A stretch of 64,000 bases of DNA, from the NCBI GenBank assembly GCA_022799035.1, contig JAAWNQ010000009.1:289-64288 (forward strand), given 5' to 3'. The translations under genes and the position numbers were made by a program. This stretch comes from Oscillospiraceae bacterium. Lineage in GTDB: Bacteria > Bacillota > Clostridia > Oscillospirales > Oscillospiraceae. The notes beneath the pieces were generated by a model, which had not been told where the DNA came from, did not search any database, and saw only the letters and a list, made by a program, of their open reading frames with translations. Below, one piece after another: positions 1 through 64,000 of this stretch (positions are counted from its first letter, which is position 1; the number at the start of each line of letters is the position of its first letter).

Positions 1-3000
1 CTGCAAAGACAGGTCCAGGTAGAGCACGTCCTCCTTTTTGCCTGTGACCAGCTCCCCGATCTCCTCCTTATCCGCCGGCTCGTCCAGCTTTTCCACGGTG
101 AGCTTCACCGTGACGGTCTGCCACCCGTGGATCTCCCCGGCCAGGTCCTTCAGAACCTCCGTATCCGTGGTCACCTCCGGGGTATCCGTTCCCGGCTTCA
201 ACTCCACCTCACCCTTGGTCTGGTCCCCGGTGACGGTACGGTCATAGCCGCAGGTGGTGCAGATGACAACCTCATCGCTGCCATAGACATGCTCGGCATC
301 GTCCTTCTTTTCCCCGCAGTTTGTGCACGCATGCCAATGCCTGGTCTCGTCTGTACTCCACGTATTCGCCCAGGCGTGGGAGACAGTAAAATCCGCGGTG
401 GCGGTGACCGCCTCATAGTTGGTGGCGGCGGGGAAGGAGGCCCGGACGGTGTACTCCCCGGGAGTGACAGGCTTGGTGGCTGAGTAGGTCTCATCCGCCG
501 CGCCCTTGACCTTATAGACATAGCTCACCCCCTCCACCCCGTTGGTATCCGAGGTGGGCACCGGCACACTGGGCTCCCCGCCGCAGGTGAAATCGGCCAT
601 GGTGACGCTGCCCCTGCCGGGGGCTTTGGAGATGACAAAGGGGAACTGCTTCACCCCGATATAGTTTTCGTCCTCGTCCGCTATCCGGACCACCATGGCA
701 AAGCTTCCGGCGTTGGTGGGCGGGATCTCGGAGCGGTCGCCGCCGTATGCGGTGCCATCCACGCCCTTATAGGTGATCTCAATGTGGTCCTCCGGGATAT
801 TGGCGGTCACGTTCGTGCCGTCGTCGGTCTCGACGGCCAGTGTCCCGTCATAGGCGATGGGCTGGCCGTTATACGCCCGGTTGGTGAACAAAATGCCCCC
901 AAATTGCACAGAGGTCTTGTTGTTGGCATTGATCTTGAGGACGTTGGAAAAGGTCTCGTAGTTGTTCGACCGGATCTCCACGGTGATGGAGCCCACCTCC
1001 CCGGTGGTCTCCACCTCGTTGAACCCAATGGGCAGATGGAGGATGGCCATGCCCTCCTCCCGCTCAATGCGGGCGGGGGCATTTTCCCCGTCATAGTAGC
1101 CGGCGGGAAGGTCTACATTCAGAATGGTATAGAACGGCGCGCCCCAATCCTTGCGGTGTTCCGTAATACCCTCCGCGTTGAGCTGAGGCAGAAGGTTGGC
1201 CAGGGCGAAGGTGTACTCCTTGGCCAGTTTGTTGGTAATGTTGCGGGACACCTCCGTGGCCGTGGGGGGCGCGGCCTTGGAGATGATCACCGAGGTAGGC
1301 AGGGTCACATTGACCTGGGCAGTGTAATTGCCCGCCTTGGCCCCGGTGAGGGGCAGGCTGTTGAGGGTCACCGTCTTATAGGGTGTGTCGCTGACGTCGG
1401 GGCTGGAGACCGTCCCCTTGAGGCCCGTGGTATTCACCGCCACGTCATCCCCGGCTACCACCCCGTCCAGGGTCACGGCGGTGACCGCCACCGACGTGGT
1501 GCCGTCATAGGCCCGGTCCGTTGCCTTGGCGGCGGTGGCGGTGAGGGTCTTGGCGGTGACGGTAAAGCTCTGGTCCGTGCTCCCGGCGTAGCTGCCCTTG
1601 CCCGTGACGGTAACAGTGGCCGTGCCCTTGTTCACGTTATCCTTGTAGCTGACGGTGTAGTCGGTATCCGGGGTCAGGGTCGCGCCGCCCACCTTCACGG
1701 TGACCGTGGGCTTATTCTCCCCGCCATTGTAAACATAGCTGGACTTGTCCAGAGTGATGGCAAGGGTCTTGCTCTCGGTGTGGGACGGATCGGCCCCGCA
1801 CACCCGCTTCACAGTCTTTCCGTCCGCCTGGAGGGTCCACTTGCCCCAGGTGTGACCGGCGGGGATGGGCTTCTGGGCGGTGATCACATACCCGCACACC
1901 GAGCAGTGGCTCCCCTCCGTCAGGCCGTCTTCGGTACAGGTGGGGTTCTTCGCCGAGTCGGTGACGGCCTTGTGTTCGCCGTAGCTGTCCTTGTCACCGT
2001 TATTGATGATGGGACATTCGGCGGCGGTACACTCATGCCAGTGGTGGGTTTTGTTGGTGGTCCAAGCCCCGGCCCAGGTGTGGCTGTGGGCAGGGGCGAT
2101 GACCACCGACTTGGCGATCTCATCGCCGACCTTGAGGGTGAGGACTGTGCCGGTGAATATCTCAGCCTCCTTCAACTCGGCGTCAGCCAGGTTGGTAAAG
2201 TCGTTTGCCGTAGTGCTGCCCTGGATGGAGTACCCATCCGCCAAAATCTGGACGGTATCGTCCCCGAAAGCTGCCGCTGCGGTTGTGCCGCTGATCCTCA
2301 CAACGCCGCCGTCACTGACCTGAAGGTTTCCACCCACATCTATATTAAGGCCAATACATGCCCCCTGGTCGTCGGGGGTGGACGCCGTCACCGTGAACTC
2401 CGCTCCGCCGGTCACCTGAATGCCGCCGACGTAACCGCCGAAACACAGCATATCCAAGGCGGAGGCGGAGACCGTCAGCGTTCCCGTGCCCGTGACGGTC
2501 AGAGGAGAAAAATAGCTCATATCTCCGGTCATGATGCCCATGGCATATTTACCACTAATGGTGATATTGTTGTCGCTTCCATCGGCAAGCACGATGGTCA
2601 GCTCGTCGCTGCAAAGAAGCCCAACCGCTATTACATCTAGCGGATACCCTTCGTTAACGTTCACACCGTCCAGGGTCAGGGTGGGAGTGCCGTTCACCAC
2701 CGCGAAGGAGGCCTTGCCGGAGGCGACGCTCTCGGGGACGCCGCGAAAGATATCATCGTAATTGTCCTGGGTCACCTCGACGGGCCCCAACGCCAGCATA
2801 TGAATATTCGGGTCTGCCAGCCAGTCAACGGTGGCCTGATCTTCCGGCGACACGATGGTGACAATGTTAGACATCAAATGGCCGCTCTCATGGCTGACAG
2901 CACAGTAGTATTTTCCCAGCTCACGGGTGCTCAGGGAGGGGCTGGTCTCTCCCTCCATCGCCGTCCAGCAGCGGTCCACAGTAATAACAGCAGTAAATTC

Positions 3001-3510
3001 GCTGCTGCTCTTTATCCAGATACCTCCGTCATCATCAAATGTGGCGGTGTAGACGCCATCGCCCATTTTCTGGAAACTGTCGCCGGAACCATTTTCGACG
3101 GTCAGAGTATCGTTGACCATCTCAGGGGGGATTCGCACGGTGACCTGATCGCCGGGCGAAGTGATATACTTAATTGAGACTCTATATATAGCCGTTACAC
3201 CCATCTCCGCTGTCCAGTGTCCATCGGCGTAAGAGCCTTCATTGTTATAGACAGGAGCCGCACCCAGTTCATCCTCTGCTGGGTCTGATCCTACTAAGTT
3301 GTAGGTCTCGGGGACGGAAATCTTTTTCCACCATTGGAAGCCCTCGGTCAGTTCATCCGGACCGGCTTCCGCTTTCACGGTGTAACCGTTTTCCGTCGTG
3401 GGCTGTTGGGTGATCTCCGCACGGTAAGAAGCCCACACTGTGGTGGGCAGAATGCCCGACAGCAGACAGAGGGTAAACAGCGCGGAAAGCAAGCGGTTTC
3501 TGTGTTTCAT
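1..3510 (-). CDS. Large secreted/cell-surface repeat protein, partial (C-terminus beyond left edge): signal peptide, Ig-like, beta-rich, Cys/His repeats, YDG/MBG-like domains
   Basis: Hand-translated: ATG at 3510 with GGAGG RBS; no in-frame stop down to base 1 (1170 codons). N-term MKHRNRLLSALFTLCLLSGILPTTVWA signal peptide; SYVYNGGENKPTVTV...DYTVSYKDNVNKGTATVTVTGKGSY repeat; RAYDGTT (YDG-like); HWHEC/HWHAC motifs. Confidence 0.85.
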   Translation of the reverse strand, partial: MKHRNRLLSALFTLCLLSGILPTTVWASYRAEITQQPTTENGYTVKAEAGPDELTEGFQWWKKISVPETYNLVGSDPAEDELGAAPVYNNEGSYADGHWTAEMGVTAIYRVSIKYITSPGDQVTVRIPPEMVNDTLTVENGSGDSFQKMGDGVYTATFDDDGGIWIKSSSEFTAVITVDRCWTAMEGETSPSLSTRELGKYYCAVSHESGHLMSNIVTIVSPEDQATVDWLADPNIHMLALGPVEVTQDNYDDIFRGVPESVASGKASFAVVNGTPTLTLDGVNVNEGYPLDVIAVGLLCSDELTIVLADGSDNNITISGKYAMGIMTGDMSYFSPLTVTGTGTLTVSASALDMLCFGGYVGGIQVTGGAEFTVTASTPDDQGACIGLNIDVGGNLQVSDGGVVRISGTTAAAAFGDDTVQILADGYSIQGSTTANDFTNLADAELKEAEIFTGTVLTLKVGDEIAKSVVIAPAHSHTWAGAWTTNKTHHWHECTAAECPIINNGDKDSYGEHKAVTDSAKNPTCTEDGLTEGSHCSVCGYVITAQKPIPAGHTWGKWTLQADGKTVKRVCGADPSHTESKTLAITLDKSSYVYNGGENKPTVTVKVGGATLTPDTDYTVSYKDNVNKGTATVTVTGKGSYAGSTDQSFTVTAKTLTATAAKATDRAYDGTTSVAVTAVTLDGVVAGDDVAVNTTGLKGTVSSPDVSDTPYKTVTLNSLPLTGAKAGNYTAQVNVTLPTSVIISKAAPPTATEVSRNITNKLAKEYTFALANLLPQLNAEGITEHRKDWGAPFYTILNVDLPAGYYDGENAPARIEREEGMAILHLPIGFNEVETTGEVGSITVEIRSNNYETFSNVLKINANNKTSVQFGGILFTNRAYNGQPIAYDGTLAVETDDGTNVTANIPEDHIEITYKGVDGTAYGGDRSEIPPTNAGSFAMVVRIADEDENYIGVKQFPFVISKAPGRGSVTMADFTCGGEPSVPVPTSDTNGVEGVSYVYKVKGAADETYSATKPVTPGEYTVRASFPAATNYEAVTATADFTVSHAWANTWSTDETRHWHACTNCGEKKDDAEHVYGSDEVVICTTCGYDRTVTGDQTKGEVELKPGTDTPEVTTDTEVLKDLAGEIHGWQTVTVKLTVEKLDEPADKEEIGELVTGKKEDVLYLDLSLQ

Positions 3511-3744
3511 GGGTATGCCTCCTATCAAATCAATGATTCGGGTATCTTTCATCTCTGTACCTCTCCCTATATAACCAGACAGATTTTCCCCCATCCCCGT
3601 TGCGCCCGGATAAAAAATTTTTATTATTTTCTTTTACACCATAAATAGCAGCACACAGAAGGCCCCCCTCCCCCCCTCAAGACCCCCTCCCCAAATCTCG
3701 GCATCCCCACAAAAAGTCCCTTCCCCTGCCCACCATATGATCAT

Positions 3745-3785
3745 AAAAAACGAGTCTGAAAGGTTCTCGAAACCTTTCAGACTCG
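3745..3785 (-). terminator. Intrinsic terminator for the gntR-HAD transcript
   Basis: Perfect stem cgagtctgaaaggtt/aacctttcagactcg with A6 (U-tract on minus) at 3745-3750. Confidence 0.8.
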
Positions 3786-3829
3786 CTTTGATCTATAACC
3801 TGTTTATACCTGCCTACCCCTGACCCCCG

Positions 3830-4546
3830 TCAAGCCGAAGTCAGAGACAACCCCAAATGCTCTGCCAAGCCCCAGAGATCGTCAAAAACCACATCCGCCT
3901 GGGCCTGGACCTCCGGGACGGGAGGGACCTGGTCCGGGATCAGTACCGAATAGGCGCCCGACGCCACAGCCGCCAAAATACCGTTTTGAGAATCCTCCAC
4001 TACGGCGCATTCCGTAATGGGCAGTCCCAGCCGCTCCCCAGCGGCCAGGAAGATATCGGGGGCCGGTTTGGACTTTAGTCCCAGGTCCCCCGAGAGAACA
4101 GCCTGGAACCTCAAGGGGATATCCGCCGCCCGGAACAGGGTCTCCGCGTCCCGCCGGGGGCTGGAGGTGGCCAATGCGGTGGGGATCCCCGCCTCCCAGA
4201 GAGCGAAAAGCAGTTCCCCGGCCCCCGGCTTGGGCGGACCCGACGGCCCCGTCCACAGCGTTTTCGCCAGATTTGTCCGGTACTCGTAGACCCTTTGGGC
4301 CAGCTCCTCATCCCCGTGAAAAAAATCCACATAGGCCCGGGGCATGGTCCTTTGACTGCTGCCCGAGGTATGGAGAAACATGGCCTCACTGCCTGTAAAA
4401 CCGAACTCCTTCTCCGCCATCTTCCAGGTGCGAAGCCAAAACCCCTCGCTGTCAAAAAGGGTCCCGTCCATATCGAAGATAAACCCGTATATCTTTCTCC
4501 CCGAGGGGGTACAGAGAAACGGGGCGGCATTCTGTTCCAGGGACAC
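3830..4546 (-). CDS. HAD-IA family phosphatase (beta-PGM-like)
   Basis: FDMDGTLFDSE motif I, LATSS, KPAPD, VVEDSQNG; probable GTG start at 4546 after GGAGG (track start 4609 is longer). Confidence 0.85.
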   Translation of the reverse strand: MSLEQNAAPFLCTPSGRKIYGFIFDMDGTLFDSEGFWLRTWKMAEKEFGFTGSEAMFLHTSGSSQRTMPRAYVDFFHGDEELAQRVYEYRTNLAKTLWTGPSGPPKPGAGELLFALWEAGIPTALATSSPRRDAETLFRAADIPLRFQAVLSGDLGLKSKPAPDIFLAAGERLGLPITECAVVEDSQNGILAAVASGAYSVLIPDQVPPVPEVQAQADVVFDDLWGLAEHLGLSLTSA

Positions 4547-4577
4547 GGCCCATCCCCTCCTTTCCTTCCGGCCTCTT

Positions 4578-5294
4578 TCAGCCCTCCATGGTGTAGACGT
4601 ACATCTCACCGTTATAGTAGGTCTCGGTATATTCCAGCAGGGCCTGGCGGCCCTCCTGCATGGTATACGTCACATGGGAACTGCACAAAAGCGCCCCCTC
4701 CTCGATCCCCAAAAGCTGTTTCTGCTCCGGGGTGGGAAGGGTAGCCCGCAGCTCCCGGTCACTGGTCCGGCTGTGGTCGATCCCCTGGGCGTCCAGATAG
4801 GCGTAAAAGGAGTGGTTCAGACACTCCACATTGATGGCGGGAAGGACCTTGGCGGCGATATAGGTATAGTTGATGGCAATAGGGGTGTCATTTCCCGTGC
4901 GCAGGCGGACAAAGGAATGGACCAGATCCATCTCCTGAAGTCCCAGCTTTCCCATCGCCACAGGGACCTCCCCCGCCTGGACCACCCGGTAGGAGACCAG
5001 CTTGGCCCCAGCCACCATCCCCACCGACTTCATATCCTCGCTGAAGCTGCGGCCCGAGGCGGTCTCCTTCCTCACCGAGGGCGGCATGACAAAGCTTCCC
5101 TTCCCCGGGGTCCGCTTGATATATCCCAGGTCGCTCAAATGATTCAGGGCCTTGCTGATGGTCATGCGGGAGAAGCCGAACCGCTCACACAGCTGCTCCT
5201 CCGTCATGATCTGATCTCCCGGCTTAAGCTGGCCGGAAAGGATATTCTCCTTCAAAAGTTCTTCCACCTGCTGGTATTTGGGTCTGCTCGGCAT
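4578..5294 (-). CDS. GntR family (HutC/UTRA) transcriptional regulator
   Basis: PKYQQV...TEEQLCERFGFSRMTISKAL...GKGSFV wHTH plus C-terminal UTRA-like domain. Confidence 0.92.
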   Translation of the reverse strand: MPSRPKYQQVEELLKENILSGQLKPGDQIMTEEQLCERFGFSRMTISKALNHLSDLGYIKRTPGKGSFVMPPSVRKETASGRSFSEDMKSVGMVAGAKLVSYRVVQAGEVPVAMGKLGLQEMDLVHSFVRLRTGNDTPIAINYTYIAAKVLPAINVECLNHSFYAYLDAQGIDHSRTSDRELRATLPTPEQKQLLGIEEGALLCSSHVTYTMQEGRQALLEYTETYYNGEMYVYTMEG

Positions 5295-5320
5295 GGCGGA
5301 TCCCCCCTTTGTATGTACAT

Positions 5321-5349
5321 ATTATAGTCTAAGCCCCCGGATTTGTCTA
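5321..5349 (-). promoter_or_regulatory. SigA-type promoter of gntR
   Basis: TAGACA (5349-5344) - 17 nt - TATAAT (5326-5321) on minus strand. Confidence 0.65.
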
Positions 5350-5446
5350 CCGAAAAAACAGTTTTTTCCTAAAAAAGCCCAAAAATATTCCCTTTTTTTC
5401 TTCTCAAACCCGGGAGAATCCCCTTCCCAAAAATATTTTTGCAGCA

Positions 5447-5511
5447 GTCTATACAAAATTTCCGAAAGACTATTGCATTCCTCTTGGTTATTCTTTATTA
5501 TGTATATACAT
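5447..5511 (+). promoter_or_regulatory. PTS operon promoter with GTNTANAC-type GntR/HutC operators
   Basis: TTGCAT (5473-5478) - 17 nt - TATTAT (5496-5501); perfect palindrome ATGTATATACAT 5500-5511; GTCTATAC 5447-5454. Confidence 0.6.
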
Positions 5512-5614
5512 TTAAGCCATCTCAATTACGAGCTTCTTTCAAATCCTTGGGAATGGCATGATTTACCAGATAATATGTATAGGGAAATCGATCATTCTTC
5601 CGGGAGGGACCAAG

Positions 5615-6034
5615 ATGAACCAGTTTGTCATTGCCACCCATTCCACCCTGGCCCAGGGCTTTACCCAGGCCATCCACTTCTTCTATCCCGAGGTGGAAAA
5701 CCTCCGCTTCCTCAACGCCTATGTGGAAAGCCAGGAGCTGGAGAAGGACCTGCGCTCCATTTTGGAGGATATCCGGGGAGAAAACATCGTTGTCCTCACC
5801 GACATTCCCGGCGGCAGCGTGAACCAGGTAGCCATGAAGCTCCAGCGGGAGTATGGCTTCCAACTGGCCGCGGGGATCAACCTGCCCATGCTGCTGGATC
5901 TGGTGTCCGAATCCCAGGACGTGGGTCCTGAAGCCCTTCGTTCCGCCCTGGACACCGGACGGGAGGGCATGGTCTATATGAACGACCTGACCCCGCCGGC
6001 GGAGCTCCCCCCGGAGGACGACGAGGAACTGTGA
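5615..6034 (+). CDS. PTS mannose/fructose/sorbose family EIIA
   Basis: FVIATHSTLAQG (phospho-His) and VLTDIPGGSVNQ motifs; ATG 5615 after GGGAGGG. Confidence 0.9.
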   Translation: MNQFVIATHSTLAQGFTQAIHFFYPEVENLRFLNAYVESQELEKDLRSILEDIRGENIVVLTDIPGGSVNQVAMKLQREYGFQLAAGINLPMLLDLVSESQDVGPEALRSALDTGREGMVYMNDLTPPAELPPEDDEEL

Positions 6035-6100
6035 CCGTTGGAGGGCAGAGCTCCCTCCTACCATATAATACCAAACCATATTGAAAGGGAGGAAACATGA

Positions 6101-6601
6101 ATGATCCTGATGACGCGAGCTGATGACAGACTGATCCACGGCATGGTGGCGGTCTCCTGGACTTCCCACCTGAAGCCCCAGACCATCCTGGTAGCCAACG
6201 ACGTCACCGCCAAGGATGAGTTCAAGTCCATGACCATGAAGATGGCCCAGCCCGCCGGGGTCAAGCTGATCATCAAGACCCTGGACGATTCCATCAAGGC
6301 CCTGAACAACCCTATCAACGACAACAAGCACATTTTCCTGGTGGTCGAGAGCGTGGCCGACGCCCTTTACATCTACGAGCGTATCAACAACAAATTTCAG
6401 CGTTTGAACGTAGGCACGGCAGGGGTCAATAAAAAGGAGGGAGAAGAATACATACCGACTCTGCCGCAGGTATTTATGACAGCCAAAGAATTTGAGTGCG
6501 CGGAAAAAATGGCTGCCGGCGGGGTGGAGATCTTCGCGCAGATCACCCCCACAAGAGAACGGATGGAGTTCAAGGACATTGAGAGAATCTTCAAAAAATA
6601 G
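6101..6601 (+). CDS. PTS mannose family EIIB
   Basis: RADDRLIHGMV motif, LNVG. Confidence 0.92.
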   Translation: MILMTRADDRLIHGMVAVSWTSHLKPQTILVANDVTAKDEFKSMTMKMAQPAGVKLIIKTLDDSIKALNNPINDNKHIFLVVESVADALYIYERINNKFQRLNVGTAGVNKKEGEEYIPTLPQVFMTAKEFECAEKMAAGGVEIFAQITPTRERMEFKDIERIFKK

Positions 6602-6613
6602 GAGGAATGAGTT

Positions 6614-7381
6614 ATGTTTCAAGGTTTCCTGGTCGCGTTAGTGGCGGCTCTGGTCTACATGGAGTCCCGGATCGGCGGACAACACATGCTGGACCGCCCC
6701 ATCATCATCGGCCCCCTGGTGGGTATCATCATGGGCAACCCCGCCATGGGCCTGCTCATCGGCGGTGAGCTGGAGCTGGTCTGGATGGGCCTGGTGGGCA
6801 TCGGCACCTCTACTCCCCCCGACGTGGTAGTGGGCTCCGCCCTGGCGACCGCTCTGGCCATCAAGACTGGCGCGGACTACACCACCACCCTGGCCCTGGC
6901 CATCCCCATCTCCCTGCTGGCTCAGGTCGGCTCCATCGGCGTGTGCATCCTGAACACCGCCTTCGCCCACCGGGCCGACGCCTGTGCCGAGAAGGGCGAT
7001 TACCGCGGAGTGGAGATCTCCAACTGGATGGGCTCCGCCCTCTATTTTGTCTTCAAGTTCAGCATGGTGTTCATCGGCTTCCTCATCGGCGCCGACCTGA
7101 TCACCGCCATCGTTGAGAACATTCCCGCCGTCATCCAGCAGGGCCTTGGTCAGTCCGGCAACCTGCTGCCCGCCCTGGGCGTTGCCATGCTCATCCAGCT
7201 CACCTGGGACCGGAAGTTCGGCGCGTTCCTGTTCCTCGGCTTTGCCCTGGCCGCCTTCCTGAATGTGAGCACTCTGGGTGCCGCCATCTTCGGCGTGGTC
7301 ATCGCCGTCCTTTACTTCACCATGTCCGGCAACAATAACGCCCAGGCTGTGGCCTATTCCAACGAAAGTGAGGAGCTGTAA
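6614..7381 (+). CDS. PTS mannose family EIIC
   Basis: DRPIIIGPLVG...GLLIGGELEL...PPD, hydrophobic. Confidence 0.92.
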   Translation: MFQGFLVALVAALVYMESRIGGQHMLDRPIIIGPLVGIIMGNPAMGLLIGGELELVWMGLVGIGTSTPPDVVVGSALATALAIKTGADYTTTLALAIPISLLAQVGSIGVCILNTAFAHRADACAEKGDYRGVEISNWMGSALYFVFKFSMVFIGFLIGADLITAIVENIPAVIQQGLGQSGNLLPALGVAMLIQLTWDRKFGAFLFLGFALAAFLNVSTLGAAIFGVVIAVLYFTMSGNNNAQAVAYSNESEEL

Positions 7382-7383
7382 TT

Positions 7384-8202
7384 ATGGCAGTGGAAAAGAA
7401 ACTCAGCGAGAAGACGCTGAAGAAGGTCTATAACCGTCACTATCAGCTGCTGGGCTGCTTTAACTACGAGCGGCAGATGTCCACCGGCTACGCCTGGACC
7501 ATGATGCCCGCCCTGCGGGAGCTTTACGCCGACGACCCCGCGGAGATGAAGAAGGGCGTCAAGCGCCACCTGGAGTTCTTCAACTGCGCCACCACCCCCA
7601 GCCCCTTCATCGTGGGTATCACCTGCGCCATGGAGGAGCAGAACGCCAGCGCCGAACCCGGCGAGTACGACGCCTCGGCCATCACCTCGGTAAAGACCGC
7701 CCTCATGGGCCCTCTGGCCGGTATCGGCGACAGCTTCTTCTGGGGCACCTTCCGGGTCATCGGCGCCGGTATCGGCGCTCCCCTGGCTGTGGCCGGCAAC
7801 TTCCTTGGCCCCCTGCTCTATTTCCTTCTGAACTTTATCCCCTCTGAGATCGTGCGCCGCCTGGGCTTCAAGATCGGTTACGAGGGCGGCAGCTCCTTCC
7901 TCACCCGCATCTCCGCCGACGGCACCCTCCAGAAGCTCACCGAGGCCGCCCGTATCATGGGCCTCATCGTCATCGGCGCCATGATCCCGTCTATGGTAAA
8001 GGTAAACTTAGCCGCCGTCCTCAACATCAACGGAGCCGAGATCGTCCTGCAAAGCATTGTGGATCAGGTCTGCCCCTATCTGCTGCCCCTGTTGCTGACC
8101 TTCGGCTGTTACCGGCTTCTGAACAAGAAGATCTCCGGCACCGCCATCATGATCGGTCTGCTGGTCCTGGGCGTGGCGGCCACCGCGCTGCATATCCTGT
8201 AA
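7384..8202 (+). CDS. PTS mannose family EIID
   Basis: FNYERQM, RHLEFFN, KTALMGPLAGIGDSFFW. Confidence 0.93.
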   Translation: MAVEKKLSEKTLKKVYNRHYQLLGCFNYERQMSTGYAWTMMPALRELYADDPAEMKKGVKRHLEFFNCATTPSPFIVGITCAMEEQNASAEPGEYDASAITSVKTALMGPLAGIGDSFFWGTFRVIGAGIGAPLAVAGNFLGPLLYFLLNFIPSEIVRRLGFKIGYEGGSSFLTRISADGTLQKLTEAARIMGLIVIGAMIPSMVKVNLAAVLNINGAEIVLQSIVDQVCPYLLPLLLTFGCYRLLNKKISGTAIMIGLLVLGVAATALHIL

Positions 8203-8247
8203 GTTAAAACTATAATCGGTTCGGAAGAAAGGCGTAGGTGTACTATC

Positions 8248-8973
8248 GTGGATAAAAAAGCCATTATCGACAGCCTGAAGGACGGCCTCATCGTCTCCTG
8301 TCAGGCGGTGCCCAGCGAGCCTCATTACATGCCCGGGGTGGTTCCCATGTTCGCCCGGTGCGCCCAGTGGGCCGGCGCCGCCGGCCTGCGGATCGACACC
8401 CCCGACAACGTCCGGGAGGTAAAGGCCCAGGTAGACCTTCCGGTCATCGGCCTGTGGAAGATCGACCGGGGGATCAAGGACGTCTACATCACCCCCCACT
8501 TTGACGCCGCCCGCCAGCTTTGGGAGGCCGGGGCTGAGATCATCGCCATCCAGGCCACCAACCACCGCCGGGACGACGGCAAGCTGTCCTATGAGACCAT
8601 CACCGAGGTCAAGGAGCGCATCCCCCAGGCCCTGGTCTTCGCCGATATCGCCACCGCCGAGGACGCCAAGGAGGCCGCCGCCCGGGGGGCGGATTTCGTG
8701 GCCCCCACCATGTACGGCTACGTGAAGGCGGGGACCTTCACCGGCCCCGAGATCAAGGATGCTCCCGATTACCGCCTGCTGCGGGATATCGTGGACGCGG
8801 TGAAGGGCACTGGCTCCATGGTCATCATGGAGGGTAAGGTGGCCACCCCTGAGATCGCCATTCAATGCCTCTACATGGGAGCCCATGCCGTGGTGGTGGG
8901 CAACGCCATCACCCGGCCCCACATCACCGCCAAGCGGTTCGCCCGGGCTCTGGACCGTTACCACAATGAATAA
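8248..8973 (+). CDS. nanE: NanE-like N-acylmannosamine-6-phosphate 2-epimerase (divergent)
   Basis: GLIVSCQA, PVIGLWK (catalytic Lys position), YITP, EGKVATPE, VVVGNAITRP; GTG start. Confidence 0.8.
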   Translation: MDKKAIIDSLKDGLIVSCQAVPSEPHYMPGVVPMFARCAQWAGAAGLRIDTPDNVREVKAQVDLPVIGLWKIDRGIKDVYITPHFDAARQLWEAGAEIIAIQATNHRRDDGKLSYETITEVKERIPQALVFADIATAEDAKEAAARGADFVAPTMYGYVKAGTFTGPEIKDAPDYRLLRDIVDAVKGTGSMVIMEGKVATPEIAIQCLYMGAHAVVVGNAITRPHITAKRFARALDRYHNE

Positions 8974-9637
8974 GCTCTGGCTCCTCCTACTCCTGGGCGG
9001 CCTTATAGTCGCCAGCCTGTTCTACAAGCGCTGGGCAGTGAACTACGGTTTGAAGCGGCTTTACGCCCTGCGGAACGCCGGGAACAGTGAGGAGTTTCTC
9101 CAGGCGGTGGACTCCAGTTATATCCGCCTTCATTTCAGCCCCTTTGCCCGACAGCTTATGAAGCTGAATTATTGGATCGACAGGGGGGAGAACGGGAAGG
9201 TGGAGGAGCTGCTCCCCACCTTTGAGGAACTGAAATGCTCCCGAAAGGACCGGATCGCTTTTTACTCCAGAGCCCTGGGCTACACCCTGGAAAAGGGCCG
9301 TCCCCAGCAGGCCCGGGAGTATATGGATAAGCTGGAGAGCCTCCTAAAGGACAAAACCGACCCCCAGTCCCAGGCCATAAAGCTGGAGCTGGAACAGTTG
9401 GACGGCGTCTATCTGAAAAAAGATACCTCCCTCATCCCCGTTCTGGAACAGCTTTTGGAGCAGACCAAGGGGGAAAATGCCTCTGTGATATGCTACCGTC
9501 TGGCCCGGCTCTATCACGCCCAGGGGGATCCGGTCCAGACCGATCGGTACCTGGACCGGGCCCTGAAGCTAACAGGACAGGAATCCTCTCAGAACGCGCT
9601 GCGGGCATCCATGAAGGATCATTCTCTATTAGATTAA
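8966..9637 (+). CDS. Membrane-anchored helical (TPR-like) hypothetical protein
   Basis: ATG overlaps nanE end; N-terminal TM MNKLWLLLLLGGLIVASLF; YRLARLYHAQGDPVQTDRYLDRAL resembles a TPR. Confidence 0.7.
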   Translation: MNKLWLLLLLGGLIVASLFYKRWAVNYGLKRLYALRNAGNSEEFLQAVDSSYIRLHFSPFARQLMKLNYWIDRGENGKVEELLPTFEELKCSRKDRIAFYSRALGYTLEKGRPQQAREYMDKLESLLKDKTDPQSQAIKLELEQLDGVYLKKDTSLIPVLEQLLEQTKGENASVICYRLARLYHAQGDPVQTDRYLDRALKLTGQESSQNALRASMKDHSLLD

Positions 9638-9652
9638 AAGGAGACCGATGAC

Positions 9653-10738
9653 ATGCAGGACAAAAATTGGGATATGTACGATTATATCTTGGAATCCAAG
9701 GCCGCGGTCAGAAACATTGTGGACCATCAGGACCCTATTTTCAAGGAGGCCCTGGCCTACTTAAAGGATAAGCCCATCGAGCAGATCTACATCCTGGGTT
9801 CCGGTACCAGCTATCACGCCTCTGTGGCCGCCAAAAATGTGGTGGAGGATGCCCTGGGGATCAAGGTCATCAACATGTACCCCATGGAGTTTGTGGACAA
9901 CGAGCGGGTATTCAATACCAAGACCCTGGTGGTGGGCATCTCCCACGCCGGCAGAAGCTCCAGTACCATCAAGGCCTTGGATAAGGCCCGGAGCCTGGGC
10001 CTTATGACCATCGCCATGACCGCCGAGCGGGACCGTCCCATCGTGGACCACGGGGAAACCTCGGTCTACATTGAGATCGGGGATGAATTTGCCGGTCCCA
10101 AGACCAAGGGATACATCGGCTCCATCGCCACCATCGCTCTGCTGGGACTCAAGCTTGCCGTACAACAGGGCAAGCTGACCGAAGGGGAAAAGGCGGAATT
10201 GGAGAAACGGATGCTGGACACCGCCGACCAAATCCCCGATATTGCCGAAAAGGCCTGGCAGTGGTACAAAGACAACGCCGAAGAGCTGAAAAAATGCCGC
10301 CGCCTGCTGGTGCTGGGCTACGAGAGCTGTATGAGCGCCATGCTGGAGGGCACCCTGAAAATTCTGGAGGCCGTCCGTTACAGCGTCACCGGTTACGAGC
10401 TGGAGGAGTTCATGCACGGGGTATACCACTCCATCGACAAGGACGCCTATATGCTCTATCTGGGCTGCCCCGGCAAGCATTATGACCGGATGATCCATAT
10501 GCGTGACTATTTTGCCCAGCAAAGAGGGGCCAAGGGCTATGTGGTCACCTCCGATCCCGGTCAGACCGGGAAGGAAAATTTCGTCTATCCCTTCAAAAAC
10601 GATCCCTATTTTGCCTCCATGGAATATGTGGTCCCCCTCCAGGTCATCGCCAGAAAGCTGTCCCTGGATCTGGGCATTGATTGCAACCTGTCCAGCGACC
10701 CCGATTTCCATAAGAACATGGGCAGCTACTCCTACTGA
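9653..10738 (+). CDS. SIS-domain sugar-phosphate isomerase/deglycase (GlmS-C/FrlB/AgaS-like)
   Basis: ILGSGTSYHA, GISHAGRS, KTKGY, EGTLKILE, LEEFMHG. Confidence 0.88.
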   Translation: MQDKNWDMYDYILESKAAVRNIVDHQDPIFKEALAYLKDKPIEQIYILGSGTSYHASVAAKNVVEDALGIKVINMYPMEFVDNERVFNTKTLVVGISHAGRSSSTIKALDKARSLGLMTIAMTAERDRPIVDHGETSVYIEIGDEFAGPKTKGYIGSIATIALLGLKLAVQQGKLTEGEKAELEKRMLDTADQIPDIAEKAWQWYKDNAEELKKCRRLLVLGYESCMSAMLEGTLKILEAVRYSVTGYELEEFMHGVYHSIDKDAYMLYLGCPGKHYDRMIHMRDYFAQQRGAKGYVVTSDPGQTGKENFVYPFKNDPYFASMEYVVPLQVIARKLSLDLGIDCNLSSDPDFHKNMGSYSY

Positions 10739-10854
10739 TCCCATTTTAGGATGGGAGATCCACCCCTCCTCTCTCTTTGCCGCCCCGACCCCACCAAAAG
10801 GTCGGGGCGGCCCTTTTCAGGGACAGAGAAAAACTCACCCAAGGAGGAACTCCG

Positions 10855-11511
10855 GTGAACAAACCTTTCCGCGCGGTCATTTTTGACATGGACGGGGTCC
10901 TGGTGGACTCTGAATGGCAATATCACCTCCGAAGACTTGATTTTCTCCGGGAGCATGGTGTAGAATTGCCACAGGAAACCCTTCCCCAGGTCATCGGCCG
11001 CCCCTACCAAAGCTATGTGGACATGGTCCTGAGCCTGGATGGAGTCTCCTGGACCCAGGAGGAATATACCCGCCTCTACGATGCCTATACCCAGCGAATC
11101 GGGCGGCTCCACTACGACCAATGCCTGTTCTCAGACGCCCCCGGCGTCCTCTCCCTTCTGAAGCGGAAGGGACTTCGTCTGGGTCTGGCCTCCTCCTCCC
11201 CCCGGAGGGCGGTCTCCCTCATGCTCTCCGACTGCGGCTTCGGGACTATATTTCACTGTGTCTTGGCCCAGGAGGACGTGGAGCAGGTCAAACCCTCCCC
11301 TGAGATCTACCGAAAAGCCGCCGCCCGCCTGGACCTCTCCCCTGAGGAGTGCGTGGCGGTGGAGGATTCGGTCCACGGCATCCGCTCCGCCCTGGACGCG
11401 GGGATGACCGTGGTGGCAAAGACCTCCCCCCATTATGAGCTGGACCAGTCCGCCGCCCACTACCACATCAGACAGCTTCAGGACCTGCCCCCTCTTCTGG
11501 AGCGGCTGTAA
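10855..11511 (+). CDS. HAD-IA family phosphatase
   Basis: IFDMDGVLVDSE, LASSS, KPSPEIY, VEDSVHG; GTG start 10855 after AAGGAGG. Confidence 0.88.
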   Translation: MNKPFRAVIFDMDGVLVDSEWQYHLRRLDFLREHGVELPQETLPQVIGRPYQSYVDMVLSLDGVSWTQEEYTRLYDAYTQRIGRLHYDQCLFSDAPGVLSLLKRKGLRLGLASSSPRRAVSLMLSDCGFGTIFHCVLAQEDVEQVKPSPEIYRKAAARLDLSPEECVAVEDSVHGIRSALDAGMTVVAKTSPHYELDQSAAHYHIRQLQDLPPLLERL

Positions 11512-11545
11512 GCAGGCTAAAACCAATATAGAAGGAGTGTCCCCT

Positions 11546-12619
11546 ATGATAACCCTACTGGAAACCATTCAGCAGATCCCCGGCGTCCTCTCCTCGGTGA
11601 TCGCCAACCGGAAGACCACCTTCCAGGCCCTTCTGGAGGCAGTGGACAGCCGGGAGACCCCCATCACCCAGATCATCCTTCTGGGCTCGGGTACTTCCAA
11701 CACCTCGGGCTGTACCGCCCGGTATTTTGCCGAGCAGGCCGGCGGCCTTCCTGTCCGGGCGGTGATTCCCAATGACTTCTGCTACGCCCCCTTCCATGAT
11801 CCCAACGCCCTCTACCTGATCATCTCCCAGACCGGCACCTCCATCAAGACCAGGGAGTGTCTGGACCTGATCAAGGACTTCGGCGGACTGGCCGCCGCCA
11901 TGAGCGAATCCCCCAACACCCCCATCGCCCAGGCCGCGGAGGTCTATGTGGATATGGGCTGCGGCTATGAGGAGCATAAGACCCGTACCATCGGATACAG
12001 CGCCACCGTCCTCACCATCATGCTCTTGGGCTTGGAGCTGGGGCTCCGGCGGGGCCATCTGACCCAGGCCCAGTATGACTCTTACCTCTCCCAGGCTCAA
12101 AAGCTCCCCGCCGCCATTGAGAGGGTCATCGACGACGCCATGACCTGGATGGACCGGAGCAAGTGGGAGATGCTCCACTCCGACCTTTTGTTCTTCACCG
12201 GGGTCAACTCCCTCTGGGGCGTGGCCCAGGAGGCCGCCTGCAAGGTCTGGGAGCTTCCCAAGCTGGCCTCCATGGGGGTAGACCTGGACGAGAGCATGCA
12301 CGGGCCCAACTTTGGCTTTAACGGCCGTCACTGCGTCCTTGTCCTGGACGATGGCCGGGTGGACAGCCAAAAGGCCGCCGCCATGGTCCGGTACATGAAA
12401 ACCGAATTCAAAAACGGCTTTATGATCGGCCCCGATCCGGTAGGCCCCGGCGACCTGAAGCTGATCCCTCAGAGCGGTCCCTTCTCCTGCCTGGAATTCG
12501 CCGCCGCCATCCAGATCCTGGCCTACCGCCTGGCCCAGGACTGCGGTCGTGACCTCCAATCCCCCCACGACAACAGCGTAATGAACAGCTACTTCATCTC
12601 CCACAGCGACCAAAAATAA
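11546..12619 (+). CDS. Second SIS-domain sugar-phosphate isomerase/deglycase
   Basis: LLGSGTSNTS, ISQTGTS, KTRTIGY, EAACKVWE, DESMHGP; ATG 11546 after GAAGGAG. Confidence 0.85.
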   Translation: MITLLETIQQIPGVLSSVIANRKTTFQALLEAVDSRETPITQIILLGSGTSNTSGCTARYFAEQAGGLPVRAVIPNDFCYAPFHDPNALYLIISQTGTSIKTRECLDLIKDFGGLAAAMSESPNTPIAQAAEVYVDMGCGYEEHKTRTIGYSATVLTIMLLGLELGLRRGHLTQAQYDSYLSQAQKLPAAIERVIDDAMTWMDRSKWEMLHSDLLFFTGVNSLWGVAQEAACKVWELPKLASMGVDLDESMHGPNFGFNGRHCVLVLDDGRVDSQKAAAMVRYMKTEFKNGFMIGPDPVGPGDLKLIPQSGPFSCLEFAAAIQILAYRLAQDCGRDLQSPHDNSVMNSYFISHSDQK

Positions 12620-12720
12620 CTCCAAAACCCCTTCCGGGGCTAACACTCCCAGCGCAGGACCTTTTTAACTTTCTTTTATAATTCTCAAGGCCCAAGCATT
12701 TTTTCAACAAGAGTCCTACT

Positions 12721-12763
12721 AAAAAACAGCCCCAACCATCTCTACAGAATGGTTGGGGCTGTC
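12721..12763. terminator. Hairpin between convergent PTS locus and PRTase
   Basis: 14-bp stem acagccccaaccat/atggttggggctgt with A-tract on the left. Confidence 0.7.
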
Positions 12764-12789
12764 CATAATTTCGTTCCCGCCTGTCCTCA

Positions 12790-13398
12790 TCAAACCTCCA
12801 GGACAGGCAGCTCAAACAGGTGGTACAGGTTCTCCGGCAGGGTCACTCCCGCCTCCACGCTGATGACGGCATGGGCGGCGATCTCCGCCCCCGCCTTCCG
12901 GGCCAACTCCTGCAGGGCTCCGGTGGTCCCCCCGCCGCCGTAGACGTCGTCCAAAAGCAGGATCCGCTTACCCTGGAGGAATTCCACATCGTCGTCGGTG
13001 AGGGAGATGGTCTGGTCCTTGGGGGTGGTCACCGAGCGGTAGGTGGCCTCCACCCTGGCCCCTCCGGTACTCTTACGGGCCACCGCTGTCCGTTCCAGCT
13101 CAACGCCTTTTGCCTTGGACCAGCGCAGGGCGATGGCGTGGGCCAGGGCGTTGCTCTTGGCTACCGGATTCAGGATGGTGTCAAATTCCACCCCGGAATT
13201 CAGAAGTTTTTCCGTCAATTCCTCAGCGGCGGCCTCAATCAGGCTCACCTGACCGGAAATATCCAAAAATCCAACCATTCTTCCGCTAATCAGCTTAAAA
13301 GGAAGCACAAAAGTTTTCCCCGCCATTTTTACTTCCAGGTTTTTTCCCCCATTTTCGCCCTCTACGATCCGGGTCTTTTCCTGTCCAAACCGCTCCAT
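12790..13398 (-). CDS. Type I phosphoribosyltransferase (adenine/xanthine PRT-like)
   Basis: PRPP loop ILLLDDVYGGGGT; start ambiguous (13398/13407/13416). Confidence 0.8.
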   Translation of the reverse strand: MERFGQEKTRIVEGENGGKNLEVKMAGKTFVLPFKLISGRMVGFLDISGQVSLIEAAAEELTEKLLNSGVEFDTILNPVAKSNALAHAIALRWSKAKGVELERTAVARKSTGGARVEATYRSVTTPKDQTISLTDDDVEFLQGKRILLLDDVYGGGGTTGALQELARKAGAEIAAHAVISVEAGVTLPENLYHLFELPVLEV

Positions 13399-13495
13399 TT
13401 TCGCCATCCTTCCCATTTTTTCTGGTTACAAAAGAGTTACAAATCCCTTTTTTCTATTTTACCACAGCTTCCCTCCAAAAGCAACGCAGTCCCGC

Positions 13496-13535
13496 AAAAA
13501 GGTCCCGCCTCACCTTTCAGTGGGCGGGACCTTTT
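13496..13535 (-). terminator. Intrinsic terminator after amidohydrolase gene
   Basis: aaaaggtcccgcc(t)cac/gtgggcgggacctttt stem with A5 tract. Confidence 0.75.
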
Positions 13536-13551
13536 GTGTCCACAAAAACGA

Positions 13552-14802
13552 TCAGATCTCCTGTCCACCGCAGAAACGGCGGGCAATATTTCGGGAATCG
13601 CCGCAGTAGATAAGCCGCTGGAGCCGCTCAGCCAGAGTGTACTCCCGGTAGGAGCGAAGCCTCTCGTCCTCCAGGACCAGAGCGTCGAACTGGTAGCCCG
13701 GCTCAAAGCTGCCCACCTTGCCGAAAAAGCCGCCGCCCCCCTTGGTGGCCAGATAAAACGCGTCGGCGGCCGAGAGGGCCCCCTCCCGGGTCAGGGTCTT
13801 GGAGGCCTGGATGGCGGAGGCCATATTCTGGAACATATTGAGGCTGTGTCCCCCGCCGATGTCGCTGCCCAGTCCCACCGGGACCCCCAGCTCCAGGACC
13901 TTCCTCACCGGGAGGAACCGGTCCCCAGGAATGTGCTGGATGGCGTTGGGACAGTAGGCGATATAGACGCCCCGCCGGGCCATGAGTTCAAACTCCTGCT
14001 CCGTGGCATAGGCACAGTGGGCCATCACCGTAGGGGTCTGTCCGAACAGGCCGTATTTGTCCCAGACAAAGCCGTAGAGCTTCTCCACCGGAAACCGGTC
14101 CCGGACCATCTCCAGGTCAAAATCCCCCTCGCACATGTGGGACTGGACGGGAAGGTTCTCCTCCCGGGCCTTATTTCCCAGGAAATCCAGCAGCTCCTCC
14201 GAGGCGGCGGGGATAAACTCAGGGCTGAGGATATACCCCACCCTTCCCTTTCTCTCCCCGGCCCAGCTTATCAGGTCCAGGGTCTGGGCGACAGACTCCT
14301 CCGTCCCCTCCTGGGCCTCACCGAAGGCCCCATGGTCCGAGTTCATCTTGCCCACATAGGCCCCCAGGCCCTTCCTCCCCAGCCGCTCCATCAGGTCCTT
14401 CACCGGCTGGGGACCGGTGGCCCCCATGATGACGGAGCGGGTGATCCCGTTCTCCCACAGCGCCTCCACCAAGTCCTGGTTCACCTGGGCGGCGTACTGG
14501 GGATCGGCGGAGTACCGCTGTTCGGCAGGGTAGGTGCACTGGGTAAACCACTCATCCCCTGTACCGTCATAGCCCAGGCCCGCCGAGGGAAGCTGGGCGG
14601 CGTGGAGGTGCAGGTCGCTGAAGGCAGGGATGAGAAGGCTGTGGCCCAACTCCTCCACCGGATGATCTCTCAGCTCCGGGGGGAGGGTCGGGTATGTCCC
14701 CCGAACCGCGCCGTCCTCCTCCACCGCCACATAGCCCTGGGGGAGGGCGGTGAGGACTCCCAGCTTGGGAGAAAAGAGAATATCGCCGTGATAAAGCTTC
14801 AT
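13552..14802 (-). CDS. Guanine-deaminase-like amidohydrolase
   Basis: DLHLHAAQ, QSHMCE, MAHC, GLGSDIGGG, GSFEPGYQFDAL; but SPEF replaces the usual TPRF. Confidence 0.8.
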   Translation of the reverse strand: MKLYHGDILFSPKLGVLTALPQGYVAVEEDGAVRGTYPTLPPELRDHPVEELGHSLLIPAFSDLHLHAAQLPSAGLGYDGTGDEWFTQCTYPAEQRYSADPQYAAQVNQDLVEALWENGITRSVIMGATGPQPVKDLMERLGRKGLGAYVGKMNSDHGAFGEAQEGTEESVAQTLDLISWAGERKGRVGYILSPEFIPAASEELLDFLGNKAREENLPVQSHMCEGDFDLEMVRDRFPVEKLYGFVWDKYGLFGQTPTVMAHCAYATEQEFELMARRGVYIAYCPNAIQHIPGDRFLPVRKVLELGVPVGLGSDIGGGHSLNMFQNMASAIQASKTLTREGALSAADAFYLATKGGGGFFGKVGSFEPGYQFDALVLEDERLRSYREYTLAERLQRLIYCGDSRNIARRFCGGQEI

Positions 14803-14844
14803 GGTTCTTCCCTCCTTGCCCCGTTCCGGGGCTGTTTTTGGGGA

Positions 14845-16347
14845 TCATTTTTCCCGGTAAAGACCGGACAGTTTGTCATAGCAGGGCTTCAGGCTGGGAT
14901 AAAGCTCCCGGTAAAGGGCGTAGGCCCGGTCATAGACCTTGGCGTGGTCCGGGATGGGACGGTAATCCCGGTATTCCCCCAGAAAGCCCTGTATCTGCTC
15001 CCAGTCTGTAAAGACGCCGCCGCTCATTCCCGCCAGGAAGGCCACCCCCATGGCGCTGCCGGGGTGGGCGGGGAAGGAGCGGACCGGGCGGTTCAGCACG
15101 TCGGCGGCGATCTGGCACCAGAAGGAGCTTTTGGCTCCCCCGTTGGTGGCCAGGACCCGGGTGGGGGTATACCCCGCCTCCTCCAAAAGCTCCACATGAT
15201 GGCGGAATCCGTAGATCACCGACTCCAGCACCGCCCGGAACAGATGCTCCCGGGTGTGGGAGAGGGTAAGGCCAAACAGAACTCCCCGGGCCTGGGGGTC
15301 GAACAGAGGCGTCTTCTCCCCCAGGAAGTAGGGCAAAATGATAAGGCCGTCGGAGGCGGGGGGCAGCTTTTCCGCCTCCCGGTCCATCCTCTGAAAGACC
15401 TGGGGATCCTCGGTACCCAGAATATCCTTGGTGAGCCATTTCACCAGGGAGCCGCTGGCCGCCATACAGCCGTTGATCAGATAGTGGCCGGGAACGATAT
15501 GATAGTCAAAGAACAGCTTGGGATGGGTAGCCAGCCGGTCGGTGCAGAACAGGATATCCCCCGCCCCGCCGAACTTGATGAGCAGCTCTCCGGGCCGGGT
15601 GATCCCCGCCGCCAGGGTGGAGGCCACATGGTCGGCGCTTCCGGCGATGACCGGGATCCCCTGGGGAAGCCCCAGGGACTCTGTTCCCACGGTGGTCCCC
15701 ACCACCTCCCCGGGCTGGGACACCGGGGGAAGAAGTCTGGGGGAGAGGCCAAACCGCTCCATATACTCGGGGATCCACTCCCCCCGGTGGATGTCGTAGA
15801 GGCCGCTCTCGGCGGCCCAGTTCAGCTCCACCTGCCGCTTGCCGGTAAGCCGGTAGACCATGTAGTCGTAGGAGCCCATGACCGTCCTGACCCTGGCAAA
15901 GACCTCCGGCTCCTCCTCCTTGACCCACAGCAGCCGGGGCAGCACATGCTGGGCGTTGGTATATCCCCCGGTCCGGCGGTAAAGCTCCTCCTGGGGCAGC
16001 TCCCCCCTCACCCGGTCAAGCTGGTCCACCGCCCGGGCGTCGTTCTGCTGGATGGTATTGCGGACCGGCTCCCCCTTTTCGTCCAGGAGGACGATGGCGG
16101 GGACCATGCCACTGCAGCCGATGGCCCGAAGGCCGGACAGCTTATCCCCGTGCTCCCCGGCGATCCGGGCCAGGGTGGCCGCGGCGTTGTCCCACCAGAC
16201 CTCCGCCCTCTCCTCCGCCCAACCGGGACGGAGGGAGAGAAGGTCGTGGCCCTGGGTCTCCTGAGCCGTCAGCTCCCCATCCTCTGAGATAAGGACCGTC
16301 TTCACTCCTGTGGTACCCACGTCGATCCCCATGGCATACCGCTTCAT
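14845..16347 (-). CDS. FGGY-family carbohydrate kinase (xylulokinase-like)
   Basis: GIDVGTTGVK, QQNDAR, LPYFLGEKTP, NGGAKSSFWCQIAADV. Confidence 0.9.
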   Translation of the reverse strand: MKRYAMGIDVGTTGVKTVLISEDGELTAQETQGHDLLSLRPGWAEERAEVWWDNAAATLARIAGEHGDKLSGLRAIGCSGMVPAIVLLDEKGEPVRNTIQQNDARAVDQLDRVRGELPQEELYRRTGGYTNAQHVLPRLLWVKEEEPEVFARVRTVMGSYDYMVYRLTGKRQVELNWAAESGLYDIHRGEWIPEYMERFGLSPRLLPPVSQPGEVVGTTVGTESLGLPQGIPVIAGSADHVASTLAAGITRPGELLIKFGGAGDILFCTDRLATHPKLFFDYHIVPGHYLINGCMAASGSLVKWLTKDILGTEDPQVFQRMDREAEKLPPASDGLIILPYFLGEKTPLFDPQARGVLFGLTLSHTREHLFRAVLESVIYGFRHHVELLEEAGYTPTRVLATNGGAKSSFWCQIAADVLNRPVRSFPAHPGSAMGVAFLAGMSGGVFTDWEQIQGFLGEYRDYRPIPDHAKVYDRAYALYRELYPSLKPCYDKLSGLYREK

Positions 16348-16366
16348 AAACCTCCCCCTTCCTTGT

Positions 16367-17023
16367 TTACAGCAGGCCCTTTTCCTCCAGGGTCCCGCGC
16401 AGCTCCTGATAGCTTCCGGCCTCCAAGTCGGCCCCGGTGATATCCTGACGGATGGCCGAGGCCCGGAGGGCCGCCACCGTCATACCCGCCGCCTTGCCCG
16501 CGGCGATACCCACAGGGGAATCCTCCACCACCAGACAGTCCCCGGCCTGGGCCCCCAGGAACCGGGCGGCGGTCAGGTAGGGCTCCGGGGAGGGCTTGGT
16601 ATTGCTCACCATATCCCGGCACACAATGGCGTCGAACCGGCGGACCATGCCGAACCGGTCCAGGGCGGAGAGAACGCTCTTACTGCTGGTGGAGGAGACC
16701 AGGGCGGTCCCGATCCCCCGTTCCCTCAGGTGATCCAGGAATTCCTCCGCCCCGGGGAACAGGGCCAGCTCCGGAGAGTCCAGATAGAAGCTGCCGCAAT
16801 GACGGGCCTCCTCGGCCAAAAACTCCTGAGGGGTCAGGGGAAGATCGTGGGTCCGGACCATGGTCTCTGCGATGGAGACGCTGGTCTTTCCCACAAACTG
16901 CTCCAGCTCCTCCGGAGAGTACTCCACCCCGTAGTGGGCCATGTGCCGCTGGAGGCGCTTCAGATAGAGGGGCTCACTATCCATGAGCACCCCGTCCATA
17001 TCAAAAAGAAAATAGTTCTTCAT
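16367..17023 (-). CDS. HAD-IA family phosphatase
   Basis: LFDMDGVLMDSE, KPSPEPY, VVEDSPVG. Confidence 0.88.
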   Translation of the reverse strand: MKNYFLFDMDGVLMDSEPLYLKRLQRHMAHYGVEYSPEELEQFVGKTSVSIAETMVRTHDLPLTPQEFLAEEARHCGSFYLDSPELALFPGAEEFLDHLRERGIGTALVSSTSSKSVLSALDRFGMVRRFDAIVCRDMVSNTKPSPEPYLTAARFLGAQAGDCLVVEDSPVGIAAGKAAGMTVAALRASAIRQDITGADLEAGSYQELRGTLEEKGLL

Positions 17024-17027
17024 CCGC

Positions 17028-17843
17028 TTACTTCAGACCCTCCCGGAACTTGTGGACCTCCTCCATAAAGGCCAGGACCCGGGATTTGTCCACCTGGTTT
17101 TCAAACACGCCGTCATACTTAAAGGTAGTGCCCACCACGGCGGCGTCGGCCACCGCGAGCTGGTTGGCGATGGTATCCTTCCGGCAGCCGGTGTTGGCGA
17201 TGACCACGGTGCCGGGAACGGTCTTTTTCACCTCGGCCAGGATCTGAGAGTCGGCGGCCACCCCGGCGGTAAGGCCGGAGACACAGAGAGCGTCGGCCTT
17301 GCAGTTGAATACGGTGCTCTTGGCGATCTGGGTGATATCCCGCTGGGCCAGATACTTGGCCGCCTCGGGGACGATGTTGAACAGCAGCTTTACATCCTCG
17401 GCGCCGATGGCCTGACGGTGGCGGGAGACCTCCCCGTAGTTGGTGTTCCACAGGCCGAAGTCGCTGGCGTAGACCCCGGTGAAGATCTCCCGGACAAATT
17501 TGGCCCCGGTGGCGGCGGCCAGATCCAGGGAGGCGGCCCCGTCCCACAGGGCGTTGACCCCGAAGGGGATCTTGATCTCGCTCATCAGCTCGCCAATGAC
17601 CCGGGCCATGGCGGCCACCGTCTCCTTACGCACGTCGGTGAGGTAGGGAAGGCTGAACTCATTGGAGAACATGACCGCGTCCACGCCCCCCTCCTGAAGG
17701 GCCAGGAAATCCTCCCGGGCCTTGTCCACCACCCAGGTCATACCCTTCTGTTTGTCATAGCCGGGATCGCCGGGCATGGCCTGGAGATGACACATGGCGA
17801 TGATGGCCTTCTCTGTCCCGATCACTTCTTTCAACCAACTCAT
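17028..17843 (-). CDS. BtpA/SgcQ family TIM-barrel protein
   Basis: IIAMCHLQAMPGDP, GGVDAVMFSNEFSLPY, FGVNALWD, DALCVSG, AAVVGTTFK. Confidence 0.88.
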   Translation of the reverse strand: MSWLKEVIGTEKAIIAMCHLQAMPGDPGYDKQKGMTWVVDKAREDFLALQEGGVDAVMFSNEFSLPYLTDVRKETVAAMARVIGELMSEIKIPFGVNALWDGAASLDLAAATGAKFVREIFTGVYASDFGLWNTNYGEVSRHRQAIGAEDVKLLFNIVPEAAKYLAQRDITQIAKSTVFNCKADALCVSGLTAGVAADSQILAEVKKTVPGTVVIANTGCRKDTIANQLAVADAAVVGTTFKYDGVFENQVDKSRVLAFMEEVHKFREGLK

Positions 17844-17884
17844 GTTTGTACGCTCCTTCCGATTTCTTTGATGTAAAATATGTC

Positions 17885-18676
17885 CTACGCCAGCTCCAGC
17901 TTGGCGCCTTGGGACTCCAAACGCTCCCGCTTCTCCGGGGCAAGCCCCCGGTCGGTGATGATCCAGTCTATCTCCGCAAGGCGGCAGACCTGGACCGGGG
18001 CCGCCTGTTCAAACTTGGTATGGTCGGCCAGAAGCACCACCCGTTTGCCCGCCCGGACGATGTTCCGCTTGATCCCGGCTTCAAAGAATCCGGTGTTGGA
18101 CACTCCGAAGTCACCGCTCACCGCGTCGGCGGTGAGGAAGGCGGTGTCCACCCGAAGCTGGCTGATAAAGTCCTCCACCATGCCCCCGATCAGAACCTTT
18201 TGGTTGGTCCGCTTCAATCCCCCTGTGAGGACCACGGTGGTGGTGGGATCAAACTCCACGTTGGCCGCCAGATAAAGGTCGTGGGTGATGACGGTAAGGC
18301 CCTTTTTCTCCGCCAGACACAGGGCGAGCTGGTAGGCGGTGGTGCCCGAGTCCAGGATGACCACATCCCCCTCCGACACGTACCGGGCGGCGGCTTGGGC
18401 GATGCACCGCTTCTCCTCCAGCTGGAGGCTCATTTTCTCGTCATAGACCCGCTCGAACATGCTCTTTTCCTGGGGGAAGATGGCCCCTCCGTGGGTCCGC
18501 TTTACCAGTCCCCGGGCGGCCAGGTCGTCCAGGTCCCTGCGGATGGTGGATTCGGATACGTGGAACAGGAGGGCCAGGTCCCTGATGGACACGCTGCCCC
18601 GCTCCTGAACACAGCGCAGCACGTTTTGCAGACGATCCTCCGGGATCGGGTAGTCGGGCAATTGCTTTTCCCTCAT
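17885..18676 (-). CDS. DeoR/GlpR family transcriptional regulator
   Basis: VSESTIRRDLDDL, RTHGGA, ILDSGTT, LADHTKF; ATG 18676 after GGGAGAGG. Confidence 0.92.
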   Translation of the reverse strand: MREKQLPDYPIPEDRLQNVLRCVQERGSVSIRDLALLFHVSESTIRRDLDDLAARGLVKRTHGGAIFPQEKSMFERVYDEKMSLQLEEKRCIAQAAARYVSEGDVVILDSGTTAYQLALCLAEKKGLTVITHDLYLAANVEFDPTTTVVLTGGLKRTNQKVLIGGMVEDFISQLRVDTAFLTADAVSGDFGVSNTGFFEAGIKRNIVRAGKRVVLLADHTKFEQAAPVQVCRLAEIDWIITDRGLAPEKRERLESQGAKLELA

Positions 18677-18991
18677 GCTCTCACCTCTCCCTCCGATTAT
18701 ACCGCAGGGTGGAATATTTTGCAATCATTTTTTGATTCTTCCATAAATCTATCATATTCTTCCACACAGTTTGCAAGCAGAGGCAAAAAGGCCCCCGCCC
18801 TTGGCTTTGACGGGCCTGTTTTCCTCTGTGGGCGGAAGGCAGGGACCCCTTTTCCCCTCTTTTTGACCAAACCGTGAAAAAGAAGACAATGAAAATTTAT
18901 GATTTTCGTAAAATTTGGATTTACTCCTTTCTCATTTTATGCTATGATACAGTTACGAAATTTTGGGATATATTTCAAAGGAAGTTGAGCT

Positions 18992-19417
18992 ATGAAGATC
19001 CAGCAGGCCACCAAGCGGGAGACCTTACATATCGCTCTGGGGACCCTCTGCTTCTCCGCCGTCCTGCAGCTGGCATTTTTCCTGCTGGGCCGGTGGGAGC
19101 CAGGGGTGCTGTGGGGCAATCTTTTGGGGGGCGGCTACGCCGTTGTGAACTTCTTCGCCCTTGGGCTTACGGTCCAGAAGATGGCCGCCGACCCCAACGA
19201 GAAGCGGGGAAAGTTGACCATGCAGGTGTCCTACACTCTGCGGATGCTCTTTACCGTTTTTGTGGTGGTGCTGGCCATCAAGCTGCCCGGGGTATACTGG
19301 CCCGCGGCGGTGATCCCCCTGTTTTTCCCCCGTTTGACCATCCTTACCATGCAGCTTCTGGGGATGTACAAGCCCCCCAGGGCAGAAAATGAAAAAGGAG
19401 GCGATGATCCGGTATGA
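18992..19417 (+). CDS. atpI: ATP synthase protein I (AtpI-like, 4 TM)
   Basis: Hydrophobic 141 aa, first gene of atp operon, overlaps atpB start. Confidence 0.7.
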   Translation: MKIQQATKRETLHIALGTLCFSAVLQLAFFLLGRWEPGVLWGNLLGGGYAVVNFFALGLTVQKMAADPNEKRGKLTMQVSYTLRMLFTVFVVVLAIKLPGVYWPAAVIPLFFPRLTILTMQLLGMYKPPRAENEKGGDDPV

Positions 19418-20160
19418 ACGTGGATATTACCGGCGCCCGCATCTATTGGACCATTCCTGTTTTAGGCGGTATCCCCATCACCGCCACCATCGTCAACGCC
19501 ACCATTGTTTCTCTGGCGGTGCTGGCGGCCTGTATCTTCCTCACCCGGGACCTTCAGGTCCGCTCGGTGAGCAAGCGGCAGGTGGTGGCTGAGTTTTTGG
19601 TGGAGACCGCCCAGAATTTTGTCAACGGGAACATGGGGGAGCGTTTTGCCTACTACGGCCCCTTCGTGGCGGCCCTGTTCGCCTCCTCCATCTTCGGCAG
19701 TCTGCTCAGTCTGCTGGGCATGTTCCCCCCCACCAGCGACCTTTCCACCACGGGGGCCTGGGCGGTGATGGTGTTCGTGCTCATCACCTACACCAAGATC
19801 AAAACCGGCGGCCTGGGCGGCTATCTGAAGGGCTTTACCCAACCCATCCCGGTGCTTACCCCCTTCAATGTGCTCTCCGAGCTGGCTACCCCCATCTCCA
19901 TGGCCTTCCGTCACTTCGGCAACGTGGTCTCGGGCAGCGTCATCTCCACCCTGGTCTACGCGGCCCTGGCCTCGGCCTCCCACGCCATCCTGTCCTGGCT
20001 GCCGGGGGCCTTGGGGGATATCCTGGGGGTCATCCCCATCCTGCAGGTGGGTATCCCGGCGGTGCTCAGCGTGTACTTTGACCTTTTCTCCAGCGCCATG
20101 CAGGCCTTTATCTTCTGCATGCTCACCACCCTCTATATCGCCAACGCGGCGGAGGAATGA
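19414..20160 (+). CDS. atpB: F0 subunit a
   Basis: PPTSDLSTT, PISMAFRHFGNV, QAFIFCMLT. Confidence 0.95.
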   Translation: MNVDITGARIYWTIPVLGGIPITATIVNATIVSLAVLAACIFLTRDLQVRSVSKRQVVAEFLVETAQNFVNGNMGERFAYYGPFVAALFASSIFGSLLSLLGMFPPTSDLSTTGAWAVMVFVLITYTKIKTGGLGGYLKGFTQPIPVLTPFNVLSELATPISMAFRHFGNVVSGSVISTLVYAALASASHAILSWLPGALGDILGVIPILQVGIPAVLSVYFDLFSSAMQAFIFCMLTTLYIANAAEE

Positions 20161-20189
20161 TCCCGTTTTCTGACGCCCTTGGGCGCTGA

Positions 20190-20492
<303 letters not shown>

Positions 20493-20540
20493 GAACCAGG
20501 GGAGAGACGGGCCTCTGCCCGTCCATAAGGAGGAGACAGT

Positions 20541-21040
20541 ATGAAGGAATTTCAAGATCTTGTCACCCTCGCCCCGTGGACGTTCATCTTCCAGATCTGC
20601 AACCTGCTGATTTTGACAGCGGGGGTCAAGCACTTCCTCTTTGAGCCGGTACAGAAGGTCCTGCAAAAGCGGAAGGAGCAGGTGGAGGATACATACGCCA
20701 CCGCGGAGAAGGCGGAGGGTGAGGCCCTGGCCATGAAGGAGGAGTGCGAAAAGCGGCTCTCCGGTGCCAGGGACGAGGCTTCCGAGATCGTCAAGACCGC
20801 CACCGTCCGGGCCACCGCCCGGACCGAGGAGATGATGACCGCCGCCCGCGCGGAGGTGGCCGCCCTCAAGACCAAGGCGGATCAGGAGATCGAGAGCGAG
20901 CGGCGCAAGGCCGCCGGGGAGCTGAAAAACGACATCTCCGAGCTGGTGCTGGACATCGCCGGGAAGGTGGTGGAGAAGGAGATCGACCCCGCCACCCACA
21001 AGGACCTGATCGACGACTTCATCAGCCGGGTAGGTGACGA

Positions 21041-21044
<4 letters not shown>
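20541..21044 (+). CDS. atpF: F0 subunit b
   Basis: N-terminal TM, FLFEPV..L..R, coiled coil. Confidence 0.93.
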
Positions 21045-23123
<2,079 letters not shown>

Positions 23124-23140
23124 GAAGGAGGTGAGGCCCC

Positions 23141-25419
<2,279 letters not shown>

Positions 25420-25443
25420 AGCCAAGGGAAAGGAAGTTTTCCT

Positions 25444-25839
25444 ATGCCGACCTTTCATTTGCAGATCGTGACCCCTGACGGGGGCTTTTACGACGGGGAC
25501 GCGGAAAAGCTGATCGTCCGCGCCCTGGGGGGGGATGTGTGCATCCTGCCCCGCCATGCCCCCTACGTCACCGCCCTGGGAGCTGGAGAAGCCATGGTGG
25601 TCATTGACGGTCAGCGGCGAAACGCCGCCTGCGCCGGGGGGATGCTGGCTGTCACCCAGGACGACGTGCGCCTGGTGGCCACCACCTTCGAGTGGGCCGA
25701 GGACATTGACAAGGACCGGGCCAAACGGGCCAAGGAGGAGGCCGAGCGCCGCATCCAGTCCGCCCGGGACGCCCACGAGCTGGAGATGGCCAAGGCCAAG
25801 CTTTCCCGCGCCCTGGCCCGGATCAAGGCCGCCGGATAA
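25444..25839 (+). CDS. atpC: F1 subunit epsilon
   Basis: LQIVTPD, ILPRHAP, C-terminal helices. Confidence 0.96.
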   Translation: MPTFHLQIVTPDGGFYDGDAEKLIVRALGGDVCILPRHAPYVTALGAGEAMVVIDGQRRNAACAGGMLAVTQDDVRLVATTFEWAEDIDKDRAKRAKEEAERRIQSARDAHELEMAKAKLSRALARIKAAG

Positions 25840-25857
25840 GGGGACTTTTCCACAGAA

Positions 25858-25897
25858 TAAAAAAGGGAGAAACGCCAACGCGTTTCTCCCTTTTTTA
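25858..25897. terminator. Bidirectional terminator after atpC
   Basis: aaaaaagggagaaacgc/gcgtttctccctttttt. Confidence 0.85.
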
Positions 25898-25940
25898 TCC
25901 ACAGCCCCTTTCCATGGGGCCACCCCCCCTTGTCTCCGCC

Positions 25941-26736
25941 TCAGGGAAAGAAAAACCCGGCCGTCATGTCCAGATAATTTTCTCCCCCATATCCGGGAAA
26001 CCTCTCCCGCACCGCCTTCCGGAATTCCTCCCTGCCTCTGCAGCGGCCCGCCAGGGTCCTTACCTCCCGCAGATACTCCAGCTTTTGGACCACATCCCTC
26101 CGGTCCTCCGGGGTGTGATGGGAGGTGAGGATCAGGGTGAACCCCCGGTCAAGATAGCCCTTCAACTGGGTCTCCATAGCCTCCGCCCCCTGGACCCCGG
26201 GGATGATGGAGTGGCAGTCGTGGCCCAGCATGTGGGTATAGACCGCCCCCATCTCCGGAATGGCGATGTCAAAGGCCTCGTTGGTGGGAATGACCTCCAG
26301 CTCCACCCCGCCTATGACTGTCCGCCCCGGCTCCAAAAGATGGGTAACGGTATAGATCCTGTTGTCAAAGGCCGCCCCAAAAACCTGAGCAAACTGGTCG
26401 ATCAGGGCCTTTCCCCCGCCGGCATGGCCGTACCCGGGCCTCAGGGGTGGCGTACACCCGGACCCCCTCGCAAAACCCGGCCCCCGCCATATGGTAGGCG
26501 GCCACCACCCCAGCCACAGTCAGCCCCGACTCCCTCAGATATTCCTCCAAGGCGGCTATACTCTCCCGGAAGCAGGGCGGCTCGATCACCACCGCCCGGC
26601 CCTCCCTCTCCACCACCAGGGTCTGATCGTTGATGGGGTCCCCGGTCTCATAGGCGTGGAGCTTGGCTGTGCCGAAATCATAGACCCGCATCACTCCCAC
26701 GCTCATGGGCCGGGTCCGGCAGTCGTTTTTGTTCAT
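25941..26736 (-). pseudogene. Frameshifted hypothetical gene (degenerate MBL-fold-like), split near 26433
   Basis: ORF from ATG 26736 (AGGAGG RBS) reads ...YATPEAR; shifting one base at GCC CGG G TAC continues YGHAGGGKALIDQFAQVFGAAFDNRIYTVTHLLEPG into ORF 25941..26336. Could be a sequencing error. Confidence 0.65.
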
Positions 26737-26920
26737 GCTGTTCTCCTCCTGTGGAATATTGGGAGCTTCCGCTCCCTTCCCCTCCATCCTACCGCCTCCC
26801 CCTTCCTTTGTAAAGTACGCACTTTTTTATGCCTAAGTCACCTTTTGGTAACCTATTGACCCTCTTTACCTCATCCGTTATAATGGATGGGACCAGTCTG
26901 AAAAAGGGAGGTGGACCTAT

Positions 26921-27241
26921 ATGACCAGGGAGGAACTGCCCTCCTGCCCTGTGGCCGCCACCGTGGCCCTGATTGGCAGCAAGTGGAAGCTGCTGATCCT
27001 CCGGAACCTTCTCCTCCGCCCCTGGCGGTTCAACGAGCTGAAACGGGACCTGGAGGGCGTGAGCCAGAAGGTCCTCACCGACTCTCTCCGGGCTTTGGAG
27101 GCCGACGGGATCCTCACCCGTACCCTCTATCCGGAGGTGCCTCCCCGGGTGGAATACGCCCTCACCGACCTGGGCCGCAGTCTGAAGCCCATCCTGGACG
27201 CCATGGAGGCCTGGGGGAGTAGCTACCAGAAGCGCTTTTGA
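26921..27241 (+). CDS. HxlR/DUF24 winged-helix regulator
   Basis: CPVAATVALIGSKWKLLIL, RFNELKR, YPEVPPRVEYALT. Confidence 0.92.
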   Translation: MTREELPSCPVAATVALIGSKWKLLILRNLLLRPWRFNELKRDLEGVSQKVLTDSLRALEADGILTRTLYPEVPPRVEYALTDLGRSLKPILDAMEAWGSSYQKRF

Positions 27242-27351
27242 ACCAGACCTCCCGGCAATTTGGCACCCTTTTCCTATCCAAATCGTAATAATTTATCGGT
27301 TTATTTCTATTTGTTTTACCAGGATCCCTTCTTTTTTACCGCCAAAACAAA

Positions 27352-27383
27352 AACGGGAACGCTTTCAAAAAAGCGTTCCCGTT
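27352..27383. terminator. Terminator hairpin between hxlR and tatC
   Basis: aacgggaacgctt/aagcgttcccgtt stem. Confidence 0.7.
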
Positions 27384-27384
27384 C

Positions 27385-28170
27385 TTATTCCTCTGTCTCC
27401 TCTTCCCCGTCCTCCTCCGGCTTTTTCCGCCGGAATTTCATCAGGACCCAGCACAGGAGGATGCTGAACTGGTAAAGGAGCATCATGGGGACAGCCACCA
27501 TGATCTGGGATACGATATCCGGGGGCGTGATCACCGCCGCGACGAAGAAGATGATCACGACAACCACCTTACGGGCCTTCTTCATCCATTCCACCTTCAC
27601 CAATCCCAACTGGGTCAGCAGGACCGAGACCACCGGCAGCTCAAAGACGATGCCGAAGATCACAAAGATGGTAAGGAGAAAGGAGATGTAATTGTGGACT
27701 GAGATGGAGGCCGTGATACCGCTGCCCTCCTTGATGCCGATAAGAAACTCCAGCATGAAGGGGAGCATCAGCTTATAGGCAAAATAGACTCCGCCCACAA
27801 AGCAGATCAGCCCAAAACAGATAGCCAGCACATAGAGAATGTTCTCCCTGGCCTTCAATCCCGGCCGGATAAAGGCCCACACCTGGAACAGGATCACCGG
27901 CAGGGTAACGCAGATGGCCGCCACCAAGGCCACCCCAAAGTGCTCCATCAGCAGCTCCTGGGGGGAGAGGTACACATACCGGTAACCGTAGGTTTTTCCG
28001 ATATCCGTAAGCAGTTTGACGATATCGGCGGCAAAATAGAGGCACACCGTAAAGACCGCCACCAGACACCCCACGCATACCATCAGCCGGTTGCGAAGCT
28101 CCTTCAGGTGGCCGGACAGGGCCATGGTCTTGCCGTCCTGCTCCGCCTTTTTCTTCCGATTTTTTCCCAT
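27385..28170 (-). CDS. tatC: Twin-arginine translocase TatC
   Basis: MALSGHLKELRNRL, FQVWAFIRPGL, FELPVV, AAVITPPD. Confidence 0.95.
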   Translation of the reverse strand: MGKNRKKKAEQDGKTMALSGHLKELRNRLMVCVGCLVAVFTVCLYFAADIVKLLTDIGKTYGYRYVYLSPQELLMEHFGVALVAAICVTLPVILFQVWAFIRPGLKARENILYVLAICFGLICFVGGVYFAYKLMLPFMLEFLIGIKEGSGITASISVHNYISFLLTIFVIFGIVFELPVVSVLLTQLGLVKVEWMKKARKVVVVIIFFVAAVITPPDIVSQIMVAVPMMLLYQFSILLCWVLMKFRRKKPEEDGEEETEE

Positions 28171-28340
28171 TATTCCTCGTTCTTGTCCTTCTTCTCTCCG
28201 TCCTCATCCTCGCTCATACCGGCCCGAAGATTTTTGATGCTCTTTCCCATCATCTTGGTCAGCTTGGGGATCTGGGTGGGGCCAAAGATCACGATGACCA
28301 CCGCCAGGACGATGAGCAGTTCCGTTGTGGAAATCCGCAT
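28170..28340 (-). CDS. tatA: Twin-arginine translocase TatA (56 aa, below ORF-track cutoff)
   Basis: Hand-translated MRISTTELLIVLAVVIVIFGPTQIPKLTKMMGKSIKNLRAG...; AGGAGG RBS; stop overlaps tatC ATG. Confidence 0.88.
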   Translation of the reverse strand: MRISTTELLIVLAVVIVIFGPTQIPKLTKMMGKSIKNLRAGMSEDEDGEKKDKNEE

Positions 28341-28406
28341 GGTTCGTTCCTCCTACTTTTTTGATTGTTTCCAGTTTATCATTTTTGTTACCACTTTGTA
28401 ACCGGT

Positions 28407-28862
28407 TTATCCCGCAGTTTGGGCCTCCTCGGGCTGGGGCTCCTCCGTCCCGCCGGAGGGCTCCTCCGGGGCGGGTTCCTCCCCGGGGGTGGAGTCCTGG
28501 GCGGGCGCTTCCGCCGCCTGGGGGGCTTCGGGCCCCTCCTCTTTTGCCGGCTCCTCCTTGGAGGGAACCTTTTTCTCCGACTGACCCAGATCGGTGAAGG
28601 ACTTTTTGATCTCCTTCACGCTGCCCTCCACCTCATCCTTTAGCTCGGTGATGGGCTCCATGGCCTCCCGCAGGGGCTTCTGGGCTTCCTCCAGGGGCTC
28701 GATAACGCTCTCCCGGATGTCCTTGGTGGCCTCGGAGGAGACCTTTCGGAACTCCTTCAGCGCCTCCCCCAGCTTTTTGGCGTAGTAGGGCATCTTATCC
28801 GGTCCCAGGACCAGCAGAGCCACCGCCAGGATCACCAGGATCTCGGTAAATCCGATTCTCAA
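28407..28862 (-). CDS. tatB: TatB-like subunit with acidic Pro/Ala tail
   Basis: TTG start; GFTEILVILAVALLVLGPDKMP..AKKLG..LKEFRK. Confidence 0.75.
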   Translation of the reverse strand: MRIGFTEILVILAVALLVLGPDKMPYYAKKLGEALKEFRKVSSEATKDIRESVIEPLEEAQKPLREAMEPITELKDEVEGSVKEIKKSFTDLGQSEKKVPSKEEPAKEEGPEAPQAAEAPAQDSTPGEEPAPEEPSGGTEEPQPEEAQTAG

Positions 28863-28976
28863 CCCTTCTTCCCTTCCTTCTTATCCCTTGTGAAAATATC
28901 TTCATAGCGTATTTACTATGATACCATATCCCGCTGAAATGTCAACAAAAAGAGAGGGGACCAATCCTCCGCCCTG

Positions 28977-29011
28977 AAAAGACCCCGCAGGTCAAAAAGA
29001 CCTGCGGGGTC
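28977..29011 (-). terminator. Terminator after flavoprotein 1
   Basis: 13-bp stem gaccccgcaggtc/gacctgcggggtc, A4 tract. Confidence 0.75.
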
Positions 29012-29027
29012 CCTCTGTGTCCTTTGG

Positions 29028-31043
29028 TCAGCCGTCGATACCGGCGGCCACCTTTACCGCCTTGATGGCGTAGGTCATGTTCCGGCCCATGGCGATGCCC
29101 GCCATAAGGCAGGGGTAGTTGTTGACAAAGAAACCGCCGGCGTTGTCGCCGCAGACGAAGAGACCCTCGATGGGCTCCCGGTTCTCATCCACCACCCGGC
29201 CATTCTCATCACAGAGAAGGCCCTGCTCAGTGGTCAGCAGGCATGCACCCATCCAGAAGCTGTAATAGGGGCCCTGCTTTAGGGCGGACAGGCGGTAGGC
29301 GGGCTTGCCGAAGTCCACATCCTCCTGATTCTCGTAAAGCTCGTTATACCGAGCGCAGGTGGCAAGGAAGGTCTCCTTGTCCTTGCCGGAAAAACCCATC
29401 TTGTCCGCCAACTCCTCCAGGGTATCGGCTTTGAAGGCGTTGCCCTTCTGGATCTGACCATCGATCATCTCCAGAGTGCGCTCCCGACTGCCGTTGCGGG
29501 TACCGGCGGAGCAGCCGATGGTATGGAAACGCTGCACATCGTCAAAGAAGTTATCGTCAAAGACGATGGCATACACACCGCCGGGCTGGTTGTAAGCGGC
29601 GTAGCTCATCATGTCGTAAGTGCCGGACTCGTTGGTAAAGCGCTCGCCCCGGCGGTTGACCTTCAGGAAGGGCTGGGAGCCAATGTTGAACTGCCCCTCG
29701 GGGGAAGGGAACACCCGGTCGCCGGTGGAGGTCTTCATATAGCCCGCGTCCACGCCGGGGGCGATGATACCCCGGTCAAAGAGCATGGGGGCGGCCTCCG
29801 CCTGCATGGCGGCTCCGGCCCAGACGCCGGCCTTGATGCCGTCGCCGGTGTCAGTGGGCCAGCCGTTGTTGTTTGCGGTGACGGCGGTGCCCTGAGGATC
29901 CAACTGCTCCATCATATCGGGGTTGTAGGGATAGCCGCCGCAGGCCAGCAGCACGCCCTTGGCGGCGTTGATGCGGATATACTTTCCGGTTTCGGTATTC
30001 TGGGCGATAACGCCGGTGACCTTACCGCCGGATCTCTCCAGCTTCACCAGGGTAGTATTGAAGTCAATGGGCACCCCGGCCTCCTCCTCAATGATCCTGC
30101 AGAAAATGGTGTTCCGGTCCACCTCACCAAAACCCCAAAAGTGCTCCTCCACGGGGAAGAAGAAACGACCGGTATCCTCCTCGGGCCAATGGGCCTCGTC
30201 CCCCACGGTGACATTCACCTTGGCATCGGGGAGATACTGGGCGTAGCAGTCCTTGATAAATTTGTGCATGGCGGCGGACTCGTTGAACCAGGTATCCCAC
30301 AGCTTTAGATTGGTCTTACCGGAGGAGAACCGCTTCAGCTCGTTACGCATGGCGGCCCGGTCCATGGGCTTTGCCCCGGCGGCCAGAGCGTCCTCAGAGT
30401 CACACACACCATACCAGCCCCGGACCCGGGCAGGGGCAGTCCCTTTCTCAATGATACGGAACTTCACGCCGTTCCTGGCGGCGTAGGCTCCGGCGCACAG
30501 ACCGCCGTTGCCCGCACCCACGATAAGGAAGTCGGTATCCCAGGTCTCGTCCACACCGGAAACCTCAGGCTCAGTACCCAGCCAGCCGGCGGGACCGTTT
30601 TCGGCGGAGTCACCCCCGGTGATGACCTCAACGGGAATCTCACCCTTGGCCTGCTGAATACACTTTCCGGCAGCCTCCATGACAGCCTTGGAGGTAAGGG
30701 TGGCGCCGGATACAGTATCAATTTCGTTGCTCTGCTTCTGCATGAGAGCAGCCTTAAGAGTCTCAGCGGCAGCCTGACCGTAATTCTCTGTCTCACCAGA
30801 CAGGTCCAGCACCACGTCGGTGATGGCGTCGGCGGAGAAGGTCATGGTCACCAAGATAGTGCTGACGGCTCCCTGGGCCTTGGAGGTATATGTACCGGGG
30901 GTGTAGAGGCCCTTCTGCTCCGGGGCGGAATTTTCCCCAGGGGTCTTACTGCCGCAGCCGGCCAGCATCCCCAGGGCGGCCATCCCCGCGGCGGCGCCGG
31001 CGCCCTTGATAAACTGGCGGCGGGAGAGTTCTTTTTTGCTCAT
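29028..31043 (-). CDS. Tat-exported lipoprotein flavoenzyme 1 (FMN-binding + FAD_binding_2, flavocytochrome-c/fumarate-reductase superfamily)
   Basis: SRRQFIK twin-Arg, LAGC lipobox, DTVSGAT flavinylation motif, GAGNGG, TGDG, GLFVCGD; ATG 31043 after AAAGGAGG. Confidence 0.9.
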   Translation of the reverse strand: MSKKELSRRQFIKGAGAAAGMAALGMLAGCGSKTPGENSAPEQKGLYTPGTYTSKAQGAVSTILVTMTFSADAITDVVLDLSGETENYGQAAAETLKAALMQKQSNEIDTVSGATLTSKAVMEAAGKCIQQAKGEIPVEVITGGDSAENGPAGWLGTEPEVSGVDETWDTDFLIVGAGNGGLCAGAYAARNGVKFRIIEKGTAPARVRGWYGVCDSEDALAAGAKPMDRAAMRNELKRFSSGKTNLKLWDTWFNESAAMHKFIKDCYAQYLPDAKVNVTVGDEAHWPEEDTGRFFFPVEEHFWGFGEVDRNTIFCRIIEEEAGVPIDFNTTLVKLERSGGKVTGVIAQNTETGKYIRINAAKGVLLACGGYPYNPDMMEQLDPQGTAVTANNNGWPTDTGDGIKAGVWAGAAMQAEAAPMLFDRGIIAPGVDAGYMKTSTGDRVFPSPEGQFNIGSQPFLKVNRRGERFTNESGTYDMMSYAAYNQPGGVYAIVFDDNFFDDVQRFHTIGCSAGTRNGSRERTLEMIDGQIQKGNAFKADTLEELADKMGFSGKDKETFLATCARYNELYENQEDVDFGKPAYRLSALKQGPYYSFWMGACLLTTEQGLLCDENGRVVDENREPIEGLFVCGDNAGGFFVNNYPCLMAGIAMGRNMTYAIKAVKVAAGIDG

Positions 31044-31186
31044 TCCTGTTTCCTCCTTTTCATTGTTGGGCTTTGGTTTTCTTTTTGCCATTGGATTATA
31101 TCAGCTTTACAAAGAGGAAAAAAGGAGATATAATTTTCACATAGCGCAAAAATTATTTGCGTTATGGGGAAGGGAGGACATAGGAA

Positions 31187-32086
31187 ATGGAGATCAACCA
31201 GCTTCGCTACTTTTTGAAAACTGCCCAAACGCTGAATTACAGCAGAGCAGCCCAGGAGCTGTTTACCTCCCGGCAGGCCCTGCGCCATACCCTGGGAACT
31301 TTGGAGCGGGAGCTGGGTCAGAGTCTGTTTTACAACGACCACAACAGGCTTACCCTCACCGAACACGGAGAGTATCTGCGCCAAGCCTTTCAGGGGCTGA
31401 TGGAGACCTTTGACGAGCAGGAGCGGAACATCAAGCTCCTGTTCCAGGGGCAGATCACCCTTCGAGTGGTCTTTTCGGTCAGCCTGTTTCCCTTTCATCT
31501 GCCCAACCTGGACGCCTATCTGGATGAGTTCCTGGAAAAGCACTCCCACATCCGACTGGACCAGGAGCGCCTTCCCGCCGATCAGGTGGTGGACACCGCC
31601 GAAGGGGGAGAGGTGGACCTGGCCTGTGTGCTTCAAATGCCCACACCCCGGCCTGGGTGCAGCGTGGCAGTCCTCCGGACCAGCCCGGTCAGTATAGGCT
31701 CCGGCCCCCAGTCCCCCCTTTTTGGCCGGAAGTCTGTTACCCCTGAGGAGCTGACCGCAGTCCCCCTGGTGGGGATGGGCAGCTTGGACAGGATCGCCAG
31801 ACCGCTGTGGGAGGACTGTGAACGGAGGGGGATCCGGCTGAACTACCGGGTGGTCCCCAGCGCCATTGAAGCCCTGTATCTGACTCAAAACAGCCTCTCC
31901 TCCTGCTTTAACACCTTTTTCAATACCAGGTCCAGCCCGGCCAGTCATTTTGACGAGCCAAGGGCCCATACCCGGCTGGAGGGATATGACTGGGAGCTGG
32001 CCGCCCTGTGTCCCCAGGGGCGGGAGAATCATTCCGCCGCCCGGCTTTTGGCGGAGTTCCTTCGGGAGAAATACAGGGGGAGATAA
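31187..32086 (+). CDS. LysR family regulator 1
   Basis: QLRYFLKTAQTLNYSRAAQELFTSRQAL...LERELG..LF..LTEHG. Confidence 0.92.
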   Translation: MEINQLRYFLKTAQTLNYSRAAQELFTSRQALRHTLGTLERELGQSLFYNDHNRLTLTEHGEYLRQAFQGLMETFDEQERNIKLLFQGQITLRVVFSVSLFPFHLPNLDAYLDEFLEKHSHIRLDQERLPADQVVDTAEGGEVDLACVLQMPTPRPGCSVAVLRTSPVSIGSGPQSPLFGRKSVTPEELTAVPLVGMGSLDRIARPLWEDCERRGIRLNYRVVPSAIEALYLTQNSLSSCFNTFFNTRSSPASHFDEPRAHTRLEGYDWELAALCPQGRENHSAARLLAEFLREKYRGR

Positions 32087-32093
32087 TGAGGAG

Positions 32094-32127
32094 AAAGGAT
32101 CCCGCCCGGGACTGGGCGGGATCCTTT
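32094..32127. terminator. Bidirectional terminator (LysR1 / flavoprotein 2)
   Basis: 14-bp stem aaaggatcccgccc/gggcgggatccttt. Confidence 0.8.
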
Positions 32128-32158
32128 TTCTATCCTTTCAGCCTTTTCTCAGAGGGGC

Positions 32159-34228
32159 TCAGACCCCGGCGGCGCAGTTCTTGCCGGCGATATAGCCGTA
32201 GAACACGCACAGGGAGTGGCTGATGCCCCGGAAGCAGATGGGATATTCCACGGCGTAGCGGCTACCCTGGACGTTGCCGCAGACGTAGAGGCCGGGGATC
32301 AGGTCCCGGGTGGGGCTGGCTGGCTCCCCGGCGGTGAAGGTATGGCAGTTCTCGTCGCTCTCCAGACCGCCCACACAGACCAGCATGGCGGTGGTCCCCC
32401 ACTGGCAGGCGTAGAAGGGCCCCTTCTCAATGGGGAACATCCGCTTGCCCGGTTTGCCGAAATCCTCGTCCTTGCCGGCCCTGGCCAGGTCGTTATATCG
32501 CTGGATGGAGGCCAGGGCGGTATCCAGGGCCTGCCCCTCAAAGCCCATGTTTTTCAGCAGCTCCTCAATGGTCTCCCCCTTGAACTGGAAGGCCTCCGCC
32601 TTCTCAGAGACCTTGGTGTACTGCCGGTCGGTATAGTTGGCGTTGGCGGCGGCGTCCTCCTCCTCGGGGATGATATAGCACAGGCCCCCGTGGTTGGCGG
32701 GCATGAAGGGGATCTGCTGGGGCCAGGCGGAGTCGAAGATCTGGAAGGAGGTGTGCTGGGGCTGGAGCTCGATCTGATTCTCCAGCTGCTGGCCGGGGAT
32801 GGACTCGTTCATGAACCGCTCCCCCCGCAGGTTGATCTGGAGGAAGGGGGTGACCCCCATACCGCTGCCCATATGGTGGGTCATGGGGGCGTGGAAATCC
32901 TGGACCTTGGCCCCGGCCCAGGCGCCCATGCGAAGGCCGTCGCCGGTCTCCACGGTCTTGCCCTCCACATCCACGCCCAGCATACCCATGGCGCCCATGT
33001 TCATGATCTGCTTATCCAGGATCTCAGGGGCGAAATGCTTCATGATCCTCTCATCCCCGGAGTTGTCGCCGGTGGCCAGGATCACCCCCTTGGAGGCGTT
33101 GAGCTGGATATATTGATTGCCGTTCTGGGCGTCCCGGATGATGACGCCGGTGACCCGGCCGGAGGAGTCCTTGAGCAGCTTGGTGCCGAAGCAGCCATAG
33201 AAGGTCTTGGCCCCCTTGCTGATGGCGTCGTTGAGCTGGGCCTCCACGATGAAGCCCTGCTGATCCTTCCGGCTGGAGCGGAACTCCATGGAGGAGGGGA
33301 AGGTGGGGAACTCCTCCTCCCGGTAATCGTAGTGCTCGGGCTGGGGCCAGGCCAGAGGCACCAGAATGCCCTTGTCAAACTGCTCCTGGGTCACCTTCTC
33401 CCGGGTGGAGTCGCAGATGGTCAGGTCGGGGTAGGCCCCAAGGAACCAGTCCATGGCCTCATGGCCGTGCTCGGCCCAGCGCTTGATAATGGCCCGCTTA
33501 TTCCGGTAGGTACACTCCCGCATGAGCCGGTCCACCACCACATCGGTGTCCACGATCCCCTCCCGGCCCCAGCGCTTGTTGAGGGAGCCGTTGAGAAGGG
33601 CGTACTCTCCGGAGCGGCAGTTGAAAGATGCGGATTTCTCTACGATGGCGACCCGGGCTCCCTCCTCAGCGGCGGCCCGGGCGGCGCAGATCCCGGAAAG
33701 TCCCGCGCCGATGATGACCACGTCAAAATCCTGGGTGTCGGAGATGGAGGGGATCTCGGGCTCGGCCCCCAGCCAATCCTCCCCCTCCACGGCGGCGGTC
33801 ACGGGGGCGGAGACGGTGACGCTCTCCCCCTTGGCCTGGGCGATACAGGCCTTGGCGGCCTCCTTTACGGCGTTGGTTGTGACGGTAGCGCCGCTGACAG
33901 CGTCGATATCGGCCCCCTGGGCCTCCAGAATGGCCTTTTTCAGGTCCTCCCCCGCCACCTGACCGATGTTTTCGGTCTCCTTGGACAGGTCCAAGGTCAC
34001 GTCGGTGATGGCGTTGGCGTCAAAGGTCATGGTGACGGTGATCTCCCCCATGCCGGTGGCGGTGGCGCTGTATGTACCGGGGGTATACAGGCCCTTGGCT
34101 CCGGCGGTGGGCTCTGAGACCTTATCCTGGCAGGCCCCCAGGACCCCCATGGCGGCCAGACCCAGCGCCCCGGCGGCGGTGCCCTTCAGGAAATCCCGGC
34201 GGGAAAGCTCCTTGTGCTGCTTTTTCAT
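32159..34228 (-). CDS. Tat-exported lipoprotein flavoenzyme 2 (FMN-binding + FAD_binding_2)
   Basis: SRRDFLK, LGAC lipobox, DAVSGAT, GAGLSG, TGDG, GLYVCGN. Confidence 0.9.
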   Translation of the reverse strand: MKKQHKELSRRDFLKGTAAGALGLAAMGVLGACQDKVSEPTAGAKGLYTPGTYSATATGMGEITVTMTFDANAITDVTLDLSKETENIGQVAGEDLKKAILEAQGADIDAVSGATVTTNAVKEAAKACIAQAKGESVTVSAPVTAAVEGEDWLGAEPEIPSISDTQDFDVVIIGAGLSGICAARAAAEEGARVAIVEKSASFNCRSGEYALLNGSLNKRWGREGIVDTDVVVDRLMRECTYRNKRAIIKRWAEHGHEAMDWFLGAYPDLTICDSTREKVTQEQFDKGILVPLAWPQPEHYDYREEEFPTFPSSMEFRSSRKDQQGFIVEAQLNDAISKGAKTFYGCFGTKLLKDSSGRVTGVIIRDAQNGNQYIQLNASKGVILATGDNSGDERIMKHFAPEILDKQIMNMGAMGMLGVDVEGKTVETGDGLRMGAWAGAKVQDFHAPMTHHMGSGMGVTPFLQINLRGERFMNESIPGQQLENQIELQPQHTSFQIFDSAWPQQIPFMPANHGGLCYIIPEEEDAAANANYTDRQYTKVSEKAEAFQFKGETIEELLKNMGFEGQALDTALASIQRYNDLARAGKDEDFGKPGKRMFPIEKGPFYACQWGTTAMLVCVGGLESDENCHTFTAGEPASPTRDLIPGLYVCGNVQGSRYAVEYPICFRGISHSLCVFYGYIAGKNCAAGV

Positions 34229-34294
34229 ACGACTCTCTCCTTCTTATACCCTATACAGGGCTATGATCTGTCCTATTATACTATCGTTAACCCC

Positions 34295-34323
34295 TTGACA
34301 ATCAATTCCGTTTCCGCTATGAT
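34295..34323 (+). promoter_or_regulatory. SigA-type promoter of LysR2
   Basis: TTGACA (34295-34300) - 17 nt - TATGAT (34318-34323). Confidence 0.7.
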
Positions 34324-34357
34324 TAAGTCGAAAACGGAATCAGTAGGGGGGATGGGA

Positions 34358-35263
34358 ATGGAGACAGGCCATGTGGAGGAGTTTCTGGTGCTGGTGGAGG
34401 AGAGGAACTACTGGCGGGCGGCGGAGAAGCTGTATATGAACCAGTCCACTCTCTCCAAGCACATCAAGGCTTTGGAGAGGGAGCTGGAGGGGGAGCTGCT
34501 CACCCGCACCACCCGGTCGGTGGAGCTGACCGACTATGGGCGGGCCTTTCTCCCCTACGCCCGGGATCTGGCCCGGATCCAGAGCGGATGTACCGCCGCC
34601 CTGCGGCGGCTGCGGGAGAGCCACAGCGGTCAGGTGCGGCTCTACTGTATCCCGGCTTTGGCCCAGTATGGGCTGACAAAGCTGCTGGTGGGCTTCCACA
34701 GGGCTTACCCCGATTTTTATCTCCGGGTGGAGGAGACCAGCTCCTATCACTGCCGGAAGGCTTTGGAGCAGCGGGAGTGCGAGCTGGCCCTCTGCTGGGA
34801 GATGGACCCGGCTATTTTTCCCGGCATGGGAAAGGCCCTGACCAGCCTCCCCCTGGTCCGGGACCGGCTCATCCTGACGGTGGTCCGGGAGCATCCCTTG
34901 GCGGGGCGGGAGCGCATATCCTTGGGGGAGCTGGAGAGCAGCGACGTATGTCTGTTCAAAGGGTATCCGGCGGAGCTGGCCCGGGAGAGCTGTCGGCGGG
35001 CCGGTTTTTCCCTCCGGCCGGCCTGCGTCACCGACGCCACCTCCAACATCCTGGATGTGCTTCGGGAGGAGAATCATGTGGCCTTGCTGCCCGAGGGATT
35101 GATCCGGCACGCCATGGACTTCTCCCCGGCGGTGAGGGAGGGGTACACTTTGATAGAGCTGGAGGAAACGGTGGAGCTGGTCCTGTCCCTGAGTCATCTG
35201 GAGGAGGTCCCCCTGTCGGCGGCGGGACAGAGGTTTTGGGAGCTTTTTATCCAGGCAAAGTAA
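34358..35263 (+). CDS. LysR family regulator 2
   Basis: EFLVLVEERNYWRAAEKLYMNQSTLSKHIKALERELEGELLTRTTRSVELT; start 34352 or 34358. Confidence 0.92.
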   Translation: METGHVEEFLVLVEERNYWRAAEKLYMNQSTLSKHIKALERELEGELLTRTTRSVELTDYGRAFLPYARDLARIQSGCTAALRRLRESHSGQVRLYCIPALAQYGLTKLLVGFHRAYPDFYLRVEETSSYHCRKALEQRECELALCWEMDPAIFPGMGKALTSLPLVRDRLILTVVREHPLAGRERISLGELESSDVCLFKGYPAELARESCRRAGFSLRPACVTDATSNILDVLREENHVALLPEGLIRHAMDFSPAVREGYTLIELEETVELVLSLSHLEEVPLSAAGQRFWELFIQAK

Positions 35264-35312
35264 AAAGCCCCTGTGGAGGCTCCGATACTCGGGGCTTCCA
35301 CAGGGGCTTTTT
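35262..35312. terminator. Bidirectional terminator (LysR2 / rplQ)
   Basis: Long stem aaaagcccctgtggaggctccga/tcggggcttccacaggggctttt. Confidence 0.85.
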
Positions 35313-35325
35313 GTTTTGTTGGGGA

Positions 35326-35667
35326 TTACACCAACTGGATGACCGCCATCTCAGCGGCGTCGCCCCGGCGGGGGCCGATGCGGACCACACGGGTGTAGCC
35401 GCCGTCACGGGTGGCGTACTTGGGTCCGATCTGGTCAAACAGCTTCTTGGCCACGTCTTCCTTGGTGAGGAAGCTCAACGCCTGCCGATAGGCGGCCAGG
35501 TCGTTCTTCTTGGCCAGGGTGATCATCTTCTCGGCCAGGGGAGCCACCTCCTTGGCGCGGGTCACGGTGGTCTTGATCTGGCCGTTCTCCAGCAGGTAGG
35601 TGGTCATGGCGCGAAGCATGGCCATACGCTGGTCGGTCGGTCTTCCCAGTTTACGAACTGCGGGCAT
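35326..35667 (-). CDS. rplQ: 50S ribosomal protein L17
   Basis: [24 protein letters not shown]. Confidence 0.98.
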
Positions 35668-35692
35668 TTTCTCTCACTCCTCTCGGCAGGTA

Positions 35693-36640
35693 TTAGTTAT
35701 TCTCGTCATCCGCAAGGCTCAGGCCCATCATGGCCAGCTTGTTCATGACTTCCTCCAGGCTCTTGCGGCCCAGGTTCCGGACCTTCATCATCTCGTCCTG
35801 GGTCTTGGAGATCAGGTCCTCCACCGTATTGATGCTGGCCCGCTTCAGGCAGTTGAAGCTGCGCACGGAGAGATCCAGCTCTTCGATGGTCATCTCCAGC
35901 ACCTTGTCCCGCTGGGCCTCGGCCTTCTCCACCACGGTGGAGGTGGAGCCCATGGTCTCAGAGAGATCGGTGAACAGGAGGAAGTGATCCACCAGGATCC
36001 GGGCTCCCAGGCTCACCGCGTCACGGGCGTCGATAGTGCCGTTGGTCCAGACCTCCAGGGTCAGCTTGTCAAAGTCGGTCCGGTCGCCCACACGGGTGTT
36101 CTCCACGGTGTAGTTGACCTTCCGCACAGGGGTGTAGACCGAATCTATGGGAATCACCCCGATGATGGTCTGGGCGTTCTTGTTCCGCTCGGCGGGAACA
36201 TAGCCCCGGCCATGGGAGAGGGTCAGTTCCATGTTCAGGCTGGCCCCGGGACTCAGGGTGGCGATGTGCAGGTCAGGATTCAGGATCTCCACCTCGCCGT
36301 CGGCCTTGATGTCGCCGGCGGTGACTTCGCATTCGCCGTTGGCCTCAATGTAGACGGTCTTGACCCCCTCGCTGTGGAGCTTGGCGATGATGGCCTTCAC
36401 GTTGAGGACGATCTCGGTCACGTCCTCCTTCACGCCAGGGATGGTGGAAAACTCATGCTGGATCCCGGCGATCTTGATGGAAGTCACCGCGGTGCCGGGG
36501 AGGGAGGACAGCAGCACCCGCCTGAGGGCATTGCCCAAGGTGGTGCCGTAGCCCCGCTCCAGAGGCTCTACAACATACTTGCCATAGGTGTTATCGCCGT
36601 TATCCTCGCAGTCGATGCGGGGTCTTTCGATTTCAACCAT
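35693..36640 (-). CDS. rpoA: RNA polymerase alpha subunit
   Basis: [28 protein letters not shown]. Confidence 0.99.
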
Positions 36641-36710
36641 TGATTACCCTCCTTCAGTGGGCGGCTTCTACGCCGCCTGATTGGTCGATTCCGCGATCTG
36701 AGGGTATGGC

Positions 36711-37313
36711 TTACTTGGAGTACAACTCGACGATGAGGTGCTCCTCGATGGGCAGGTCGATGTCCTCGCGGGCGGGCAGCTTGGACACGGTGCCGGAGAG
36801 GGAGTTCTTCTCCTTGCTCAGCCACTGGGGCACGTTGACGATGATGGCGTCCTCGCCCACGAAGCGCTTGAACTTCACGCTCTGGCGGCTGGACTCCTTG
36901 ACCTCGATCACGTCGCCCACCTTCACCAGGTAGGAGGGGATGTTGACCTTGCGGCCGTTGACGGTGAAGTGGCCGTGGTTCACCAGCTGACGGGCCTCAC
37001 GGCGGGTCATGGCGAAGCCCAGACGGTACACCACGTTGTCCAGACGGCGCTCCACCAGGATGAGCAGGTTCTCGCCGGTCTCCCCGGGCATACGGATGGC
37101 CTTCTCATAGTAGGAGTGGAACTGCTTCTCCAGAATGCCGTAGACGAACTTGACCTTCTGCTTCTCCTGGAGCTGGGTGGCGTACTCGCTCTGCTTCCGG
37201 CGCACATTGGCCTTAGGCTTGCGGTTGGTGGTCTTCTTGTCATAGCCCATAGCGGCGGGGGAGATCCCCAGCGCCTTACAACGCTTGGCGATGGGCTGCA
37301 TATTCTTAGCCAT
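36711..37313 (-). CDS. rpsD: 30S ribosomal protein S4
   Basis: [16 protein letters not shown]-like [14 protein letters not shown]. Confidence 0.98.
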
Positions 37314-37330
37314 TCGATTTCTCCTCCTTC

Positions 37331-37726
37331 TTACACTCTACGGCGCTTGGGCGGACGGCAGCCGTTGTGGGGCACGGGGGTCACGTCCTTGATGAGGGTG
37401 ACCTCCAGGCCCACGGCCTGGAGAGCCCGGATGGCGGCCTCGCGGCCCTGGCCGGGACCCTTCACGTAAACCTCCACGGTCTTCAGTCCGGCGTTCTCGA
37501 TGGCGGCCTTGGCGGCAGTCTCGGCGGCGGTCTGAGCGGCGAAGGGGGTGGACTTCCGGGAGCCCCGGAATCCCATCTCACCGGAGGACGCCCAGCTAAG
37601 GGCGTTGCCCTGCATGTCGGTGACGGTGATCATGGTGTTGTTGAAAGAGGAGCGGATATGCACCTGGCCCTTTTCAACGTTCTTGCGCTCGCGGCGGCGG
37701 CGCACTACTTTCTTGTTAGCAGCCAT
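37331..37726 (-). CDS. rpsK: 30S ribosomal protein S11
   Basis: [22 protein letters not shown]. Confidence 0.99.
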
Positions 37727-37739
37727 TGCTTATCCCTCC

Positions 37740-38108
37740 TTACTTCTTCTTGTTGGCGACGGTACGCTTCGGACCCTTCCGGGTACGGGCGTTGGTCTTG
37801 GTCCTCTGACCCCGGACGGGCAGGCCCTTGCGGTGCCGCACGCCCCGGTAGCAGCCGATCTCGGTCAGCCGCTTGATATCCATGGCCAGGTCACGGCGGA
37901 GGTCGCCCTCCACAGTGTAGCTGTGACCAATGATCTCACGCAGCTTGGCCTCCTCGGCCTCGGTCAGGTCCTTCACCCGGGTATCGGGGTTGATCCCGGC
38001 CTGGGCCAGGATCTTAGTGGCGCTGGTGCGCCCGATGCCGAAGATATAGGTCAGACCGATCTCGATCCGTTTGTCTCTCGGCAAATCAATACCAGCAATA
38101 CGAGCCAT
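37740..38108 (-). CDS. rpsM: 30S ribosomal protein S13
   Basis: [24 protein letters not shown]. Confidence 0.99.
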
Positions 38109-38128
38109 ACTGTTTCAGCACCTCCTTC

Positions 38129-38242
38129 TTAACCTTGTCTTTGTTTATGCTTGGGGTTTTCGCAGATAACCATGACCTTGCCCTTGCGCTTGATGATCTT
38201 GCACTTCTCGCACATGGGCTTCACGGACGGCCTTACTTTCAT
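38129..38242 (-). CDS. rpmJ: 50S ribosomal protein L36 (not in ORF track)
   Basis: Hand-translated [37 protein letters not shown]. Confidence 0.98.
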
Positions 38243-38475
38243 GATAAACCTCCTTGTGAATGCCTGAATGGCCCCGCGTCGTCGCAAGCTACATATCCTT
38301 CCCTTCCGGGCAAGCCCAAAAGCTCAGTTATTCCGCTGCTCCTCCTTTCCCCAACAAAACCCTTCGGATTTTGCCGGGGACCCCATTTAAGGTCAAGGTC
38401 AAGAGCAGGGCAAGGTCTGCGACGATTTGGTCGTTTATAGTTTCGTTGGTGGGATCCCCCACCGGGAATACATTG

Positions 38476-38694
38476 TTATTTGGTTCTCCAGGTAATACGG
38501 CCTCTGGTGAGGTCGTAGGGCGACATCTGGACCGTGACCTTGTCCCCGGGCAGGATCCGGATGAAGTTCATCCGCAGCTTGCCGGAGATGTGGGCCAGGA
38601 TGATGTGGCCGTTACCGATATCCACCCGGAAGGTGGTGTTGGGGAGGGACTCTACCACAACGCCCTCCACCTCGATCATATCATCTTTTGCCAA
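38476..38694 (-). CDS. infA: Translation initiation factor IF-1
   Basis: TTG start; [20 protein letters not shown]. Confidence 0.98.
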
Positions 38695-38698
38695 AGCG

Positions 38699-38986
38699 TC
38701 AAACCTCCTTGGCTGGGAAGGCGGCTAAGGCCCTCCGAATGTCATTGTTGGTGACCGGCTCCCCCTGCATGAGCCTTTGGACCACAGGGTGGTCGTAGGG
38801 ATGCAGGTGGTCGGTCAGGACCCTTACATGGCCCAGTTTCTTTCGCTTGGGCTTGGTGACCTTTCGGCGTTTGCCGTCGGCCAGGTGAAGCATACCGCTC
38901 TCCCGGTCCACACCCACCACACAGAACAGCCCTTCCTTATCCCGTCCGGCGGTGGAGCGGACGATCCAGCCTTGGTAATCGTACAT
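38699..38986 (-). CDS. KOW-domain (L14E-like) protein
   Basis: [10 protein letters not shown]...ADGKRR...KPKRKK; usual map-infA position in Clostridia. Confidence 0.85.
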
Positions 38987-39756
38987 CAGGCCGGCTCTCC
39001 GTTCTCGTCCACCGTGAGGAGCTCAGGCTCCCCGTCGGTAATCAGGATGGTGTTCTCGTAATGGGCGGCGAGGCTGCCGTCGGCGGACACGGTGGTCCAC
39101 CTGTCGGGCAGCACCCGGACCCGCCAGTCTCCGGCGCAGACCATGGGCTCCACCGCGATGACCATACCGGGCTGGAACCGGGCGCCGTGGCCCGCCGCGC
39201 CGTAGTTGGGTACCTCGGGGGCCTCGTGCATCTTGCTGCCCACTCCGTGGCCCACGAAATCCCGGACCACGCCGTAGCCGAAGCTTTCCACATACTGCTG
39301 GACCGCGTGGCCCACGTCGGATACCCGGCAGCCTACCCGGGCGTTTTTCACGCCCTCGAAGAAGCTTTGCCGGGTCACCTCCACCAGCTTCCTGGCCTCC
39401 TCAGAGACCTGTCCGCAGAAGTAGGTGGCGGCGCAGTCTCCGTGGTATCCGTTGAGGAAAGCTCCCACGTCCACAGAGACGATGTCCCCCTCCTTCAGCT
39501 TCCGGGAACCGGGGATGCCGTGGATGACGACCTCGTTTACCGAAATACAGGTGGAGGCGGGAAACCCGCCGTAGCCCAGAAAAGACGGCTTGGCGCCGTG
39601 GCTTTCGATGAACTTCCGGACCTCTCTGTCGATCTCCCCGGTGGTGATCCCGGGGCGGATGAGGGATCCGGCCAACTTGCGGGCCTGGGCGGTGAGCCGT
39701 CCGGCGGCCCGCATTTTTTCGATCTCGCTGGGAGATTTAATGGAGATCATTTCCAT
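38986..39756 (-). CDS. map: Methionine aminopeptidase type I
   Basis: SVNEVVIHGIP, GHGVG, AVEPM, AHYENT. Confidence 0.98.
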   Translation of the reverse strand: MEMISIKSPSEIEKMRAAGRLTAQARKLAGSLIRPGITTGEIDREVRKFIESHGAKPSFLGYGGFPASTCISVNEVVIHGIPGSRKLKEGDIVSVDVGAFLNGYHGDCAATYFCGQVSEEARKLVEVTRQSFFEGVKNARVGCRVSDVGHAVQQYVESFGYGVVRDFVGHGVGSKMHEAPEVPNYGAAGHGARFQPGMVIAVEPMVCAGDWRVRVLPDRWTTVSADGSLAAHYENTILITDGEPELLTVDENGEPA

Positions 39757-39758
39757 CT

Positions 39759-40391
39759 TCAGACCCCCAGAATGGAGAGGATAGCCCTGTCCACACTTTC
39801 GATGCTTCCCGTGTTCTCCACCCTGCGGAGCAGGCCCCGCTGGGTATAGAATTCCTTGAGAGGCTCGGTCTGCTTGTGATAGACCGCCAGGCGGTCCCGA
39901 ATGGTCTCCTCGGTGTCGTCCTTCCTGTGGACCAGCTCACTGCCGCAGCGGTCGCAGAGCCCCTCAGTCTTGGGGGGCTGGACCACCATATGGTAGGTGG
40001 CGCCGCAGTCCAGACACACCCGGCGGCCCATGATCCGGTGGGTCACTTCGTCGTCCGAGACCTCAATGGAGATCACGTGGTCGAAGTGAAGCCCTTCCTC
40101 CTCCAGAGCCTGGGCCTGGGCCAGAGTGCGGGGCACCCCGTCCAGGATATAGCCCTTGGAGCAATCGGGCTGGGCCACACGCTGGGCCACCATGGGAATG
40201 ATGACCTCGTCAGGGACCAGCTGTCCCGCGTCGATGAGGACCTTGGCCTTTTTCCCCAACTCGGTCCCCGCCTTCACGGCGGAGCGGAGCATATCTCCGG
40301 TGGAGATGGTGGGTATGCCTAACTTTTCACTGATGATGGCCGCCTGGGTGCCTTTTCCGGCCCCCGGAGGTCCCAGGAAAATCAGTTTCAT
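39759..40391 (-). CDS. adk: Adenylate kinase
   Basis: GPPGAGKGTQ, STGDMLR, Zn-lid CLDC/CDRC. Confidence 0.98.
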   Translation of the reverse strand: MKLIFLGPPGAGKGTQAAIISEKLGIPTISTGDMLRSAVKAGTELGKKAKVLIDAGQLVPDEVIIPMVAQRVAQPDCSKGYILDGVPRTLAQAQALEEEGLHFDHVISIEVSDDEVTHRIMGRRVCLDCGATYHMVVQPPKTEGLCDRCGSELVHRKDDTEETIRDRLAVYHKQTEPLKEFYTQRGLLRRVENTGSIESVDRAILSILGV

Positions 40392-40404
40392 AGCCAGCCC
40401 CCGC

Positions 40405-41793
40405 TTACTCCAGGAAGCCCTTGTAGTGGCGCATCATGAGCTGGGCCTCCAGGGCCTTGCTGGTCTCCAGGGCCACGCCCACGGCGATGATGATGGAGGT
40501 CCCGCCCACAGCCAGGTCGGAACGGCCCACCAGATTGCCCGAAAGGATAGGCACGATGGCGATGACAGACAGGAACATGGCGCCGAAGAAAGTGATCTTG
40601 CTCAGCACCTTGCGGATGAAGTCGGCGGTGGGCTTGCCGGGCCGGAAGCCGGGGACAAAGCCGCCGTTCTTCTTCAGGTTGTTGGCAACCTCGGTGGGAT
40701 CAAACTGCATGGTGGAGTAGAAATAGCTGAAGGCCAGGATGAGCAGGAAATACACCACCGTGTAGATCAGCCCATTGGCGTCAAACACCCGCAGGAAGTT
40801 TTCCCAGAAGGTGGCGTCGGTCTGGCCGGGCTTGGCGGCCTGGATGCCCGCGAAAGCGCAGATGGTGGCGGGCAGGGAGGCGATGGACTGGGCGAAGATG
40901 ATGGGAAGCACACCGGACATATTCACCTTCAGGGGAATATGGCTGGACTGGCCGCCGTAGATCTTCCGGCCCACCACCCGCTTGGCGTACTGCACGGGGA
41001 TCCGCCGCTCGGCGTTCTGGATATAGACCACGAAGACCACCAGGGCCAGCAGGCCAATGACGATCACCGGGATCAGAGCCGGATGGAGCCGGGAGGCCAG
41101 GAAGTTGGCGTACCCTTCGCTCTCGGCGCCGCCGTAAGCGGCAATCAGATCCTCGGTGATGGGGATCTGCCACATGGACACGCCCTGCCCCATGGAGCTG
41201 ATCATGTTGGGGATCCGGGACAGGATGCCGGCAAACAGGATCATGGAGATACCGTTGCCGATGCCCTTCTCGGTAATCTGCTCGCCCAGCCACATGACGA
41301 AGGCGGAACCGGCCACAAAGGTGGTGACGATGACAAAGCCGGCCCAGAAACCGTTCACATCACCCACGGCCAACAGTTCGTTGGTCCGCATGATGGTGTA
41401 GTAGCCATAGCCCTGGAGCACCGCGATAGCCACGGTGGTATACCGGGTGATGGCGGCGATCTTCTTCCGGCCTTCCTCGCCGCCCTCCTTGGCCAGCCGC
41501 TCCAGAGCGGGGATAGCCACGGTGAGCAGCTCGATGATAATGGAGCTGTTGATATAGGGCTGGACGCCCAGGGCAAAGACGGCGGCCATGGAGAAGGCGG
41601 TGCCGTTCATAGTGCCCAGCAGATCAAAGATGGTGCCCGACATGTTGCCCAGAAAAGCGGCCAGCTTATCCCCGTCCACAAAGGGAGTGGGGACCACAGA
41701 GCCCAGCCGGAAGATCAACAGGGCGAAGACGGTGAATAGGATCTTGCTCTTCAGCTCAGGCACCTTCCAGGCGTTCTTTAGTGTCTGGATCAA
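40405..41793 (-). CDS. secY: Preprotein translocase SecY
   Basis: FALGVQPYINSSII, WLGEQITEKGIGNGIS, GFVPGFRPG. Confidence 0.98.
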   Translation of the reverse strand: MIQTLKNAWKVPELKSKILFTVFALLIFRLGSVVPTPFVDGDKLAAFLGNMSGTIFDLLGTMNGTAFSMAAVFALGVQPYINSSIIIELLTVAIPALERLAKEGGEEGRKKIAAITRYTTVAIAVLQGYGYYTIMRTNELLAVGDVNGFWAGFVIVTTFVAGSAFVMWLGEQITEKGIGNGISMILFAGILSRIPNMISSMGQGVSMWQIPITEDLIAAYGGAESEGYANFLASRLHPALIPVIVIGLLALVVFVVYIQNAERRIPVQYAKRVVGRKIYGGQSSHIPLKVNMSGVLPIIFAQSIASLPATICAFAGIQAAKPGQTDATFWENFLRVFDANGLIYTVVYFLLILAFSYFYSTMQFDPTEVANNLKKNGGFVPGFRPGKPTADFIRKVLSKITFFGAMFLSVIAIVPILSGNLVGRSDLAVGGTSIIIAVGVALETSKALEAQLMMRHYKGFLE

Positions 41794-41794
41794 A

Positions 41795-42235
41795 TCAGAT
41801 CACCTCAGCCTTTCCGCCCGCAGCCTCGATCTTTTCCTTGGCGGAGGCGGAGAAGGCAGTCGCCCGGACGGTCAGCTTCTTGGTGAGGGAGCCGTTGCCC
41901 AGTACCTTCACGCCGTACTCACACTTGGAAAGGATACCCTTTTCCAGCAGGTCGCAGACATTGACGGTAGCGCCGTCCTCAAACTTGTTCAGGGAAGCCA
42001 CGTTGATGGCCTCCAGCTTCTTTGCGAAGATGTTGTTGAAGCCCCGCTTGGGCAGCCGGCGGGCCAGAGGCATCTGGCCGCCCTCAAATCCCACGCGGAC
42101 CCCGCCGCCGGAGCGGGCCTTCTGACCCTTGTGGCCCCGGCCGCCGGTCTTGCCGTTGCCGGTGCCAACGCCCCGGCCCTTACGCCAGGCCTTGGGGTTG
42201 GAGCCGGCCACGGGGGAGAGATCATGAAGATTCAT
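41795..42235 (-). CDS. rplO: 50S ribosomal protein L15
   Basis: [20 protein letters not shown]. Confidence 0.98.
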
Positions 42236-42249
42236 TTCTCTTATCCTCC

Positions 42250-42447
42250 TTACTTGTCCTCGGTGACCTGCAGGAGGTAACCGATGCTGGCGATCTTGCC
42301 CCGGGTAGCCTCGTTATCAGGCTGCACGGTGGTATCGCCGATCTTCCGAAGGCCCAGAGACTCGGCGGTGGCCTTGTGCTTACAAAGGCGGCCGTTCAGG
42401 CTCTTGACCAGCTTGATATTCAAGCTCGCAGTTTTTGCTTTCGCCAT
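42250..42447 (-). CDS. rpmD: 50S ribosomal protein L30
   Basis: IKLVKSL...ESLGLRKIG; position. Confidence 0.93.
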
Positions 42448-42461
42448 TTCTTCCGCCCTCC

Positions 42462-42962
42462 TTAACCGACGATCTCTTCCACGCTCTTGCCCCGGATGGC
42501 GGCCACCTCTTCAGGCGTCCGCAGGGCCTTCAGCCCCTCGAAGGTGGCGGAAACCACGTTCTGGGGGTTGTTGGAGCGCAGGCACTTGGCCCGGATGTCC
42601 CGGATACCGGCAGCCTCCATGACGGCACGCACCGGGCCGCCGGCGATGATACCGGTACCGGCGGGGGCGGGCTTCATCATGACCTTGCCGGCGCCGAACA
42701 CGCCGATGACCTCGTGGGGAATGGTGGTGCCGGAGACACTCACCTTGATCATGTGCTTCTTGGCATCCTCGATGCCCTTGCGAATGGCCTCGGGGACCTC
42801 GGCGGCCTTACCAGTGCCGAAGCCCACGTTCCCCTTCTCATCGCCCACCACCATCAGGGCGGCGAACTTCATCACACGACCGCCCTTGACGGTCTTGGAA
42901 ACCCGGTTCAGGGAAACGAGCTTCTCGCTGTACTCACTCTGCTCACGTTCAAACTTAGGCAT
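42462..42962 (-). CDS. rpsE: 30S ribosomal protein S5
   Basis: [18 protein letters not shown]. Confidence 0.99.
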
Positions 42963-42979
42963 TTCGTTTCCTCCTCCCG

Positions 42980-43339
42980 TTAAAATTCCAGGCCGCCCTC
43001 ACGGGCGCCTTCGGCCAGAGCCGCCACACGTCCGTGATAGACGTAGCCGCCCCGGTCAAACACTACGGTAGTGATGCCGGCGGCCTTGGCCCGCTCAGCC
43101 ACCATCTGGCCAACCTTCTTGGCGCCCTCCACATTGGAGCCGCGGCCGTCAAAGGCTTTTTCCAGGGAGGAAGCGGAGACCAGGGTCTTGCCCGCCACAT
43201 CGTCGATGATCTGGGCGTAGATGTTGGTCCCGCTGCGGAACACGTTCAGACGGGGTCTCTCGGGCGTGCCGGAGATCTTCCCGCGGACACGGCGATGCCG
43301 CTTCAAACGCTGGGCGTTGGTATCAGGTCTTTTGATCAT
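42980..43339 (-). CDS. rplR: 50S ribosomal protein L18
   Basis: [21 protein letters not shown]. Confidence 0.98.
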
Positions 43340-43353
43340 ATCAGCACACCTCC

Positions 43354-43902
43354 TTACTTCTTCTTGACGCCGGTCTTACCTTCCTTGCGGCGGATGACCT
43401 CGTCAGCGTATTTGATTCCCTTGCCCTTGTAAGGCTCGGGAGGTCTTTTCTCTCTCACTTCAGCGGCGAACTGGCCCACCTTCTGCTTGTCGGGACCATG
43501 GATGGTAATGTGGTTGGGATCGGGCACGTCGATGGTGATCCCCTCGATCTCCTCCATAATAACCTGATGGGAGAAGCCCAGGTTCATCACCAGCTTCTTG
43601 CCCTCCTTGGCCACACGGTAACCTACGCCGTTGACTTCCAGATCCTTCTTGAACTCCTCGGTGACGCCCACCACCATGTTGTGGAGCAGGGTCCGGGTCA
43701 GGCCGTGCAGGCTCCGGTTCTCCTTGGCGTCATCGGGCCGAGTCACGTGGAGCTCGGCACCCTCCTGGGTAATGGTCATGGCGGGGCTGAGCTGCTGGCT
43801 CAGGGTTCCCTTGGGACCCTTGACGGTAACAACGTTACCCGCCTCGATCTTCACGTCCACACCGGCGGGGACAGAGATCGGCATTCTACCAATTCTAGAC
43901 AT
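43354..43902 (-). CDS. rplF: 50S ribosomal protein L6
   Basis: [15 protein letters not shown]. Confidence 0.99.
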
Positions 43903-43917
43903 TCTCTATTCCCCTCC

Positions 43918-44319
43918 TTACCATACGAAGGCCAGCACTTCGCCGCCAACGTGGGCGGCCCGGGCGGCCTTGTCGGTCATAACGCCCTTGGAGGTGGACA
44001 CGATGGCGATGCCCAGGCCCTTGATGACCCGGGGCATCTCGTCGGCGCCGGCGTAGACCCGCAGACCGGGCTTACTCACCCGGCGCAGACCGGTGATGAC
44101 CTTCTCCTTATTGGGCTGGTTGTACTTCAAAGTGATGCGGATGACGCCCTGGGTGCCGTCGTCGATGAGCTGGTAATTCTTGATATACCCCTCATCCAGC
44201 AGGATCTGGGCGATGGACTTCTTCATGTTGGAAGCGGGAACGTCCACCGAATCATGCTTGGCATTGTTGGCGTTGCGGATACGGGTAAGCATATCCGCGA
44301 TGGGATCTGTAATGTGCAT
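43918..44319 (-). CDS. rpsH: 30S ribosomal protein S8
   Basis: [21 protein letters not shown]. Confidence 0.99.
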
Positions 44320-44360
44320 GCTTTTTTACCTCCTTATAGAGTTACAGGCAGAGCCTGTAT

Positions 44361-44410
44361 CAGCGGCAAGGTATCTGAGGTTAGGCAGCCCCAGACCTGT
44401 TAAACCGCTG
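44361..44410 (-). promoter_or_regulatory. Candidate uS8-binding operator hairpin (16S h21 mimic) upstream of rpsH
   Basis: mRNA CAGCGG..AGGUCUGGGG loop CCUCAGAUACCU..CCGCUG with bulged UA in GAUAC. Confidence 0.5.
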
Positions 44411-44449
44411 TCGGGCACTTTCAAATAACCGGGCAAAAGCCCCCTGGTT

Positions 44450-44635
44450 TTACCAGGAGGACTTTTTCACCCCGGGGATCTGACCCTTGTAAGCCAGCTC
44501 GCGGAAGCAGATACGGCAGATACCGTAGTCCCGCAGGTAGGCGTGAGGCCGGCCGCAGAGCTTGCAGCGGTTATAGCGGCGGCTGGAGAACTTGGGAGTC
44601 CTCTGCTGCTTGAGGATCATAGACTTCTTCGCCAT
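44450..44635 (-). CDS. rpsN: 30S ribosomal protein S14 (Zn-binding type)
   Basis: RCKLCGR...CRIC. Confidence 0.98.
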
Positions 44636-44647
44636 GGTATTCCCTCC

Positions 44648-45331
44648 TTACGCCCGGTCGGCGAAGGGCGCGCCGATGAGCGTCAGCAGCTCCCGGGCCT
44701 CCTCGTCGGTGTTGGCGGTGGTGCAGAGCACAACGTCCATGCCCCGGATCTTGTCGATCTTGTCGTACTCGATCTCGGGGAAGATCAGCTGCTCCTTGAT
44801 ACCCAGAGCGTAGTTGCCCCGGCCGTCGAAGGAGTTGGGGTTGATGCCCCGGAAGTCACGGACGCGGGGCAGGGCCACGTTGAACAGACGGTCCAAAAAC
44901 TCCCACATCCGGTCGCCCCGGAGGGTGACCTTGGCGCCGATGGGCATCTCCTCACGGAGCTTGAAGTTAGCCACGGACTTCTTGGCCTTGGTGATGATGG
45001 CCTTCTGGCCGGTGATCTTGGTCAGATCCCCCACCACAGCCTCCAGCACCTTGGAGTTCTCCCGAGCCTCACCGCAGCCGCAGTTGACCACGATCTTGTC
45101 CAGCTTGGGAAGCTGCATCACGGACTTGTAGCCGAACTTCTGCATCAGAGCAGGAGCGACTTCCTTCTGATACTTGGCCTTCAGGTTGGGGACGTACTTG
45201 CCGTCGTCAGCTTTGGCAGCCTTCTTCTCGGCCTTGGGGGCCTTCTCAGCCTTGGGGGCGGCAGCCTTCTTGGTCTTGGTCTCTTTGACCTCGGCCTCAG
45301 CCATCACCTCGGGCTCTTTCTTCTCAGCCAT
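44648..45331 (-). CDS. rplE: 50S ribosomal protein L5 with N-terminal K/A/E-rich extension
   Basis: [15 protein letters not shown]; RBS GAGGAG at 45331 start. Confidence 0.97.
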
Positions 45332-45348
45332 TGGTTTCTCCTCCTCTC

Positions 45349-45666
45349 TCAGATTTCAGCGCCGCACTTCTTGCAGACGCGGACCCGCTTGCCGTCCTTC
45401 CCGACCTTGCTGGCGGGACGGGTGGGCTTGTTGCACTTGGGGCACACCCGCATGACCTTGCAGGCGTAGATGGGGGCTTCCTTCTTGATGATGCCGCCCT
45501 GCTCGCCCTGCTGGCGGGGCTTGGTGTGGCGGGAGACCACGTTGACCTTCTCCACCACCACTTTCCGGCTCTCGGGCATGGCCTCCAGAACGGTGCCCTG
45601 CTTGCCCTTATCCTTGCCGGAGAGAACGACCACAGTGTCGCCCTTCTTAACGCTCATAGTGTTCAT
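45349..45666 (-). CDS. rplX: 50S ribosomal protein L24
   Basis: [16 protein letters not shown]. Confidence 0.98.
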
Positions 45667-45683
45667 ATTCTTCTCCTACCCCC

Positions 45684-46052
45684 TTACAGCACTTCGGGAG
45701 CCAGCGAGAGGATCTTCATGTAATCCTTGTCGCGCAGCTCGCGGGCCACCGGCCCAAAGATACGGGTGCCTTTGGGGTTTCTGTCGTCCTTGATGAGGAC
45801 GGCGGCGTTCTCGTCAAAGCGGACGTAGCTGCCGTCGGGACGGTGGATGCCCTTGGCGGTACGGACGATGACGGCCTTGACCACCTCGCCCTTCTTCACC
45901 GTGCCGCCGGGTTGCGCCTTCCGCACGGAGGCCACCACCACATCGCCGATGTTGGCGAACTTCCGCTTGGAGCCGCCCAGGGGACGGATGACCTTGATCT
46001 CTTTGGCGCCGGTATTATCGGCGACTTTCAGATAGCTTTCCTGCTGAATCAT
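45684..46052 (-). CDS. rplN: 50S ribosomal protein L14
   Basis: [16 protein letters not shown]. Confidence 0.99.
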
Positions 46053-46064
46053 ACCAGCACCTCC

Positions 46065-46325
46065 TTATTTCGCTTTTTCAATGATCTCGACCACGCGCCA
46101 GCGCTTATCCTTGCTCAGGGGGCGGGTCTCCATCACGCGGACGCGGTCGCCCACGCCACACTCGTTCTTCTCGTCATGGGCCTTGAGCTTGTAGGTCCGC
46201 TTGACGATCTTCTTGTACAGGGGGTGGGCCACACGGTCGGCGATGGCCACAACCACGGTCTTGTCCATCTTATCGGAAACCACCAGGCCGACTCTGGTCT
46301 TGCGGGAAGAAGTTCTGTTTTCCAT
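46065..46325 (-). CDS. rpsQ: 30S ribosomal protein S17
   Basis: [20 protein letters not shown]. Confidence 0.98.
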
Positions 46326-46338
46326 TTCCTACTCCTCC

Positions 46339-46536
46339 TTATCGGCCGGCGAGCTCTTGCTCGCGGATGATGGTCTTGACCCGGGCGATGTCCCGCTTGA
46401 CCTGGGCGATCTTCACCGGGTTCTCCAACTGGTTGGTGGCGTGCTGAAGGCGGAGGTTGAACAGATCCTTCTTCAGCTCACCCAGCTTCGCCTCCAGCTC
46501 GGAGACGGACATCTTGCGAACTTCATTGGCCTTCAT
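46339..46536 (-). CDS. rpmC: 50S ribosomal protein L29
   Basis: LFNLRLQHATNQLEN..IARVKT. Confidence 0.98.
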   Translation of the reverse strand: MKANEVRKMSVSELEAKLGELKKDLFNLRLQHATNQLENPVKIAQVKRDIARVKTIIREQELAGR

Positions 46537-46967
46537 TACGCTTCACCACCCTTCTGCGGCTCTTCGCGCTTGATGATCTTGCACTTGACCGGCAGCTTGT
46601 GGCTGGCAAGGCGCAGGGCCTCCTTGGCCACATCCTCGGCCACGCCGGCGATCTCAAACATGACCTTGTCGGGCTTCACCACGGCCACCCAGTGGTCGGG
46701 GGCGCCCTTACCGGAACCCATACGGGTACCCAGGGCCTTGCTGGTCACGGGCTTATCGGGGAAGATCTTGATCCAGACCTTACCGCCACGCTTGGTGTGA
46801 CGGGTCATGGCGATACGGGCAGCCTCGATCTGGTTGGAGGTGATCCAGGCCGGCTCGGTGGTGGCAAGGCCCCACTCGCCGTAAGCCACGGTATTACCCC
46901 GGGTGGCCCGGCCGGTCATACGGCCCCGGTGGACCCGGCGGTATTTAACTCTCTTGGGCATCAGCAT
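46536..46967 (-). CDS. rplP: 50S ribosomal protein L16
   Basis: [16 protein letters not shown]. Confidence 0.99.
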
Positions 46968-46969
46968 GG

Positions 46970-47848
46970 TTACTCTTGCCCTCCTTCCTGAATCTCAGGA
47001 GCGGCGGCCTCCACAGGAGCGGCGGCCTCTACCGGCTTGGGGGCCGGACGGCTCTGGACGCGGTTATAGCTGGGGCCGCTGGGACGGCGGTCGCCGTCGC
47101 GGCGGGGGCCGCCCCGGCGGTCGTCCCGGCGGTCGCCGTCACGGCGATCCCGGCGGGGACGCTCAGGACGCTCCTTGAAGTTCTTGGTGTCCAGCGTACG
47201 GGGGGTGGTCCGCAGGGTCTGGGTCAGGACCTCGCCCTTGTAGATCCACACCTTCACGCCGATACGGCCATAGGTGGTAGCGGCCTCGGTAAAGCCGTAC
47301 TCCACATCGGCCCGCAGGGTCTGCAGGGGGATGGTACCGTCGTGGTAGTGCTCCACACCGGCGATCTCACGCCCGCCCAGACGGCCGGAGCAGGAAATCT
47401 TGATACCCAGGGCGCCGGCCCGCATGGCCCGGCCCATGGCGTTCTTCATGGCCCGGCGGTGGGCGATACGGCCCTCCAGCTGCTGGGCGATGTTCTCGGC
47501 CACCAGCTGGGCGTTGGTATCCATGCTCTTCACCTCAACAATGTTGAGGGCCACGCTCTTACCGATCATCTTCTCCACCTGGGCGCGGAGCCGCTCGATC
47601 TCGGCGCCGCCCTTGCCAATGACCACACCGGGCTTGGCGCAGTGGAGGTAGATCCGCACCTTGGCGTTGTCGCGCTCGATCTCGATCTTGGGAACGCCGG
47701 CGGAATACAGGGTCTTCTTCAGGTACTCCCGGATCTTGTGATCCTCCACCAGCAGGTCGCCCACCAGCTCGTTCTTAGCGTACCAGCGGGAGTCCCAGTC
47801 CTTGATGATGCCTACCCGGAGGCCATGAGGATTGACTTTCTGTCCCAT
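46970..47848 (-). CDS. rpsC: 30S ribosomal protein S3 with long R/D/G- and A/P-rich C-terminal tail
   Basis: [31 protein letters not shown]. Confidence 0.98.
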
Positions 47849-47849
47849 A

Positions 47850-48191
47850 TTACTTGGCCTCCTTTTCCGCTACCGCGACAGTGATGTGGGAAGTGCGCTT
47901 GTTGATCCGGAAGGCCCGGCCCTGGGCACGGGGGCGGATCCGCTTAATGATGGGGCCCGGAGTGGCGAAGGTGGTGGACACATACAGCTTCTCGGGATCC
48001 ATCTGGTGATTGTTCTCCGCGTTGGCGGCCGCGCTCTTGAGCAGCTTCAGCAGCAGCTCGCTGGCAGCCTTGGGAGTGGTCATGAGGATGGCGGTGGCCT
48101 GGGCCACGCTCTTGCCCCGGATCAGGTCGCAGACAATGCCGACCTTGCGGGGGGAGATACGGGCGTATCTCAAAGTTGCTTTCGCTTCCAT
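47850..48191 (-). CDS. rplV: 50S ribosomal protein L22
   Basis: [19 protein letters not shown]. Confidence 0.98.
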
Positions 48192-48208
48192 ATCTTCTCT
48201 CCTCCCTA

Positions 48209-48478
48209 TTAACCGGTCTTGCTGCCCGAGTGGCCCTTGAAGGTCCGGGTGGGGGCGAACTCGCCCAGCTTGTGACCCACCATATCCTCGGTGACGTAGA
48301 CAGGCACGTGCTTCCGGCCGTCATGGACGGCAAAGGTATGACCCACGAAGGAGGGGAAGATGGTGGAGGCGCGGCTCCAGGTCTTCAGGACCTTCTTCTC
48401 GTTCTTCTGGTTCATCTCGTCAACCCGCTTCAGCAGCTCAGGAGCGCAAAACGGGCCCTTCTTAATGCTTCTGGACAT
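48209..48478 (-). CDS. rpsS: 30S ribosomal protein S19
   Basis: [13 protein letters not shown]. Confidence 0.99.
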
Positions 48479-48493
48479 ATTTTACTCTCCTCC

Positions 48494-49327
48494 TTACTTC
48501 GCGTTGCGGTGCTTGACGATGAACTTCTCAGTGCGGTTCTTGCCCTTCCGGGTCTTGTAACCCATGGCGGGCTTGCCCCAGGGGGTCACAGGGCCGGGAC
48601 GGCCAACCGGGCTCTTGCCCTCGCCGCCGCCGTGGGGGTGGTCGTTGGGGTTCATGACAGAGCCACGAACCGTGGGCCGCCAACCCATGTGGCGCTTCCG
48701 GCCGGCCTTACCGATCTGGATGTTCTCGTGATCGGTGTTGCCCACCTGGCCGATGGTGGCCATGCAGTCCAGGCGGATGTAGCGCATCTCGCCGGAGGGC
48801 AGACGAACCTGGGCCATGCCGTTCTCCTTGGCCATCAGCTGAGCCGCCACACCGGCGGACCGGACCAGCTGGCCGCCCTTGCCAGGGTAGAGCTCGATGT
48901 TGTGGATCATGGTGCCCACAGGGATGTTGCTGATGGGCAGAGCGTTGCCGGGGAGAATGTCGGCGTCGGGGCCGGTCATGATGATGTGGCCGGCCTTCAG
49001 GCCCACAGGAGCCAGGATATACCGGCGCTCCCCGTCCTCGTACTCGATGAGGGCGATGTTGGCGGAGCGGTTGGGATCGTACTGCAGGTTGATCACCTTG
49101 GCAGTGCCGTTCTTGTCCCGCTTGAAGTCCACCACACGGTACTTCTTCTTGTTGCCGCCGCCGCGGTGGCGGACGGTGATCCGGCCATAGCTGTTGCGGC
49201 CGGCGTTCTTCTTCAGGTTCTCCAGCAGAGAACGCTCGGGCTTGGCCTTTTTGTCGATCCCGTCGAAGGCGGACACGGTCATGTGGCGCCGGGAGGGAGT
49301 CGTCGGTTTAAAAGTCTTAATTGCCAT
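48494..49327 (-). CDS. rplB: 50S ribosomal protein L2
   Basis: [20 protein letters not shown]. Confidence 0.99.
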
Positions 49328-49340
49328 TTTTCTCTCCTCC

Positions 49341-49637
49341 TTACACCATGCCCTCGAAGAACTCGATGGTCTTGGAGTCCTCCGTCAGGGTGATCATGGC
49401 CTTTTTCCAGGAAGGACGGCGTCCCTTGGGGTAAGCCCCGGTCCGCTTCTCCTTGCCCTGCATGTTCAGGGTGTTGACCTTAGCCACCTTCACCCCGAAG
49501 ATCTCCTCGATGGCCTTGGCGATCTGGATCTTATTGGCGTCCTTGGCCACCTCGAAGGTGTACTTCTTGTTCTCGGTCTCGCTCATGGACTGCTCGGTGA
49601 TGATGGGGCGCTTGATGATATCGTAAGCGGTAGCCAT
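49341..49637 (-). CDS. rplW: 50S ribosomal protein L23
   Basis: [19 protein letters not shown]. Confidence 0.98.
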
Positions 49638-50251
49638 TACGCGAACACCTCCTCGATAACGGCCAGAGCGGCCTTGTCCACGATGAACTCGTTGGCGTTC
49701 AGGATGTCGTAGACGTTGATGAGATTGGCGGGGGAGGTCACGACCCCGGGAATGTTCCGGGCGGACTTCACCACGTTGGGGCAGCTGGTGACCACCAGAG
49801 CCTTCTTGGAGTCCACCGCGTTGAGGAACTGCTGGAAGGTCTTGGTCTTGATCTCGTCCATCCCCAGACCGTCCACCACCAGCACCTTGCCCTCAGCCGC
49901 CTTGGCGGAGAGAGCGGACTTCAGCGCCAGCCGACGGACCTTCTTGTTCAGGGTGTAGCGGTAAGAGCGGGGCTTGGGGGCGAACACGATTCCGCCGTGG
50001 GTCCACTGGGGAGCCCGGGTGGAACCCTGACGGGCCCGGCCGGTGCCCTTCTGGCGCCAGGGCTTTCTGCCGCCGCCGGAGACTTCAGCCCGGGTCAGGG
50101 CGCTCTGAGTGCCCTGCCGGCAGTTGGCCAGGTGGTTCTTCACCACGTCATGCATCACGCTGACGTTGGGCTCGATCCCGAAAATGGCCTCGGAAAGCTC
50201 TACGCTGCTCTTCTTCTTTCCGGCCATATCATACACGTTAGCCTTAGGCAT
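49637..50251 (-). CDS. rplD: 50S ribosomal protein L4
   Basis: KPWRQKGTGRARQG. Confidence 0.99.
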   Translation of the reverse strand: MPKANVYDMAGKKKSSVELSEAIFGIEPNVSVMHDVVKNHLANCRQGTQSALTRAEVSGGGRKPWRQKGTGRARQGSTRAPQWTHGGIVFAPKPRSYRYTLNKKVRRLALKSALSAKAAEGKVLVVDGLGMDEIKTKTFQQFLNAVDSKKALVVTSCPNVVKSARNIPGVVTSPANLINVYDILNANEFIVDKAALAVIEEVFA

Positions 50252-50270
50252 TTCTTACTCTCTCCTTTCC

Positions 50271-50996
50271 TTAAGCGTTGCGGGCGGAAGCCTTCTGGGG
50301 ATTCCGTCCGGAGGCCTTCTGCGGGTTCTTGGAGATACCGGCGTCGGCGCCCTTCTCCTTGACGTTGATCACGCTGTTGCGCAGGAACACCACCCCGCCC
50401 TTAGGGCCGGGAATGGCGCCCCGCACGGCGATGAGGTTCAGCTCCTCGTCCACCTTGATCACGTCCAGGTTCAGCACGGTGACCTGCTCGGCGCCCATGT
50501 GGCCCGCGCCGTCCCGGCCCTTGAAGATCCGGCTGGGATCGGTGCCCGAGCCCAGGGAGCCCTGGTGACGGTGGACAGGGCCGCCGCCGTGGGTGTTGCG
50601 CTTGACCGCGGCGCCGTGGCGCTTGACAACACCCTGGAACCCGTGGCCCTTGCTGACGCCGGTGACGTCCACCCGGTCGCCCTCGGCGAACACGGTGCAG
50701 TTCACCGTGTCGCCCACGTTCAGGCTGTCGGTATCCTTCAGCTTGAACTCCTTGAGTACCTTCTTCAGTACGCCCTCGCCGGCCTTCTTCAGGTGGCCCA
50801 GCTCAGGCTTGGTGAGCTTGCGCTCAGCCACGTCCTGGTAACCCAGCTGGATGGCGTTGTAGCCGTCCTTCTCCTCGGTCTTCTTCTGCACCACAGTGCA
50901 GGGGCCCGCCTCAATGACGGTGACCGGGATCACGCGGCCCGCTTCGTCGAAGATCTGCGTCATGCCGACCTTCTTGCCGATAATGGCCTTTTCCAT
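50271..50996 (-). CDS. rplC: 50S ribosomal protein L3
   Basis: [18 protein letters not shown]. Confidence 0.99.
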
Positions 50997-51187
50997 GTGT
51001 CTGCTTCCTCCTTATTTTAAGGTTATTGGTTGAGAGAGTTATCCACAACCGGGATATTGCTCTGTCAACATGACCCGTCTGCCTCAATAGGCGGCAGACC
51101 GCGGTACAACAAATTTATGCCCTCAAAGAGGGTCTGCGTGGGGCTCGACGACTCGGCAGGCCCTCTCCCCTAACTCCAGGGGGGCTG

Positions 51188-51368
51188 TCAGGCTCCGCAA
51201 TGACCTGGTCGCTTCGGGATCTAACTCCTCCGCCGCACTCCTGTTAGTCGTGCGGTTCCCTTCGGCATCGGCTTCGCCGAACTCCGCAAAATCTCTCCGC
51301 GGCCTTCAGCCGCTCCAAGATTTCACTCCGCTTCGTCGTTAGCCCCTCAGCAGGCCATCGCTCCGCCC
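51188..51368. repeat. Nested-hairpin repeat element, copy A (rpsJ-rplC spacer)
   Basis: Shares the exact 23-mer cgcttcgggatctaactcctccg (51210-51232) and a gtcgttag..ccctc arm with copy B. Confidence 0.7.
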
Positions 51369-51371
51369 TTC

Positions 51372-51686
51372 TTACAGCTTGATCTCAATATCCACACCAG
51401 CGGGCAGTTCCAGGCTCATCAGGGCCTCCACGGTCTTGGGGGAGGGCTTGATGACGTCGATGAGCCGCTTGTGGGTGCGGCGCTCGAACTGCTCCCGGGA
51501 ATCCTTGTACTTGTGCACGGCCCGAAGGATGGTGACGACCTCCTTCTTGGTGGGCAGGGGGATGGGGCCGGAGACGGTAGCGCCGGTGCGCTTGGCGGTC
51601 TCCACGATCTTCTCCGCCGACTGGTCGATGAGCTGGTGATCGTAAGCCTTCAGGCGAATACGGATCATTTCTTTCTGAGCTGCCAT
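51372..51686 (-). CDS. rpsJ: 30S ribosomal protein S10
   Basis: [17 protein letters not shown]; ATG 51686 after AAGGAGG. Confidence 0.99.
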
Positions 51687-51704
51687 GTGTTGTTCCTCCT
51701 TAAT

Positions 51705-51885
51705 AATACGAAGTGCTTGGTTTGTACTGGCTGCCACGCTTCGCAACGGTCTGACCGCTTCGGGATCTAACTCCTCCGACTTCGCAAAAAGCTCTGTGCG
51801 GCTTTGCCGCCCGCCGCTTTTCGCTCCGCTCCGTCGTTAGTCCCTCGACAGACCCTTGCTCCGCGCTTCGTGTCACGCTTCGTAT
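51705..51885. repeat. Nested-hairpin repeat element, copy B (rpsJ 5' leader)
   Basis: 23-mer at 51756-51778; successive stems tacgaag/cttcgta, gcaa/ttgc, ggtctg/cagacc, ctaac/gttag, aaaagc/gctttt. Confidence 0.7.
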
Positions 51886-51930
51886 CGGTGAGATTTCCTA
51901 TCCACGTTTTCGTGCGTATCACTCCACGAC

Positions 51931-51963
51931 AGAAAGAAAACCGGCGCAAAAGCTGGCCGGTTT
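51931..51963 (-). terminator. Candidate attenuator in S10 leader
   Basis: AAACCGGC/GCCGGUUU stem followed by UCUUUCU on minus strand. Confidence 0.5.
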
Positions 51964-52009
51964 GCTCCCCGCAAGGCGATATACGCCGTGGCAAGGACTT
52001 CTCAGCCGC

Positions 52010-52075
52010 CCGATCAACGGACATACTCCGCGGAAGTTACCTCATTTCTGAGCAATCTCCCGCATCATCGCATAG
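52010..52075 (-). ncRNA. Candidate S10 ribosomal leader element
   Basis: GCGAUGAUGCGGGAGAUUGC...UUCCGCGGAGUAUGUCC just after the promoter, resembling my recollection of Firmicute rpsJ leaders; not searched against Rfam. Confidence 0.5.
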
Positions 52076-52100
52076 TGCGCCCCTAAACAGGCGCTTGATT

Positions 52101-52129
52101 ATGATACTACAAACTCCCCCGGTAGTCAA
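52101..52129 (-). promoter_or_regulatory. S10 operon SigA promoter
   Basis: TTGACT (52129-52124) - 17 nt - TATCAT (52106-52101), AT-rich upstream tract. Confidence 0.75.
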
Positions 52130-52348
52130 TAGGAAATTTCAAATTTTACGAAGAAATTTTCAAGGAATCTCCGATTCTTTCTCCCCTTTTCTTCCGGGGA
52201 ACACTTTCCCGACAAAAACTCCGGGTCAGAGCCACAGCCCCGCCCGGAATTTTTGTGAATGTTTTTTGTTTTGCCGCGCGGAATCCCTCCGCTTTTAAGG
52301 GGACCTTTCTCCCGTAGGGGCGCACACTGTGCGCCCGCGCCGTTTTTC

Positions 52349-53539
52349 TTACTCCCAGGGAAAAGCCGTCTCCTCCTCATAGGGGGCCAACATCTCCGGC
52401 CTTCCCTCCCCGTTGATGCAAAGCCCGTCCAGATAGGCCTCCCCCTCCCGTCCGGCGCTGTCAGTGTAGAGAAGGGACAGGATCACCCTATCTCCCCGCT
52501 TCAGCTCCAGGCCCTCCGCCGGGATGGCTGTCTCCTCCCGTTTCTCCAGGGACTTCTCCTCCCCGCTCCAAAAGAGCTCCCCGTTGACCCACAGCCGGAG
52601 ACAGCCCTTTTTCAACCCCAGATCCTGCCAGCCTTCGGCGGTCTTATACTGCCCCGGCCCAACGCTGTCCAGGTAGGCGTCCATCCGGTCCGCCACGATC
52701 TTTCCCTCCCGGCTACCCACCGACCAGCCCAGGTTGCCGTTAAAATTGAGTTTTGTGCCGCTCAGCAGATAGCTCTCCTCCCCCAGCTGCTGGGTCACCA
52801 CAGCCCCATCGCCCACAAACCCCACCGACAAAATGATGTTGTCGGTGAGGGGGCAGGTCAATTCCGCCGTGAAGGTCTGCCCCGCCCCCAGCGTTCCGGG
52901 GATCTCCACCGGCTCAAACTCCGCCCCCACGGCGGAGAACACCGCCCTCATCCCCTCCCGGTACTCCCGGGGGGTGGCGGTGAGGGAGAAGGTCACCGTC
53001 CCCCTCTCCAGATTCATCTCCAGGATCTCATAGCCCTTCCCGGCGGTGACGCTGTTCTGCTCCTCCAGGATCTCCCGCACCTGTCCGGTGAGGGAGCTGA
53101 TCTGCCGGGAGACCGTGTTGTCGATGTTGGATATATTATAATGTAGGCCCCCGATCTGGTTTTCCAGGTTGTGGATCCGGCTCATAAGGGCCCAGCCCGC
53201 CACTGCCACGGCCACCGCCGCCAGCACAAAAGGCCACCTCTTCCGCTTTTTGGGCTCCGCCGCGGGCGGGACCAGCCGCTGGGCGATGGCCTCCAGGGCC
53301 TTCAGCTCCCGCTGGGTGAGCTCGTGGTCCGGCCCCTCGCTCTCCTCCAGCCCCAAAAGGCTTCCCACCGACACCCCGAAAAGCTTGCTCATGGCAATAA
53401 GCTTATCCAGCTCGGGCACCGTGGCCCCCGACTCCCACTTGCTCACCGACTGCCGGGCCACCCCCAGCCTGTCCCCCAGCTCCTCCTGGGACATTCCGGC
53501 GGATTTCCGCAGGGCCTGTATCCGTTCACCCAAAGTCAT
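52349..53539 (-). CDS. XRE/Cro-C1 HTH protein with a TM helix and large C-terminal domain
   Basis: LGERIQALRKSAGMSQEELGDRLGVARQSVSKWESG; TM WPFVLAAVAVAVAGWALM. Confidence 0.88.
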   Translation of the reverse strand: MTLGERIQALRKSAGMSQEELGDRLGVARQSVSKWESGATVPELDKLIAMSKLFGVSVGSLLGLEESEGPDHELTQRELKALEAIAQRLVPPAAEPKKRKRWPFVLAAVAVAVAGWALMSRIHNLENQIGGLHYNISNIDNTVSRQISSLTGQVREILEEQNSVTAGKGYEILEMNLERGTVTFSLTATPREYREGMRAVFSAVGAEFEPVEIPGTLGAGQTFTAELTCPLTDNIILSVGFVGDGAVVTQQLGEESYLLSGTKLNFNGNLGWSVGSREGKIVADRMDAYLDSVGPGQYKTAEGWQDLGLKKGCLRLWVNGELFWSGEEKSLEKREETAIPAEGLELKRGDRVILSLLYTDSAGREGEAYLDGLCINGEGRPEMLAPYEEETAFPWE

Positions 53540-53717
53540 ACTCTCACTCCCCTTTCTGTTTCACAGGATAGCAGAAAGGCTTCCAAAAAGCTACCATCCG
53601 CCGGGTTCTTTTTGTCACCCGCCGGTTGCACGCATTGTCCCCCAAGGGTTTTCCCAGAAAAAGTTCCGCCCCACAGGGGCCGAATCCCGGCTCCCCATAC
53701 ACAGGTCTTTTCCCGTT

Positions 53718-55469
53718 TCACTTCCCCAGGGCGTATTTCTCCCCGTAGGCCGCCACCTGCCGCTGGAACTCGCCGCCCCCCTCCCGCATCTCCCGGAGGG
53801 ATTCGTGGACGTTCATCCCCTGGTGCTCCATCTCCATCACGCACCCGGCGATGTTGGAGCAGTGGTCGGCCACCCGCTCCAGGTCATTGAGCACGTCGGA
53901 CCAGATAAAACCGATCTCCAGGGAGCACTCCCCCTTCTGCATCCGCCGGATATGGCGGGAGCGCATCTCCTCCTTCAACCGGTCCACCACCTCCTCCAGG
54001 GGCTCCACCCGGACCGCGCTGCCCAGGTCGTTGTCCAAGAAAGCGGCCTGGGCCAGACCCAGGATCTCCTCCACCGCCCCGGACAGGATCTTCAGCTCCT
54101 CCCGGGCGGAGGCGGACAGGTCCCATTCCTTCTCCCCCAGGGTCTCCGCCGCCCCCAGCAGATTTACGCCGTGGTCGCCGATCCGCTCAAAGTCGCCCAT
54201 CAGCTTTAACAGCTTGGCGGCCTGGGCGCTGTCCTCCCCGCTGATGATGGGGCTGGCGCTGAGCTTTACCAGATAGGTGCTCAAAATATCCTCATAGTGG
54301 TCGATCCGCTCCTCATTTTTCCGGAGCTTCGCCGCCCGATCCGGGTCATAGGCCGTCAGGGACCGAAGCCCCATCCCCAGGTCCTCCACCGCAAGGCCGG
54401 CCATCTCCACCGCCACCTCCCGGCACCGCTCCAGAGCCACCGCCGGTGTCCACAGCAGACGCTCATCCAGCTTGGCTAGCTCCTCAGTCCCCTTCCCCTC
54501 AGGCACCAGCCGGTTGACCAATGCCTCCAGCGCTCCCGCCAGGGGCAGCATAAGAAGGGTACACAGCACATTGAACACCGAATGGGCCACCGCGATCCCC
54601 CACAGGGAGGCCGGCCCCTCCAAAAATCCGGGCCGCAGCAGCAGCCGCACCAGGCAGAACACCGACAGCCACACGGCGGTACCAATGACGTTAAAGAGCA
54701 GATGGACCATGGCCGTCCGCTTGGCGTTCCGGTTGGCCCCCACCGAGGAGAGCATGGCTGTGGCGCAGGTGCCGATATTCTGCCCCATGATGATGGGGAT
54801 GGCCGCCCCGTAGCTCACCTGCCCCGTCACGGCCAGGGCCTGCAAAATACCCACCGAGGCGGAGCTGGACTGGATCACCGCCGTCAGCACCGCCCCCGCC
54901 AGCACCCCCAAAACAGGATTCCGGAAGGCCACAAAGAGCTGCTGGAACCCGGGCAGCTCCCCCAGTCCCGCCACCGCTTTGGACATGGTCTCCATGCCGA
55001 ACATCAGCGTGGCGAAGCCCAGCAGGATAGTCCCCGTGTCCCGCCGCTTGTCCTTCTTCCCCGTCATGTAAAGGACCACCCCCAAAAGGGCCAGCACCGG
55101 AGTGAAGGAGGAGGGCTTGAGCAGCTTCACCCACAGGTTTCCGCTGTCCAATCCCGCCAGACTCAACACCCAGGCGGTGACGGTGGTCCCTACATTGGCC
55201 CCCATAATGACATAGATGGCCTGCTTCAAGGTCATAAGTCCGGAGTTGACAAAGCCCACCACCATCACCGTGGTGGCCGAGGAGCTCTGGATCACCGCCG
55301 TCACTCCCATACCGGTGAGCAGTCCCGCCACGGGGCTTCCCGTGATTTTTCCCAGCAGGCTGCGAAGCTGTCGCCCCGCCCGCCGCTCCAGGGCCTCCCC
55401 CATGACGCTCATGCCGAACAGAAACAGGCTCAGTCCTCCCAGCATGGTCAACAGATCAAAAATGTCCAT
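53718..55469 (-). CDS. Na/Pi cotransporter family protein with PhoU-like domains
   Basis: Twice-repeated AVIQSSSA motif, GANVGTT/GQNIGTC, ERIGDH/ERVADH. Confidence 0.93.
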   Translation of the reverse strand: MDIFDLLTMLGGLSLFLFGMSVMGEALERRAGRQLRSLLGKITGSPVAGLLTGMGVTAVIQSSSATTVMVVGFVNSGLMTLKQAIYVIMGANVGTTVTAWVLSLAGLDSGNLWVKLLKPSSFTPVLALLGVVLYMTGKKDKRRDTGTILLGFATLMFGMETMSKAVAGLGELPGFQQLFVAFRNPVLGVLAGAVLTAVIQSSSASVGILQALAVTGQVSYGAAIPIIMGQNIGTCATAMLSSVGANRNAKRTAMVHLLFNVIGTAVWLSVFCLVRLLLRPGFLEGPASLWGIAVAHSVFNVLCTLLMLPLAGALEALVNRLVPEGKGTEELAKLDERLLWTPAVALERCREVAVEMAGLAVEDLGMGLRSLTAYDPDRAAKLRKNEERIDHYEDILSTYLVKLSASPIISGEDSAQAAKLLKLMGDFERIGDHGVNLLGAAETLGEKEWDLSASAREELKILSGAVEEILGLAQAAFLDNDLGSAVRVEPLEEVVDRLKEEMRSRHIRRMQKGECSLEIGFIWSDVLNDLERVADHCSNIAGCVMEMEHQGMNVHESLREMREGGGEFQRQVAAYGEKYALGK

Positions 55470-55542
55470 ATTTCATCTCCCTTTTCCTAAAAAATAGTAT
55501 ATCCAGATCGGTTTGGGTCAACCGTTATTGTTCCAAAGAAGA

Positions 55543-55591
55543 AAAAAGCGAGACTTTGCCGCAAAAATTTTGCGGCAAAGTCTCGCTTTTT
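55543..55591 (-). terminator. Riboswitch expression-platform terminator
   Basis: 24-bp perfect inverted repeat aaaaagcgagactttgccgcaaaa/ttttgcggcaaagtctcgcttttt overlapping the aptamer 3' strand, upstream of Na/Pi start codon. Confidence 0.8.
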
Positions 55592-55677
55592 CATTACAAA
55601 ACCGGGCTCCCCTTGGGAGCCGTACTGACGGCCAAGTAAACATGGATACCCTCCCATGCAAGCTACTCCCTTTTCCA
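55574..55677 (-). ncRNA. yybP-ykoY (Mn2+) riboswitch aptamer
   Basis: Ordered hallmark segments AAAGGGAGUAGC, CCGUCAGUAC, CCGG, GCGAGACUUU; TTGACG...TATACT promoter immediately upstream. Confidence 0.75.
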
Positions 55678-55792
55678 AAAAGAGTATATCCTGCCAGGAG
55701 TCCTTTCGTCAAGTCCGCGTTTTCAACAGATTCCCCGTTTCAGTCTGCCCCCGTCATGGGCATTTCACCCACAAGCCTGTCCCTGTATCCTC

Positions 55793-56653
55793 TCATTCAT
55801 TCTCCCCCAAGGCTTTCAGGGCCGCATCCTTGGCCTTCTCCACCTCCAGGGACCGTCCGGTAAAGTGCTCCAGGGCCAGAATGGCCTGGTGGAGGAGCAT
55901 CCCCATACCGTTCATGGCGGGGTGGCCCAGCTCCTTGGCCCTTCTCAGCAGGGCGGTCTCTGCCGGGGCGTAGATCAGATCGCACACCGCCGCCCCGGCC
56001 GGCAGGGCCTCCAGAAAGCGGAGATCCTCAAACTCCGATCCCGTCCCCTCCATGCCCAGGGGCGTACAGTTCACCAGAACGTCACACTCCTCCGCCAGCC
56101 GCTTTAGCTCCCCGGGGGAAAATCCCGCCGGGGTCATTCTGTCCGGGTCCAGATCACAGAGGGCCTCCGATTTAGTTACAGAACGGTTACATACTGTAAC
56201 CAAATTGTTACTATTTGCCAGCGCCAGCCCCACCGCCTTGGCGGCTCCCCCAGCCCCCAGGAGGAGCACCCGCTTTCCCCATCCCTCCCCCGTCAGCTCA
56301 GTCAAAGCCCGGAGAAATCCGGGGCCGTCGGTGTTAAATCCGTAATATTCCCCGTTTTTAATACAAACTGTATTCACCGCTCCGCACTTTTCCGCCAGGG
56401 GATCCAGGCTGTCCATCCAGCCCACCAGCTCCTCCTTGTGGGGCATGGTGGCGTTGAAGCCGGCGTATCCGGCCACGGAGGCGGCCTTCAGCCACTCCCC
56501 GACCCGCCCTTTGGGAACGGGCTGACAGAGGTAGATATAGTCCAGACCAAAAGCGGAGATCATGGCATTCTGAATAAGAGGGGACTTGGAATGGAGGACC
56601 GGATCGCCGATGACGCAGAGCTTTTTTGTTGTGTTGGTCAAGGTTACCTTCAT
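55793..56653 (-). CDS. aroE: Shikimate dehydrogenase
   Basis: GDPVLHSKSP, NATMPHK, GAVNTV, NTDG, LLGAGGAA. Confidence 0.96.
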   Translation of the reverse strand: MKVTLTNTTKKLCVIGDPVLHSKSPLIQNAMISAFGLDYIYLCQPVPKGRVGEWLKAASVAGYAGFNATMPHKEELVGWMDSLDPLAEKCGAVNTVCIKNGEYYGFNTDGPGFLRALTELTGEGWGKRVLLLGAGGAAKAVGLALANSNNLVTVCNRSVTKSEALCDLDPDRMTPAGFSPGELKRLAEECDVLVNCTPLGMEGTGSEFEDLRFLEALPAGAAVCDLIYAPAETALLRRAKELGHPAMNGMGMLLHQAILALEHFTGRSLEVEKAKDAALKALGENE

Positions 56654-56883
56654 ATTCAGACCACTTCCCTGAGGGTGTTATTTTTCCGACCGGTCATATC
56701 TCTTATCCCCCATATCCCCCTGAGGAACCACACCTTTCCCCAAAATAATTTTTTGCTTCCATTTGGGAGAAAAGAGAGGAAATTTTTAAGCTCTGTATTC
56801 TCTCGGAGCTTGTCACGGGGTTTTATTGCCCCATATGGGGCATAGCAGTCATTTTTCACATTCCATTTGACAAGCTCGCCTGA

Positions 56884-57276
56884 TCACTTGATAAAAGCAT
56901 TGATCAAAATTGAACCATTGTCCGTTGTCACCTGGAGCGTTCCCCAATCAAAGAGCAGTGAGCCATTCTCGCCTGTTCCTGTGGAAGTAGACTTGTAGTG
57001 TTCCATAAGGGTACTGTAGTCGGCTTCGTCCGTATCGTTAAAGGTTACAGTCAAAATGGAGTTGTAATCCGGATCGTCGGTTATGCCGTCAGAAAAGCTG
57101 CAATTCCCCAATGTGCCCACTGTTATCTCTAACGCATCAGGAATTTTAGCGTTATCAATTTGAGGGAATGTACTATTTTGCAGACTGTCCCCATTCCCGC
57201 AAGAGGTCAGCGCCGTGATCAAGACAATACCGGCACATAAAACAGGTATCATTCTTTGACTTCTTATTTTTTTCAT
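56884..57276 (-). CDS. AT-rich hypothetical lipoprotein
   Basis: MKKIRSQRMIPVLCAGIVLITALTSC lipobox; start 57276 or 57282. Confidence 0.7.
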   Translation of the reverse strand: MKKIRSQRMIPVLCAGIVLITALTSCGNGDSLQNSTFPQIDNAKIPDALEITVGTLGNCSFSDGITDDPDYNSILTVTFNDTDEADYSTLMEHYKSTSTGTGENGSLLFDWGTLQVTTDNGSILINAFIK

Positions 57277-57356
57277 CGTCATACCCTTATTATCTTCAAA
57301 GTGATGATATCCGCCTGTGCCAAGGGGCTGTATATTCATTGACCCAGGGCGCCGGG

Positions 57357-57794
57357 TCATCTTTTCCCGCGCGGATCCAAAAAATATCCCATGGCCGCCT
57401 CGTAGCCATAAAGACCCAGGCCGGTGATCTGACCTACGCAGCCGGGGGCGGTGACGCTTTTATGGCGGAACTCCTCCCGCCGGTGGATATTGGAGATGTG
57501 GACCTCCACGCAGGGCACCTCCACCGCCTTCAGGGCATCCAGAATGGCCACGGAATAGTGGGTGTAAGCCCCGGGATTCAGGATGATGGCATCATAAACC
57601 CCCTGGGCGGCCTGGATGGCGTCCACGATGGCCCCCTCGTGGTTGGACTGGAAGCACTCCGCCGTAGAGCCGTGGGCGGCGGCGAATGCCTTCAGCCTTT
57701 CGCAGAGGGCCTGGTACCCCTCCCTGCCGTAGACCTCCGGCTCCCGCTGGCCCAGCAGGTTCAGGTTGGGACCGTTGATAATGAGAAATTTCAT
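57357..57794 (-). CDS. aroQ: Type II 3-dehydroquinate dehydratase
   Basis: INGPNLNLLGQREPEVYG, FQSNHEG, NPGAYTH, EVHISN; ATG 57794 overlaps aroK stop. Confidence 0.96.
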   Translation of the reverse strand: MKFLIINGPNLNLLGQREPEVYGREGYQALCERLKAFAAAHGSTAECFQSNHEGAIVDAIQAAQGVYDAIILNPGAYTHYSVAILDALKAVEVPCVEVHISNIHRREEFRHKSVTAPGCVGQITGLGLYGYEAAMGYFLDPRGKR

Positions 57795-58324
57795 GGCGTT
57801 TTGCTCCCTTCTGTATTGTCCCAGGAGGCGATGGTCTCCACCGCCTCCTTCACCCGGGCGGCGGTGGAGATGGGGGAGGTAAAGTCCCTCACGGTAGCGT
57901 CGGCCCATTTTTCGTAGATGGGGGCCCGCTGGGCGGTCCTCTCCAGAAAGGCCGCCCGTCCCTCCTGAGCCAGGGGGCGGCCGGTCATGTCTCCGGTGTC
58001 GAAAATGTCCCCGGGGTCCCGGTCCAGCCAGATCACGATACCGCTCTGTTTTAAGGCGGACATGGCTCCCTCCTGGAGGGGGAGGCCCCCGCCGCAGGCG
58101 ATGATAAGGTCCTGCCGGAGGGAGAGGGCCTGGGCTACCCCCACCTCCAGAGAGCGGAAGTAGGGCTCCCCCTGGGTCTCAAAGATCTCCGGAATGGTCA
58201 TGCCCTCCTGTCGCTCGATGAGTTTGTCGGTGTCCACCAGGGTACGCTTCAGCCGCGAGGCCAGAAGCTCCCCCACGGTAGTCTTGCCGCAGCCCATCAT
58301 GCCGATGAGGATGATGTTTTTCAT
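57791..58324 (-). CDS. aroK: Shikimate kinase
   Basis: GMMGCGKTT, CGGG, RPL. Confidence 0.95.
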   Translation of the reverse strand: MKNIILIGMMGCGKTTVGELLASRLKRTLVDTDKLIERQEGMTIPEIFETQGEPYFRSLEVGVAQALSLRQDLIIACGGGLPLQEGAMSALKQSGIVIWLDRDPGDIFDTGDMTGRPLAQEGRAAFLERTAQRAPIYEKWADATVRDFTSPISTAARVKEAVETIASWDNTEGSKTP

Positions 58325-58354
58325 GTCCTGTTCTTCCTCTCTTCCTCTGTCCTG

Positions 58355-58927
58355 TCACATTCTCCAATAGGGGTTTTCTTTGTCATAGCGGCTGACCATG
58401 ATAAACCAGTTTTTGTTCAGACGCTTTTGATAAAAGCGGTAACCGCCCCACTCCGGGTTGCCGGGGTCGTGGGAGTAGGTCAGGCTTCCATTTGCGGAAT
58501 AGACCAGATCCCCTTTCCGCACGGAATACCAAATTTCGCAGGGGGAGTCCGTTTGCCGGTCCCCGCACCCAAAGAGAAAATCATAGACCTCTATGTAGAA
58601 TACGCCCGCTTCCCACAGGGTGGGCACCGTTTCAGCCAAAGAGGAATAATTCTCCGGATTTTGAGGCTGCTTTCTCACCGTGAGGGAGGCGATTTTTCCA
58701 TCCCTCAGGTAGAGTTGGATATAGGGGTCTGATGTTCCCTCGCTCCATGGCTCCTCCTGTTCTATTTCCCGCAGCATGGCTTCAAGCTGGACAGAAAAGA
58801 GATTGAAGGAGGTCTTATACTTTTGGTAGGCGACCCAGGGGGCAAGGAATTTAAGCTGGGAAAGGGTCAGCACTCCCACTGTCAGGCAGAGGGCCCAGGT
58901 AAAAAGGCGTTTCTCCGCTCTGCTCAT
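58355..58927 (-). CDS. Hypothetical membrane-anchored protein
   Basis: N-terminal TM; ATGA overlap with pheA stop; no recognisable family. Confidence 0.7.
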   Translation of the reverse strand: MSRAEKRLFTWALCLTVGVLTLSQLKFLAPWVAYQKYKTSFNLFSVQLEAMLREIEQEEPWSEGTSDPYIQLYLRDGKIASLTVRKQPQNPENYSSLAETVPTLWEAGVFYIEVYDFLFGCGDRQTDSPCEIWYSVRKGDLVYSANGSLTYSHDPGNPEWGGYRFYQKRLNKNWFIMVSRYDKENPYWRM

Positions 58928-60081
58928 CCCTCATACCCCTTGAAATTCCCCAGGATCCGAAAGTCCGCCGAGAGCTGGCTGAGCTCGTGGAGGACGCCGT
59001 CCATGCCGGGGGCGGTGAGGTCCCCGGTGAACTCCGCGAAGAAACGGTATTCCCAGCCCCGGTCGGGGATGGGCCGGGACTCCAGCTTCACCATGTTCAG
59101 GCCGTAGACGGCGAAGATGGTGAGGATCTCGTGGAGGGAGCCGGCCTGGTGGGGCAGGGTGAACACCGCGGCGATTTTGTCCCGGCCCTGGCGCAGCTCC
59201 AGCCGGGGGGAGACCGCCACGAAGCGGGTAAAGTTGGCGGTGTTGTGGTTGATGGGGCAGGCCAGCACCTCCAGGCCATAGAGCCGGGCGGCCCGTTTGG
59301 AGCAGATGGCGGCGGCGGTCTTGTCCCCTGTCTCCTTCACCTGCCGGGCCGAGCCCGCCGTGTCCAGGGTGGGGACCCGCTCCCAGCCCCGGTGGCCGTC
59401 CAGGAACCGGTCGCACTGCATAAGGCCCTGCTCATGGGAGTAGACCGTCCGGATGTCCTCCAGGGTCACCCCGGGGAGAACGGCCAGACAGTGCTCCACC
59501 TTCACCTGCCACTCCCCCACCAGGGAGAAATCATACTGGGCCAGGAGGTCATAGACCTGGCGGATGGAGCCGGTGGAGGAATTCTCAATGGGAAGCATGG
59601 CGTAATCCGCCTCATCCCGGGCCAGGGCCTGGAACACATCGTTGAACCAGGGAAGGCCCTGGGAGCGGATATCCTCCCCGAAAAATCCGGCGGCGGCCTC
59701 CTCGCTGTAAGCCCCCGGCTCCCCCTGGTAGACTACCCGGGGTCTCTCCACCGGCTCCCGCCGGGTCCCGTAGGTCTTGAGCCACTGGGCATAGCCGGGA
59801 TCCTCGCTCCCCTCCCGGACCAGCTTTCGCTGTTGGCGGCGGGAGATGGCCATGATGGACTCGTAGAGGGAGGCCACCTCCGCCTTTTGGGCAGGGTCGG
59901 GGGCCAGGGCGGTCTTGGCGGCCAGGACCTGCTGTTCCCGTCCGCTGTCCAGCACGGGGAGGCCGTTCTGCTTTTTGTATTCGCCCACCTTTTGGGTCAC
60001 CGTCATCCGCTCCAGAAAGAGGGGGACGAGCTTGGCGTCGATGGAATCGATCTGGACCCGGTAGTCGTCTAACAGGGACAT
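58924..60081 (-). CDS. pheA: Chorismate mutase / prephenate dehydratase (P-protein)
   Basis: RVQIDSID CM domain, YQGEPGAYSE, PIENS, SHEQG, NFTRF, ESRP ACT motif. Confidence 0.96.
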   Translation of the reverse strand: MSLLDDYRVQIDSIDAKLVPLFLERMTVTQKVGEYKKQNGLPVLDSGREQQVLAAKTALAPDPAQKAEVASLYESIMAISRRQQRKLVREGSEDPGYAQWLKTYGTRREPVERPRVVYQGEPGAYSEEAAAGFFGEDIRSQGLPWFNDVFQALARDEADYAMLPIENSSTGSIRQVYDLLAQYDFSLVGEWQVKVEHCLAVLPGVTLEDIRTVYSHEQGLMQCDRFLDGHRGWERVPTLDTAGSARQVKETGDKTAAAICSKRAARLYGLEVLACPINHNTANFTRFVAVSPRLELRQGRDKIAAVFTLPHQAGSLHEILTIFAVYGLNMVKLESRPIPDRGWEYRFFAEFTGDLTAPGMDGVLHELSQLSADFRILGNFKGYEG

Positions 60082-60095
60082 AGCCTATCTCTCCT

Positions 60096-61139
60096 TTATA
60101 TGCCTAAGACCTCACAGGCCGCCAGGGCAGCCGCCGCCTCGATGACGGGGACGGCCCGGTGGACCACGCAGGGGTCGTGGCGGCCGGTAATCTCGATCTC
60201 CACTTCCTCCCCGGTGCGCAGGTCCACACTCTCCTGGGGAAGGCCGATGGAGGGGGTGGGACGAAGGGTGGCCTCAAAGACCACGGGCATACCGTTGGTA
60301 ATGCCGCCGTTGATCCCTCCGGCGTGGTTGGTTTTGGTGAGGACCTTGCCGTCCTTCACCTCAAAGGGGTCGTTGGCCTCGGTGCCCCGCATATAGGAGA
60401 AGCCCACCCCAGCCCCGAAGGCTACCGCTTTCACGGCGGGGACGGCGAAGAGGTATTGGGAGAAGATCCCCTCCACGTTACGCCCAAAGTCGGGGGCTCC
60501 AAACCCGGCGGGGAGACCTGCCACTACACATTCGATGGAGCCGCCCACCGAATCCTGGTCATTTTTCGCCTCCAGAATGGCTTGGCGCATTTCTTCGCCC
60601 CTGGCGTCGTCCAGAACGGGGAATGGCTTGTCCGCTATGGCTTTCAGCTCCTCCACGTCCTCCCAGGCCCGGTCCAGAATGCCGTAGATGGCGCTGATGT
60701 GGGACCACACCCAGACGCCCTGTTGGGCCAGGAGCTGTTTGGCCACCGCTCCCGCCGCCACCAGGGGGGCGGTGAGCCGGCCGGAGAAATGGCCGCCCCC
60801 CCGGTAGTCCAGGTTTCCCTTGCTCCCGATGAATCCGGCGTAATCCCCGTGGCTGGGCCGGGGGGTATAGCGGAGGGCCTCATAGTCGGTGGAGTGCTGG
60901 TCGGAATTTTGGATGACCAGAGTCAGCGGGGTCCCGGTGGTCTTCCCCTCAAAGAGACCGGAGAGAATATGAACCTGGTCGGCCTCCCGCCGGGAGGTGG
61001 ACAGGCCGTCGGGCTTGGGGGCGCGGCGGGAAAGCTCCCTGCCCATGAGCTCCATATCCACTTCCAGTCCCGGGGTGACCCCCTCCAGGGTCACCCCGAT
61101 GGCGGGGCCGTGGGATTCGCCAAAGATGGTGTATCTCAT
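60096..61139 (-). CDS. aroC: Chorismate synthase
   Basis: GESHG, RPSHGD, GGGHFSGR, GRHDPC. Confidence 0.98.
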   Translation of the reverse strand: MRYTIFGESHGPAIGVTLEGVTPGLEVDMELMGRELSRRAPKPDGLSTSRREADQVHILSGLFEGKTTGTPLTLVIQNSDQHSTDYEALRYTPRPSHGDYAGFIGSKGNLDYRGGGHFSGRLTAPLVAAGAVAKQLLAQQGVWVWSHISAIYGILDRAWEDVEELKAIADKPFPVLDDARGEEMRQAILEAKNDQDSVGGSIECVVAGLPAGFGAPDFGRNVEGIFSQYLFAVPAVKAVAFGAGVGFSYMRGTEANDPFEVKDGKVLTKTNHAGGINGGITNGMPVVFEATLRPTPSIGLPQESVDLRTGEEVEIEITGRHDPCVVHRAVPVIEAAAALAACEVLGI

Positions 61140-61142
61140 CGC

Positions 61143-61520
61143 TCAAACCTCCCTGATCTTTTTGCCCAGACCCAGCTCCCGCCGCCACTGGGGAGGGGGA
61201 CCGTCGTCCCCCCAGTATTCGTCCATAGCGGCGATCCTGCCGCCGTCCAGTTGTATAAAGGAGACCACGTGGAAGGAGACCGCCGGATCCCAGGCGGCGG
61301 ATACGTGGACGGCGGTGATGACAAGGTCTCTCACCGTCTCGGTCCGCAGGACCTCCCCGGCCCAATGGCCGGGATACTCGCAGTTGGCCCGGATGAACTC
61401 CTCCGAGGTAAACTCCTCGTTGGTGTTGGGCCAGCGGATGACGGCAGAGGGGGAGAGAAACTCTCTCATGGCGGCGGCGTTCTGGCTGAGAACAGCCTGC
61501 CAATAGGCGTGAATGTTCAT
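61143..61520 (-). CDS. SnoaL/NTF2-like protein
   Basis: MNIHAYWQAV...VIRWPNTNE...ANCEYPGHW...DEYWGDDG; ATG overlaps aroA stop. Confidence 0.75.
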   Translation of the reverse strand: MNIHAYWQAVLSQNAAAMREFLSPSAVIRWPNTNEEFTSEEFIRANCEYPGHWAGEVLRTETVRDLVITAVHVSAAWDPAVSFHVVSFIQLDGGRIAAMDEYWGDDGPPPQWRRELGLGKKIREV

Positions 61521-62779
61521 GGGGTCTCCTCTCCTGATTCCACTTTTCCGCCCAGGCGGGTGTATTCCTCCCAGAAGTCGGGATAGGATTTGTTGACAGC
61601 CTCCGCCCCGGTGAGGATCACGGGATTTTCGCACCGGGTGGCGGCGACGGCGGTCATCATGGCGATGCGGTGGTCGCCCCAGCTGTCCACCGTTGCGCCG
61701 CCGCGGAGCATCTCCCTGCCGCGGATAAGGAGGAAGTCCTTCCCCTCGGTCACGTCCGCCCCCAGGGCGTTCAGGACCGCCGTTGCGGAGGCGAGGCGGT
61801 CGCTCTCCTTGATGCGAAGCCGTCCGGCGTTCACAAGGCGGGTGGTCTTTCCCGCCGCCAGAGCCGCCGCCGCGGCCAGGGGAGGGACAAGGTCGGGGTT
61901 TTGGGACACATCCACCGCCACCTCTGGCCCGGTCCCGGCGTAGATCGCCTCCTGGAGCTCCAGGTACCGCCAATCCCCCTGGAGGGAGGGGACGGTCATC
62001 CCCTCCACCTCCACCGGGCTTCCCAGGGCCCCGGCGGCAAACCAAAACCCAGCCTGGGACCAGTCGGGCTCCACGGCGGCCTGGCCGGGACGGTAGGTCT
62101 GGTTCCCCTGGGGGTGGTACTGGGGGGGCAGGGACAGGGTGGCGGGCATCTCCACCCCGAAGGTCCCCATGGCCTGGAGGGTCATATGGATATAGTCCTC
62201 GCTCTCCAGGAAGGTGGTGGGAATGAGGGCGGAGGGGCCCTCCAGAAGGGGCAGGGCGTAGAGAAGGCCGGTGAAGAACTGGCTGGACACGTCGCCGGGA
62301 AGCCGGTATTCCCCGGGCAATAGCCGCCCCTGGACCGTGAGGACCCCGTCCTTCTGCTCATAGAAGATCCCCTTCCGGTCAAAGAGATCGAAGTAGGGCT
62401 TCTGGGGTCGGTCCATGAGCCGGCCCCGGCCGGTGAAGATCCCCCCTCCCCGCACCGCCAGGGCGATGGGAATGAGGAAGCGGAGGGTGGAGCCAGACTC
62501 CCCGCAGTCCAGGCGGGGCAGGGCCAGCCGCCGGTGGGGAGACATGGGGTTGGCCCCCATGCCCCGGACGGTGACCACATCCCCCTCCAGGGTCCACTCG
62601 GCCCCCAGTTCGGCAAGGCAGCGGAGGGTGGCCTCGATATCCTGGGAGAGGGAGACGTTGCGGACAACGCTCTCCCCCTCCGCCAGGGCGGCGGCGATGA
62701 GAAGCCGGTGGGCCTGGGATTTGCTGGGGGGCGGGGTGACGGCGCCGGATAGAGTTGTGGGAATGAGGGTGAGGGTCAT
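61517..62779 (-). CDS. aroA: EPSP synthase
   Basis: PPSKSQAHR, CGESGSTLR, SSQF, KESDRL, DHRIAM. Confidence 0.97.
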   Translation of the reverse strand: MTLTLIPTTLSGAVTPPPSKSQAHRLLIAAALAEGESVVRNVSLSQDIEATLRCLAELGAEWTLEGDVVTVRGMGANPMSPHRRLALPRLDCGESGSTLRFLIPIALAVRGGGIFTGRGRLMDRPQKPYFDLFDRKGIFYEQKDGVLTVQGRLLPGEYRLPGDVSSQFFTGLLYALPLLEGPSALIPTTFLESEDYIHMTLQAMGTFGVEMPATLSLPPQYHPQGNQTYRPGQAAVEPDWSQAGFWFAAGALGSPVEVEGMTVPSLQGDWRYLELQEAIYAGTGPEVAVDVSQNPDLVPPLAAAAALAAGKTTRLVNAGRLRIKESDRLASATAVLNALGADVTEGKDFLLIRGREMLRGGATVDSWGDHRIAMMTAVAATRCENPVILTGAEAVNKSYPDFWEEYTRLGGKVESGEETP

Positions 62780-62806
62780 AGTGGTTCTCCTTTGGTAAGG
62801 CTTTCG

Positions 62807-62916
62807 AGCGGGTTTGGAACCCGCCCCTACAAAAAAGGGGGGCGTACATCAAGGCAGGTTTGGAGCCCGCCCCTACAAAAGGCGTACTGTGCGTAGGGCG
62901 GGTTCCAGGCCCGCCC
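62807..62916. repeat. Cluster of three GTAG-type REP-like palindromes
   Basis: GTAGGGGCGGGTTCCAAACCCGCT (minus, 62807-62830), GTAGGGGCGGGCTCCAAACCTGCC (minus, 62853-62876), GTAGGGCGGGTTCCAGGCCCGCCC (plus, 62893-62916). Confidence 0.8.
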
Positions 62917-62923
62917 CAGCCCC

Positions 62924-64000
62924 TTATCTTCCGCAGAGGTCCTCCAGGCTTTGGAGGAGGGACTCCTTGCTCATTTTGACGGGGAGGGCCTTTCCCATTT
63001 TTTGGAGGAGGATCACGGTGATGTCCGTCCCCTCGCTCTTTTTATCCAGACCCACGGCCCTCACCAGGGTCTCCCGGTCGCAGTCAATGTGAGTGGGAAG
63101 GTTGAAGGCCTTCAGGAGGTCCGTAAGGGCCTGGGTCTCCTCATGGCTCTCCATGATCCCCAGGCCGGCGCCAAGCTGAAGGGCGGCGCACATCCCCGCC
63201 GAGACCGCCTGACCGTGGGTCCAGGTCTCATAATTCCCCGCCAGCTCGTAGGCGTGGCCGATGGTGTGGCCGAAGTTCAAAAGCATCCGGCGGCCGGTGT
63301 CGTGCTCATCCTCCTCCACAACAGAGCGTTTTATATCACAGCAGGTATACAGTATGTGTTCGATATTGGCCATGATCTCCGCCCTTGAGGGGTGGGCGGA
63401 GAGGAAATCGAAGAAGTCCCTGTCGGCGATACAGCCGTATTTGATGACCTCGGCCATACCATCGGAGAAGGTCTTGTCGTCCAGGGTGTTCAGGGTCTCC
63501 GGGTCCATAAGCACCAGCCTGGGCTGCCAGAAGGCTCCCGCCAGATTTTTCCCGTGGGCAAGGTCAATGGCCACCTTGCCCCCCACCGAGGAGTCCACCT
63601 GGGCCAGGAGGGTGGTGGGGATCTGGATGAAGTCCACCCCCCGGAGGATGGTGGCGGCGGCGAAGCCCGCCAGGTCCCCAACCACACCGCCTCCCAACGC
63701 CACCACGGCGTCGGTGCGGGTAAGGCCGAAGTGCATCATGGCCTCCCAGAGAGCGGCCAGGTGGGTGGCGCACTTGGCCCCCTCCCCGGCGGGACCCGCA
63801 AACAGCCCCGTATCAAAGCCGGCGTGTTCCAAGCTGTTCTCCACCCGGGTGCCGTAGAGGGGCTCCACGTTGGTATCGGTGACGATGGCGATCCGCTTGG
63901 CCTTGGGGCAGACCTTCCGGATCTCCACCCCCACTTGGTCCAGCAGGCCGGGGGCGATGTGGATGTCGTAGGAGCGGGAACCCAGGTCGATATGGAGGGT
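62924..64000 (-). CDS. aroB: 3-dehydroquinate synthase, partial (start beyond right edge)
   Basis: GGGVVGDLAGF, PTTLLAQVDSSVGGK, LLNFGHTIGHA; frame stays open to 64000 (TLHIDLGSRSYDI). Confidence 0.97.
   Translation of the reverse strand, partial: TLHIDLGSRSYDIHIAPGLLDQVGVEIRKVCPKAKRIAIVTDTNVEPLYGTRVENSLEHAGFDTGLFAGPAGEGAKCATHLAALWEAMMHFGLTRTDAVVALGGGVVGDLAGFAAATILRGVDFIQIPTTLLAQVDSSVGGKVAIDLAHGKNLAGAFWQPRLVLMDPETLNTLDDKTFSDGMAEVIKYGCIADRDFFDFLSAHPSRAEIMANIEHILYTCCDIKRSVVEEDEHDTGRRMLLNFGHTIGHAYELAGNYETWTHGQAVSAGMCAALQLGAGLGIMESHEETQALTDLLKAFNLPTHIDCDRETLVRAVGLDKKSEGTDITVILLQKMGKALPVKMSKESLLQSLEDLCGR

Follow-up and report, generated by a model that had tools for sequence, protein, structure and literature searches.

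What does an Oscillospiraceae bacterium take up and degrade with a phosphotransferase system (PTS) of the mannose family, a NanE-like epimerase and two divergent SIS proteins encoded side by side? We examined such a locus in 64,000 nucleotides of Oscillospiraceae DNA (the window). The earlier note on this DNA had proposed a pathway for Heyns products (glucosyl- and mannosyl-amino acids), modelled on the Salmonella gfr system. According to our comparisons, the locus may encode all that is needed to catabolize some derivative of a 2-amino-2-deoxy-hexose, a reading on which we find the case evenly balanced. Because the operon always brings along enzymes for nitrogen removal but in no case a deacetylase, the nitrogen substituent would be one that SIS enzymes can remove, either an unsubstituted amine or an N-alkyl substituent.

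Gene content of the locus

Scans with Pfam and NCBIfam models placed genes for a GntR/UTRA regulator and a HAD protein divergent from those for EIIA, EIIB, EIIC, EIID, a NanE-like protein, a TPR-like protein and SIS1; a terminator, a second HAD gene and SIS2 follow (Table 1). The EIIABCD, nanE-like, paired SIS and HAD genes listed in the earlier note were thereby recovered. Its statement that nanA, nanK, nagA and nagB are absent nearby was also borne out, as the E. coli queries NagA, NagB, NanA, NanK and NagC had no BLASTP match among the window's open reading frames of at least 90 aa.

Table 1. Features of the locus, in window coordinates.
Feature	Position	Strand	Evidence
HAD-IA sugar-phosphate phosphatase (beta-PGM/HxpB-like)	3830..4609	-	Pfam Hydrolase 1.2e-24, HAD_2 1.3e-22
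GntR/HutC-type regulator (HTH + UTRA effector domain)	4578..5294	-	Pfam GntR 3.5e-18, UTRA 1.9e-23
Divergent control region	5295..5614	.	Promoter scan; operator-like motifs
PTS EIIA, mannose family	5615..6034	+	PF03610 1.6e-12
PTS EIIB, mannose/sorbose family (PTSIIB_sorb)	6101..6601	+	PF03830 2.7e-37
PTS EIIC, mannose family	6614..7381	+	PF03609 9.9e-67
PTS EIID, mannose family	7384..8202	+	PF03613 7.1e-94
NanE-like sugar-6-phosphate 2-epimerase	8248..8973	+	PF04131 6e-45; NF002231 225 bits, cut-off 189
Accessory TPR-like membrane-anchored protein, 223 aa	8966..9637	+	AlphaFold2 model, Foldseek
SIS1, stand-alone GlmS-isomerase-type double-SIS	9653..10738	+	NF001484 (GlmS) 2.5e-39
Intrinsic terminator/attenuator hairpin	10779..10811	+	Fold energy, kept in L180
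Second HAD-IA sugar-phosphate phosphatase (HxpB-like)	10855..11511	+	HAD_2 3.5e-29
SIS2, double-SIS	11546..12619	+	GlmS model 3.4e-26

The regulator, the TPR-like open reading frame and the terminator hairpin had not been listed previously. The TPR-like protein, with one N-terminal membrane helix and an all-helical TPR-like solenoid, reached the cut-off of none of the Pfam and NCBIfam families. Its AlphaFold2 model (14 orthologues; pLDDT 93.3, pTM 0.80) is helical throughout, and Foldseek matched this model to generic TPR proteins only, none at E<=0.001. As modelled, it does not have an enzyme fold. The gene is present in most related clusters, with 23-47% identity among orthologues, and is missing from three (L006, L007 and L014).

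The first HAD gene, which falls just beyond the range covered by the earlier note, abuts the co-directional regulator gene and probably starts downstream of the GTG at 4609; its product matched the NCBIfam beta-PGM family and HxpB models below cut-off. The second, 29% identical to it at the protein level, begins at a GTG codon that an AGGAGG ribosome-binding site precedes by 8 nt, and reached 110 bits with the HxpB model, under cut-off. HAD genes recur at the cluster edge in many relatives.

Transcription and regulation

The operon is transcribed in the mouse gut: metatranscriptome RNA contigs begin at EIIC, bridge EIIC-EIID and EIID-NanE, and span EIIC-EIID-NanE-TPR. Contigs from two runs stop at 10764, before the hairpin that separates SIS1 from HAD-SIS2; HAD and SIS2 are represented among the RNA contigs as well. 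This hairpin has a GC-rich stem of 12 bp followed by CCUUUUC, the fold energy over 95 nt is -42 kcal/mol (z = -3.9), and it is conserved in the related contig L180.

The GntR/HutC-type regulator, presumed to repress the PTS operon, is 50-61% identical to regulators in the equivalent divergent position across most related loci. A promoter scan of the control region detected promoter-like hexamers. Two HutC-family operator-like GTnTAnAC sites, GTCTATAC (5447-5454) and GTATATAC (5502-5509), are putative operators; both are kept, with their surroundings, in L180.

Conservation of the module

The core of PTS, NanE-like protein, SIS1 and usually SISx, as we label the usual second SIS of related operons, occurs in fixed order in about 25 named species or metagenome-assembled genomes, from Bacillota and Actinomycetota, and in some 30 contigs of metagenomes. 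Among the carriers are Clostridia, Erysipelotrichaceae, Collinsella, Enterococcus and Neobacillus. The layout is a regulator gene next to SIS-EIIABCD-NanE-[TPR]-SIS, often with a HAD gene. With gene order recurring in so many genomes and contigs, the arrangement is far beyond chance. None of nagA, nagB, nanA and nanK was found in cis in the approximately 55 cluster loci examined. Clustering of the flanks across related loci identified no further recurrent enzyme, so that the module looks complete; an EamA-type exporter gene lies 3' of SIS1 in two lineages.

The PTS, SIS and NanE-like proteins

By sequence identity, the PTS subunits are nearer to gfr-type subunits than to those of the E. coli Man or Aga systems. 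EIIB is 37-38% identical to gfr-type EIIB, compared with 26-29% for E. coli AgaV, AgaB and ManX. EIIA is 26-29% identical to EIIA of gfr-architecture operons, and its sole E. coli match, the IIA part of ManX (27%), has a far weaker E-value.

SIS1 is the invariant SIS of the cluster and is 25% identical to SIS2. In contrast to its GlmS match, SIS1 matched the FrlB model at just 5.6e-12 over 120 aa. The AgaS family model, which gave 635 bits with the E. coli AgaS control, matched none of SIS1, SIS2 and SISx. All three scored 40-75 bits with the NagB-II model, weak against its cut-off of 430, and some SISx members weakly matched the PGI/PMI model. Judged by these models, the best family matches of the SIS types are GlmS and NagB-II, not PGI/PMI. 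The best PDB matches of SIS1, at 31% identity, are 3g68 (2.8e-51) and 3knz (8.7e-46). SIS1 has equivalents of GlmS Glu488, His504 and the C-terminal Lys603. SIS2 keeps the Glu/His dyad and lacks the lysine, which is also absent from SISx, as it is from FrlB and GfrF-like proteins. The pairing of SIS1 with SISx or SIS2 thus mirrors the split of GfrE and GfrF into a protein with and a protein without this lysine.

Clustering of the SIS proteins with AgaS or GlmS, which the earlier note considered damaging to its proposal, was not found. In a maximum-likelihood tree, SIS1, SIS2 and SISx fall into a group with 98/99 support that excludes E. coli AgaS, the GlmS isomerase domain and FrlB, and includes the SIS that E. 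faecium and K. pneumoniae operons of gfr architecture have in the GfrE position. They are only 25-31% identical to the GfrE-position protein and form separate clades, and are therefore not its orthologues; the trees place all three away from FrlB/GfrF, so that none is an enzyme of this type. SIS2 has its own clade (100/100), mostly from Oscillospiraceae and related Clostridia, and appears to be a lineage-specific stand-in occupying the place of SISx. In the closest sister clades of SIS1, the operons encode either a NagA-like amidohydrolase or ROK kinases together with a NagB-like protein. SIS1 is predicted to be an aldosamine-6-phosphate deaminating isomerase or a deglycase; the sister-clade contexts would fit a plain hexosamine-6-phosphate deaminase.

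The NanE-like protein is 37-38% identical to solved NanEs and has counterparts of every catalytic residue (S. aureus NanE Gln11, Arg40, Lys63, Asp124, Glu180 and Arg208). It also keeps the tyrosines through which NanEs of known structure touch the N-acetyl group, namely those matching Tyr149 of the S. aureus and Tyr75 of the C. perfringens enzyme. Both published NanE signature motifs fail, and the clade has its own changes (EPHYM, G(I/L)WKIDR, IAxQAT and VVGNAITRPH); from TIM-barrel topology, the substitutions at three motifs would lie on the catalytic face. Identity is at least 56% within the clade and at most 51% outside, and the protein belongs to a distinct, cluster-specific subfamily of the NanE family. 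Its closest outside relatives accompany glycyl-radical enzymes and ROK kinases, or a PTS-sulfatase-TauE set; none of them lies in a sialic-acid or amino-sugar gene context.

Discussion

Mannose-family EIIABCD systems import a sugar and phosphorylate it at C6. In the pathway we propose, the GntR/HutC regulator would hold the divergent operon repressed as long as its UTRA domain has no intermediate bound, and EIIABCD would deliver the C6-phosphorylated sugar. The NanE-like TIM barrel would then invert C2 of a presumed open-chain 6-phosphate, from the manno to the gluco epimer, by Lys/Glu deprotonation and reprotonation as in NanE. By the chemistry of their family, the GlmS-isomerase-type SIS enzymes (SIS1 everywhere, with SISx in most lineages and SIS2 here) would isomerize the aldosamine to a ketose and release the C2 nitrogen substituent, yielding fructose-6-phosphate. 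The HAD phosphatases may relieve sugar-phosphate build-up, and the TPR membrane protein would be a non-catalytic accessory.

The gfrABCDEF operon of Salmonella Typhimurium and Enterococcus faecium encodes a fructoselysine/glucoselysine PTS and the deglycases GfrE and GfrF (Wiame 2005 and Miller 2015, as cited in PMC12675984). Both systems place two stand-alone GlmS-related double-SIS genes after a mannose-family EIIABCD, with neither kinase nor deacetylase, and have one SIS with and one without the C-terminal lysine; the gfr PTS is also the closest match of characterized type among those tested. Unlike gfr, the locus has a GntR/UTRA repressor in place of a sigma-54 LevR-like activator, and it adds the NanE-like epimerase, the HAD phosphatases and the TPR protein. 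With neither a GfrE orthologue nor a FrlB/GfrF-like SIS, the locus fits the earlier analogy to two gfr-type deglycases only loosely and is not predicted to serve the use of fructoselysine. FrlC, the fructoselysine 3-epimerase of the E. coli frl operon, shares only the logic by which an epimerase in a glycation-product operon admits a second epimer; it is a xylose-isomerase-like TIM barrel acting at C3 of an unphosphorylated ketosamine, unrelated to NanE by sequence and chemistry. SIS1 has its nearest relatives of known structure in the structural-genomics entries 3g68 (C. difficile) and 3knz (Salmonella), which belong to a separate clade with no NanE-like gene reported beside them. The protein in 3g68 is probably the product of the SIS gene that ends a C. 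difficile PTS cluster. That cluster is annotated as gfr-like (PMC8241443). With AgaS, a galactosamine-6-phosphate deaminase/isomerase, and NagB-II, an SIS-type glucosamine-6-phosphate deaminase, the locus enzymes have in common the fold and general deaminating-isomerase chemistry.

Heyns products are tentatively the leading single substrate candidate, rather unlikely as that assignment is by itself. The chemical premise of the earlier note holds, since they form pairs of C2 epimers with gluco and manno configuration (PMC8172402), and the SIS placement and the lack of nag and nan genes in cis agree with it; the retained N-acetyl contacts, the sister clades of SIS1 and the atypical second SIS do not support it. 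Free mannosamine or glucosamine is a clearly unlikely substrate, and another N-alkyl or unknown compound a highly improbable one. About equally likely as Heyns products, and likewise rather unlikely, is the use of N-acetylmannosamine or another N-acyl-mannosamine: the PTS would yield ManNAc-6-phosphate, the NanE-like protein GlcNAc-6-phosphate and an unlinked NagA the free amine for SIS1, with SISx or SIS2, as NagB-II-type deaminase. The E. coli route (ManXYZ, NanE, NagA, NagB) offers a precedent in its mannose-family PTS and 2-epimerase acting on a 6-phosphate; Plumbridge and Vimr reportedly found in 1999 that ManNAc enters through ManXYZ and that NanE is required. The NF002231 score, the retained NanE residues, the weak NagB-II matches of all SIS types and the NagA-like gene beside sister clades fit this route. 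In one metagenome contig (L109), nagB-nagA-GlcNAc-2-epimerase (AGE) genes directly adjoin the cluster, and nagA may sit elsewhere in carrier genomes. However, the E. coli route does not combine PTS and epimerase in one operon with SIS enzymes, and none of the approximately 55 cluster operons has a deacetylase, while each retains one or two genes of deaminase type. If nagAB were encoded elsewhere, PTS and NanE would suffice and the strictly conserved SIS would be redundant. The NanE-like clade, moreover, breaks both signature motifs of canonical NanEs and never adjoins nanA or nanK.

It is improbable that the module handles a non-amino sugar, with C2 epimerization of another aldose-6-phosphate and the SIS proteins as plain phosphosugar isomerases. 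The neighbourhoods of the nearest NanE-like relatives, the PGI/PMI matches of some SISx and the missing lysine of SISx and SIS2 suggest such a role, whereas the preference of all SIS types for GlmS and NagB-II and the full GlmS triad of SIS1 argue against it; nor would ordinary mannose need either enzyme. A narrower question is whether HAD-SIS2 is an unrelated neighbour and the pathway here runs on SIS1 alone. The strong terminator, the RNA contigs ending before it, the SIS2 homologues that stand alone elsewhere beside MatE and ROK genes, and a Merdibacter cluster (L020) with no second SIS make this conceivable. We nevertheless doubt it: the HAD-SIS2 pair is conserved in L180, L181 and L182, the order SIS1-HAD-SIS2 being retained with a different downstream flank (L180/L181) and the pair in L182 adjoining a further PTS of the mannose family, a second SIS remains part of the operon in almost every other lineage, and RNA contigs also include HAD and SIS2. 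This so far unstudied operon is widely conserved among Gram-positive bacteria of the gut and of soils and, under the amino-sugar reading that we prefer, may serve the catabolism of 2-amino-2-deoxy-hexose derivatives.

Gene content and organization of the locus

The gene map of the locus, drawn from an ORF listing together with Pfam and NCBIfam scans, comprises a mannose-family PTS, a NanE-family protein and two double-SIS proteins, SIS1 and SIS2, together with regulatory and accessory genes (table). The G+C content of the region is ~60%. The earlier note had described EIIABCD, a nanE-like gene, two SIS proteins and HADs in the absence of nanA, nanK, nagA and nagB. This is correct within the window based on the domain scans and on a homologue search with E. 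coli NagA, NagB, NanA, NanK and NagC, none of which had a homologue among the ORFs of the 64-kb window; the absence of nag and nan genes covers the window and the 10-kb flanks of related loci. The genes listed in that note thus stand, and to them we add the regulator, a 223-aa ORF and a terminator, which it had missed.

Features of the locus and its surroundings (window coordinates)
Feature	Position	Strand	Basis
ORF >1198 aa with YDG domain, runs off the window	1-3594	-	
HAD-IA phosphatase	3830-4609	-	Pfam/NCBIfam
GntR+UTRA regulator	4578-5294	-	Pfam/NCBIfam
HutC-family operator-like site GTCTATAC	5447-5454		
HutC-family operator-like site GTATATAC	5502-5509		
EIIA-man	5615-6034	+	PF03610
EIIB	6101-6601	+	PF03830
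EIIC	6614-7381	+	PF03609
EIID	7384-8202	+	PF03613
NanE-family protein	8248-8973	+	PF04131 6e-45; NF002231 225.4 bits
223-aa ORF, no family	8966-9637	+	
SIS1, double-SIS, 361 aa	9653-10738	+	
GC-rich 12-bp hairpin	10779-10811		
Second HAD	10855-11511	+	
SIS2, double-SIS, 357 aa	11546-12619	+	

On the opposite strand 3' of SIS2 lies a separate operon encoding a phosphoribosyltransferase, a guanine-deaminase-like protein, an FGGY kinase and BtpA. The protein encoded by the YDG-domain ORF upstream of the locus may be of a surface or adhesin type.

The two HADs share 29% identity and belong to the beta-PGM/HxpB sugar-phosphate phosphatase group; they probably relieve sugar-phosphate accumulation. 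The 223-aa ORF, which is missing from some clusters, has a single N-terminal membrane helix, and an AlphaFold2 model based on 14 orthologues (pLDDT 93) is an all-helical TPR-like solenoid with only generic TPR proteins as structural neighbours. We considered this protein as a missing enzyme and rejected the idea, because it is a TPR solenoid anchored in the membrane for which no specific neighbour was identified by structure.

For comparison with the Gfr system (gfrABCDEF), we used plasmid-collection records from Enterococcus faecium and Klebsiella pneumoniae that have the gfr architecture of a sigma-54 regulator, EIIABCD, SIS and SIS. PTS subunits of the window are 26-42% identical to these counterparts, and somewhat nearer to the gfr type than to E. 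coli Man or Aga subunits. As in the Gfr system, mannose-family EIIA to EIID are encoded in the operon. By contrast, the Gfr system includes an FrlB/GfrF-type fructosamine-6-P deglycase, of which there is none in the window, and its sigma-54-dependent LevR-like activator (GfrR), seen in the reference operons, is replaced here by GntR+UTRA.

Control region and expression

The divergent control region spans 320 bp and contains promoter-like hexamers and the two operator-like sites, both also conserved in a related contig. From EIIA through SIS1, the genes are closely spaced. The hairpin 3' of SIS1 is followed by CCUUUUC and is conserved; its region folds with -42 kcal/mol over 95 nt (z = -3.9). 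The second HAD has a GTG start preceded by an AGGAGG site, and an operator shared with the control region was sought upstream of HAD-SIS2 and not found.

The organism is common in mouse-gut metagenomes. Contigs from three mouse-gut metatranscriptomes, which report expression and not the inducer, cover positions 6611-10764 at 100% match, span the EIIC-EIID, EIID-NanE and NanE-ORF223 junctions, and end at 10764 in two runs. The core operon is thus expressed in vivo as one unit. The regulator side and the downstream operon lacked coverage in those runs, an argument against carry-over of DNA. HAD and SIS2 are more thinly represented in these contigs, the depth of which is too patchy to quantify, and HAD-SIS2 is a downstream unit reached via read-through or from its own start.

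Conservation of the module

A pattern scan derived from the SIS1 alignment, with one genome per species, identified 79 loci, onto which the window proteins were mapped to compare gene order. The constant order is GntR (divergent), then SIS-EIIA-EIIB-EIIC-EIID-NanE-like-(223-aa ORF)-(second GntR)-SIS1, with a HAD often present. We observed this order in Clostridium spp., in Lachnospiraceae and Clostridiaceae MAGs, in Collinsella stercoris, in the Erysipelotrichaceae Holdemania, Merdibacter and Anaerorhabdus, in six Neobacillus/Bacillus species and in Enterococcus gallinarum. A metagenome scan using the epimerase clade's own motifs added ~30 contigs with the same order.

NagA, NagB, NanA and NanK homologues were found in none of the cluster operons examined (roughly 55), so that the NanE-like gene is unlinked to nanA, nanK, nagA and nagB both in these operons and in the window. 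A single related contig, L109, has nag-type genes linked, in a neighbouring operon. That operon (L109:326-5363) adjoins the cluster's divergent regulator and encodes a HIT protein, a LarA-like racemase, NagB-like and NagA-like proteins and a GlcNAc-2-epimerase-family protein.

When the other flanking ORFs of related loci were clustered to look for genes that could point to the substrate, the only one to recur encoded an EamA-type carboxylate/amino-acid/amine transporter, an exporter type, located after SIS1 in two lineages. In one Erysipelotrichaceae MAG, a second GntR-controlled unit lies directly 3' of the cluster (L003:9169-15068) and encodes EIIC, EIID, EIIB, a gamma-glutamyltranspeptidase and two chromate-transporter-family proteins. 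On inspection of the sequence, a similar chromate-transporter pair follows the SIS gene of a NagA-type operon in Anaerorhabdus furcosa (L065:12442-13577).

The NanE-like epimerase

The NanE-like protein scores above the NF002231 cut-off of 189 bits, and its identity to solved NanEs (37-38%) is about the same as that of solved NanEs among themselves. Known NanE active-site residues are Gln11, Arg40, Lys63, Asp124, Glu180 and Arg208 in S. aureus numbering (PMC8482478). In our alignment, the window protein and 22 orthologues from the clusters retain all six, and both aromatic residues contacting the N-acetyl group, taken from the same work, are retained.

Two NanE signature motifs, X-P-X-I-G-I-X-K-[basic] and V-G-[S/G]-A-X-T-R (PMC8482478), are broken. 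The window protein has LPVIGLWK-I, with Ile for the basic residue, and VVG-N-AITR, with Asn for Ser/Gly, and both replacements are invariant across the cluster clade, which carries GIWK-I for GI-x-K-[R/K] and VVG-N-AITR for VG-[S/G]-A-x-TR. Further clade changes are IA-x-Q-AT for IA-x-D-AT and a new GYTK-AG loop. Judging from TIM-barrel topology, these changes would lie at the C-terminal ends of strands 3, 4 and 8, on the catalytic face. The clade is sharply bounded, with identities of at least 56% inside and at most 51% outside.

The nearest relatives outside the clade are encoded beside a ROK kinase and a glycyl-radical enzyme, or in a PTS-sulfatase-TauE-FGE operon. Given these contexts and the broken signatures, the label 'NanE-like' does not by itself imply ManNAc-6-P as the substrate.

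The next-closest NanE-like proteins (47-51% identity) have as direct neighbours a ROK kinase on one side and, on the other, a glycyl-radical enzyme with its activase (L098:9001-12940 and L099:8011-12962). Such a combination of a sugar-6-P 2-epimerase and a glycyl-radical enzyme looks uncharacterised. In addition, ~45 human-gut metagenome contigs (L133-L179) encode a NanE-like protein with 43-47% identity, and a ROK-like (NagC-type) gene is present on more than half of these, irrespective of order. In Oceanobacillus jeddahense (L097:5329-12276), a glucose-family PTS EIICB, a sulfatase, EIIA, a NanE-like protein, TauE (sulfite-exporter family), an FGE-sulfatase maturase and GntR/UTRA are encoded in this order and make up a PTS-linked operon for a cytoplasmic sulfatase, with a NanE-like epimerase among its products.

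The SIS proteins

SIS1, SIS2 and SISx, the second SIS protein usual in other lineages, all match best to the GlmS isomerase domain, with weak NagB-II scores (75 bits for SIS1 and 40 bits for SIS2 with model NF046059, below its cut-off of 430). None of the three matched the AgaS model TIGR02815 at 1e-5 (E. coli AgaS control, 634.9 bits). With the FrlB model, scores of the three types were marginal or absent; SIS1 gave 45 bits as a partial match only and SIS2 gave none (E. coli FrlB control, 812 bits). The closest solved relatives of SIS1 are the structural-genomics proteins 3g68 from C. difficile and 3knz from Salmonella.

GfrE and GfrF references were assigned not by name but by operon architecture and by a neighbouring SIS protein ~85% identical to PDB 2a3n, namely the second SIS of the K. 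pneumoniae operon; we take 2a3n to be Salmonella STM4540, that is, GfrF. In a maximum-likelihood tree, FrlB clusters with the GfrF-position proteins, apart from the rest (support 100/96). A separate group with 98/99 support comprises several distinct clades, namely the GfrE-position proteins together with Listeria 2aml, 3knz with 3g68, SIS1, SISx and SIS2; the SIS types of the module are 25-31% identical to the GfrE-position proteins. We reject an FrlB-like deglycase for all SIS types based on model scores and the separate tree clade, and likewise an AgaS-like identity based on model scores and the tree. The analogy between the SIS pair and the gfr-type deglycases is therefore loose: the group shared with the GfrE-position proteins is split into different clades, and an FrlB/GfrF-type enzyme is lacking.

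The Glu488/His504 dyad (E. coli GlmS numbering) aligns in SIS1, SISx and SIS2. An equivalent of the C-terminal GlmS Lys603 is present in SIS1, GfrE-position proteins, 3knz and 3g68, and absent from SISx, SIS2, FrlB and GfrF-position proteins. SISx occurs in NanE loci in 22 of 23 cases. SIS2 is not SISx; its clade is mostly from Oscillospiraceae and related Clostridia, and other members adjoin MatE and ROK genes. Even so, the order SIS1-HAD-SIS2 is retained in a relative that differs in its downstream flank, and a HAD-SIS2 pair adjoins another mannose-family PTS elsewhere; we therefore interpret SIS2 as a paralogue that stands in for SISx. The second of these loci, from a more distant relative (L182:616-4669), encodes in order mannose-family EIID, HAD-SIS2, an NAD-dependent epimerase/dehydratase and HPr, and again combines an epimerase, here of a different fold, with a SIS protein.

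SIS1-clade members also occur without the epimerase. In Lachnospiraceae (L029:2839-11086 and L016), a 70%-identical SIS1 is located at the end of an operon with two ROK kinases, an ABC importer, a divergent NagB-like protein and a PfkB kinase, an alternative non-PTS setting for SIS1. This kinase was considered as FrlD-like and rejected; it is ribokinase-like with a weak partial FrlD-model match, and a frl-type pathway is thus unsupported.

Possible substrates of the module

Import by the PTS with phosphorylation at C6 is well supported, as are the predicted C2 epimerisation of an aldose-6-phosphate by the NanE-like protein and the isomerisation of an aldosamine to the ketose by GlmS-type enzymes, yielding fructose-6-phosphate. 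We infer all substrate assignments beyond this. In roughly 55 operons, SIS enzymes are always kept and a deacetylase is never present, whereas a ManNAc operon would need no SIS enzymes if nagAB were encoded elsewhere. We therefore lean, at about an even chance, to a nitrogen substituent that the SIS enzymes remove themselves. Uptake of ManNAc, with NagA acting in trans, has in its favour the retained N-acetyl contacts of the NanE-like protein, the sister clades of SIS1 in mannose-PTS operons that carry a NagA-like amidohydrolase, and the nag genes adjoining the cluster in L109; on these grounds, and against the constant retention of the SIS enzymes, we consider it possible but somewhat unlikely. 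That the substrate is not an amino sugar at all is improbable.

Heyns products are the best single candidate substrate, and we propose only tentatively, as a possibility that is on its own somewhat unlikely, that the module is a dedicated pathway for those derived from fructose. The NanE-like protein would then be a previously unknown N-(2-deoxy-mannos-2-yl)-amino-acid-6-phosphate 2-epimerase, passing the manno epimer to GfrE-related deglycases (SIS1 with SISx or SIS2), which would free the amino acid and fructose-6-phosphate. Heyns products occur as gluco/manno epimer pairs (PMC8172402), in agreement with what the earlier note had stated of their C2 forms, and mouse chow contains fructoselysine (PMC12675984). 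In the literature searched, we found nothing relevant tying NanE or mannosamine to Heyns, Amadori or gfr systems.

Implications

Through operons of a mannose-family PTS and SIS proteins, glycated amino acids from cooked or autoclaved food feed several gut bacteria, including Salmonella. To our knowledge, enzymes are known only for the Amadori product fructoselysine and the gluco-type Heyns product. The module described here occurs widely among gut bacteria of humans, mice and ruminants as well as in soil Neobacillus, and it is expressed as RNA in the mouse gut. Its epimerase clade is uniformly named 'ManNAc-6-P epimerase' in databases, yet is never linked to sialic-acid genes. If Heyns products are the substrate, the module would provide the step so far missing for manno epimers of fructation products, together with a new activity of the NanE fold, and both C2 epimers of dietary fructation products would be usable by many gut Firmicutes, Collinsella and soil bacilli. 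If ManNAc is the substrate, the module would be the main ManNAc uptake route of many Firmicutes, with SIS deaminases replacing NagB. With either substrate, a large gene family would be mis- or under-annotated.

Follow-up and report, generated by a model that had tools for sequence, protein, structure and literature searches.

What substrate would bring a set of sugar-processing enzymes and a guanine-deaminase-like amidohydrolase under one regulator? The question is raised by a block of six genes in the 64-kb stretch of Oscillospiraceae DNA analysed here (the window), in which an orphan trio, a kinase, a close relative of E. coli SgcQ and a putative phosphatase, shares one operon with a deaminase-like enzyme. 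The corresponding genes of relatives lie within operons for the import and breakdown of purine nucleosides, and this offers a testable job for SgcQ. We propose, at about an even chance, that the block is a purine-nucleoside scavenging module under DeoR control, with one branch for the base and one for the sugar, the importer and the glycosidic-bond enzyme being encoded elsewhere in the genome.

Organization of the gene block

Genes were assigned by Pfam and NCBIfam profile searches. The earlier note's description of six genes, a terminator and a separate PRTase promoter is borne out in full, and every feature lies on the minus strand. In the order of transcription, the operon encodes a DeoR/GlpR-family regulator (17885..18676; HTH_DeoR 60.6 bits and DeoRC 153.5 bits in Pfam), a BtpA/SgcQ-family phosphate-binding TIM barrel (17028..17843; PF03437 298 bits, TIGR00259 318 bits against a cut-off of 153), a HAD-IA hydrolase of the beta-phosphoglucomutase/YqaB type (16367..17023; HAD_2 123 bits, TIGR01509 74.5 against 29.4), an FGGY-family sugar kinase (14845..16347; FGGY_N 170 bits and FGGY_C 113 bits in Pfam) and a SPEF-type guanine-deaminase-like amidohydrolase (13552..14802; Amidohydro_1 133 bits, with guanine deaminase as the top NCBIfam model). 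The gaps among these five genes are 41, 4, 19 and 42 nt, and 135 nt precede the sixth, a divergent type I phosphoribosyltransferase (PRTase, 12790..13416; Pribosyltran 29 bits against a cut-off of 26.3).

The reading frame of the regulator, which meets no NCBIfam equivalog cut-off, is open as far as TTG 18724, and near-identical contigs carry a 263-aa call from ATG 18676. Since a promoter-like site (TTGCAA-17-TATAAT, 18696..18724; 10/12 match to the sigma-70 consensus) overlaps the upstream TTG of the long frame, ATG 18676 is favoured as the true start. Inside the 135-nt gap an intrinsic terminator (13496..13535; hairpin of -33.2 kcal/mol, z -3.5, UUUUU after and AAAA before) precedes the PRTase promoter (13456..13484; TTGCTT, 17-nt spacer, extended -10 TGgTAAAAT), which was read directly from the sequence and is missing from the list of the consensus promoter scan. 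The PRTase probably starts at ATG 13398, giving 202 aa, the length at which its relatives are also called. A terminator-like hairpin with a T-run, likewise read from the sequence, follows the gene at 12721..12760 (AGCCCCAACCAT...ATGGTTGGGGCT then GTTTTTT).

On one flank of the block lies the atp operon, and on the opposite flank a PTS/SIS cluster. The earlier note saw no transporter or nucleosidase in it, and this holds for the entire 64-kb window, where no homologues of the relatives' transporter, nucleosidase, phosphorylase, PfkB kinase or microcompartment genes were found. Mouse-gut metatranscriptome contigs with 100% identity touch all six genes, and a single contig bridges the FGGY/deaminase junction (14613-14992); these contigs are RNA-labelled, strandless and may contain DNA.

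A divergent guanine-deaminase-like subfamily and its PRTase

The best solved relative of the deaminase is the C. acetobutylicum enzyme 2I9U (3e-89), and its score against the guanine deaminase model TIGR02967 is 264 bits, under the cut-off of 375. The arginine of the TPRF motif in canonical guanine deaminases, which we take to contact the O6/N7 edge of guanine in the human and E. coli structures, is replaced by glutamate in the subfamily of this enzyme, hence SPEF. Further pocket changes comprise HAPQ to HAAQ/HSSQ, SEN to SEG and CPxSN to CPNAI. The SPEF subfamily is monophyletic in our tree (99, starred). HxH, Gln70, Glu225, His262 and Asp314 are conserved in the deaminase, and the GuaD-cluster Gln, Glu, His and Asp, following the definitions of PMC12828455 and PMC13054789, do not vary anywhere in the subfamily. 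An aminated sugar, the other kind of substrate raised in the earlier note, is unlikely for the deaminase because heteroaromatic amines are what enzymes of this class act on.

The PRTase scores best against PRK07322 (78.7 bits, under the 143 cut-off), and its remote solved relatives are adenine PRTs and adenine phosphopsicosyltransferase. Its link to the operon, judged weaker in the earlier note because of the terminator, proves to be stronger, as the deaminase-PRTase pair occurs in four lineages with deaminase identity down to 50%. In one of the related loci (L097) a PRTase orthologue of 63% identity follows the SPEF enzyme.

Gene neighborhoods in related lineages

The context of SPEF enzymes was compared in ten lineages whose flanks extend for 5 kb or more, four of them closely related and all sampled by contig extent, not randomly. 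Their neighbors include BtpA in 6 lineages, FGGY kinases of two different clades in 5-6, Bmp-ABC nucleoside importers with RihC or DeoD in 5, the PRTase in 4, and Xau/BUF1 purine-degrading microcompartment genes in 4. Around 51 canonical TPRF guanine deaminases, taken as the control, BtpA, FGGY and PRTase genes were each found at none (Fisher p 3.8e-6 for the contrast; 1.1e-3 with the four closest lineages as one).

In the relatives, the same operons also contain a Bmp-type ABC importer and either a nucleosidase (RihC) or a phosphorylase (DeoD). Pseudoflavonifractor (L090) has the full operon, in which DeoR, BtpA, HAD and FGGY are joined by Bmp, an ABC ATPase, two permease genes, the amidohydrolase, a GATase1-like gene and RihC (432, cut-off 382). 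In L178 the amidohydrolase and an FGGY kinase that is only 31% identical to that of the block are coupled by an overlap of stop and start codon, with DeoD adjoining, and in L097 PfkB and DeoD run divergently from the Bmp-ABC genes, the amidohydrolase and the PRTase. The coupling of sugar genes to a purine-deaminase-like gene, from which joint catabolism of base and sugar had been suggested, is genuine: it is seen again in independent lineages that differ in gene order, BtpA clade and FGGY clade. The coupling does not extend to BtpA loci in general. The qualifier "non-canonical" for the nucleoside finds no support. The partners pass NCBIfam cut-offs: RihC that of its equivalog, and DeoD those of the DeoD-type purine nucleoside phosphorylase subfamily model and the TIGR00107 equivalog.

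The BtpA barrel and the other sugar enzymes

Over its full length, the BtpA protein shares 69% identity with SgcQ of E. coli K-12. No reaction is assigned to this family, as already stated in the earlier note: the sequence search gave no solved relative, and literature searches gave no functional paper. The nearest folds to its AF2 model (pLDDT 91) are HisF, GGGPS/PcrB, KDPG aldolase, ThiE and TrpA, at about 15% identity. SgcQ-type barrels (56-85% identity) are also found in PTS/RPE/M42, ribose-type ABC/FGGY and SDR/HAD operons; the barrel serves several sugar operon types and is therefore not nucleoside-specific. Viewed from the BtpA side, the deaminase is not kept beside BtpA/FGGY in relatives, a result that the earlier note had named as evidence against its own proposal: it is missing at all 79 BtpA loci of other genomes whose flanks were usable, and so are the PRTase, Bmp and RihC. 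The deaminase-BtpA link is limited to a small BtpA subclade and the deaminase's own subfamily. The nucleoside reading is partly right, but draws its support from the deaminase, not from BtpA. The nucleoside-linked BtpA proteins fall into at least two separate starred clades of the tree.

The HAD hydrolase meets no NCBIfam equivalog cut-off. Its translation contains motif I (DMDGVLMDSE) and its best solved relative is pseudouridine-5'-phosphatase (4e-23); it is probably a sugar-phosphate or nucleotide phosphatase. HAD orthologues are limited to the closest nucleoside-linked loci. For the FGGY kinase, the best-scoring NCBIfam model is XylB, at 337 bits under its 380 cut-off, which does not bear out the plain xylulokinase that the earlier note had set against its own interpretation. 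Among solved structures it comes closest to 3IFR, an uncharacterised FGGY kinase of R. rubrum (3e-127), with E. coli XylB far behind at 198 bits, and its orthologues of 56-63% identity occur in 12 non-nucleoside loci with BtpA, SDR and a different HAD.

Proposed function and alternative explanations

Gene identities, operon layout, recurrent linkage and the subfamily signature are observations; in the scheme that we propose on top of them, whose substrates and order of steps we infer throughout, a purine ribonucleoside (in the simplest case guanosine, or else a close analogue) would be cleaved by enzymes encoded elsewhere in the genome. The block would be the enzyme core of this scavenging system in gut Oscillospiraceae, under a DeoR-type repressor that probably senses a sugar phosphate. 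The SPEF-type amidohydrolase would remove the 2-amino group from the guanine-like base by hydrolysis, and the separately promoted PRTase would turn the released or deaminated base into a nucleotide. On the sugar side, the FGGY kinase may phosphorylate the released pentose or a derivative; the SgcQ-type BtpA would then convert this phosphate ester in an isomerase, epimerase or lyase reaction, and the HAD enzyme would take off or shift a phosphate. The absence of an importer and a glycosidic-bond enzyme from the 64-kb window counts against this scheme, as do the 79 BtpA loci that lack the deaminase and the fact that ribokinase alone suffices for ribose. The lack of a growth defect in E. coli sgc deletion mutants (PMC13343008) also weighs against it.

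An alternative account would have two unrelated units side by side, an sgc-like sugar/polyol-phosphate module (DeoR, BtpA, HAD, FGGY) and a purine salvage pair (guanine deaminase, PRTase), with no common substrate. The BtpA family indeed occurs in many sugar contexts without a purine gene, the PRTase is set apart by terminator and promoter, and the shared ancestry of the four closest lineages means that their gene order counts once. However, a further BtpA clade (L094, L177) shows the same association in varied gene orders, a second FGGY clade is translationally coupled to the amidohydrolase in L178, none of the 51 canonical loci shows it, and an RNA-labelled contig bridges FGGY and deaminase; we regard chance adjacency as unlikely, if worth serious consideration. 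A plain pentose operon, with a xylose- or pentitol-induced xylulokinase or ribulokinase and accessory BtpA and HAD, could be argued from the top-scoring XylB model and from the pentitol role speculated for sgc in PMC13343008. Given that the score stays under the XylB cut-off, that the closest solved relative is not XylB, and that isomerase, dehydrogenase and sugar importer are absent from the block and its flanks, this is highly improbable.

The altered pocket invites two further explanations. The amidohydrolase might be a clostridial xanthinase-pathway enzyme, such as the 4-aminoimidazole deaminase predicted for XauE, with the PRTase salvaging an imidazole intermediate and the block being a fragment of a purine-fermentation supercluster. 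In four Xau/BUF1-type microcompartment loci the subfamily lies between an isochorismatase-like (XauC-type) gene and UbiX/UbiD, with no other candidate for the 4-aminoimidazole step, which PMC6620236 assigns, as a prediction, to an amidohydrolase from this broad group of deaminases; glutamate in place of arginine would suit a cationic aminoimidazole. On the other hand, the subfamily never varies at the Gln whose role is to stabilise the exocyclic oxyanion of 2-amino-4-oxo substrates, an oxygen that aminoimidazole lacks; Alkaliphilus XauE is nearest to DadD-type deaminases, whereas the block's enzyme is nearest to guanine deaminase 2I9U; and the window contains no microcompartment or UbiD gene. 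In place of a SPEF enzyme, the canonical Xau locus L115 carries a guanine deaminase of the normal TPRF type, suggesting that the two deaminase types are interchangeable as xanthine feeders. We consider this explanation doubtful, slightly more so than chance adjacency. Slightly less probable again is a non-canonical nucleoside, the stronger form of the earlier note's reading, either a modified guanosine (such as m7G, m2G or queuosine) or one with a non-ribose sugar, which would account for both the pocket and the non-ribokinase route. It is favored by the Arg-to-Glu and other pocket changes throughout the monophyletic clade, by the precedent of alkylated-guanine specialists (N2,N2-dimethylguanine hydrolase, PMC13054789), by the FGGY kinase in ribokinase's place and by the remote resemblance of the PRTase to adenine phosphopsicosyltransferase. 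Against it, RihC and DeoD pass the cut-offs of their NCBIfam models, the importer is of the common Bmp/PnrA type, no demethylase or other modification-specific enzyme is conserved, and the same FGGY and BtpA clades are active in non-nucleoside operons.

Comparison with known systems

The deaminase shares its fold, full-length alignment, metal ligands and catalytic Gln/Glu/His/Asp with E. coli GuaD, human GDA (2UZ9) and C. acetobutylicum 2I9U. Unlike them, it has Glu for the invariant TPRF Arg, differs at neighboring pocket positions and scores below the TIGR02967 cut-off, and the SPEF enzymes form a separate clade with different gene neighbors. Purine-nucleoside uptake and cleavage operons (Bmp/PnrA-type ABC with DeoD or RihC), among them B. 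subtilis nupNOPQ, resemble the block in that its relatives hold exactly such genes in one operon. They differ in that the window has no importer or cleavage genes, and in that the sugar branch consists of FGGY, BtpA and HAD, replacing or supplementing ribokinase/phosphopentomutase.

Xau/BUF1 microcompartment loci, reportedly treated by Axen in 2014, include the SPEF subfamily (49-52% identity) as a fixed member in four cases, beside isochorismatase-like, UbiX/UbiD, shell, adenine-deaminase-like, cyclase and DUF1989 genes. Such xanthine-utilisation loci are described by Ravcheev 2019 (PMC6620236), and the Xau enzymes were reported by Tong et al. 2023, as cited in PMC12507026. The window, in contrast, has neither shell genes nor UbiD, and the pairing of the block's SPEF clade with the PRTase points to salvage rather than fermentation.

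Archaeal pentose bisphosphate pathways employ a nucleoside phosphorylase, a PfkB ribose-1-phosphate kinase and R15P isomerase, followed by Rubisco or by a HAD RuBP phosphatase and an aldolase. The likeness is one of resemblance only, in that nucleoside-derived ribose phosphate is dealt with by a kinase, by a barrel or isomerase, and by a phosphatase of the HAD family. The block has no R15P isomerase or aldolase and its kinase is FGGY, not PfkB; no block enzyme meets any cut-off of the pentose bisphosphate pathway models, the HAD protein matching the RuBP 5-phosphatase model weakly (42 bits against a cut-off of 330).

The E. coli K-12 sgcXBCQAER operon of the KpLE2 island lacks the FGGY kinase, HAD hydrolase, deaminase-like enzyme and PRTase of the block, which in turn has no PTS (SgcABC), RPE-like SgcE or M42 SgcX. 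The two share an SgcQ homologue, an adjoining DeoR-family regulator and a phosphorylated sugar delivered by an upstream step. Induction of sgc, reportedly linked to purine nucleosides and hypoxanthine (PMC13343008), is a further likeness: sgcABCEQX rise 16-25-fold in a substrate group of which inosine is apparently a member, according to the figure legend, and on starvation their induction accompanies a 563-fold rise in hypoxanthine.

Results

Organization and expression of the block

All six minus-strand open reading frames that the earlier note had placed within 12790-18676 are present, and Pfam and NCBIfam profiles confirm the kinds of gene it had named: a DeoR/GlpR regulator, a BtpA/SgcQ barrel, a HAD-IA hydrolase, an FGGY kinase, a guanine-deaminase-like amidohydrolase and, by a weak match, a type I phosphoribosyltransferase (PRTase). 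The first five compose an operon with intergenic spacings of 41, 4, 19 and 42 nt, and a 10/12 promoter match lies ahead of the DeoR gene. The amidohydrolase and PRTase genes are separated by 135 nt, in which folding recovers a terminator hairpin at 13496-13535 (-33.2 kcal/mol, z -3.5), with the promoter TTGCTT-17-TGgTAAAAT downstream of it, before the PRTase gene. A consensus terminator scan missed this hairpin because of its bulge. An A-run borders the hairpin 5' and a U-run 3', so that it could work in either direction, although no plus-strand gene ends there. No riboswitch or other known RNA family was found in the block.

An F-type ATP synthase operon flanks the block on one side and a PTS/SIS/NanE cluster on the other, the latter containing two more HAD-IA genes (3977-4483 and 10879-11382) that are ~32% identical to the operon HAD. 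A near-identical block occurs in a mouse-gut Oscillospiraceae assembly. Metatranscriptome contigs of 100% identity and low depth touch all six genes, and one of them bridges the FGGY/deaminase junction. Apparent read-through of the terminator in one run (X25) was discounted, as its RNA status is only guessed and its 157-kb contigs come from a 95-99% identical strain. A contig of another run (X28) joins the two ends of 15979-17192, skipping 1212 nt, with just 22 letters on the shorter side; this join is probably an assembly artefact.

The amidohydrolase belongs to a distinct subfamily

The amidohydrolase aligns end to end with the guanine deaminase of C. acetobutylicum (2I9U, 3e-89), and scores 263.7 bits against the guanine deaminase equivalog TIGR02967, below its cut-off of 375.4. 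We aligned 120 homologues, 69 of them source-named or canonical and 49 in the subfamily of the block enzyme. The arginine of the TPRF motif, found in 69/69 canonical homologues, is absent from the block enzyme, which reads SPEF, and glutamate occupies the position in 49/49 members of the subfamily. The canonical set is further marked by HxHAPQ, SEN and CPxSN, and the closest 49 by HxHAAQ/HSSQ, SEG and another form of the CP loop. The SPEF-type and canonical groups are split by a single branch (99% support). We take the replaced arginine to be a residue that contacts guanine in published structures; its role was not found in the accessible papers on these deaminases.

The HxH metal ligands and the catalytic Gln (after strand 1), Glu, His and Asp are present in the block enzyme (HLHAAQ, HMCEG, AHC, GSD), and the four catalytic residues are invariant across the SPEF subfamily. 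In the GuaD cluster, amidohydrolase subtype III, these four residues drive the 1,6 conjugate addition (PMC12828455, PMC13054789). Because they are invariant in the SPEF group, the sequence makes it very probable that this is an active enzyme which hydrolyses a 2-amino-4-oxo heterocycle in an altered pocket.

Neighborhoods of SPEF-type genes

Gene neighborhoods were counted in ten SPEF-type lineages with at least 5 kb of flank, the loci being sampled by length of contigs. The window lineage, L084 and L092, whose enzymes are 99%, 84% and 73% identical to that of the window, share the same six genes. At 69% identity, L090 combines DeoR, BtpA (identical to the BtpA of a Pseudoflavonifractor MAG), HAD and FGGY with the nucleoside-type importer gene Bmp, an ABC ATPase, two permeases, the amidohydrolase, a GATase1-like gene and the hydrolase RihC. 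L097 (50%) carries PfkB and the phosphorylase DeoD divergent from Bmp-ABC, the amidohydrolase and a PRTase of 63% identity, and L178 (49%) carries DeoD, a metallophosphoesterase, the amidohydrolase and an FGGY kinase, the start of which overlaps the amidohydrolase stop; this kinase is only 31% identical to the window kinase. L093, L094, L176 and L177 (49-52%) are Xau/BUF1-type microcompartment loci in which the amidohydrolase gene is placed between those for an isochorismatase-like protein and UbiX/UbiD, with an FGGY gene at the locus edge in L176. In a further relative (L086; BtpA 86% identity), PfkB and DeoD stand divergent from DeoR, BtpA, HAD, FGGY and Bmp, after which the contig ends. Homologues of Bmp, RihC, DeoD and PfkB are absent from the 64-kb window, which thus has no nucleoside importer or glycosidic-bond enzyme of these kinds; such functions are represented in the relatives L090, L094, L097, L177 and L178. 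Among these partner enzymes, RihC passes its NCBIfam equivalog cut-off, and DeoD passes two, those of a DeoD-type subfamily model and of equivalog TIGR00107.

A metagenome scan with the SPEF-type profile returned almost only canonical guanine deaminases, which were taken as a negative control. Of these control loci, 51 have at least 5 kb of flank; none carries BtpA, FGGY, HAD or PRTase, and one carries Bmp, by a weak match. BtpA is thus found in 6/10 SPEF lineages versus 0/51 controls (Fisher p 3.8e-6), and in 3/7 when the four closest lineages are counted once (Fisher p 1.1e-3). The nucleoside-linked BtpAs fall into at least two separate, well-supported clades of the BtpA tree and the FGGY kinases linked to the SPEF amidohydrolase into two different clades, implying that the linkage has been assembled more than once.

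The four gut or anaerobe contigs L093, L094/L095, L176 and L177 hold a trimmed Xau/BUF1-type locus, composed of genes for an isochorismatase-like protein, the SPEF amidohydrolase, UbiX, UbiD, three BMC-H proteins, EutN, an adenine-deaminase-like protein, a cyclase and DUF1989; within range, these contigs show neither dihydropyrimidinase-like nor formimidoyltransferase genes. Two of the four, L094 and L177, are fused to a DeoR-BtpA-Bmp-ABC-RihC nucleoside unit beside the microcompartment genes. Only one canonical-deaminase control, L115 (9992-21249), has purine-breakdown neighbors. This canonical Xau locus encodes a guanine deaminase of the TPRF type together with a PucR regulator, shell proteins, UbiX/UbiD, a cyclase, amidohydrolases and an isochorismatase-like protein, and it has no SPEF-type gene. 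This single case suggests that SPEF and TPRF deaminases are interchangeable as xanthine feeders.

The BtpA/SgcQ barrel

The block BtpA passes its family profiles over the full length (PF03437, 297.9 bits, cut-off 30; TIGR00259, 317.9, cut-off 153.4), and scores 140.9 bits against the photosystem I biogenesis equivalog NF045918, below the cut-off of 400. It is 69% identical to E. coli K-12 SgcQ over 268 residues without a gap, and the family is extremely conserved, with thousands of homologues at 70-80% identity. From species genomes of Bacillota, Synergistota, Chloroflexota, Spirochaetota and Citrobacter, we retrieved 80 BtpA loci; 79 are usable, L001 being too short for a judgement. In these 79, neither the deaminase nor the PRTase occurs within 8 kb of BtpA, and no Bmp importer or RihC gene is present. 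The genes that recur beside BtpA encode DeoR regulators (44 loci), M42 peptidases (35 loci), FGGY kinases from three clades, RPE-like epimerases, ribose-type ABC importers, Gat-type PTS components, an SDR and a second HAD type.

The earlier note had proposed a coupling of sugar and purine genes, and had named absence of the deaminase beside BtpA in relatives as grounds for abandoning it. For the BtpA family at large this absence is, literally, what the 79 loci without deaminase or PRTase show. The coupling therefore fails when viewed from the BtpA side, but holds from the deaminase side, in the SPEF lineages.

By sequence, BtpA has no match in the PDB. Its model (pLDDT 91) matches only generic phosphate-binding barrels (HisF, GGGPS/PcrB, KDPG aldolase, ThiE, TrpA and HisA) at ~15% identity, and the reaction therefore cannot be read from the fold. 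The invariant residues are mostly acid/base, Arg or Lys side chains together with glycine-rich loops after strands 7 and 8; in the model, they would fit a sugar-phosphate isomerase, epimerase or lyase, without a choice among them. A class I aldolase is not favored, because strand 6 of the model has no conserved lysine among the invariant residues.

Two loci, L088 (8001-15918) and L089, have two BtpA paralogues in one operon, one 82% identical to that of the block and the other very divergent, which flank a ribose-type ABC importer and stand ahead of an FGGY kinase. In L177, BtpA and the gene of the Bmp importer are separated by a creatininase-family gene (5792-6592), and other BtpA operons also have peptidase- or amidase-fold genes (M42, M20, gamma-GT). 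Such neighbors are a hint that the BtpA family might act on amide- or amine-linked sugars.

Kinase, phosphatase, regulator and PRTase

The kinase has both FGGY_N and FGGY_C domains and scores 337.2 bits against the XylB equivalog TIGR01312, below 380.25. Its orthologues (56-63% identity) occur in non-nucleoside operons with BtpA, SDR and a non-orthologous HAD, indicating that kinase, barrel and phosphatase are a recurring unit. In five Cohnella and Paenibacillus loci (L013, L022, L025, L032, L042), an orthologous FGGY (~60%) and BtpA stand with a Rieske/LigXa_C oxygenase, gamma-glutamyltranspeptidase, SDR, a glyoxalase-fold protein and Fe-ADH; for these aerobes, such a set suggests a sugar-like substrate that is N-linked or O-methylated.

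The hydrolase belongs to the HAD-IA subfamily (TIGR01509, 74.5 versus a cut-off of 29.4), shows motif I DMDGVLMDSE in translation, and scores 83 against the beta-phosphoglucomutase equivalog, below 189. The regulator has HTH_DeoR (60.6 bits) and DeoRC sensor (153.5 bits) domains and reaches no NCBIfam equivalog cut-off. The PRTase passes the general Pribosyltran domain only (29 versus 26.3) and has the PRPP loop LLLDDVYGGGGTT; it falls below the cut-offs of adenine and xanthine phosphoribosyltransferase models, the best being PRK07322 (78.7 versus 143).

Discussion

Since the RihC and DeoD partners are ordinary by profile, a purine ribonucleoside is the simplest substrate for the pathway. It would be split elsewhere, and the SPEF amidohydrolase would convert a guanine-like base in the direction of xanthine; the PRTase would salvage a base, which in other bacteria the Xau compartment would ferment instead. 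We consider joint purine-nucleoside scavenging by the block an evenly balanced proposition. The non-canonical nucleoside that the earlier note had favored is not borne out, given these ordinary partners, but the altered pocket and a sugar route without ribokinase keep it in consideration. Our broader proposal is more doubtful and is offered tentatively: that SgcQ-type BtpA, a sugar kinase (FGGY/PfkB) and a phosphatase might form an undescribed route for the ribose or N-ribosyl part of purine nucleosides, that the sgc operon might act in nucleoside-derived pentose-phosphate metabolism, and that the SPEF enzyme might represent a new GuaD-cluster specificity for a guanine analogue or purine-breakdown intermediate rather than guanine.

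SgcQ/BtpA is a large and very conserved family without an assigned reaction, in which 69% identity spans E. coli and a Clostridium. Through the block and its relatives, this family becomes linked, together with a specific FGGY clade and a phosphatase, to the scavenging of purine nucleosides by gut anaerobes, which leads to a short substrate list. They also define a separate guanine-deaminase-like subfamily, in which a pocket arginine is replaced by glutamate, wired to PRTase salvage or to a purine-fermenting microcompartment. Both SgcQ/BtpA and the new deaminase subfamily thereby become directly testable. The urate balance of the host is influenced by purine turnover in the gut, and knowledge of these enzymes would refine models of gut bacteria that remove or recycle purines.

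Two known systems bear comparison with the block. Xau/BUF1 loci place shell proteins and UbiD/UbiX beside their hydrolases, whereas tblastn with BMC-H and UbiD of L177 gave no match in the window. Xanthine fermentation in the Xau compartment is a predicted pathway (PMC6620236), and its gene cluster was reported in 2023, according to PMC12507026.

In E. coli, Gat-type PTS IIA/IIB/IIC, RPE-like SgcE and M42 SgcX stand beside SgcQ and are present in both Citrobacter and E. coli loci, whereas the block has none of them. The sgcQ gene occurs in 1657/5426 complete E. coli genomes, always on the chromosome, and its DNA shares 96% identity with the copy in Citrobacter youngae, a match that suggests that the sgc island has spread horizontally in recent times. 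Our search of the literature on SgcQ/BtpA function returned mostly unrelated acronyms and a single useful source, PMC13343008. There, sgcABCEQX is reported to rise 16-25-fold on a set of nitrogen-containing carbon sources; a figure legend counts inosine among them and marks ribose-1-phosphate as an entry point. The operon also rises with a 563-fold hypoxanthine accumulation on starvation, and Keio ΔsgcC and ΔsgcX mutants grow normally (PMC13343008). Its authors do not propose a nucleoside role for sgc. Because SgcQ is 69% identical to the block BtpA, we regard this induction pattern as support for the nucleoside link.

Follow-up and report, generated by a model that had tools for sequence, protein, structure and literature searches.

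A Tat gene cluster adjoined by two LysR-paired, putatively flavinylated lipoprotein flavoenzymes in a mouse-gut Oscillospiraceae bacterium

The 64-kb stretch of DNA analyzed here (64,000 nucleotides, hereafter the window) derives from a mouse-gut Oscillospiraceae bacterium, and we confirm that positions 27385-35263 comprise Tat genes and two regulator/flavoenzyme cassettes. The order is tatC, tatA and a tatB-like gene, followed by the cassettes, each composed of a LysR regulator and an oppositely transcribed flavoenzyme of ~680 aa (E1 and E2) that combines a twin-arginine signal, a lipobox Cys, an FMN_bind domain with D(T/A)VSGAT and a FAD_binding_2 domain; terminators set the units apart throughout. 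The original prediction had placed each of these features correctly: the domain layout and flavinylation motif, the signals for export, the oppositely oriented LysR genes, the terminators and the neighboring tat genes. The locus probably encodes two independent, substrate-inducible cell-surface ene-reductases, along with a translocase that most likely exports them.

27352..27383, strand not assigned, hairpin terminator between the convergent HxlR gene and tatC (14-bp stem, AACGGGAACGCTTT-CAAA-AAAGCGTTCCCGTT)
27385..28170, minus strand, tatC, 261 aa (PF00902, E 1.1e-61; TIGR00945 198.8 bits, cutoff 132.7)
28170..28340, minus strand, tatA, 56 aa (PF02416; TIGR01411 55 bits, cutoff 53.9; 'FGP' hinge)
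28407..28862, minus strand, tatB-like, a second TatA/B-family gene, 151 aa (TTG start, acidic Pro/Glu-rich tail)
28918..28945, minus strand, predicted tat operon promoter (TTGACA, 16 nt, TG-n-TATCAT; 11/12 matches, with TG)
28977..29011, minus strand, terminator after E1 (GACCCCGCAGGTC-TTTTT-GACCTGCGGGGTC-TTTT; 13-bp GC-rich stem, T-run)
29028..31043, minus strand, E1, Tat-signal lipoprotein flavoenzyme, 671 aa
31187..32086, plus strand, LysR1, 299 aa (HTH_1 and LysR_substrate), divergent from E1
32097..32129, bidirectional, terminator between convergent lysR1 and E2 (GGATCCCGCCC-GGGACT-GGGCGGGATCC-TTTTT)
32159..34228, minus strand, E2, Tat-signal lipoprotein flavoenzyme, 689 aa
34358..35263, plus strand, LysR2, 301 aa (HTH_1 64.5 bits, LysR_substrate 86.6 bits), divergent from E2; start codon chosen according to family alignments and public gene calls
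35264..35310, bidirectional, terminator between lysR2 and rplQ (20-bp stem)

TatC and TatA both exceed the curated NCBIfam cutoffs, identifying a Tat translocase. The tatB-like protein reaches 53.6 bits with PF02416 and 51.9 bits with the tatB model TIGR01410, slightly under the cutoff of 56.5; its N-terminus (RIGFTEILVILAVALLVLGP) displays the TatB-like pattern GFTE...LGP, and its gene is kept at the same position in loci L013 and L023. A motif search for [ST]RRx[FLIVM][LIVMF] among window ORFs of at least 150 aa returned E1 and E2 only. Their relevant sites are located as follows.

31017-31022, minus strand, E1 twin arginines RR8-9
30954-30956, minus strand, E1 lipobox Cys30
30699-30701, minus strand, E1 Thr115, predicted to be flavinylated
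30501-30518, minus strand, E1 GxGxxG
29616-29618, minus strand, E1 Tyr476
29115-29117, minus strand, E1 Tyr643
34196-34201, minus strand, E2 twin arginines RR10-11
34130-34132, minus strand, E2 Cys33
33884-33886, minus strand, E2 Thr115, predicted to be flavinylated
32792-32794, minus strand, E2 Gly479
32243-32245, minus strand, E2 Tyr662

E1 scores 30.7 bits for TAT_signal (PF10518, GA 22.7), 43 for FMN_bind (PF04205, GA 22) and 119.1 for FAD_binding_2 (PF00890, GA 20.4), with 25.7, 48 and 115.5 bits, respectively, for E2 against the same thresholds. The corresponding motifs are SRRQFIK, LAGC with Cys30 and DTVSGAT (residues 109-115) in E1, and SRRDFLK, LGAC with Cys33 and DAVSGAT (residues 109-115) in E2. 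A 687-aa form of E1 starting at 31091, as originally predicted, turned out to be wrong: the 671-aa form, beginning at 31043, is preceded by a GGAGGA Shine-Dalgarno sequence, orthologs all begin with MSKKELSRR, and transcription is predicted to begin at, or downstream of, the ATG of the longer form. The AF2 model of E1 (pLDDT 86.7, pTM 0.84) finds its best fold match via Foldseek in the urocanate reductase UrdA (6t86, TMt 0.87), next in flavocytochrome c3 and KstD, and further in delta4-(5alpha)-dehydrogenase and cyclohexanone dehydrogenase.

The two active sites differ from each other and from those of fumarate reductases. In Fcc3 numbering, Arg402 is the proton donor and Arg545 the carboxylate clamp. 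Fcc3 Arg401/402 aligns gap-free with Tyr in E1 and Gly in E2, and Arg544/545 aligns with Tyr in both, gap-free in E1, whereas HMMER puts a 3-residue gap at the second position of E2, where Tyr662 is taken from the ungapped GL[FY]..G register and alignment A1. The gap-free runs are anchored at RFxNE in both enzymes and, for E1, at GL[FY]xxG[DE]. With both arginines replaced, neither enzyme has the active site that defines fumarate and urocanate reductases sensu stricto (Fcc3, UrdA, 'clade 1'), and urocanate and the other examples named beforehand are poor guides to function. Cgr2 presumably lacks an FMN_bind domain. E1 Tyr476 and Tyr643 align with AcmB/KstD 'ASPY' and 'AYPG' (AcmB 7p18 alignment), motifs that we take to carry the KstD catalytic Tyr pair; by alignment, E1 possesses both equivalents (Tyr318, Tyr487) and E2 the second alone. 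In its catalytic residues E1 agrees with the dehydrogenases KstD, AcmB and cyclohexanone dehydrogenase, so that sequence does not give the direction of the reaction. The top NCBIfam match, the vinyl phenol reductase VprA (NF053717), was rejected at 157.4 (E1) and 129.5 (E2) bits against a cutoff of 600, and none of the sources and literature consulted holds a functional name for either ortholog group. Within these groups, G-T-Y-D is invariant in 36/36 E1-type and I-P-G-Q in 30/30 E2-type orthologs, with Y-P in all 66. Because the non-arginine active sites of E1 and E2 differ, the enzymes likely act on two different acceptors. These are probably compounds other than fumarate or urocanate, more likely enones or other molecules without a fumarate/urocanate-type carboxylate clamp, and may include cinnamate-type enoates.

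The arrangement of promoters points to separate control of the two enzymes.

31095..31103, minus strand, predicted extended -10 of the E1 promoter (TGATATAAT), transcription start near 31088
31106..31134, plus strand, predicted lysR1 promoter (TTTACA, 17 nt, TATAAT; 11/12 matches)
31141..31165, strand not assigned, candidate LysR1 operator (dyad ATAGCGCAAA-N5-TTTGCGTTAT)
34295..34323, plus strand, predicted lysR2 promoter (TTGACA, 17 nt, TATGAT), spanned by the inverted repeat ATTCCGTTT...AAACGGAAT

Orthologs retain the lysR1 promoter, which is set back to back with that of E1, and the block TGTAAAGCTGATATAAT at the E1 promoter is likewise conserved across five orthologous intergenic regions. 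The candidate operator falls within the lysR1 leader, its center some 65 nt upstream of the predicted E1 start; copies of its core ACGCAA-N7-9-TTGCG are found between LysR1 and E1 in L002, L003, L004 (twice) and L005. Every LysR1 ortholog (52-58% identity) is transcribed away from an E1 ortholog. The LysR2-E2 pairing is retained in L023 (E2 89%), together with the -35 block of the lysR2 promoter and part of the inverted repeat; L026 encodes a 76% E2 ortholog that is paired with a divergent gene of the LysR family. The regulator domains, the oppositely oriented target and, on the E1 side, a dyad at around -65 characterize a LysR-type system; on the E2 side, the promoter block alone is conserved.

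Gut metatranscriptomes are consistent with independent expression. In mouse-gut samples of two studies (X25, X26, X29, X32, X27), E1 is covered and E2 near zero; in those of a third study (X40, X47), E2 is covered and E1 near zero. E1 contigs stop at 29013-29022, beside the E1 terminator, and the tat genes appear at lower depth. Expression was read from assembled contigs, whose depth measures it poorly and which may stem from DNA carried over, and this counts against the proposed explanation. Mutually exclusive coverage, an identity between E1 and E2 of just 33% and the group-specific invariant signatures fit the earlier claim of two inducible reductases for two distinct acceptors.

Homolog searches retrieved thousands of sequences for each enzyme, and both fall into very large groups of functionally unnamed orthologs from gut Clostridia; 2,697 member sequences make up a single E2-type 90% cluster, and the identical E2 protein occurs in 51 blocks of the assembly collection, the places read being all mouse-gut samples. 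The last T/S of the flavinylation motif is conserved in 66/66 orthologs, and the twin arginines in 35/36 E1-type and 22/30 E2-type orthologs, six further E2-type proteins having RK. The lipobox Cys is absent from part of the orthologs, which counts against the surface anchoring proposed here. Regulator and enzyme form a conserved unit, the regulator being LysR, MerR or AraC by lineage.

Taken together, the locus would operate in five steps. Each LysR-type regulator would sense a small molecule and activate its divergent, monocistronic enzyme gene, as suggested by gene arrangement, promoters, the operator-like dyad of E1 and the independent expression observed. The enzyme is then expected to bind FAD, fold in the cytoplasm and leave via the adjacent TatA/TatB-like/TatC, a route to which signal peptides and conserved synteny point. 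A lipid anchor at Cys30 (E1) or Cys33 (E2), predicted from the lipobox, may hold it at the membrane's outer face. An ApbE-type transferase from elsewhere would attach FMN to Thr115 of the FMN_bind domain, where the motif is found. Finally, the covalent FMN could accept electrons from a membrane donor and pass them via FAD to the C=C bond of an external organic acceptor, so that reducing equivalents would be disposed of outside the cell.

The source of these electrons bears on whether the system respires. Pfam scans of the remaining non-ribosomal ORFs identified no ApbE, Rnf/Nqr, cytochrome or quinone-biosynthesis genes in the 64-kb window, with ribosomal-cluster ORFs judged by gene order and Pfam tables and a few short ORFs outside the scan. 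The absence of an ApbE, quinone or cytochrome partner from the window had been predicted correctly; the label "self-contained" does not fit, as both flavin transferase and electron donor are missing. Proteins of the FMN_bind/fumarate-reductase-like class are flavinylated and fed by electron-transport components, and the genes for the transferase and donor usually lie at other genomic sites (PMC8238504). A redox-balancing electron sink and energy-conserving respiration are equally compatible with these data. True anaerobic respiration, with E1 and E2 as terminal reductases of an energy-conserving chain yielding ATP or growth from two acceptors, is possible though rather unlikely: it draws on the identical domain architecture (Pfam), but no window gene ties the enzymes to a proton- or sodium-motive step, an extracytoplasmic reductase takes its electrons outside the cell, so that energy is conserved only if the donor branch does so, and human-gut Oscillospiraceae are 'low reductase', mostly with 0-1 secreted flavin reductase (Little et al., bioRxiv 10.1101/2022.12.26.521950).

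Synteny bears on the link between enzymes and translocase. The slot between rplQ and tatBAC contains LysR1-E1 only in L013, LysR2-E2 only in L023/L024 and both cassettes in the window; in L025, a 68% E2 ortholog is immediately preceded by tatA. Tat adjacency is confined to one clade of close relatives plus this distant tatA case, and tat genes were not found near other E1/E2 orthologs in the neighborhoods examined. That tatBAC is a general Tat system lying by a variable region, with E1 and E2 two of its many substrates and no functional module, is in our view unlikely. The tat genes do have their own promoter, E1 has its own terminator, and most orthologs elsewhere have no nearby tat genes, but three related species keep a Tat-signal flavoenzyme cassette just upstream of tatBAC while the cassette varies, and a distant lineage places tatA immediately 5' of an E2 ortholog. 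Substrate-linked tat operons also exist in Firmicutes, such as phoD-tatAd-tatCd of Bacillus subtilis. A more far-reaching reading, which we regard as doubtful, would see in the rplQ-tatBAC interval of this Oscillospiraceae clade a dedicated 'cargo slot', where a three-component Tat translocase, exchangeable cassettes for enzymes with Tyr-type active sites and a quinone-independent donor (for example an Rnf- or DUF4405/ApbE-linked route) constitute an inducible extracellular electron sink for enones; presumed plain fermenters would then possess a sink for host- or diet-derived enones, e.g., steroid or bile-acid intermediates.

It is quite improbable that E1, and perhaps E2, are oxidative, KstD/cyclohexanone dehydrogenase-like enzymes desaturating an extracellular ketone and passing electrons via FAD and FMN to the membrane: the KstD/AcmB Tyr pair in E1, several KstD models among the NCBIfam matches and the Foldseek matches to KstD, delta4-(5alpha)-dehydrogenase and cyclohexanone dehydrogenase would agree, but KstD equivalog scores are all far under the cutoff (best model PRK12844, 139.6 bits for E1 and 81.8 for E2 vs 789), Tyr-type sites occur in proven reductases (clade 2-4 cinnamate reductases, BaiJ), and it is not obvious which high-potential acceptor could pull the oxidation in a gut fermenter that is strictly anaerobic. 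KstD-type dehydrogenases are not known to carry FMN_bind domains. The superfamily's known dehydrogenases also have no signal peptides (Little et al., Table S1).

The switch between E1 and E2 transcripts from study to study offers a practical way to the inducers by comparing diets and conditions. The acceptors, once found, would give a function to a common gut enzyme and possibly reveal new transformations of diet or host compounds, and the G-T-Y-D / Y-P and I-P-G-Q / Y-P signatures are easy markers for sorting such enzymes. The current view of the enzyme class is left unchanged.

Compared with known systems, the Tat genes resemble B. subtilis phoD-tatAd-tatCd, where translocase genes likewise lie beside the gene of a folded or cofactor-bearing Tat substrate; here there are three components (TatA, TatB-like, TatC), and the neighboring cassette is exchangeable between species. 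E1 and E2 are members of the described extracytosolic flavinylated flavin reductase superfamily (Light, Méheust and Little et al.), sharing FAD_binding_2, FMN_bind with [S/T]GA[S/T] and a predicted N-terminal export signal. Since this kind has been described and Oscillospiraceae flavin reductases already appear in a survey (Little et al., Table S2), the finding is less novel than initially implied. Listeria monocytogenes FrdA and Shewanella oneidensis UrdA likewise have an N-terminal FMN_bind [S/T]GA[S/T] followed by FAD_binding_2 and are lipoprotein-type exported, with donor and ApbE encoded elsewhere in the genome. They differ in their arginines (Tyr/Tyr in E1, Gly/Tyr in E2), in an identity of only ~21-22% and in a predicted Sec/SPII signal (Table S1), whereas E1 and E2 carry a twin-arginine signal plus lipobox and adjoin tat genes. 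The link to Tat suggests cytoplasmic loading of FAD, in contrast to the Sec-type Listeria and Shewanella enzymes, which is relevant for heterologous expression.

Eggerthella lenta, Sutterella wadsworthensis and Holdemania filiformis (Cir, Crd, Ird, UrdA) also encode secreted PF00890 enzymes beside transcription regulators; secreted flavin reductases near regulators are acceptor-induced and narrowly specific, and clades with Tyr for Arg are active reductases (Little et al., bioRxiv 10.1101/2022.12.26.521950). Clades 2-4 have Tyr, not Arg, at the carboxylate-clamp position, as do E1 and E2, Cir and Crd being compared by description only. Those genomes harbor tens of paralogs, whereas two are found here in the window of a low-reductase family, with LysR-type regulators and adjacent tat genes. 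KstD, AcmB and cyclohexanone dehydrogenase have the fold in common with E1 but run oxidatively, and KstD has no signal peptide (Table S1), unlike E1 and E2; E2 lacks the first Tyr. BaiJ and BaiP of Lachnoclostridium scindens, bile-acid 3-oxo-delta4 5alpha-reductases, come likewise from gut Clostridia, are enone-reducing and share the FMN_bind-like plus FAD_binding_2 layout (PMC9645264), and BaiJ shares the E-Y-P-x-C motif at the Arg545 position. Both are 25-28% identical to E1/E2, without signal peptide and with a degenerate flavinylation motif (VVGAEV, VNGADL), and are therefore presumably cytoplasmic and not flavinylated.

The module consists of two Tat-signal lipoprotein flavoenzymes of about 680 aa, E1 and E2, their divergent regulators LysR1 and LysR2, and a set of tat genes. 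Its features are given below, with tatC, tatA, E1 and E2 assigned by ORF map, Pfam and NCBIfam, and the E1 and lysR1 promoter elements predicted from the intergenic sequence.

27352-27383, hairpin terminator 3' of tatC
27385-28170, minus strand, tatC
28170-28340, minus strand, tatA
28407-28862, minus strand, TatB-like second TatA/B-family gene (TTG start; 'GFTE...LGP' N-terminus; TIGR01410 at 51.9 bits, just under cutoff)
28945-28918, promoter-like site belonging to the tat genes
29011-28977, hairpin terminator 3' of E1
29028-31043, minus strand, E1 flavoenzyme, 671 aa
31103-31095, predicted extended -10 of E1, TGATATAAT
31106-31134, predicted lysR1 promoter, TTTACA-17-TATAAT
31141-31165, dyad ATAGCGCAAA-N5-TTTGCGTTAT, candidate operator
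31187-32086, plus strand, LysR1, divergent from E1
32097-32129, hairpin terminator in the lysR1/E2 gap
32159-34228, minus strand, E2 flavoenzyme
34358-35263, plus strand, LysR2, divergent from E2
35264-35310, hairpin terminator 3' of lysR2

The same ORF map and domain searches confirmed the anatomy described in the original prediction. TAT_signal, FMN_bind and FAD_binding_2 all exceed Pfam thresholds in both enzymes; E1 carries SRRQFIK, the lipobox LAGC (Cys30) and DTVSGAT (Thr115), and E2 the corresponding SRRDFLK, LGAC (Cys33) and DAVSGAT (Thr115). The longer E1 start originally proposed (31091, 687 aa) proved wrong: no Shine-Dalgarno sequence precedes it, it coincides with or lies before the predicted transcription start, and orthologs do not share it. 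All orthologs begin where the 671-aa form does, behind a strong ribosome-binding site. E1 and E2 share 33% identity, LysR1 and LysR2 24%, and both pairs are old paralogs rather than products of a recent duplication. Clear hairpin terminators set the transcription units apart. Firmicutes usually possess TatA and TatC alone; the TatB-like protein would be a third component, here in a Clostridia genome. This protein has a long acidic Pro/Glu-rich tail, and its length ranges from 140 to 172 aa at four loci of relatives (L013, L014, L023, L024). The lower GC content of the E1/tat segment was discarded as a sign of transfer, as the difference falls inside the window's own variation.

Each enzyme has a large ortholog group, with thousands of matches at 60-90% identity, in Oscillospiraceae, Lachnospiraceae and other Clostridia, and in homolog searches no ortholog of either group bore a functional name. 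Synteny was most informative among related Oscillospiraceae, whose identity to the window is 94% for RpoA (L013) or 89% for E2 (L023 and L024). The order in L013 is rplQ, aldose epimerase, LysR1-E1, tatB-like, tatA, tatC, and in L023 and L024 rplQ, LysR2-E2, tatB-like, tatA, tatC; in the window, the slot between rplQ and the tat genes holds both cassettes together. Two further relatives (L003, L004) harbor E1 and a 66% paralog in tandem, each with its own LysR. In distant lineages the enzyme stays a single gene, divergent from or adjoining a one-component regulator, which is MerR for 65% E1 orthologs, LysR for a very abundant 76% E2 ortholog, and AraC for a 68% E2 ortholog that also has tatA directly upstream. 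Across these lineages, 'regulator + reductase' is thus what is conserved as a unit; Tat linkage is a trait of the window's own clade. No electron-supply partner gene accompanies the cassette across the compared loci, and substrate hints sought among the neighbors of distant orthologs (sugar genes, thioredoxin, his operon) yielded nothing consistent. At the locus of one 65% E1 ortholog (L028, Eubacteriales), a second TAT_signal and FAD_binding_2 protein, lacking FMN_bind, is located 7 kb off (16669-17980).

Promoters in the E1-lysR1 gap are predicted to lie back to back. The dyad falls within the lysR1 leader, its center ~65 nt before the predicted transcription start of E1, which is the classic arrangement for LysR activation combined with autorepression. 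The promoter block and a core ACGCAA-N7-9-TTGCG are repeated in five orthologous intergenic regions, where LysR identity is just 52-58%. On the E2 side, conservation is limited to the promoter block; an inverted repeat considered as LysR2 operator is partly kept in L023, absent in L026, and remains a candidate. The LysR1-E1 gap of L004 (9459-10001) measures 542 bp and contains a GC-rich, repeat-like insert upstream of the conserved promoter/operator block.

The host is a mouse-gut Oscillospiraceae. A scan of genome contigs identified Pseudoflavonifractor and Oscillospiraceae MAGs as closest genome matches (85-87%), the window's own species not being among them; by RpoA, the nearest relative with a name is Vermiculatibacterium agrestimuris (93%). 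Within the assembly collection, 51 blocks list the exact E2 protein, all contigs inspected (24/24) being from mouse-gut metagenomes or MAGs. The exact proteins occur on a contig of 487,833 bp and in MAG GCA_949747225.1, and there are sequencing runs labeled as isolates. In mouse-gut metatranscriptome runs from one study (X25, X26, X29, X32) and another (X27), contigs tile E1 at ~29.01-31.01 kb and end at the terminator, with thinner coverage of the tat genes and E2 nearly uncovered; in two runs of a third study (X40, X47), E2 is covered and E1 nearly uncovered. These runs show that both genes are transcribed, independently, in the mouse gut, at the qualitative level of assembled contigs and with DNA carry-over possible. 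Some contigs assembled from runs X25, X26, X28 and X29 contain joints that skip 29533-30265 and 30294-34018, the latter connecting E1 with E2; such joints probably arose as assembly chimeras via short words common to the paralogs.

A confident AlphaFold model of E1 (pLDDT 86.7, pTM 0.84) has urocanate reductase as its top structural match (6t86, TMt 0.87); flavocytochrome c3 (Fcc3), KstD and cyclohexanone dehydrogenase rank next. Active-site alignments were anchored on the conserved RFxNE and GL[FY]xxG[DE] and are gap-free at both positions in E1 and at the first in E2; for the second E2 position, where HMMER opens a 3-residue gap, the assignment follows the ungapped register together with alignment A1. 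The proton-donor Arg (Fcc3 401/402) corresponds to Tyr476 in E1 and Gly479 in E2, and the carboxylate-clamp Arg (Fcc3 544/545) to Tyr643 and Tyr662, with Tyr476 and Tyr643 of E1 aligning with the 'ASPY' and 'AYPG' motifs of AcmB/KstD. G-T-Y-D (36/36 E1-type), I-P-G-Q (30/30 E2-type) and Y-P are invariant, likewise the flavinylation-site Thr/Ser. By these residues, neither E1 nor E2 has the active site of a fumarate or urocanate reductase. Among proven cinnamate reductases, Tyr replaces the clamp Arg in several clades, as shown by Little et al. (bioRxiv 10.1101/2022.12.26.521950). We infer that the two enzymes each reduce a different activated C=C bond, in substrates likely devoid of a dicarboxylate/urocanate-type binding mode; the E1 acceptor is possibly an enone.

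The module is flanked by an F-type ATP synthase operon on one side and the rplQ-rpoA-rpsD ribosomal cluster on the other; on the ATP-synthase side, an HxlR-type regulator is also encoded, along with two small ORFs without assigned function. Between the HxlR gene and atpC (25941-26787, minus strand), neighboring ORFs of 131 and 140 aa have no Pfam match; in L021, a different assembly of this locus, the stretch is called as one 282-aa gene, and the split therefore reflects a frameshift or strain variant in the window. Pfam scans of the window's other non-ribosomal ORFs revealed no ApbE, Rnf, Nqr, EET, cytochrome or quinone genes. The earlier claim that ApbE, quinone and cytochrome partners are missing from the window is thus correct, and for the same reason the module cannot be called "self-contained". 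The scans did identify a mannose-family PTS with SIS, NanE and HAD genes, a BtpA/FGGY/amidohydrolase cluster, the shikimate pathway and a Na/Pi transporter. The stretch 4578-12619, comprising genes for a GntR/UTRA regulator, a four-gene mannose-family PTS, NanE-like, TPR, two SIS-domain and HAD proteins, resembles an island for the use of amino sugars or Amadori compounds (fructoselysine-type), and DeoR regulator, BtpA, HAD, FGGY kinase and amidohydrolase genes form a cluster upstream of the atp operon (13552-18724, minus strand). An ORF of >1,210 aa (1-3633, minus strand) extends past the window edge, has a YDG domain as sole Pfam match and may encode a surface protein. An Rfam scan of the window for riboswitches and known RNA elements returned a single match, the S10-Clostridia ribosomal-protein leader RF03136 (52006-52076, minus strand, 36.5 bits).

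Enzyme architecture, motifs and fold, separate transcription units with their promoters, the conserved operator-like E1 dyad, Tat linkage conserved in the clade and expression in vivo are directly supported, and what is already established for such enzymes (PMC8238504; Little et al.) suggests how they might work together. FAD would be loaded in the cytoplasm before Tat export of the enzyme, which would then be lipid-anchored; an ApbE encoded elsewhere would attach FMN to Thr115, electrons would pass from a membrane donor via FMN and FAD to the acceptor, and the acceptor would induce the enzyme gene through its LysR regulator. Candidate donors in the family include Rnf and ApbE-linked DUF4405 cytochrome b clusters, the latter reported for an Oscillospiraceae bacterium (PMC11334425).

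Proteins combining FMN_bind with a fumarate-reductase-like domain number 3,070 in 1,236 genomes (Méheust et al.), and in the survey of Little et al. Oscillospiraceae mostly have 1-3 flavin reductases per genome, 0-1 of them secreted. OsrA/OsrB, the gut steroid reductases, were dropped as possible relatives together with the 5beta- and delta6-reductases: the two papers on them contain no mention of fumarate-reductase- or KstD-type flavoproteins, and the 5beta-reductase paper assigns its own enzymes to the Old Yellow Enzyme family. The E-Y-P-x-C motif is shared by BaiJ, which in gut Clostridia acts as an enone (3-oxo-delta4) reductase. However, BaiP and BaiJ (translated from published synthetic genes) are only 25-28% identical to E1 and E2, have no signal peptide, are presumably cytoplasmic and carry a degenerate SGAT motif, and E1 and E2 are therefore not members of that group. 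Unlike the type members, FrdA of Listeria and UrdA of Shewanella, which are predicted to be Sec/SPII (Little et al.), E1 and E2 combine a Tat signal with a lipobox, adjoin a three-component tat operon, have non-arginine active sites and are paired with LysR regulators. The enzyme class is already well described and these differences are variations inside it, so that the locus is counted as another member, one that a specialist would not find surprising. Clean in layout, well insulated and evidently expressed, this example is useful as an entry point to two large uncharacterized ortholog groups.

Follow-up and report, generated by a model that had tools for sequence, protein, structure and literature searches.

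The spc operon is the longest ribosomal-protein operon, and its control outside Gammaproteobacteria is an acknowledged gap. E. coli uS8 represses the spc mRNA via a mimic of helix 21 of 16S rRNA (PMC3616713, PMC10931766). Could the long spacer that directly precedes the uS8 gene rpsH in an Oscillospiraceae bacterium be a uS8 operator of another design? The window in which this spacer was analysed is the whole stretch of 64,000 nt (GCA_022799035.1 JAAWNQ010000009.1:289-64288). Its ribosomal-protein genes, rpsN, rpsH and their neighbours among them, are all on the minus strand, and the gap between rpsN and rpsH is the sole long one in its S10-spc cluster, since the other junctions from rpsC to secY measure -1 to 17 nt. 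The features around this gap are as follows.

45331..44648, minus strand: rplE (Pfam: L5)
44450..44635, minus strand: rpsN, the upstream gene, for a 61-aa uS14 of the zinc type (Pfam PF00253)
44449..44320, minus strand: the rpsN-rpsH spacer, 130 nt
44319-44317, minus strand: AUG of rpsH
43918..44319, minus strand: rpsH for uS8 (133 aa), the presumed ligand and the presumed regulated gene (Pfam PF00410, E = 5e-54)
43902..43354, minus strand: rplF (Pfam: L6)

The uS8 encoded here is canonical. It matches the S8 chain from Bacillus anthracis in the aptamer complex 4pdb (4pdb_A) with E = 1e-52 and also the S8 chain of the E. coli S8-spc mRNA complex 1s03, and its STS and GGEV motifs are conserved. 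Elsewhere in the cluster, the L5 ORF (44648-45331, minus strand; 227 aa) carries a Lys/Ala-rich N-terminal extension of about 47 aa (outgroup L5 has 180 aa), and the S3 ORF (46970-47848, minus strand; 292 aa) ends in a C-terminal tail rich in Arg, Asp and Pro. The window also contains, upstream of its S10 cluster, a match to the Rfam S10-Clostridia leader RF03136 (52006-52076, minus strand), with 36.5 bits against a gathering score of 35.1.

Read as mRNA, the first half of the spacer is

AACCAGGGGGCUUUUGCCCGGUUAUUUGAAAGUGCCCGA-CAGCGGU-UUAAC-AGGUC-UGGGG-CUGCCUAA-CCUCA-GAUACCU-U-GCCGCUG-A

and the second half, which follows directly, is

UACAGGC-UCU-GCCUGUA-ACUCUAUA-AGGAGG-UAAAAAAGC-AUG

These sequences comprise the following elements.

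44427..44449, minus strand: hairpin adjoining rpsN, AACCAGGGGGC-UUUU-GCCCGGUU, then AUUUGA (from the MFE fold)
44404..44410, minus strand: 5' strand of P1, CAGCGGU, pairing with 44367-44361
44399..44403, minus strand: 5' side of the P1/P2 internal loop, UUAAC
44394..44398, minus strand: 5' strand of the P2 core, AGGUC, in which GUC corresponds to G597-U598-C599 of 16S rRNA
44376..44393, minus strand: apical stem of P2, UGGGG/CCUCA with the loop CUGCCUAA, the variable part
44369..44375, minus strand: 3' strand of the P2 core, GAUACCU, corresponding to G639-A640-U641-A642-C643 and then C-U
44361..44367, minus strand: 3' strand of P1, GCCGCUG, pairing with 44410-44404
44343..44359, minus strand: P3, a 7-bp hairpin, UACAGGC-UCU-GCCUGUA
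44335..44342, minus strand: conserved linker ACUCUAUA, whose CUCU at 44341-44338 could pair with GGAG (P4)
44329..44334, minus strand: Shine-Dalgarno of rpsH, AGGAGG, invariant across the alignments

The bulge in P2 consists of U44373 and A44372, and the full P2 pairing is AGGUCUGGGG/CCUCAGAUACCU. The P1-P2 hairpin has a predicted energy of -23.5 kcal/mol compared with -13.9 +/- 2.8 for shuffles (z = -3.4), and the fold of the whole leader gives z = -2.1 against its shuffles. The bare string GGTC-N8-38-GATACC is found 10 times in the GC-rich window versus 3.6 times expected from shuffles; because such a string is not rare, the case rests on the helix and on its conservation across orthologues. 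Nine of these 10 sites lie within coding sequence without a helix, and the excess is probably a codon-usage effect. The hairpin adjoining rpsN starts directly after the stop codon of this gene and has the U-rich tail AUUUGA. It is common only to close relatives (L001, L002, L011 and L029) and lies outside the conserved core; it resembles a terminator and may be a partial terminator or a stabiliser. Two further pairings of the leader were considered and rejected: its CUGUAA could pair with UUACAG in codons 3-5 of rpsH, where synonymous sites vary freely among orthologues, and its apical loop GCCUA could form a pseudoknot with the Shine-Dalgarno region, with a loop sequence that is not conserved across groups.

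To see what is kept, orthologous loci were retrieved via the uS8 protein alone, so that their choice carries no bias for the RNA. They came from 80 species-level genomes, all of them Oscillospiraceae with 84-96% identity in uS8, and cover Flavonifractor, Pseudoflavonifractor, Intestinimonas, Lawsonibacter, Oscillibacter, Dysosmobacter, Vescimonas and Evtepia. The spacer is long in 80/80 genomes (126-781 nt), and the core was found in all 81 orthologous spacers, that of the window included. It reads AGGUC...GA(U/G)ACCU in 78/81 and AAGUC...GAUACCC in 3/81, the 3' strand being GAUACCU in 77/81, GAGACCU in 1/81 and GAUACCC in 3/81. GUC/GANAC is present in 81/81 sequences; the equivalent of the bulged A642 is likewise found in 81/81 and that of U641 in 80/81, with G at this position in locus L001. 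The apical part of P2 is highly variable: 37 distinct stem tops occur in 78 sequences. The covariance model R1, which is based on 27 sequences, scored 87.9 bits in the window (E = 2e-24) at 44419..44314, with no other meaningful score there, and it matches in front of rpsH in nearly all orthologous loci.

The sequences fall into three structural groups. Group 1 is the window's type, for which 44 sequences were aligned to the covariance model: 96.3% of the cells are paired, and 12/21 pairs show compensatory changes, with 97 double-change cells. When the partners were slid by 1-3 columns as a control, only 33-47% were paired. Compensatory changes occur in 4/6 pairs of P1, in four pairs of the apical P2 and in 4/6 pairs of P3, where 97% of the cells are paired. 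Group 2 is the Oscillibacter/Dysosmobacter-like type, GGAUGGCG-AA-AGGUC...GAUACCU-CGCUGCCU, in which the long apical P2 exceeds 10 bp and carries an inserted hairpin as well. Here 29 sequences were aligned by plain MAFFT, fitted to no structure; 98.0% of the cells are nonetheless paired and 12/28 pairs are compensatory. In both groups, 0/500 shuffles reached the observed values, a statistic that overstates independence because the sequences are phylogenetically related. The helices are secure, because they rest on the slid-partner control and on the many distinct pair types. On the other hand, the core pairs A-U, G-C, G-C, U-A and C-G, the last three being the equivalents of G597-C643, U598-A640 and C599-G639, have no variation in 44/44 sequences of group 1 and 29/29 of group 2. 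Group 3 (three genomes) has the form CAG-AA-GUC...GAUAC-C-CUG, with P3 as elsewhere and a stronger P4. Separately, group 2 has an invariant AAUU/AAUU inside P2, above covarying pairs (columns 27-30 and 66-69; e.g. L036:472-606).

How closely does this core follow the rRNA? The uS8 site in helix 21 comprises the (G597-C643)-U641 triple, the invariant A642 and the U598-A640 pair, with ordinary helices on both sides, as well as a lower triple 595-(596-644), formed as A-(A-U) in E. coli but as G-(C-G) in Thermus (PMC4176348). The leader, with G-U-C opposite G-A-U-A-C and U-A bulged, contains the full core except the lower triple, and regular helices of free sequence flank it, as P1 and the apical P2 covary. 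Compared with helix 21 of E. coli (nt 588-651), the strand order, the 5' GUC and 3' GAUAC, the bulged U641-A642, the G-C closing pair, the variable helices on both sides and the A-rich 5' strand beneath the core are all alike. The apical stem of the leader is much shorter, however, and its context is an mRNA, with P3 and the ribosome-binding site of rpsH after it. The two also differ beneath the core, where helix 21 has A596-U644 with A595 stacked as a triple and the leader has an invariant G-C at the 596-644 position and then an A-U below, next to the A-rich 5' strand. An A-(G-C) triple would be compatible with this arrangement. The triplet preceding AGGUC is GAA, AAC, AAA or AAU in 78/78 sequences, and the A-A-(C/A/U) run just 5' of AGGUC is a candidate for the equivalent of A595. 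Group 3 has AA and a lone C at the 596-644 level. As Thermus has G595-(C596-G644), variation at 596-644 is tolerated. Bacillota 16S rRNA generally has GAAAC rather than GAUAC at the helix-21 site. The first-pass annotation had drawn P1, P2 with UA bulged, a 7-bp P3 and the Shine-Dalgarno of rpsH, and every one of these is present. It had further proposed that GUC/GAUAC with the bulged UA copies the uS8 site and had pointed to covariation among orthologous spacers as the way to check it; the comparison agrees, with core nucleotides near-invariant in 81 sequences, GUC/GAUAC kept and the surrounding helices covarying.

The element is also tied to the start of rpsH. In 71/78 sequences, the end of GAUACCU is separated from the AUG by 46-60 nt. 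Five loci have much larger distances (L024, L027, L030, L039 and L045), with an extra 40-210 nt inside the P3 loop. These insertions are structured, and since they are confined to the loop with the base of the P3 stem (AC...GU then AA) kept, the geometry of P1, P3 and the Shine-Dalgarno is under selection. P3 is followed by a linker rich in pyrimidines (CUCU, UCUU, CUUC or CCUU) that may pair with GGAG of the Shine-Dalgarno as a weak helix, P4, which is predicted by MFE folds and reaches 6 bp in group 3. At least four consecutive pairs are possible in 62/78 sequences compared with 24% of shuffled linkers. P4 stays at the level of a prediction, because the Shine-Dalgarno is invariant and hence beyond covariation; judging from these folds and pairings, sequestration of the Shine-Dalgarno by the linker is possible in each of the three groups.

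Among the lineages compared, the element is confined to one family. A first search with uS8 gave only relatives with at least 94% identity, and outgroups were obtained via representative proteins and a profile search. In the outgroups 'Eubacterium sp.', 'Ruminococcaceae bacterium' and 'Clostridia bacterium', the gene order is the same, and the spacers between rpsN and rpsH are 33-36 nt long and have no structure. Since these three lineages of Clostridia lack the element, it is an Oscillospiraceae-specific insertion. In Rfam 15, the window spacer has no match even at E <= 10, nor have the orthologous loci, and Rfam has no family for the S8 operator of E. coli either. A survey in 2013 found the S8 RNA only in Gammaproteobacteria, at the start of rplE (PMC3616713), and a review in 2024 states that spc regulation in B. 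subtilis and other species is unknown and that phylogenetic studies have brought no advance (PMC10931766). In the literature searched, including a 2020 paper on 20 new leaders, there was no S8 leader outside Gammaproteobacteria. Two further statements of the first-pass annotation thus stand, namely that the element occupies an unusually long rpsN-rpsH spacer and not the start of rplE (130 nt versus at most 17 nt elsewhere in the cluster) and that, as far as the literature searched goes, it is undescribed.

The spc operator of E. coli and other Gammaproteobacteria shares with our element the presumed ligand and the logic, that is, an rRNA mimic in the spc mRNA for translational feedback. The architectures are different. 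The E. coli operator is at the rplX-rplE junction, almost 100% within the L5 coding sequence, and overlaps the AUG, whereas the Oscillospiraceae element is at the rpsN-rpsH junction, fully intergenic and about 50 nt upstream of the AUG. The strand order is also opposite, as GAAACU precedes AAGUC in the E. coli operator and the Oscillospiraceae element follows the rRNA order. Moreover, R1 gave no match in the spc region of E. coli. By its junction, topology, AUG distance and lack of homology, the candidate leader stands outside the gammaproteobacterial family. The window's own rplE start was also considered as an S8 site of the E. coli kind and rejected: GAAACC and AGGUC are there, with no helix joining them. 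The leaders S10-Clostridia (RF03136), S4-Clostridia, S15, L20 and L31 are likewise narrow-range structured cis-regulatory RNAs found by comparative genomics. The published sets of Bacillota ribosomal-protein leaders contain no S8 leader, and the Oscillospiraceae element differs from them in being operon-internal, not in a 5' UTR.

A second S8 mimic was found in another phylum, in gut Melainabacteria. Metagenomes were scanned for GATAC 38-68 nt upstream of rpsH genes whose product starts with MxMTDP, a start that excludes Oscillospiraceae. Most matches are chance occurrences inside rpsN, but about 14 contigs with long AT-rich spacers differ from these (L103, L105, L116, L121, L123, L125, L126, L131, L132, L153, L159, L165, L184 and L196; e.g. 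L121:5555-5650, minus strand). Common to their spacers, which measure 78-360 nt, is the hairpin GGAUACU-(5-bp covarying stem, loop)-AAGUCC. Its end is 13-23 nt from the AUG and in many cases directly next to GGAGG. This hairpin is exactly the helix-21 core of E. coli, including the G645-U594 wobble, in an order permuted as in the spc operator of E. coli, and it has no match in Rfam. The uS8 protein of one contig is identical to the uS8 of 'Clostridium sp. CAG:768' / Candidatus Stercorousia, a member of the order Gastranaerophilales in Melainabacteria. With its core AAGUC / GAUACU, covarying stem, long spacer and rpsH downstream, the Gastranaerophilales mimic is like the Oscillospiraceae element; unlike the latter, it abuts the Shine-Dalgarno, has no P3, is AT-rich and belongs to another phylum. 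R1 has no match to these loci, so the two are not homologous, and the permuted strand order suggests convergence. Such a convergent core before rpsH is the strongest indirect argument for uS8 as the ligand. A further contig, L146 (about 11040-11118), whose uS8 ends in ...LCYVF, has an 89-nt rpsN-rpsH spacer of the same permuted design, AGAUACU-GAGAGAU-loop-AUCUUUC-AAGUCU-GGAG-N10-AUG.

From these sequence comparisons, we consider it probable, at roughly two chances in three, that the rpsN-rpsH RNA is a uS8 operator to which uS8 binds as a repressor. We infer the binding, the repression, a mechanism by steric hindrance or entrapment, and the coupling to downstream genes. The asymmetric internal loop of P1-P2, 5'-A-G-G-U-C / 5'-G-A-U-A-C-C-U with U-A bulged, would be the recognition core, and uS8 in excess of free 16S rRNA would bind there. 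P3 and the short linker, through P4 with the Shine-Dalgarno, would hold this site at a fixed geometry to the ribosome-binding site, so that bound uS8 would hinder or trap the 30S subunit at the rpsH start, and the genes from rplF through rplO would be affected via their tight downstream junctions. The P1-P2 core overlaps neither the Shine-Dalgarno nor the AUG, whereas the E. coli operator does overlap the AUG. With some 50 nt between the core and the AUG, it is not obvious that bound uS8 would repress sterically, and the steric detail is the weakest link of the operator reading.

Do the hairpins need uS8 at all? They might be a structural feature of the mRNA with no specificity for this protein, such as stabilising or processing hairpins (for example a target of RNase III or RNase Y, or an element that stabilises the 5' end), and would then divide the spc mRNA into two halves of differing expression. 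Their position between cistrons, the terminator-like hairpin after rpsN, the TATAAT 6-7 nt upstream of P1 in Flavonifractor-type loci and the hypervariable, hairpin-rich 5' part of the spacer would suit such a role. A generic stabiliser, however, needs no invariant asymmetric loop, and here 7-8 loop and closing nucleotides matching the S8 core are fixed in 81/81 sequences, the stems vary freely, and a second phylum has arrived convergently at this core in front of rpsH, so that we regard a purely structural role as unlikely. The same fixed core, with the compensatory changes around it, its invariance across 81 species-level sequences amid hypervariable flanks, the fixed AUG distance and the absence of the element from the outgroups, makes a chance resemblance in a conserved but functionless spacer barely credible, even though the bare GGTC...GATACC string recurs in the window.

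If a ligand is accepted, it could still be another one, for example uS14, uL6, uL18 or uS5, a small molecule, or some other protein. Position alone is often the basis on which leaders of ribosomal-protein genes are assigned, the downstream rplF, rplR and rpsE could in principle supply the regulator, and group 2 has the extra invariant AAUU/AAUU segment in P2. Yet among the known sites of ribosomal proteins the core fits only that of uS8, Rfam gives no riboswitch or leader match, and rpsH is immediately downstream of the element in every case; a different ligand thus seems quite improbable. Slightly less improbable, though still doubtful, is that uS8 binds with an outcome other than simple repression, either as an activation switch or through altered mRNA decay or transcription. 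For activation, the 3' strand CCU(U/C) of the S8 helix would alternatively pair with the Shine-Dalgarno, and uS8 binding would free the latter. RNAalifold did draw such CCUU:GGAG pairs on the first alignment, and uS8 of E. coli also sets off mRNA decay by retroregulation (PMC3616713). On the other hand, all four of these alternative pairs are invariant and appeared only from an out-of-register P1, so we rejected them as an artefact of this register error, and P1-P2 with its -23.5 kcal/mol would need melting. Positive autoregulation would also be destabilising, and we know of no precedent for it in a ribosomal protein.

On the operator reading, the control point moved from rplE to rpsH in Oscillospiraceae, and L5 and S14 would escape direct control, unlike in E. 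coli. The element is a concrete candidate for the uS8 operator of this family, which is abundant in the gut. Its alignment can seed a new RNA family, and an otherwise unexplained spacer gains a better annotation. More tentatively, and with slightly less than an even chance in our judgement, uS8 feedback may be widespread beyond Gammaproteobacteria via independently evolved, non-homologous helix-21 mimics before rpsH: one in rRNA order, coupled through P3/P4, in Oscillospiraceae, and a permuted one abutting the Shine-Dalgarno in Gastranaerophilales. In these lineages the spc operon would then be divided into two units of translational control, L14-L24-L5-S14 being free of S8 control and S8-L6-L18-S5-L30-L15 being subject to it. 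P1-P2 and then P3, 2-3 nt further on, may also imitate the h21-h22 junction of the rRNA, which reportedly raises S8 affinity greatly in Aquifex. Together with the Melainabacteria motif, the element would be a natural experiment in which one protein-RNA core was recruited repeatedly into different mRNA architectures.

With regard to transcription, contigs of four mouse-gut metatranscriptomes match 44215/44252..44521 exactly, a stretch that runs from the 3' end of rpsN across the whole spacer into the 5' end of rpsH. For a Flavonifractor-like relative, rpsN, a 429-nt spacer and the start of rpsH are all covered by one RNA contig. These contigs, which are unstranded assemblies and may include DNA, are consistent with co-transcription of rpsN, the spacer and rpsH. 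Towards its 5' end the spacer is hypervariable and rich in hairpins. A small ORF in the spacer (GUG...UAA, 31 codons) was rejected, as it has no Shine-Dalgarno and the differences in spacer length are not multiples of 3.

A perfect TATAAT, absent from the window, stands 6-7 nt ahead of P1 and about 21-22 nt ahead of AGGTC in Flavonifractor-type loci (L005, L009, L017, L019 and L021). Its place suggests an internal promoter and a transcript starting with the S8 hairpin, and if this is true, the element may in some species, such as Flavonifractor, double as 5' leader to such a promoter. A universal internal promoter was rejected, as the window lacks a strict -10 hexamer at a fixed distance and, apart from a few other loci, those of the Flavonifractor type alone have one. 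Long spacers (L033, L034, L041, L052, L061, L067, L071, L072, L080 and others) have a GC-rich hairpin followed by GGUUUUGAUA, a recurring unit that looks like a terminator or a module of terminator and -10. Group-2 spacers have, ahead of P1, a hairpin with UGGUAAUAUA or UUGAUAUAAA after it.
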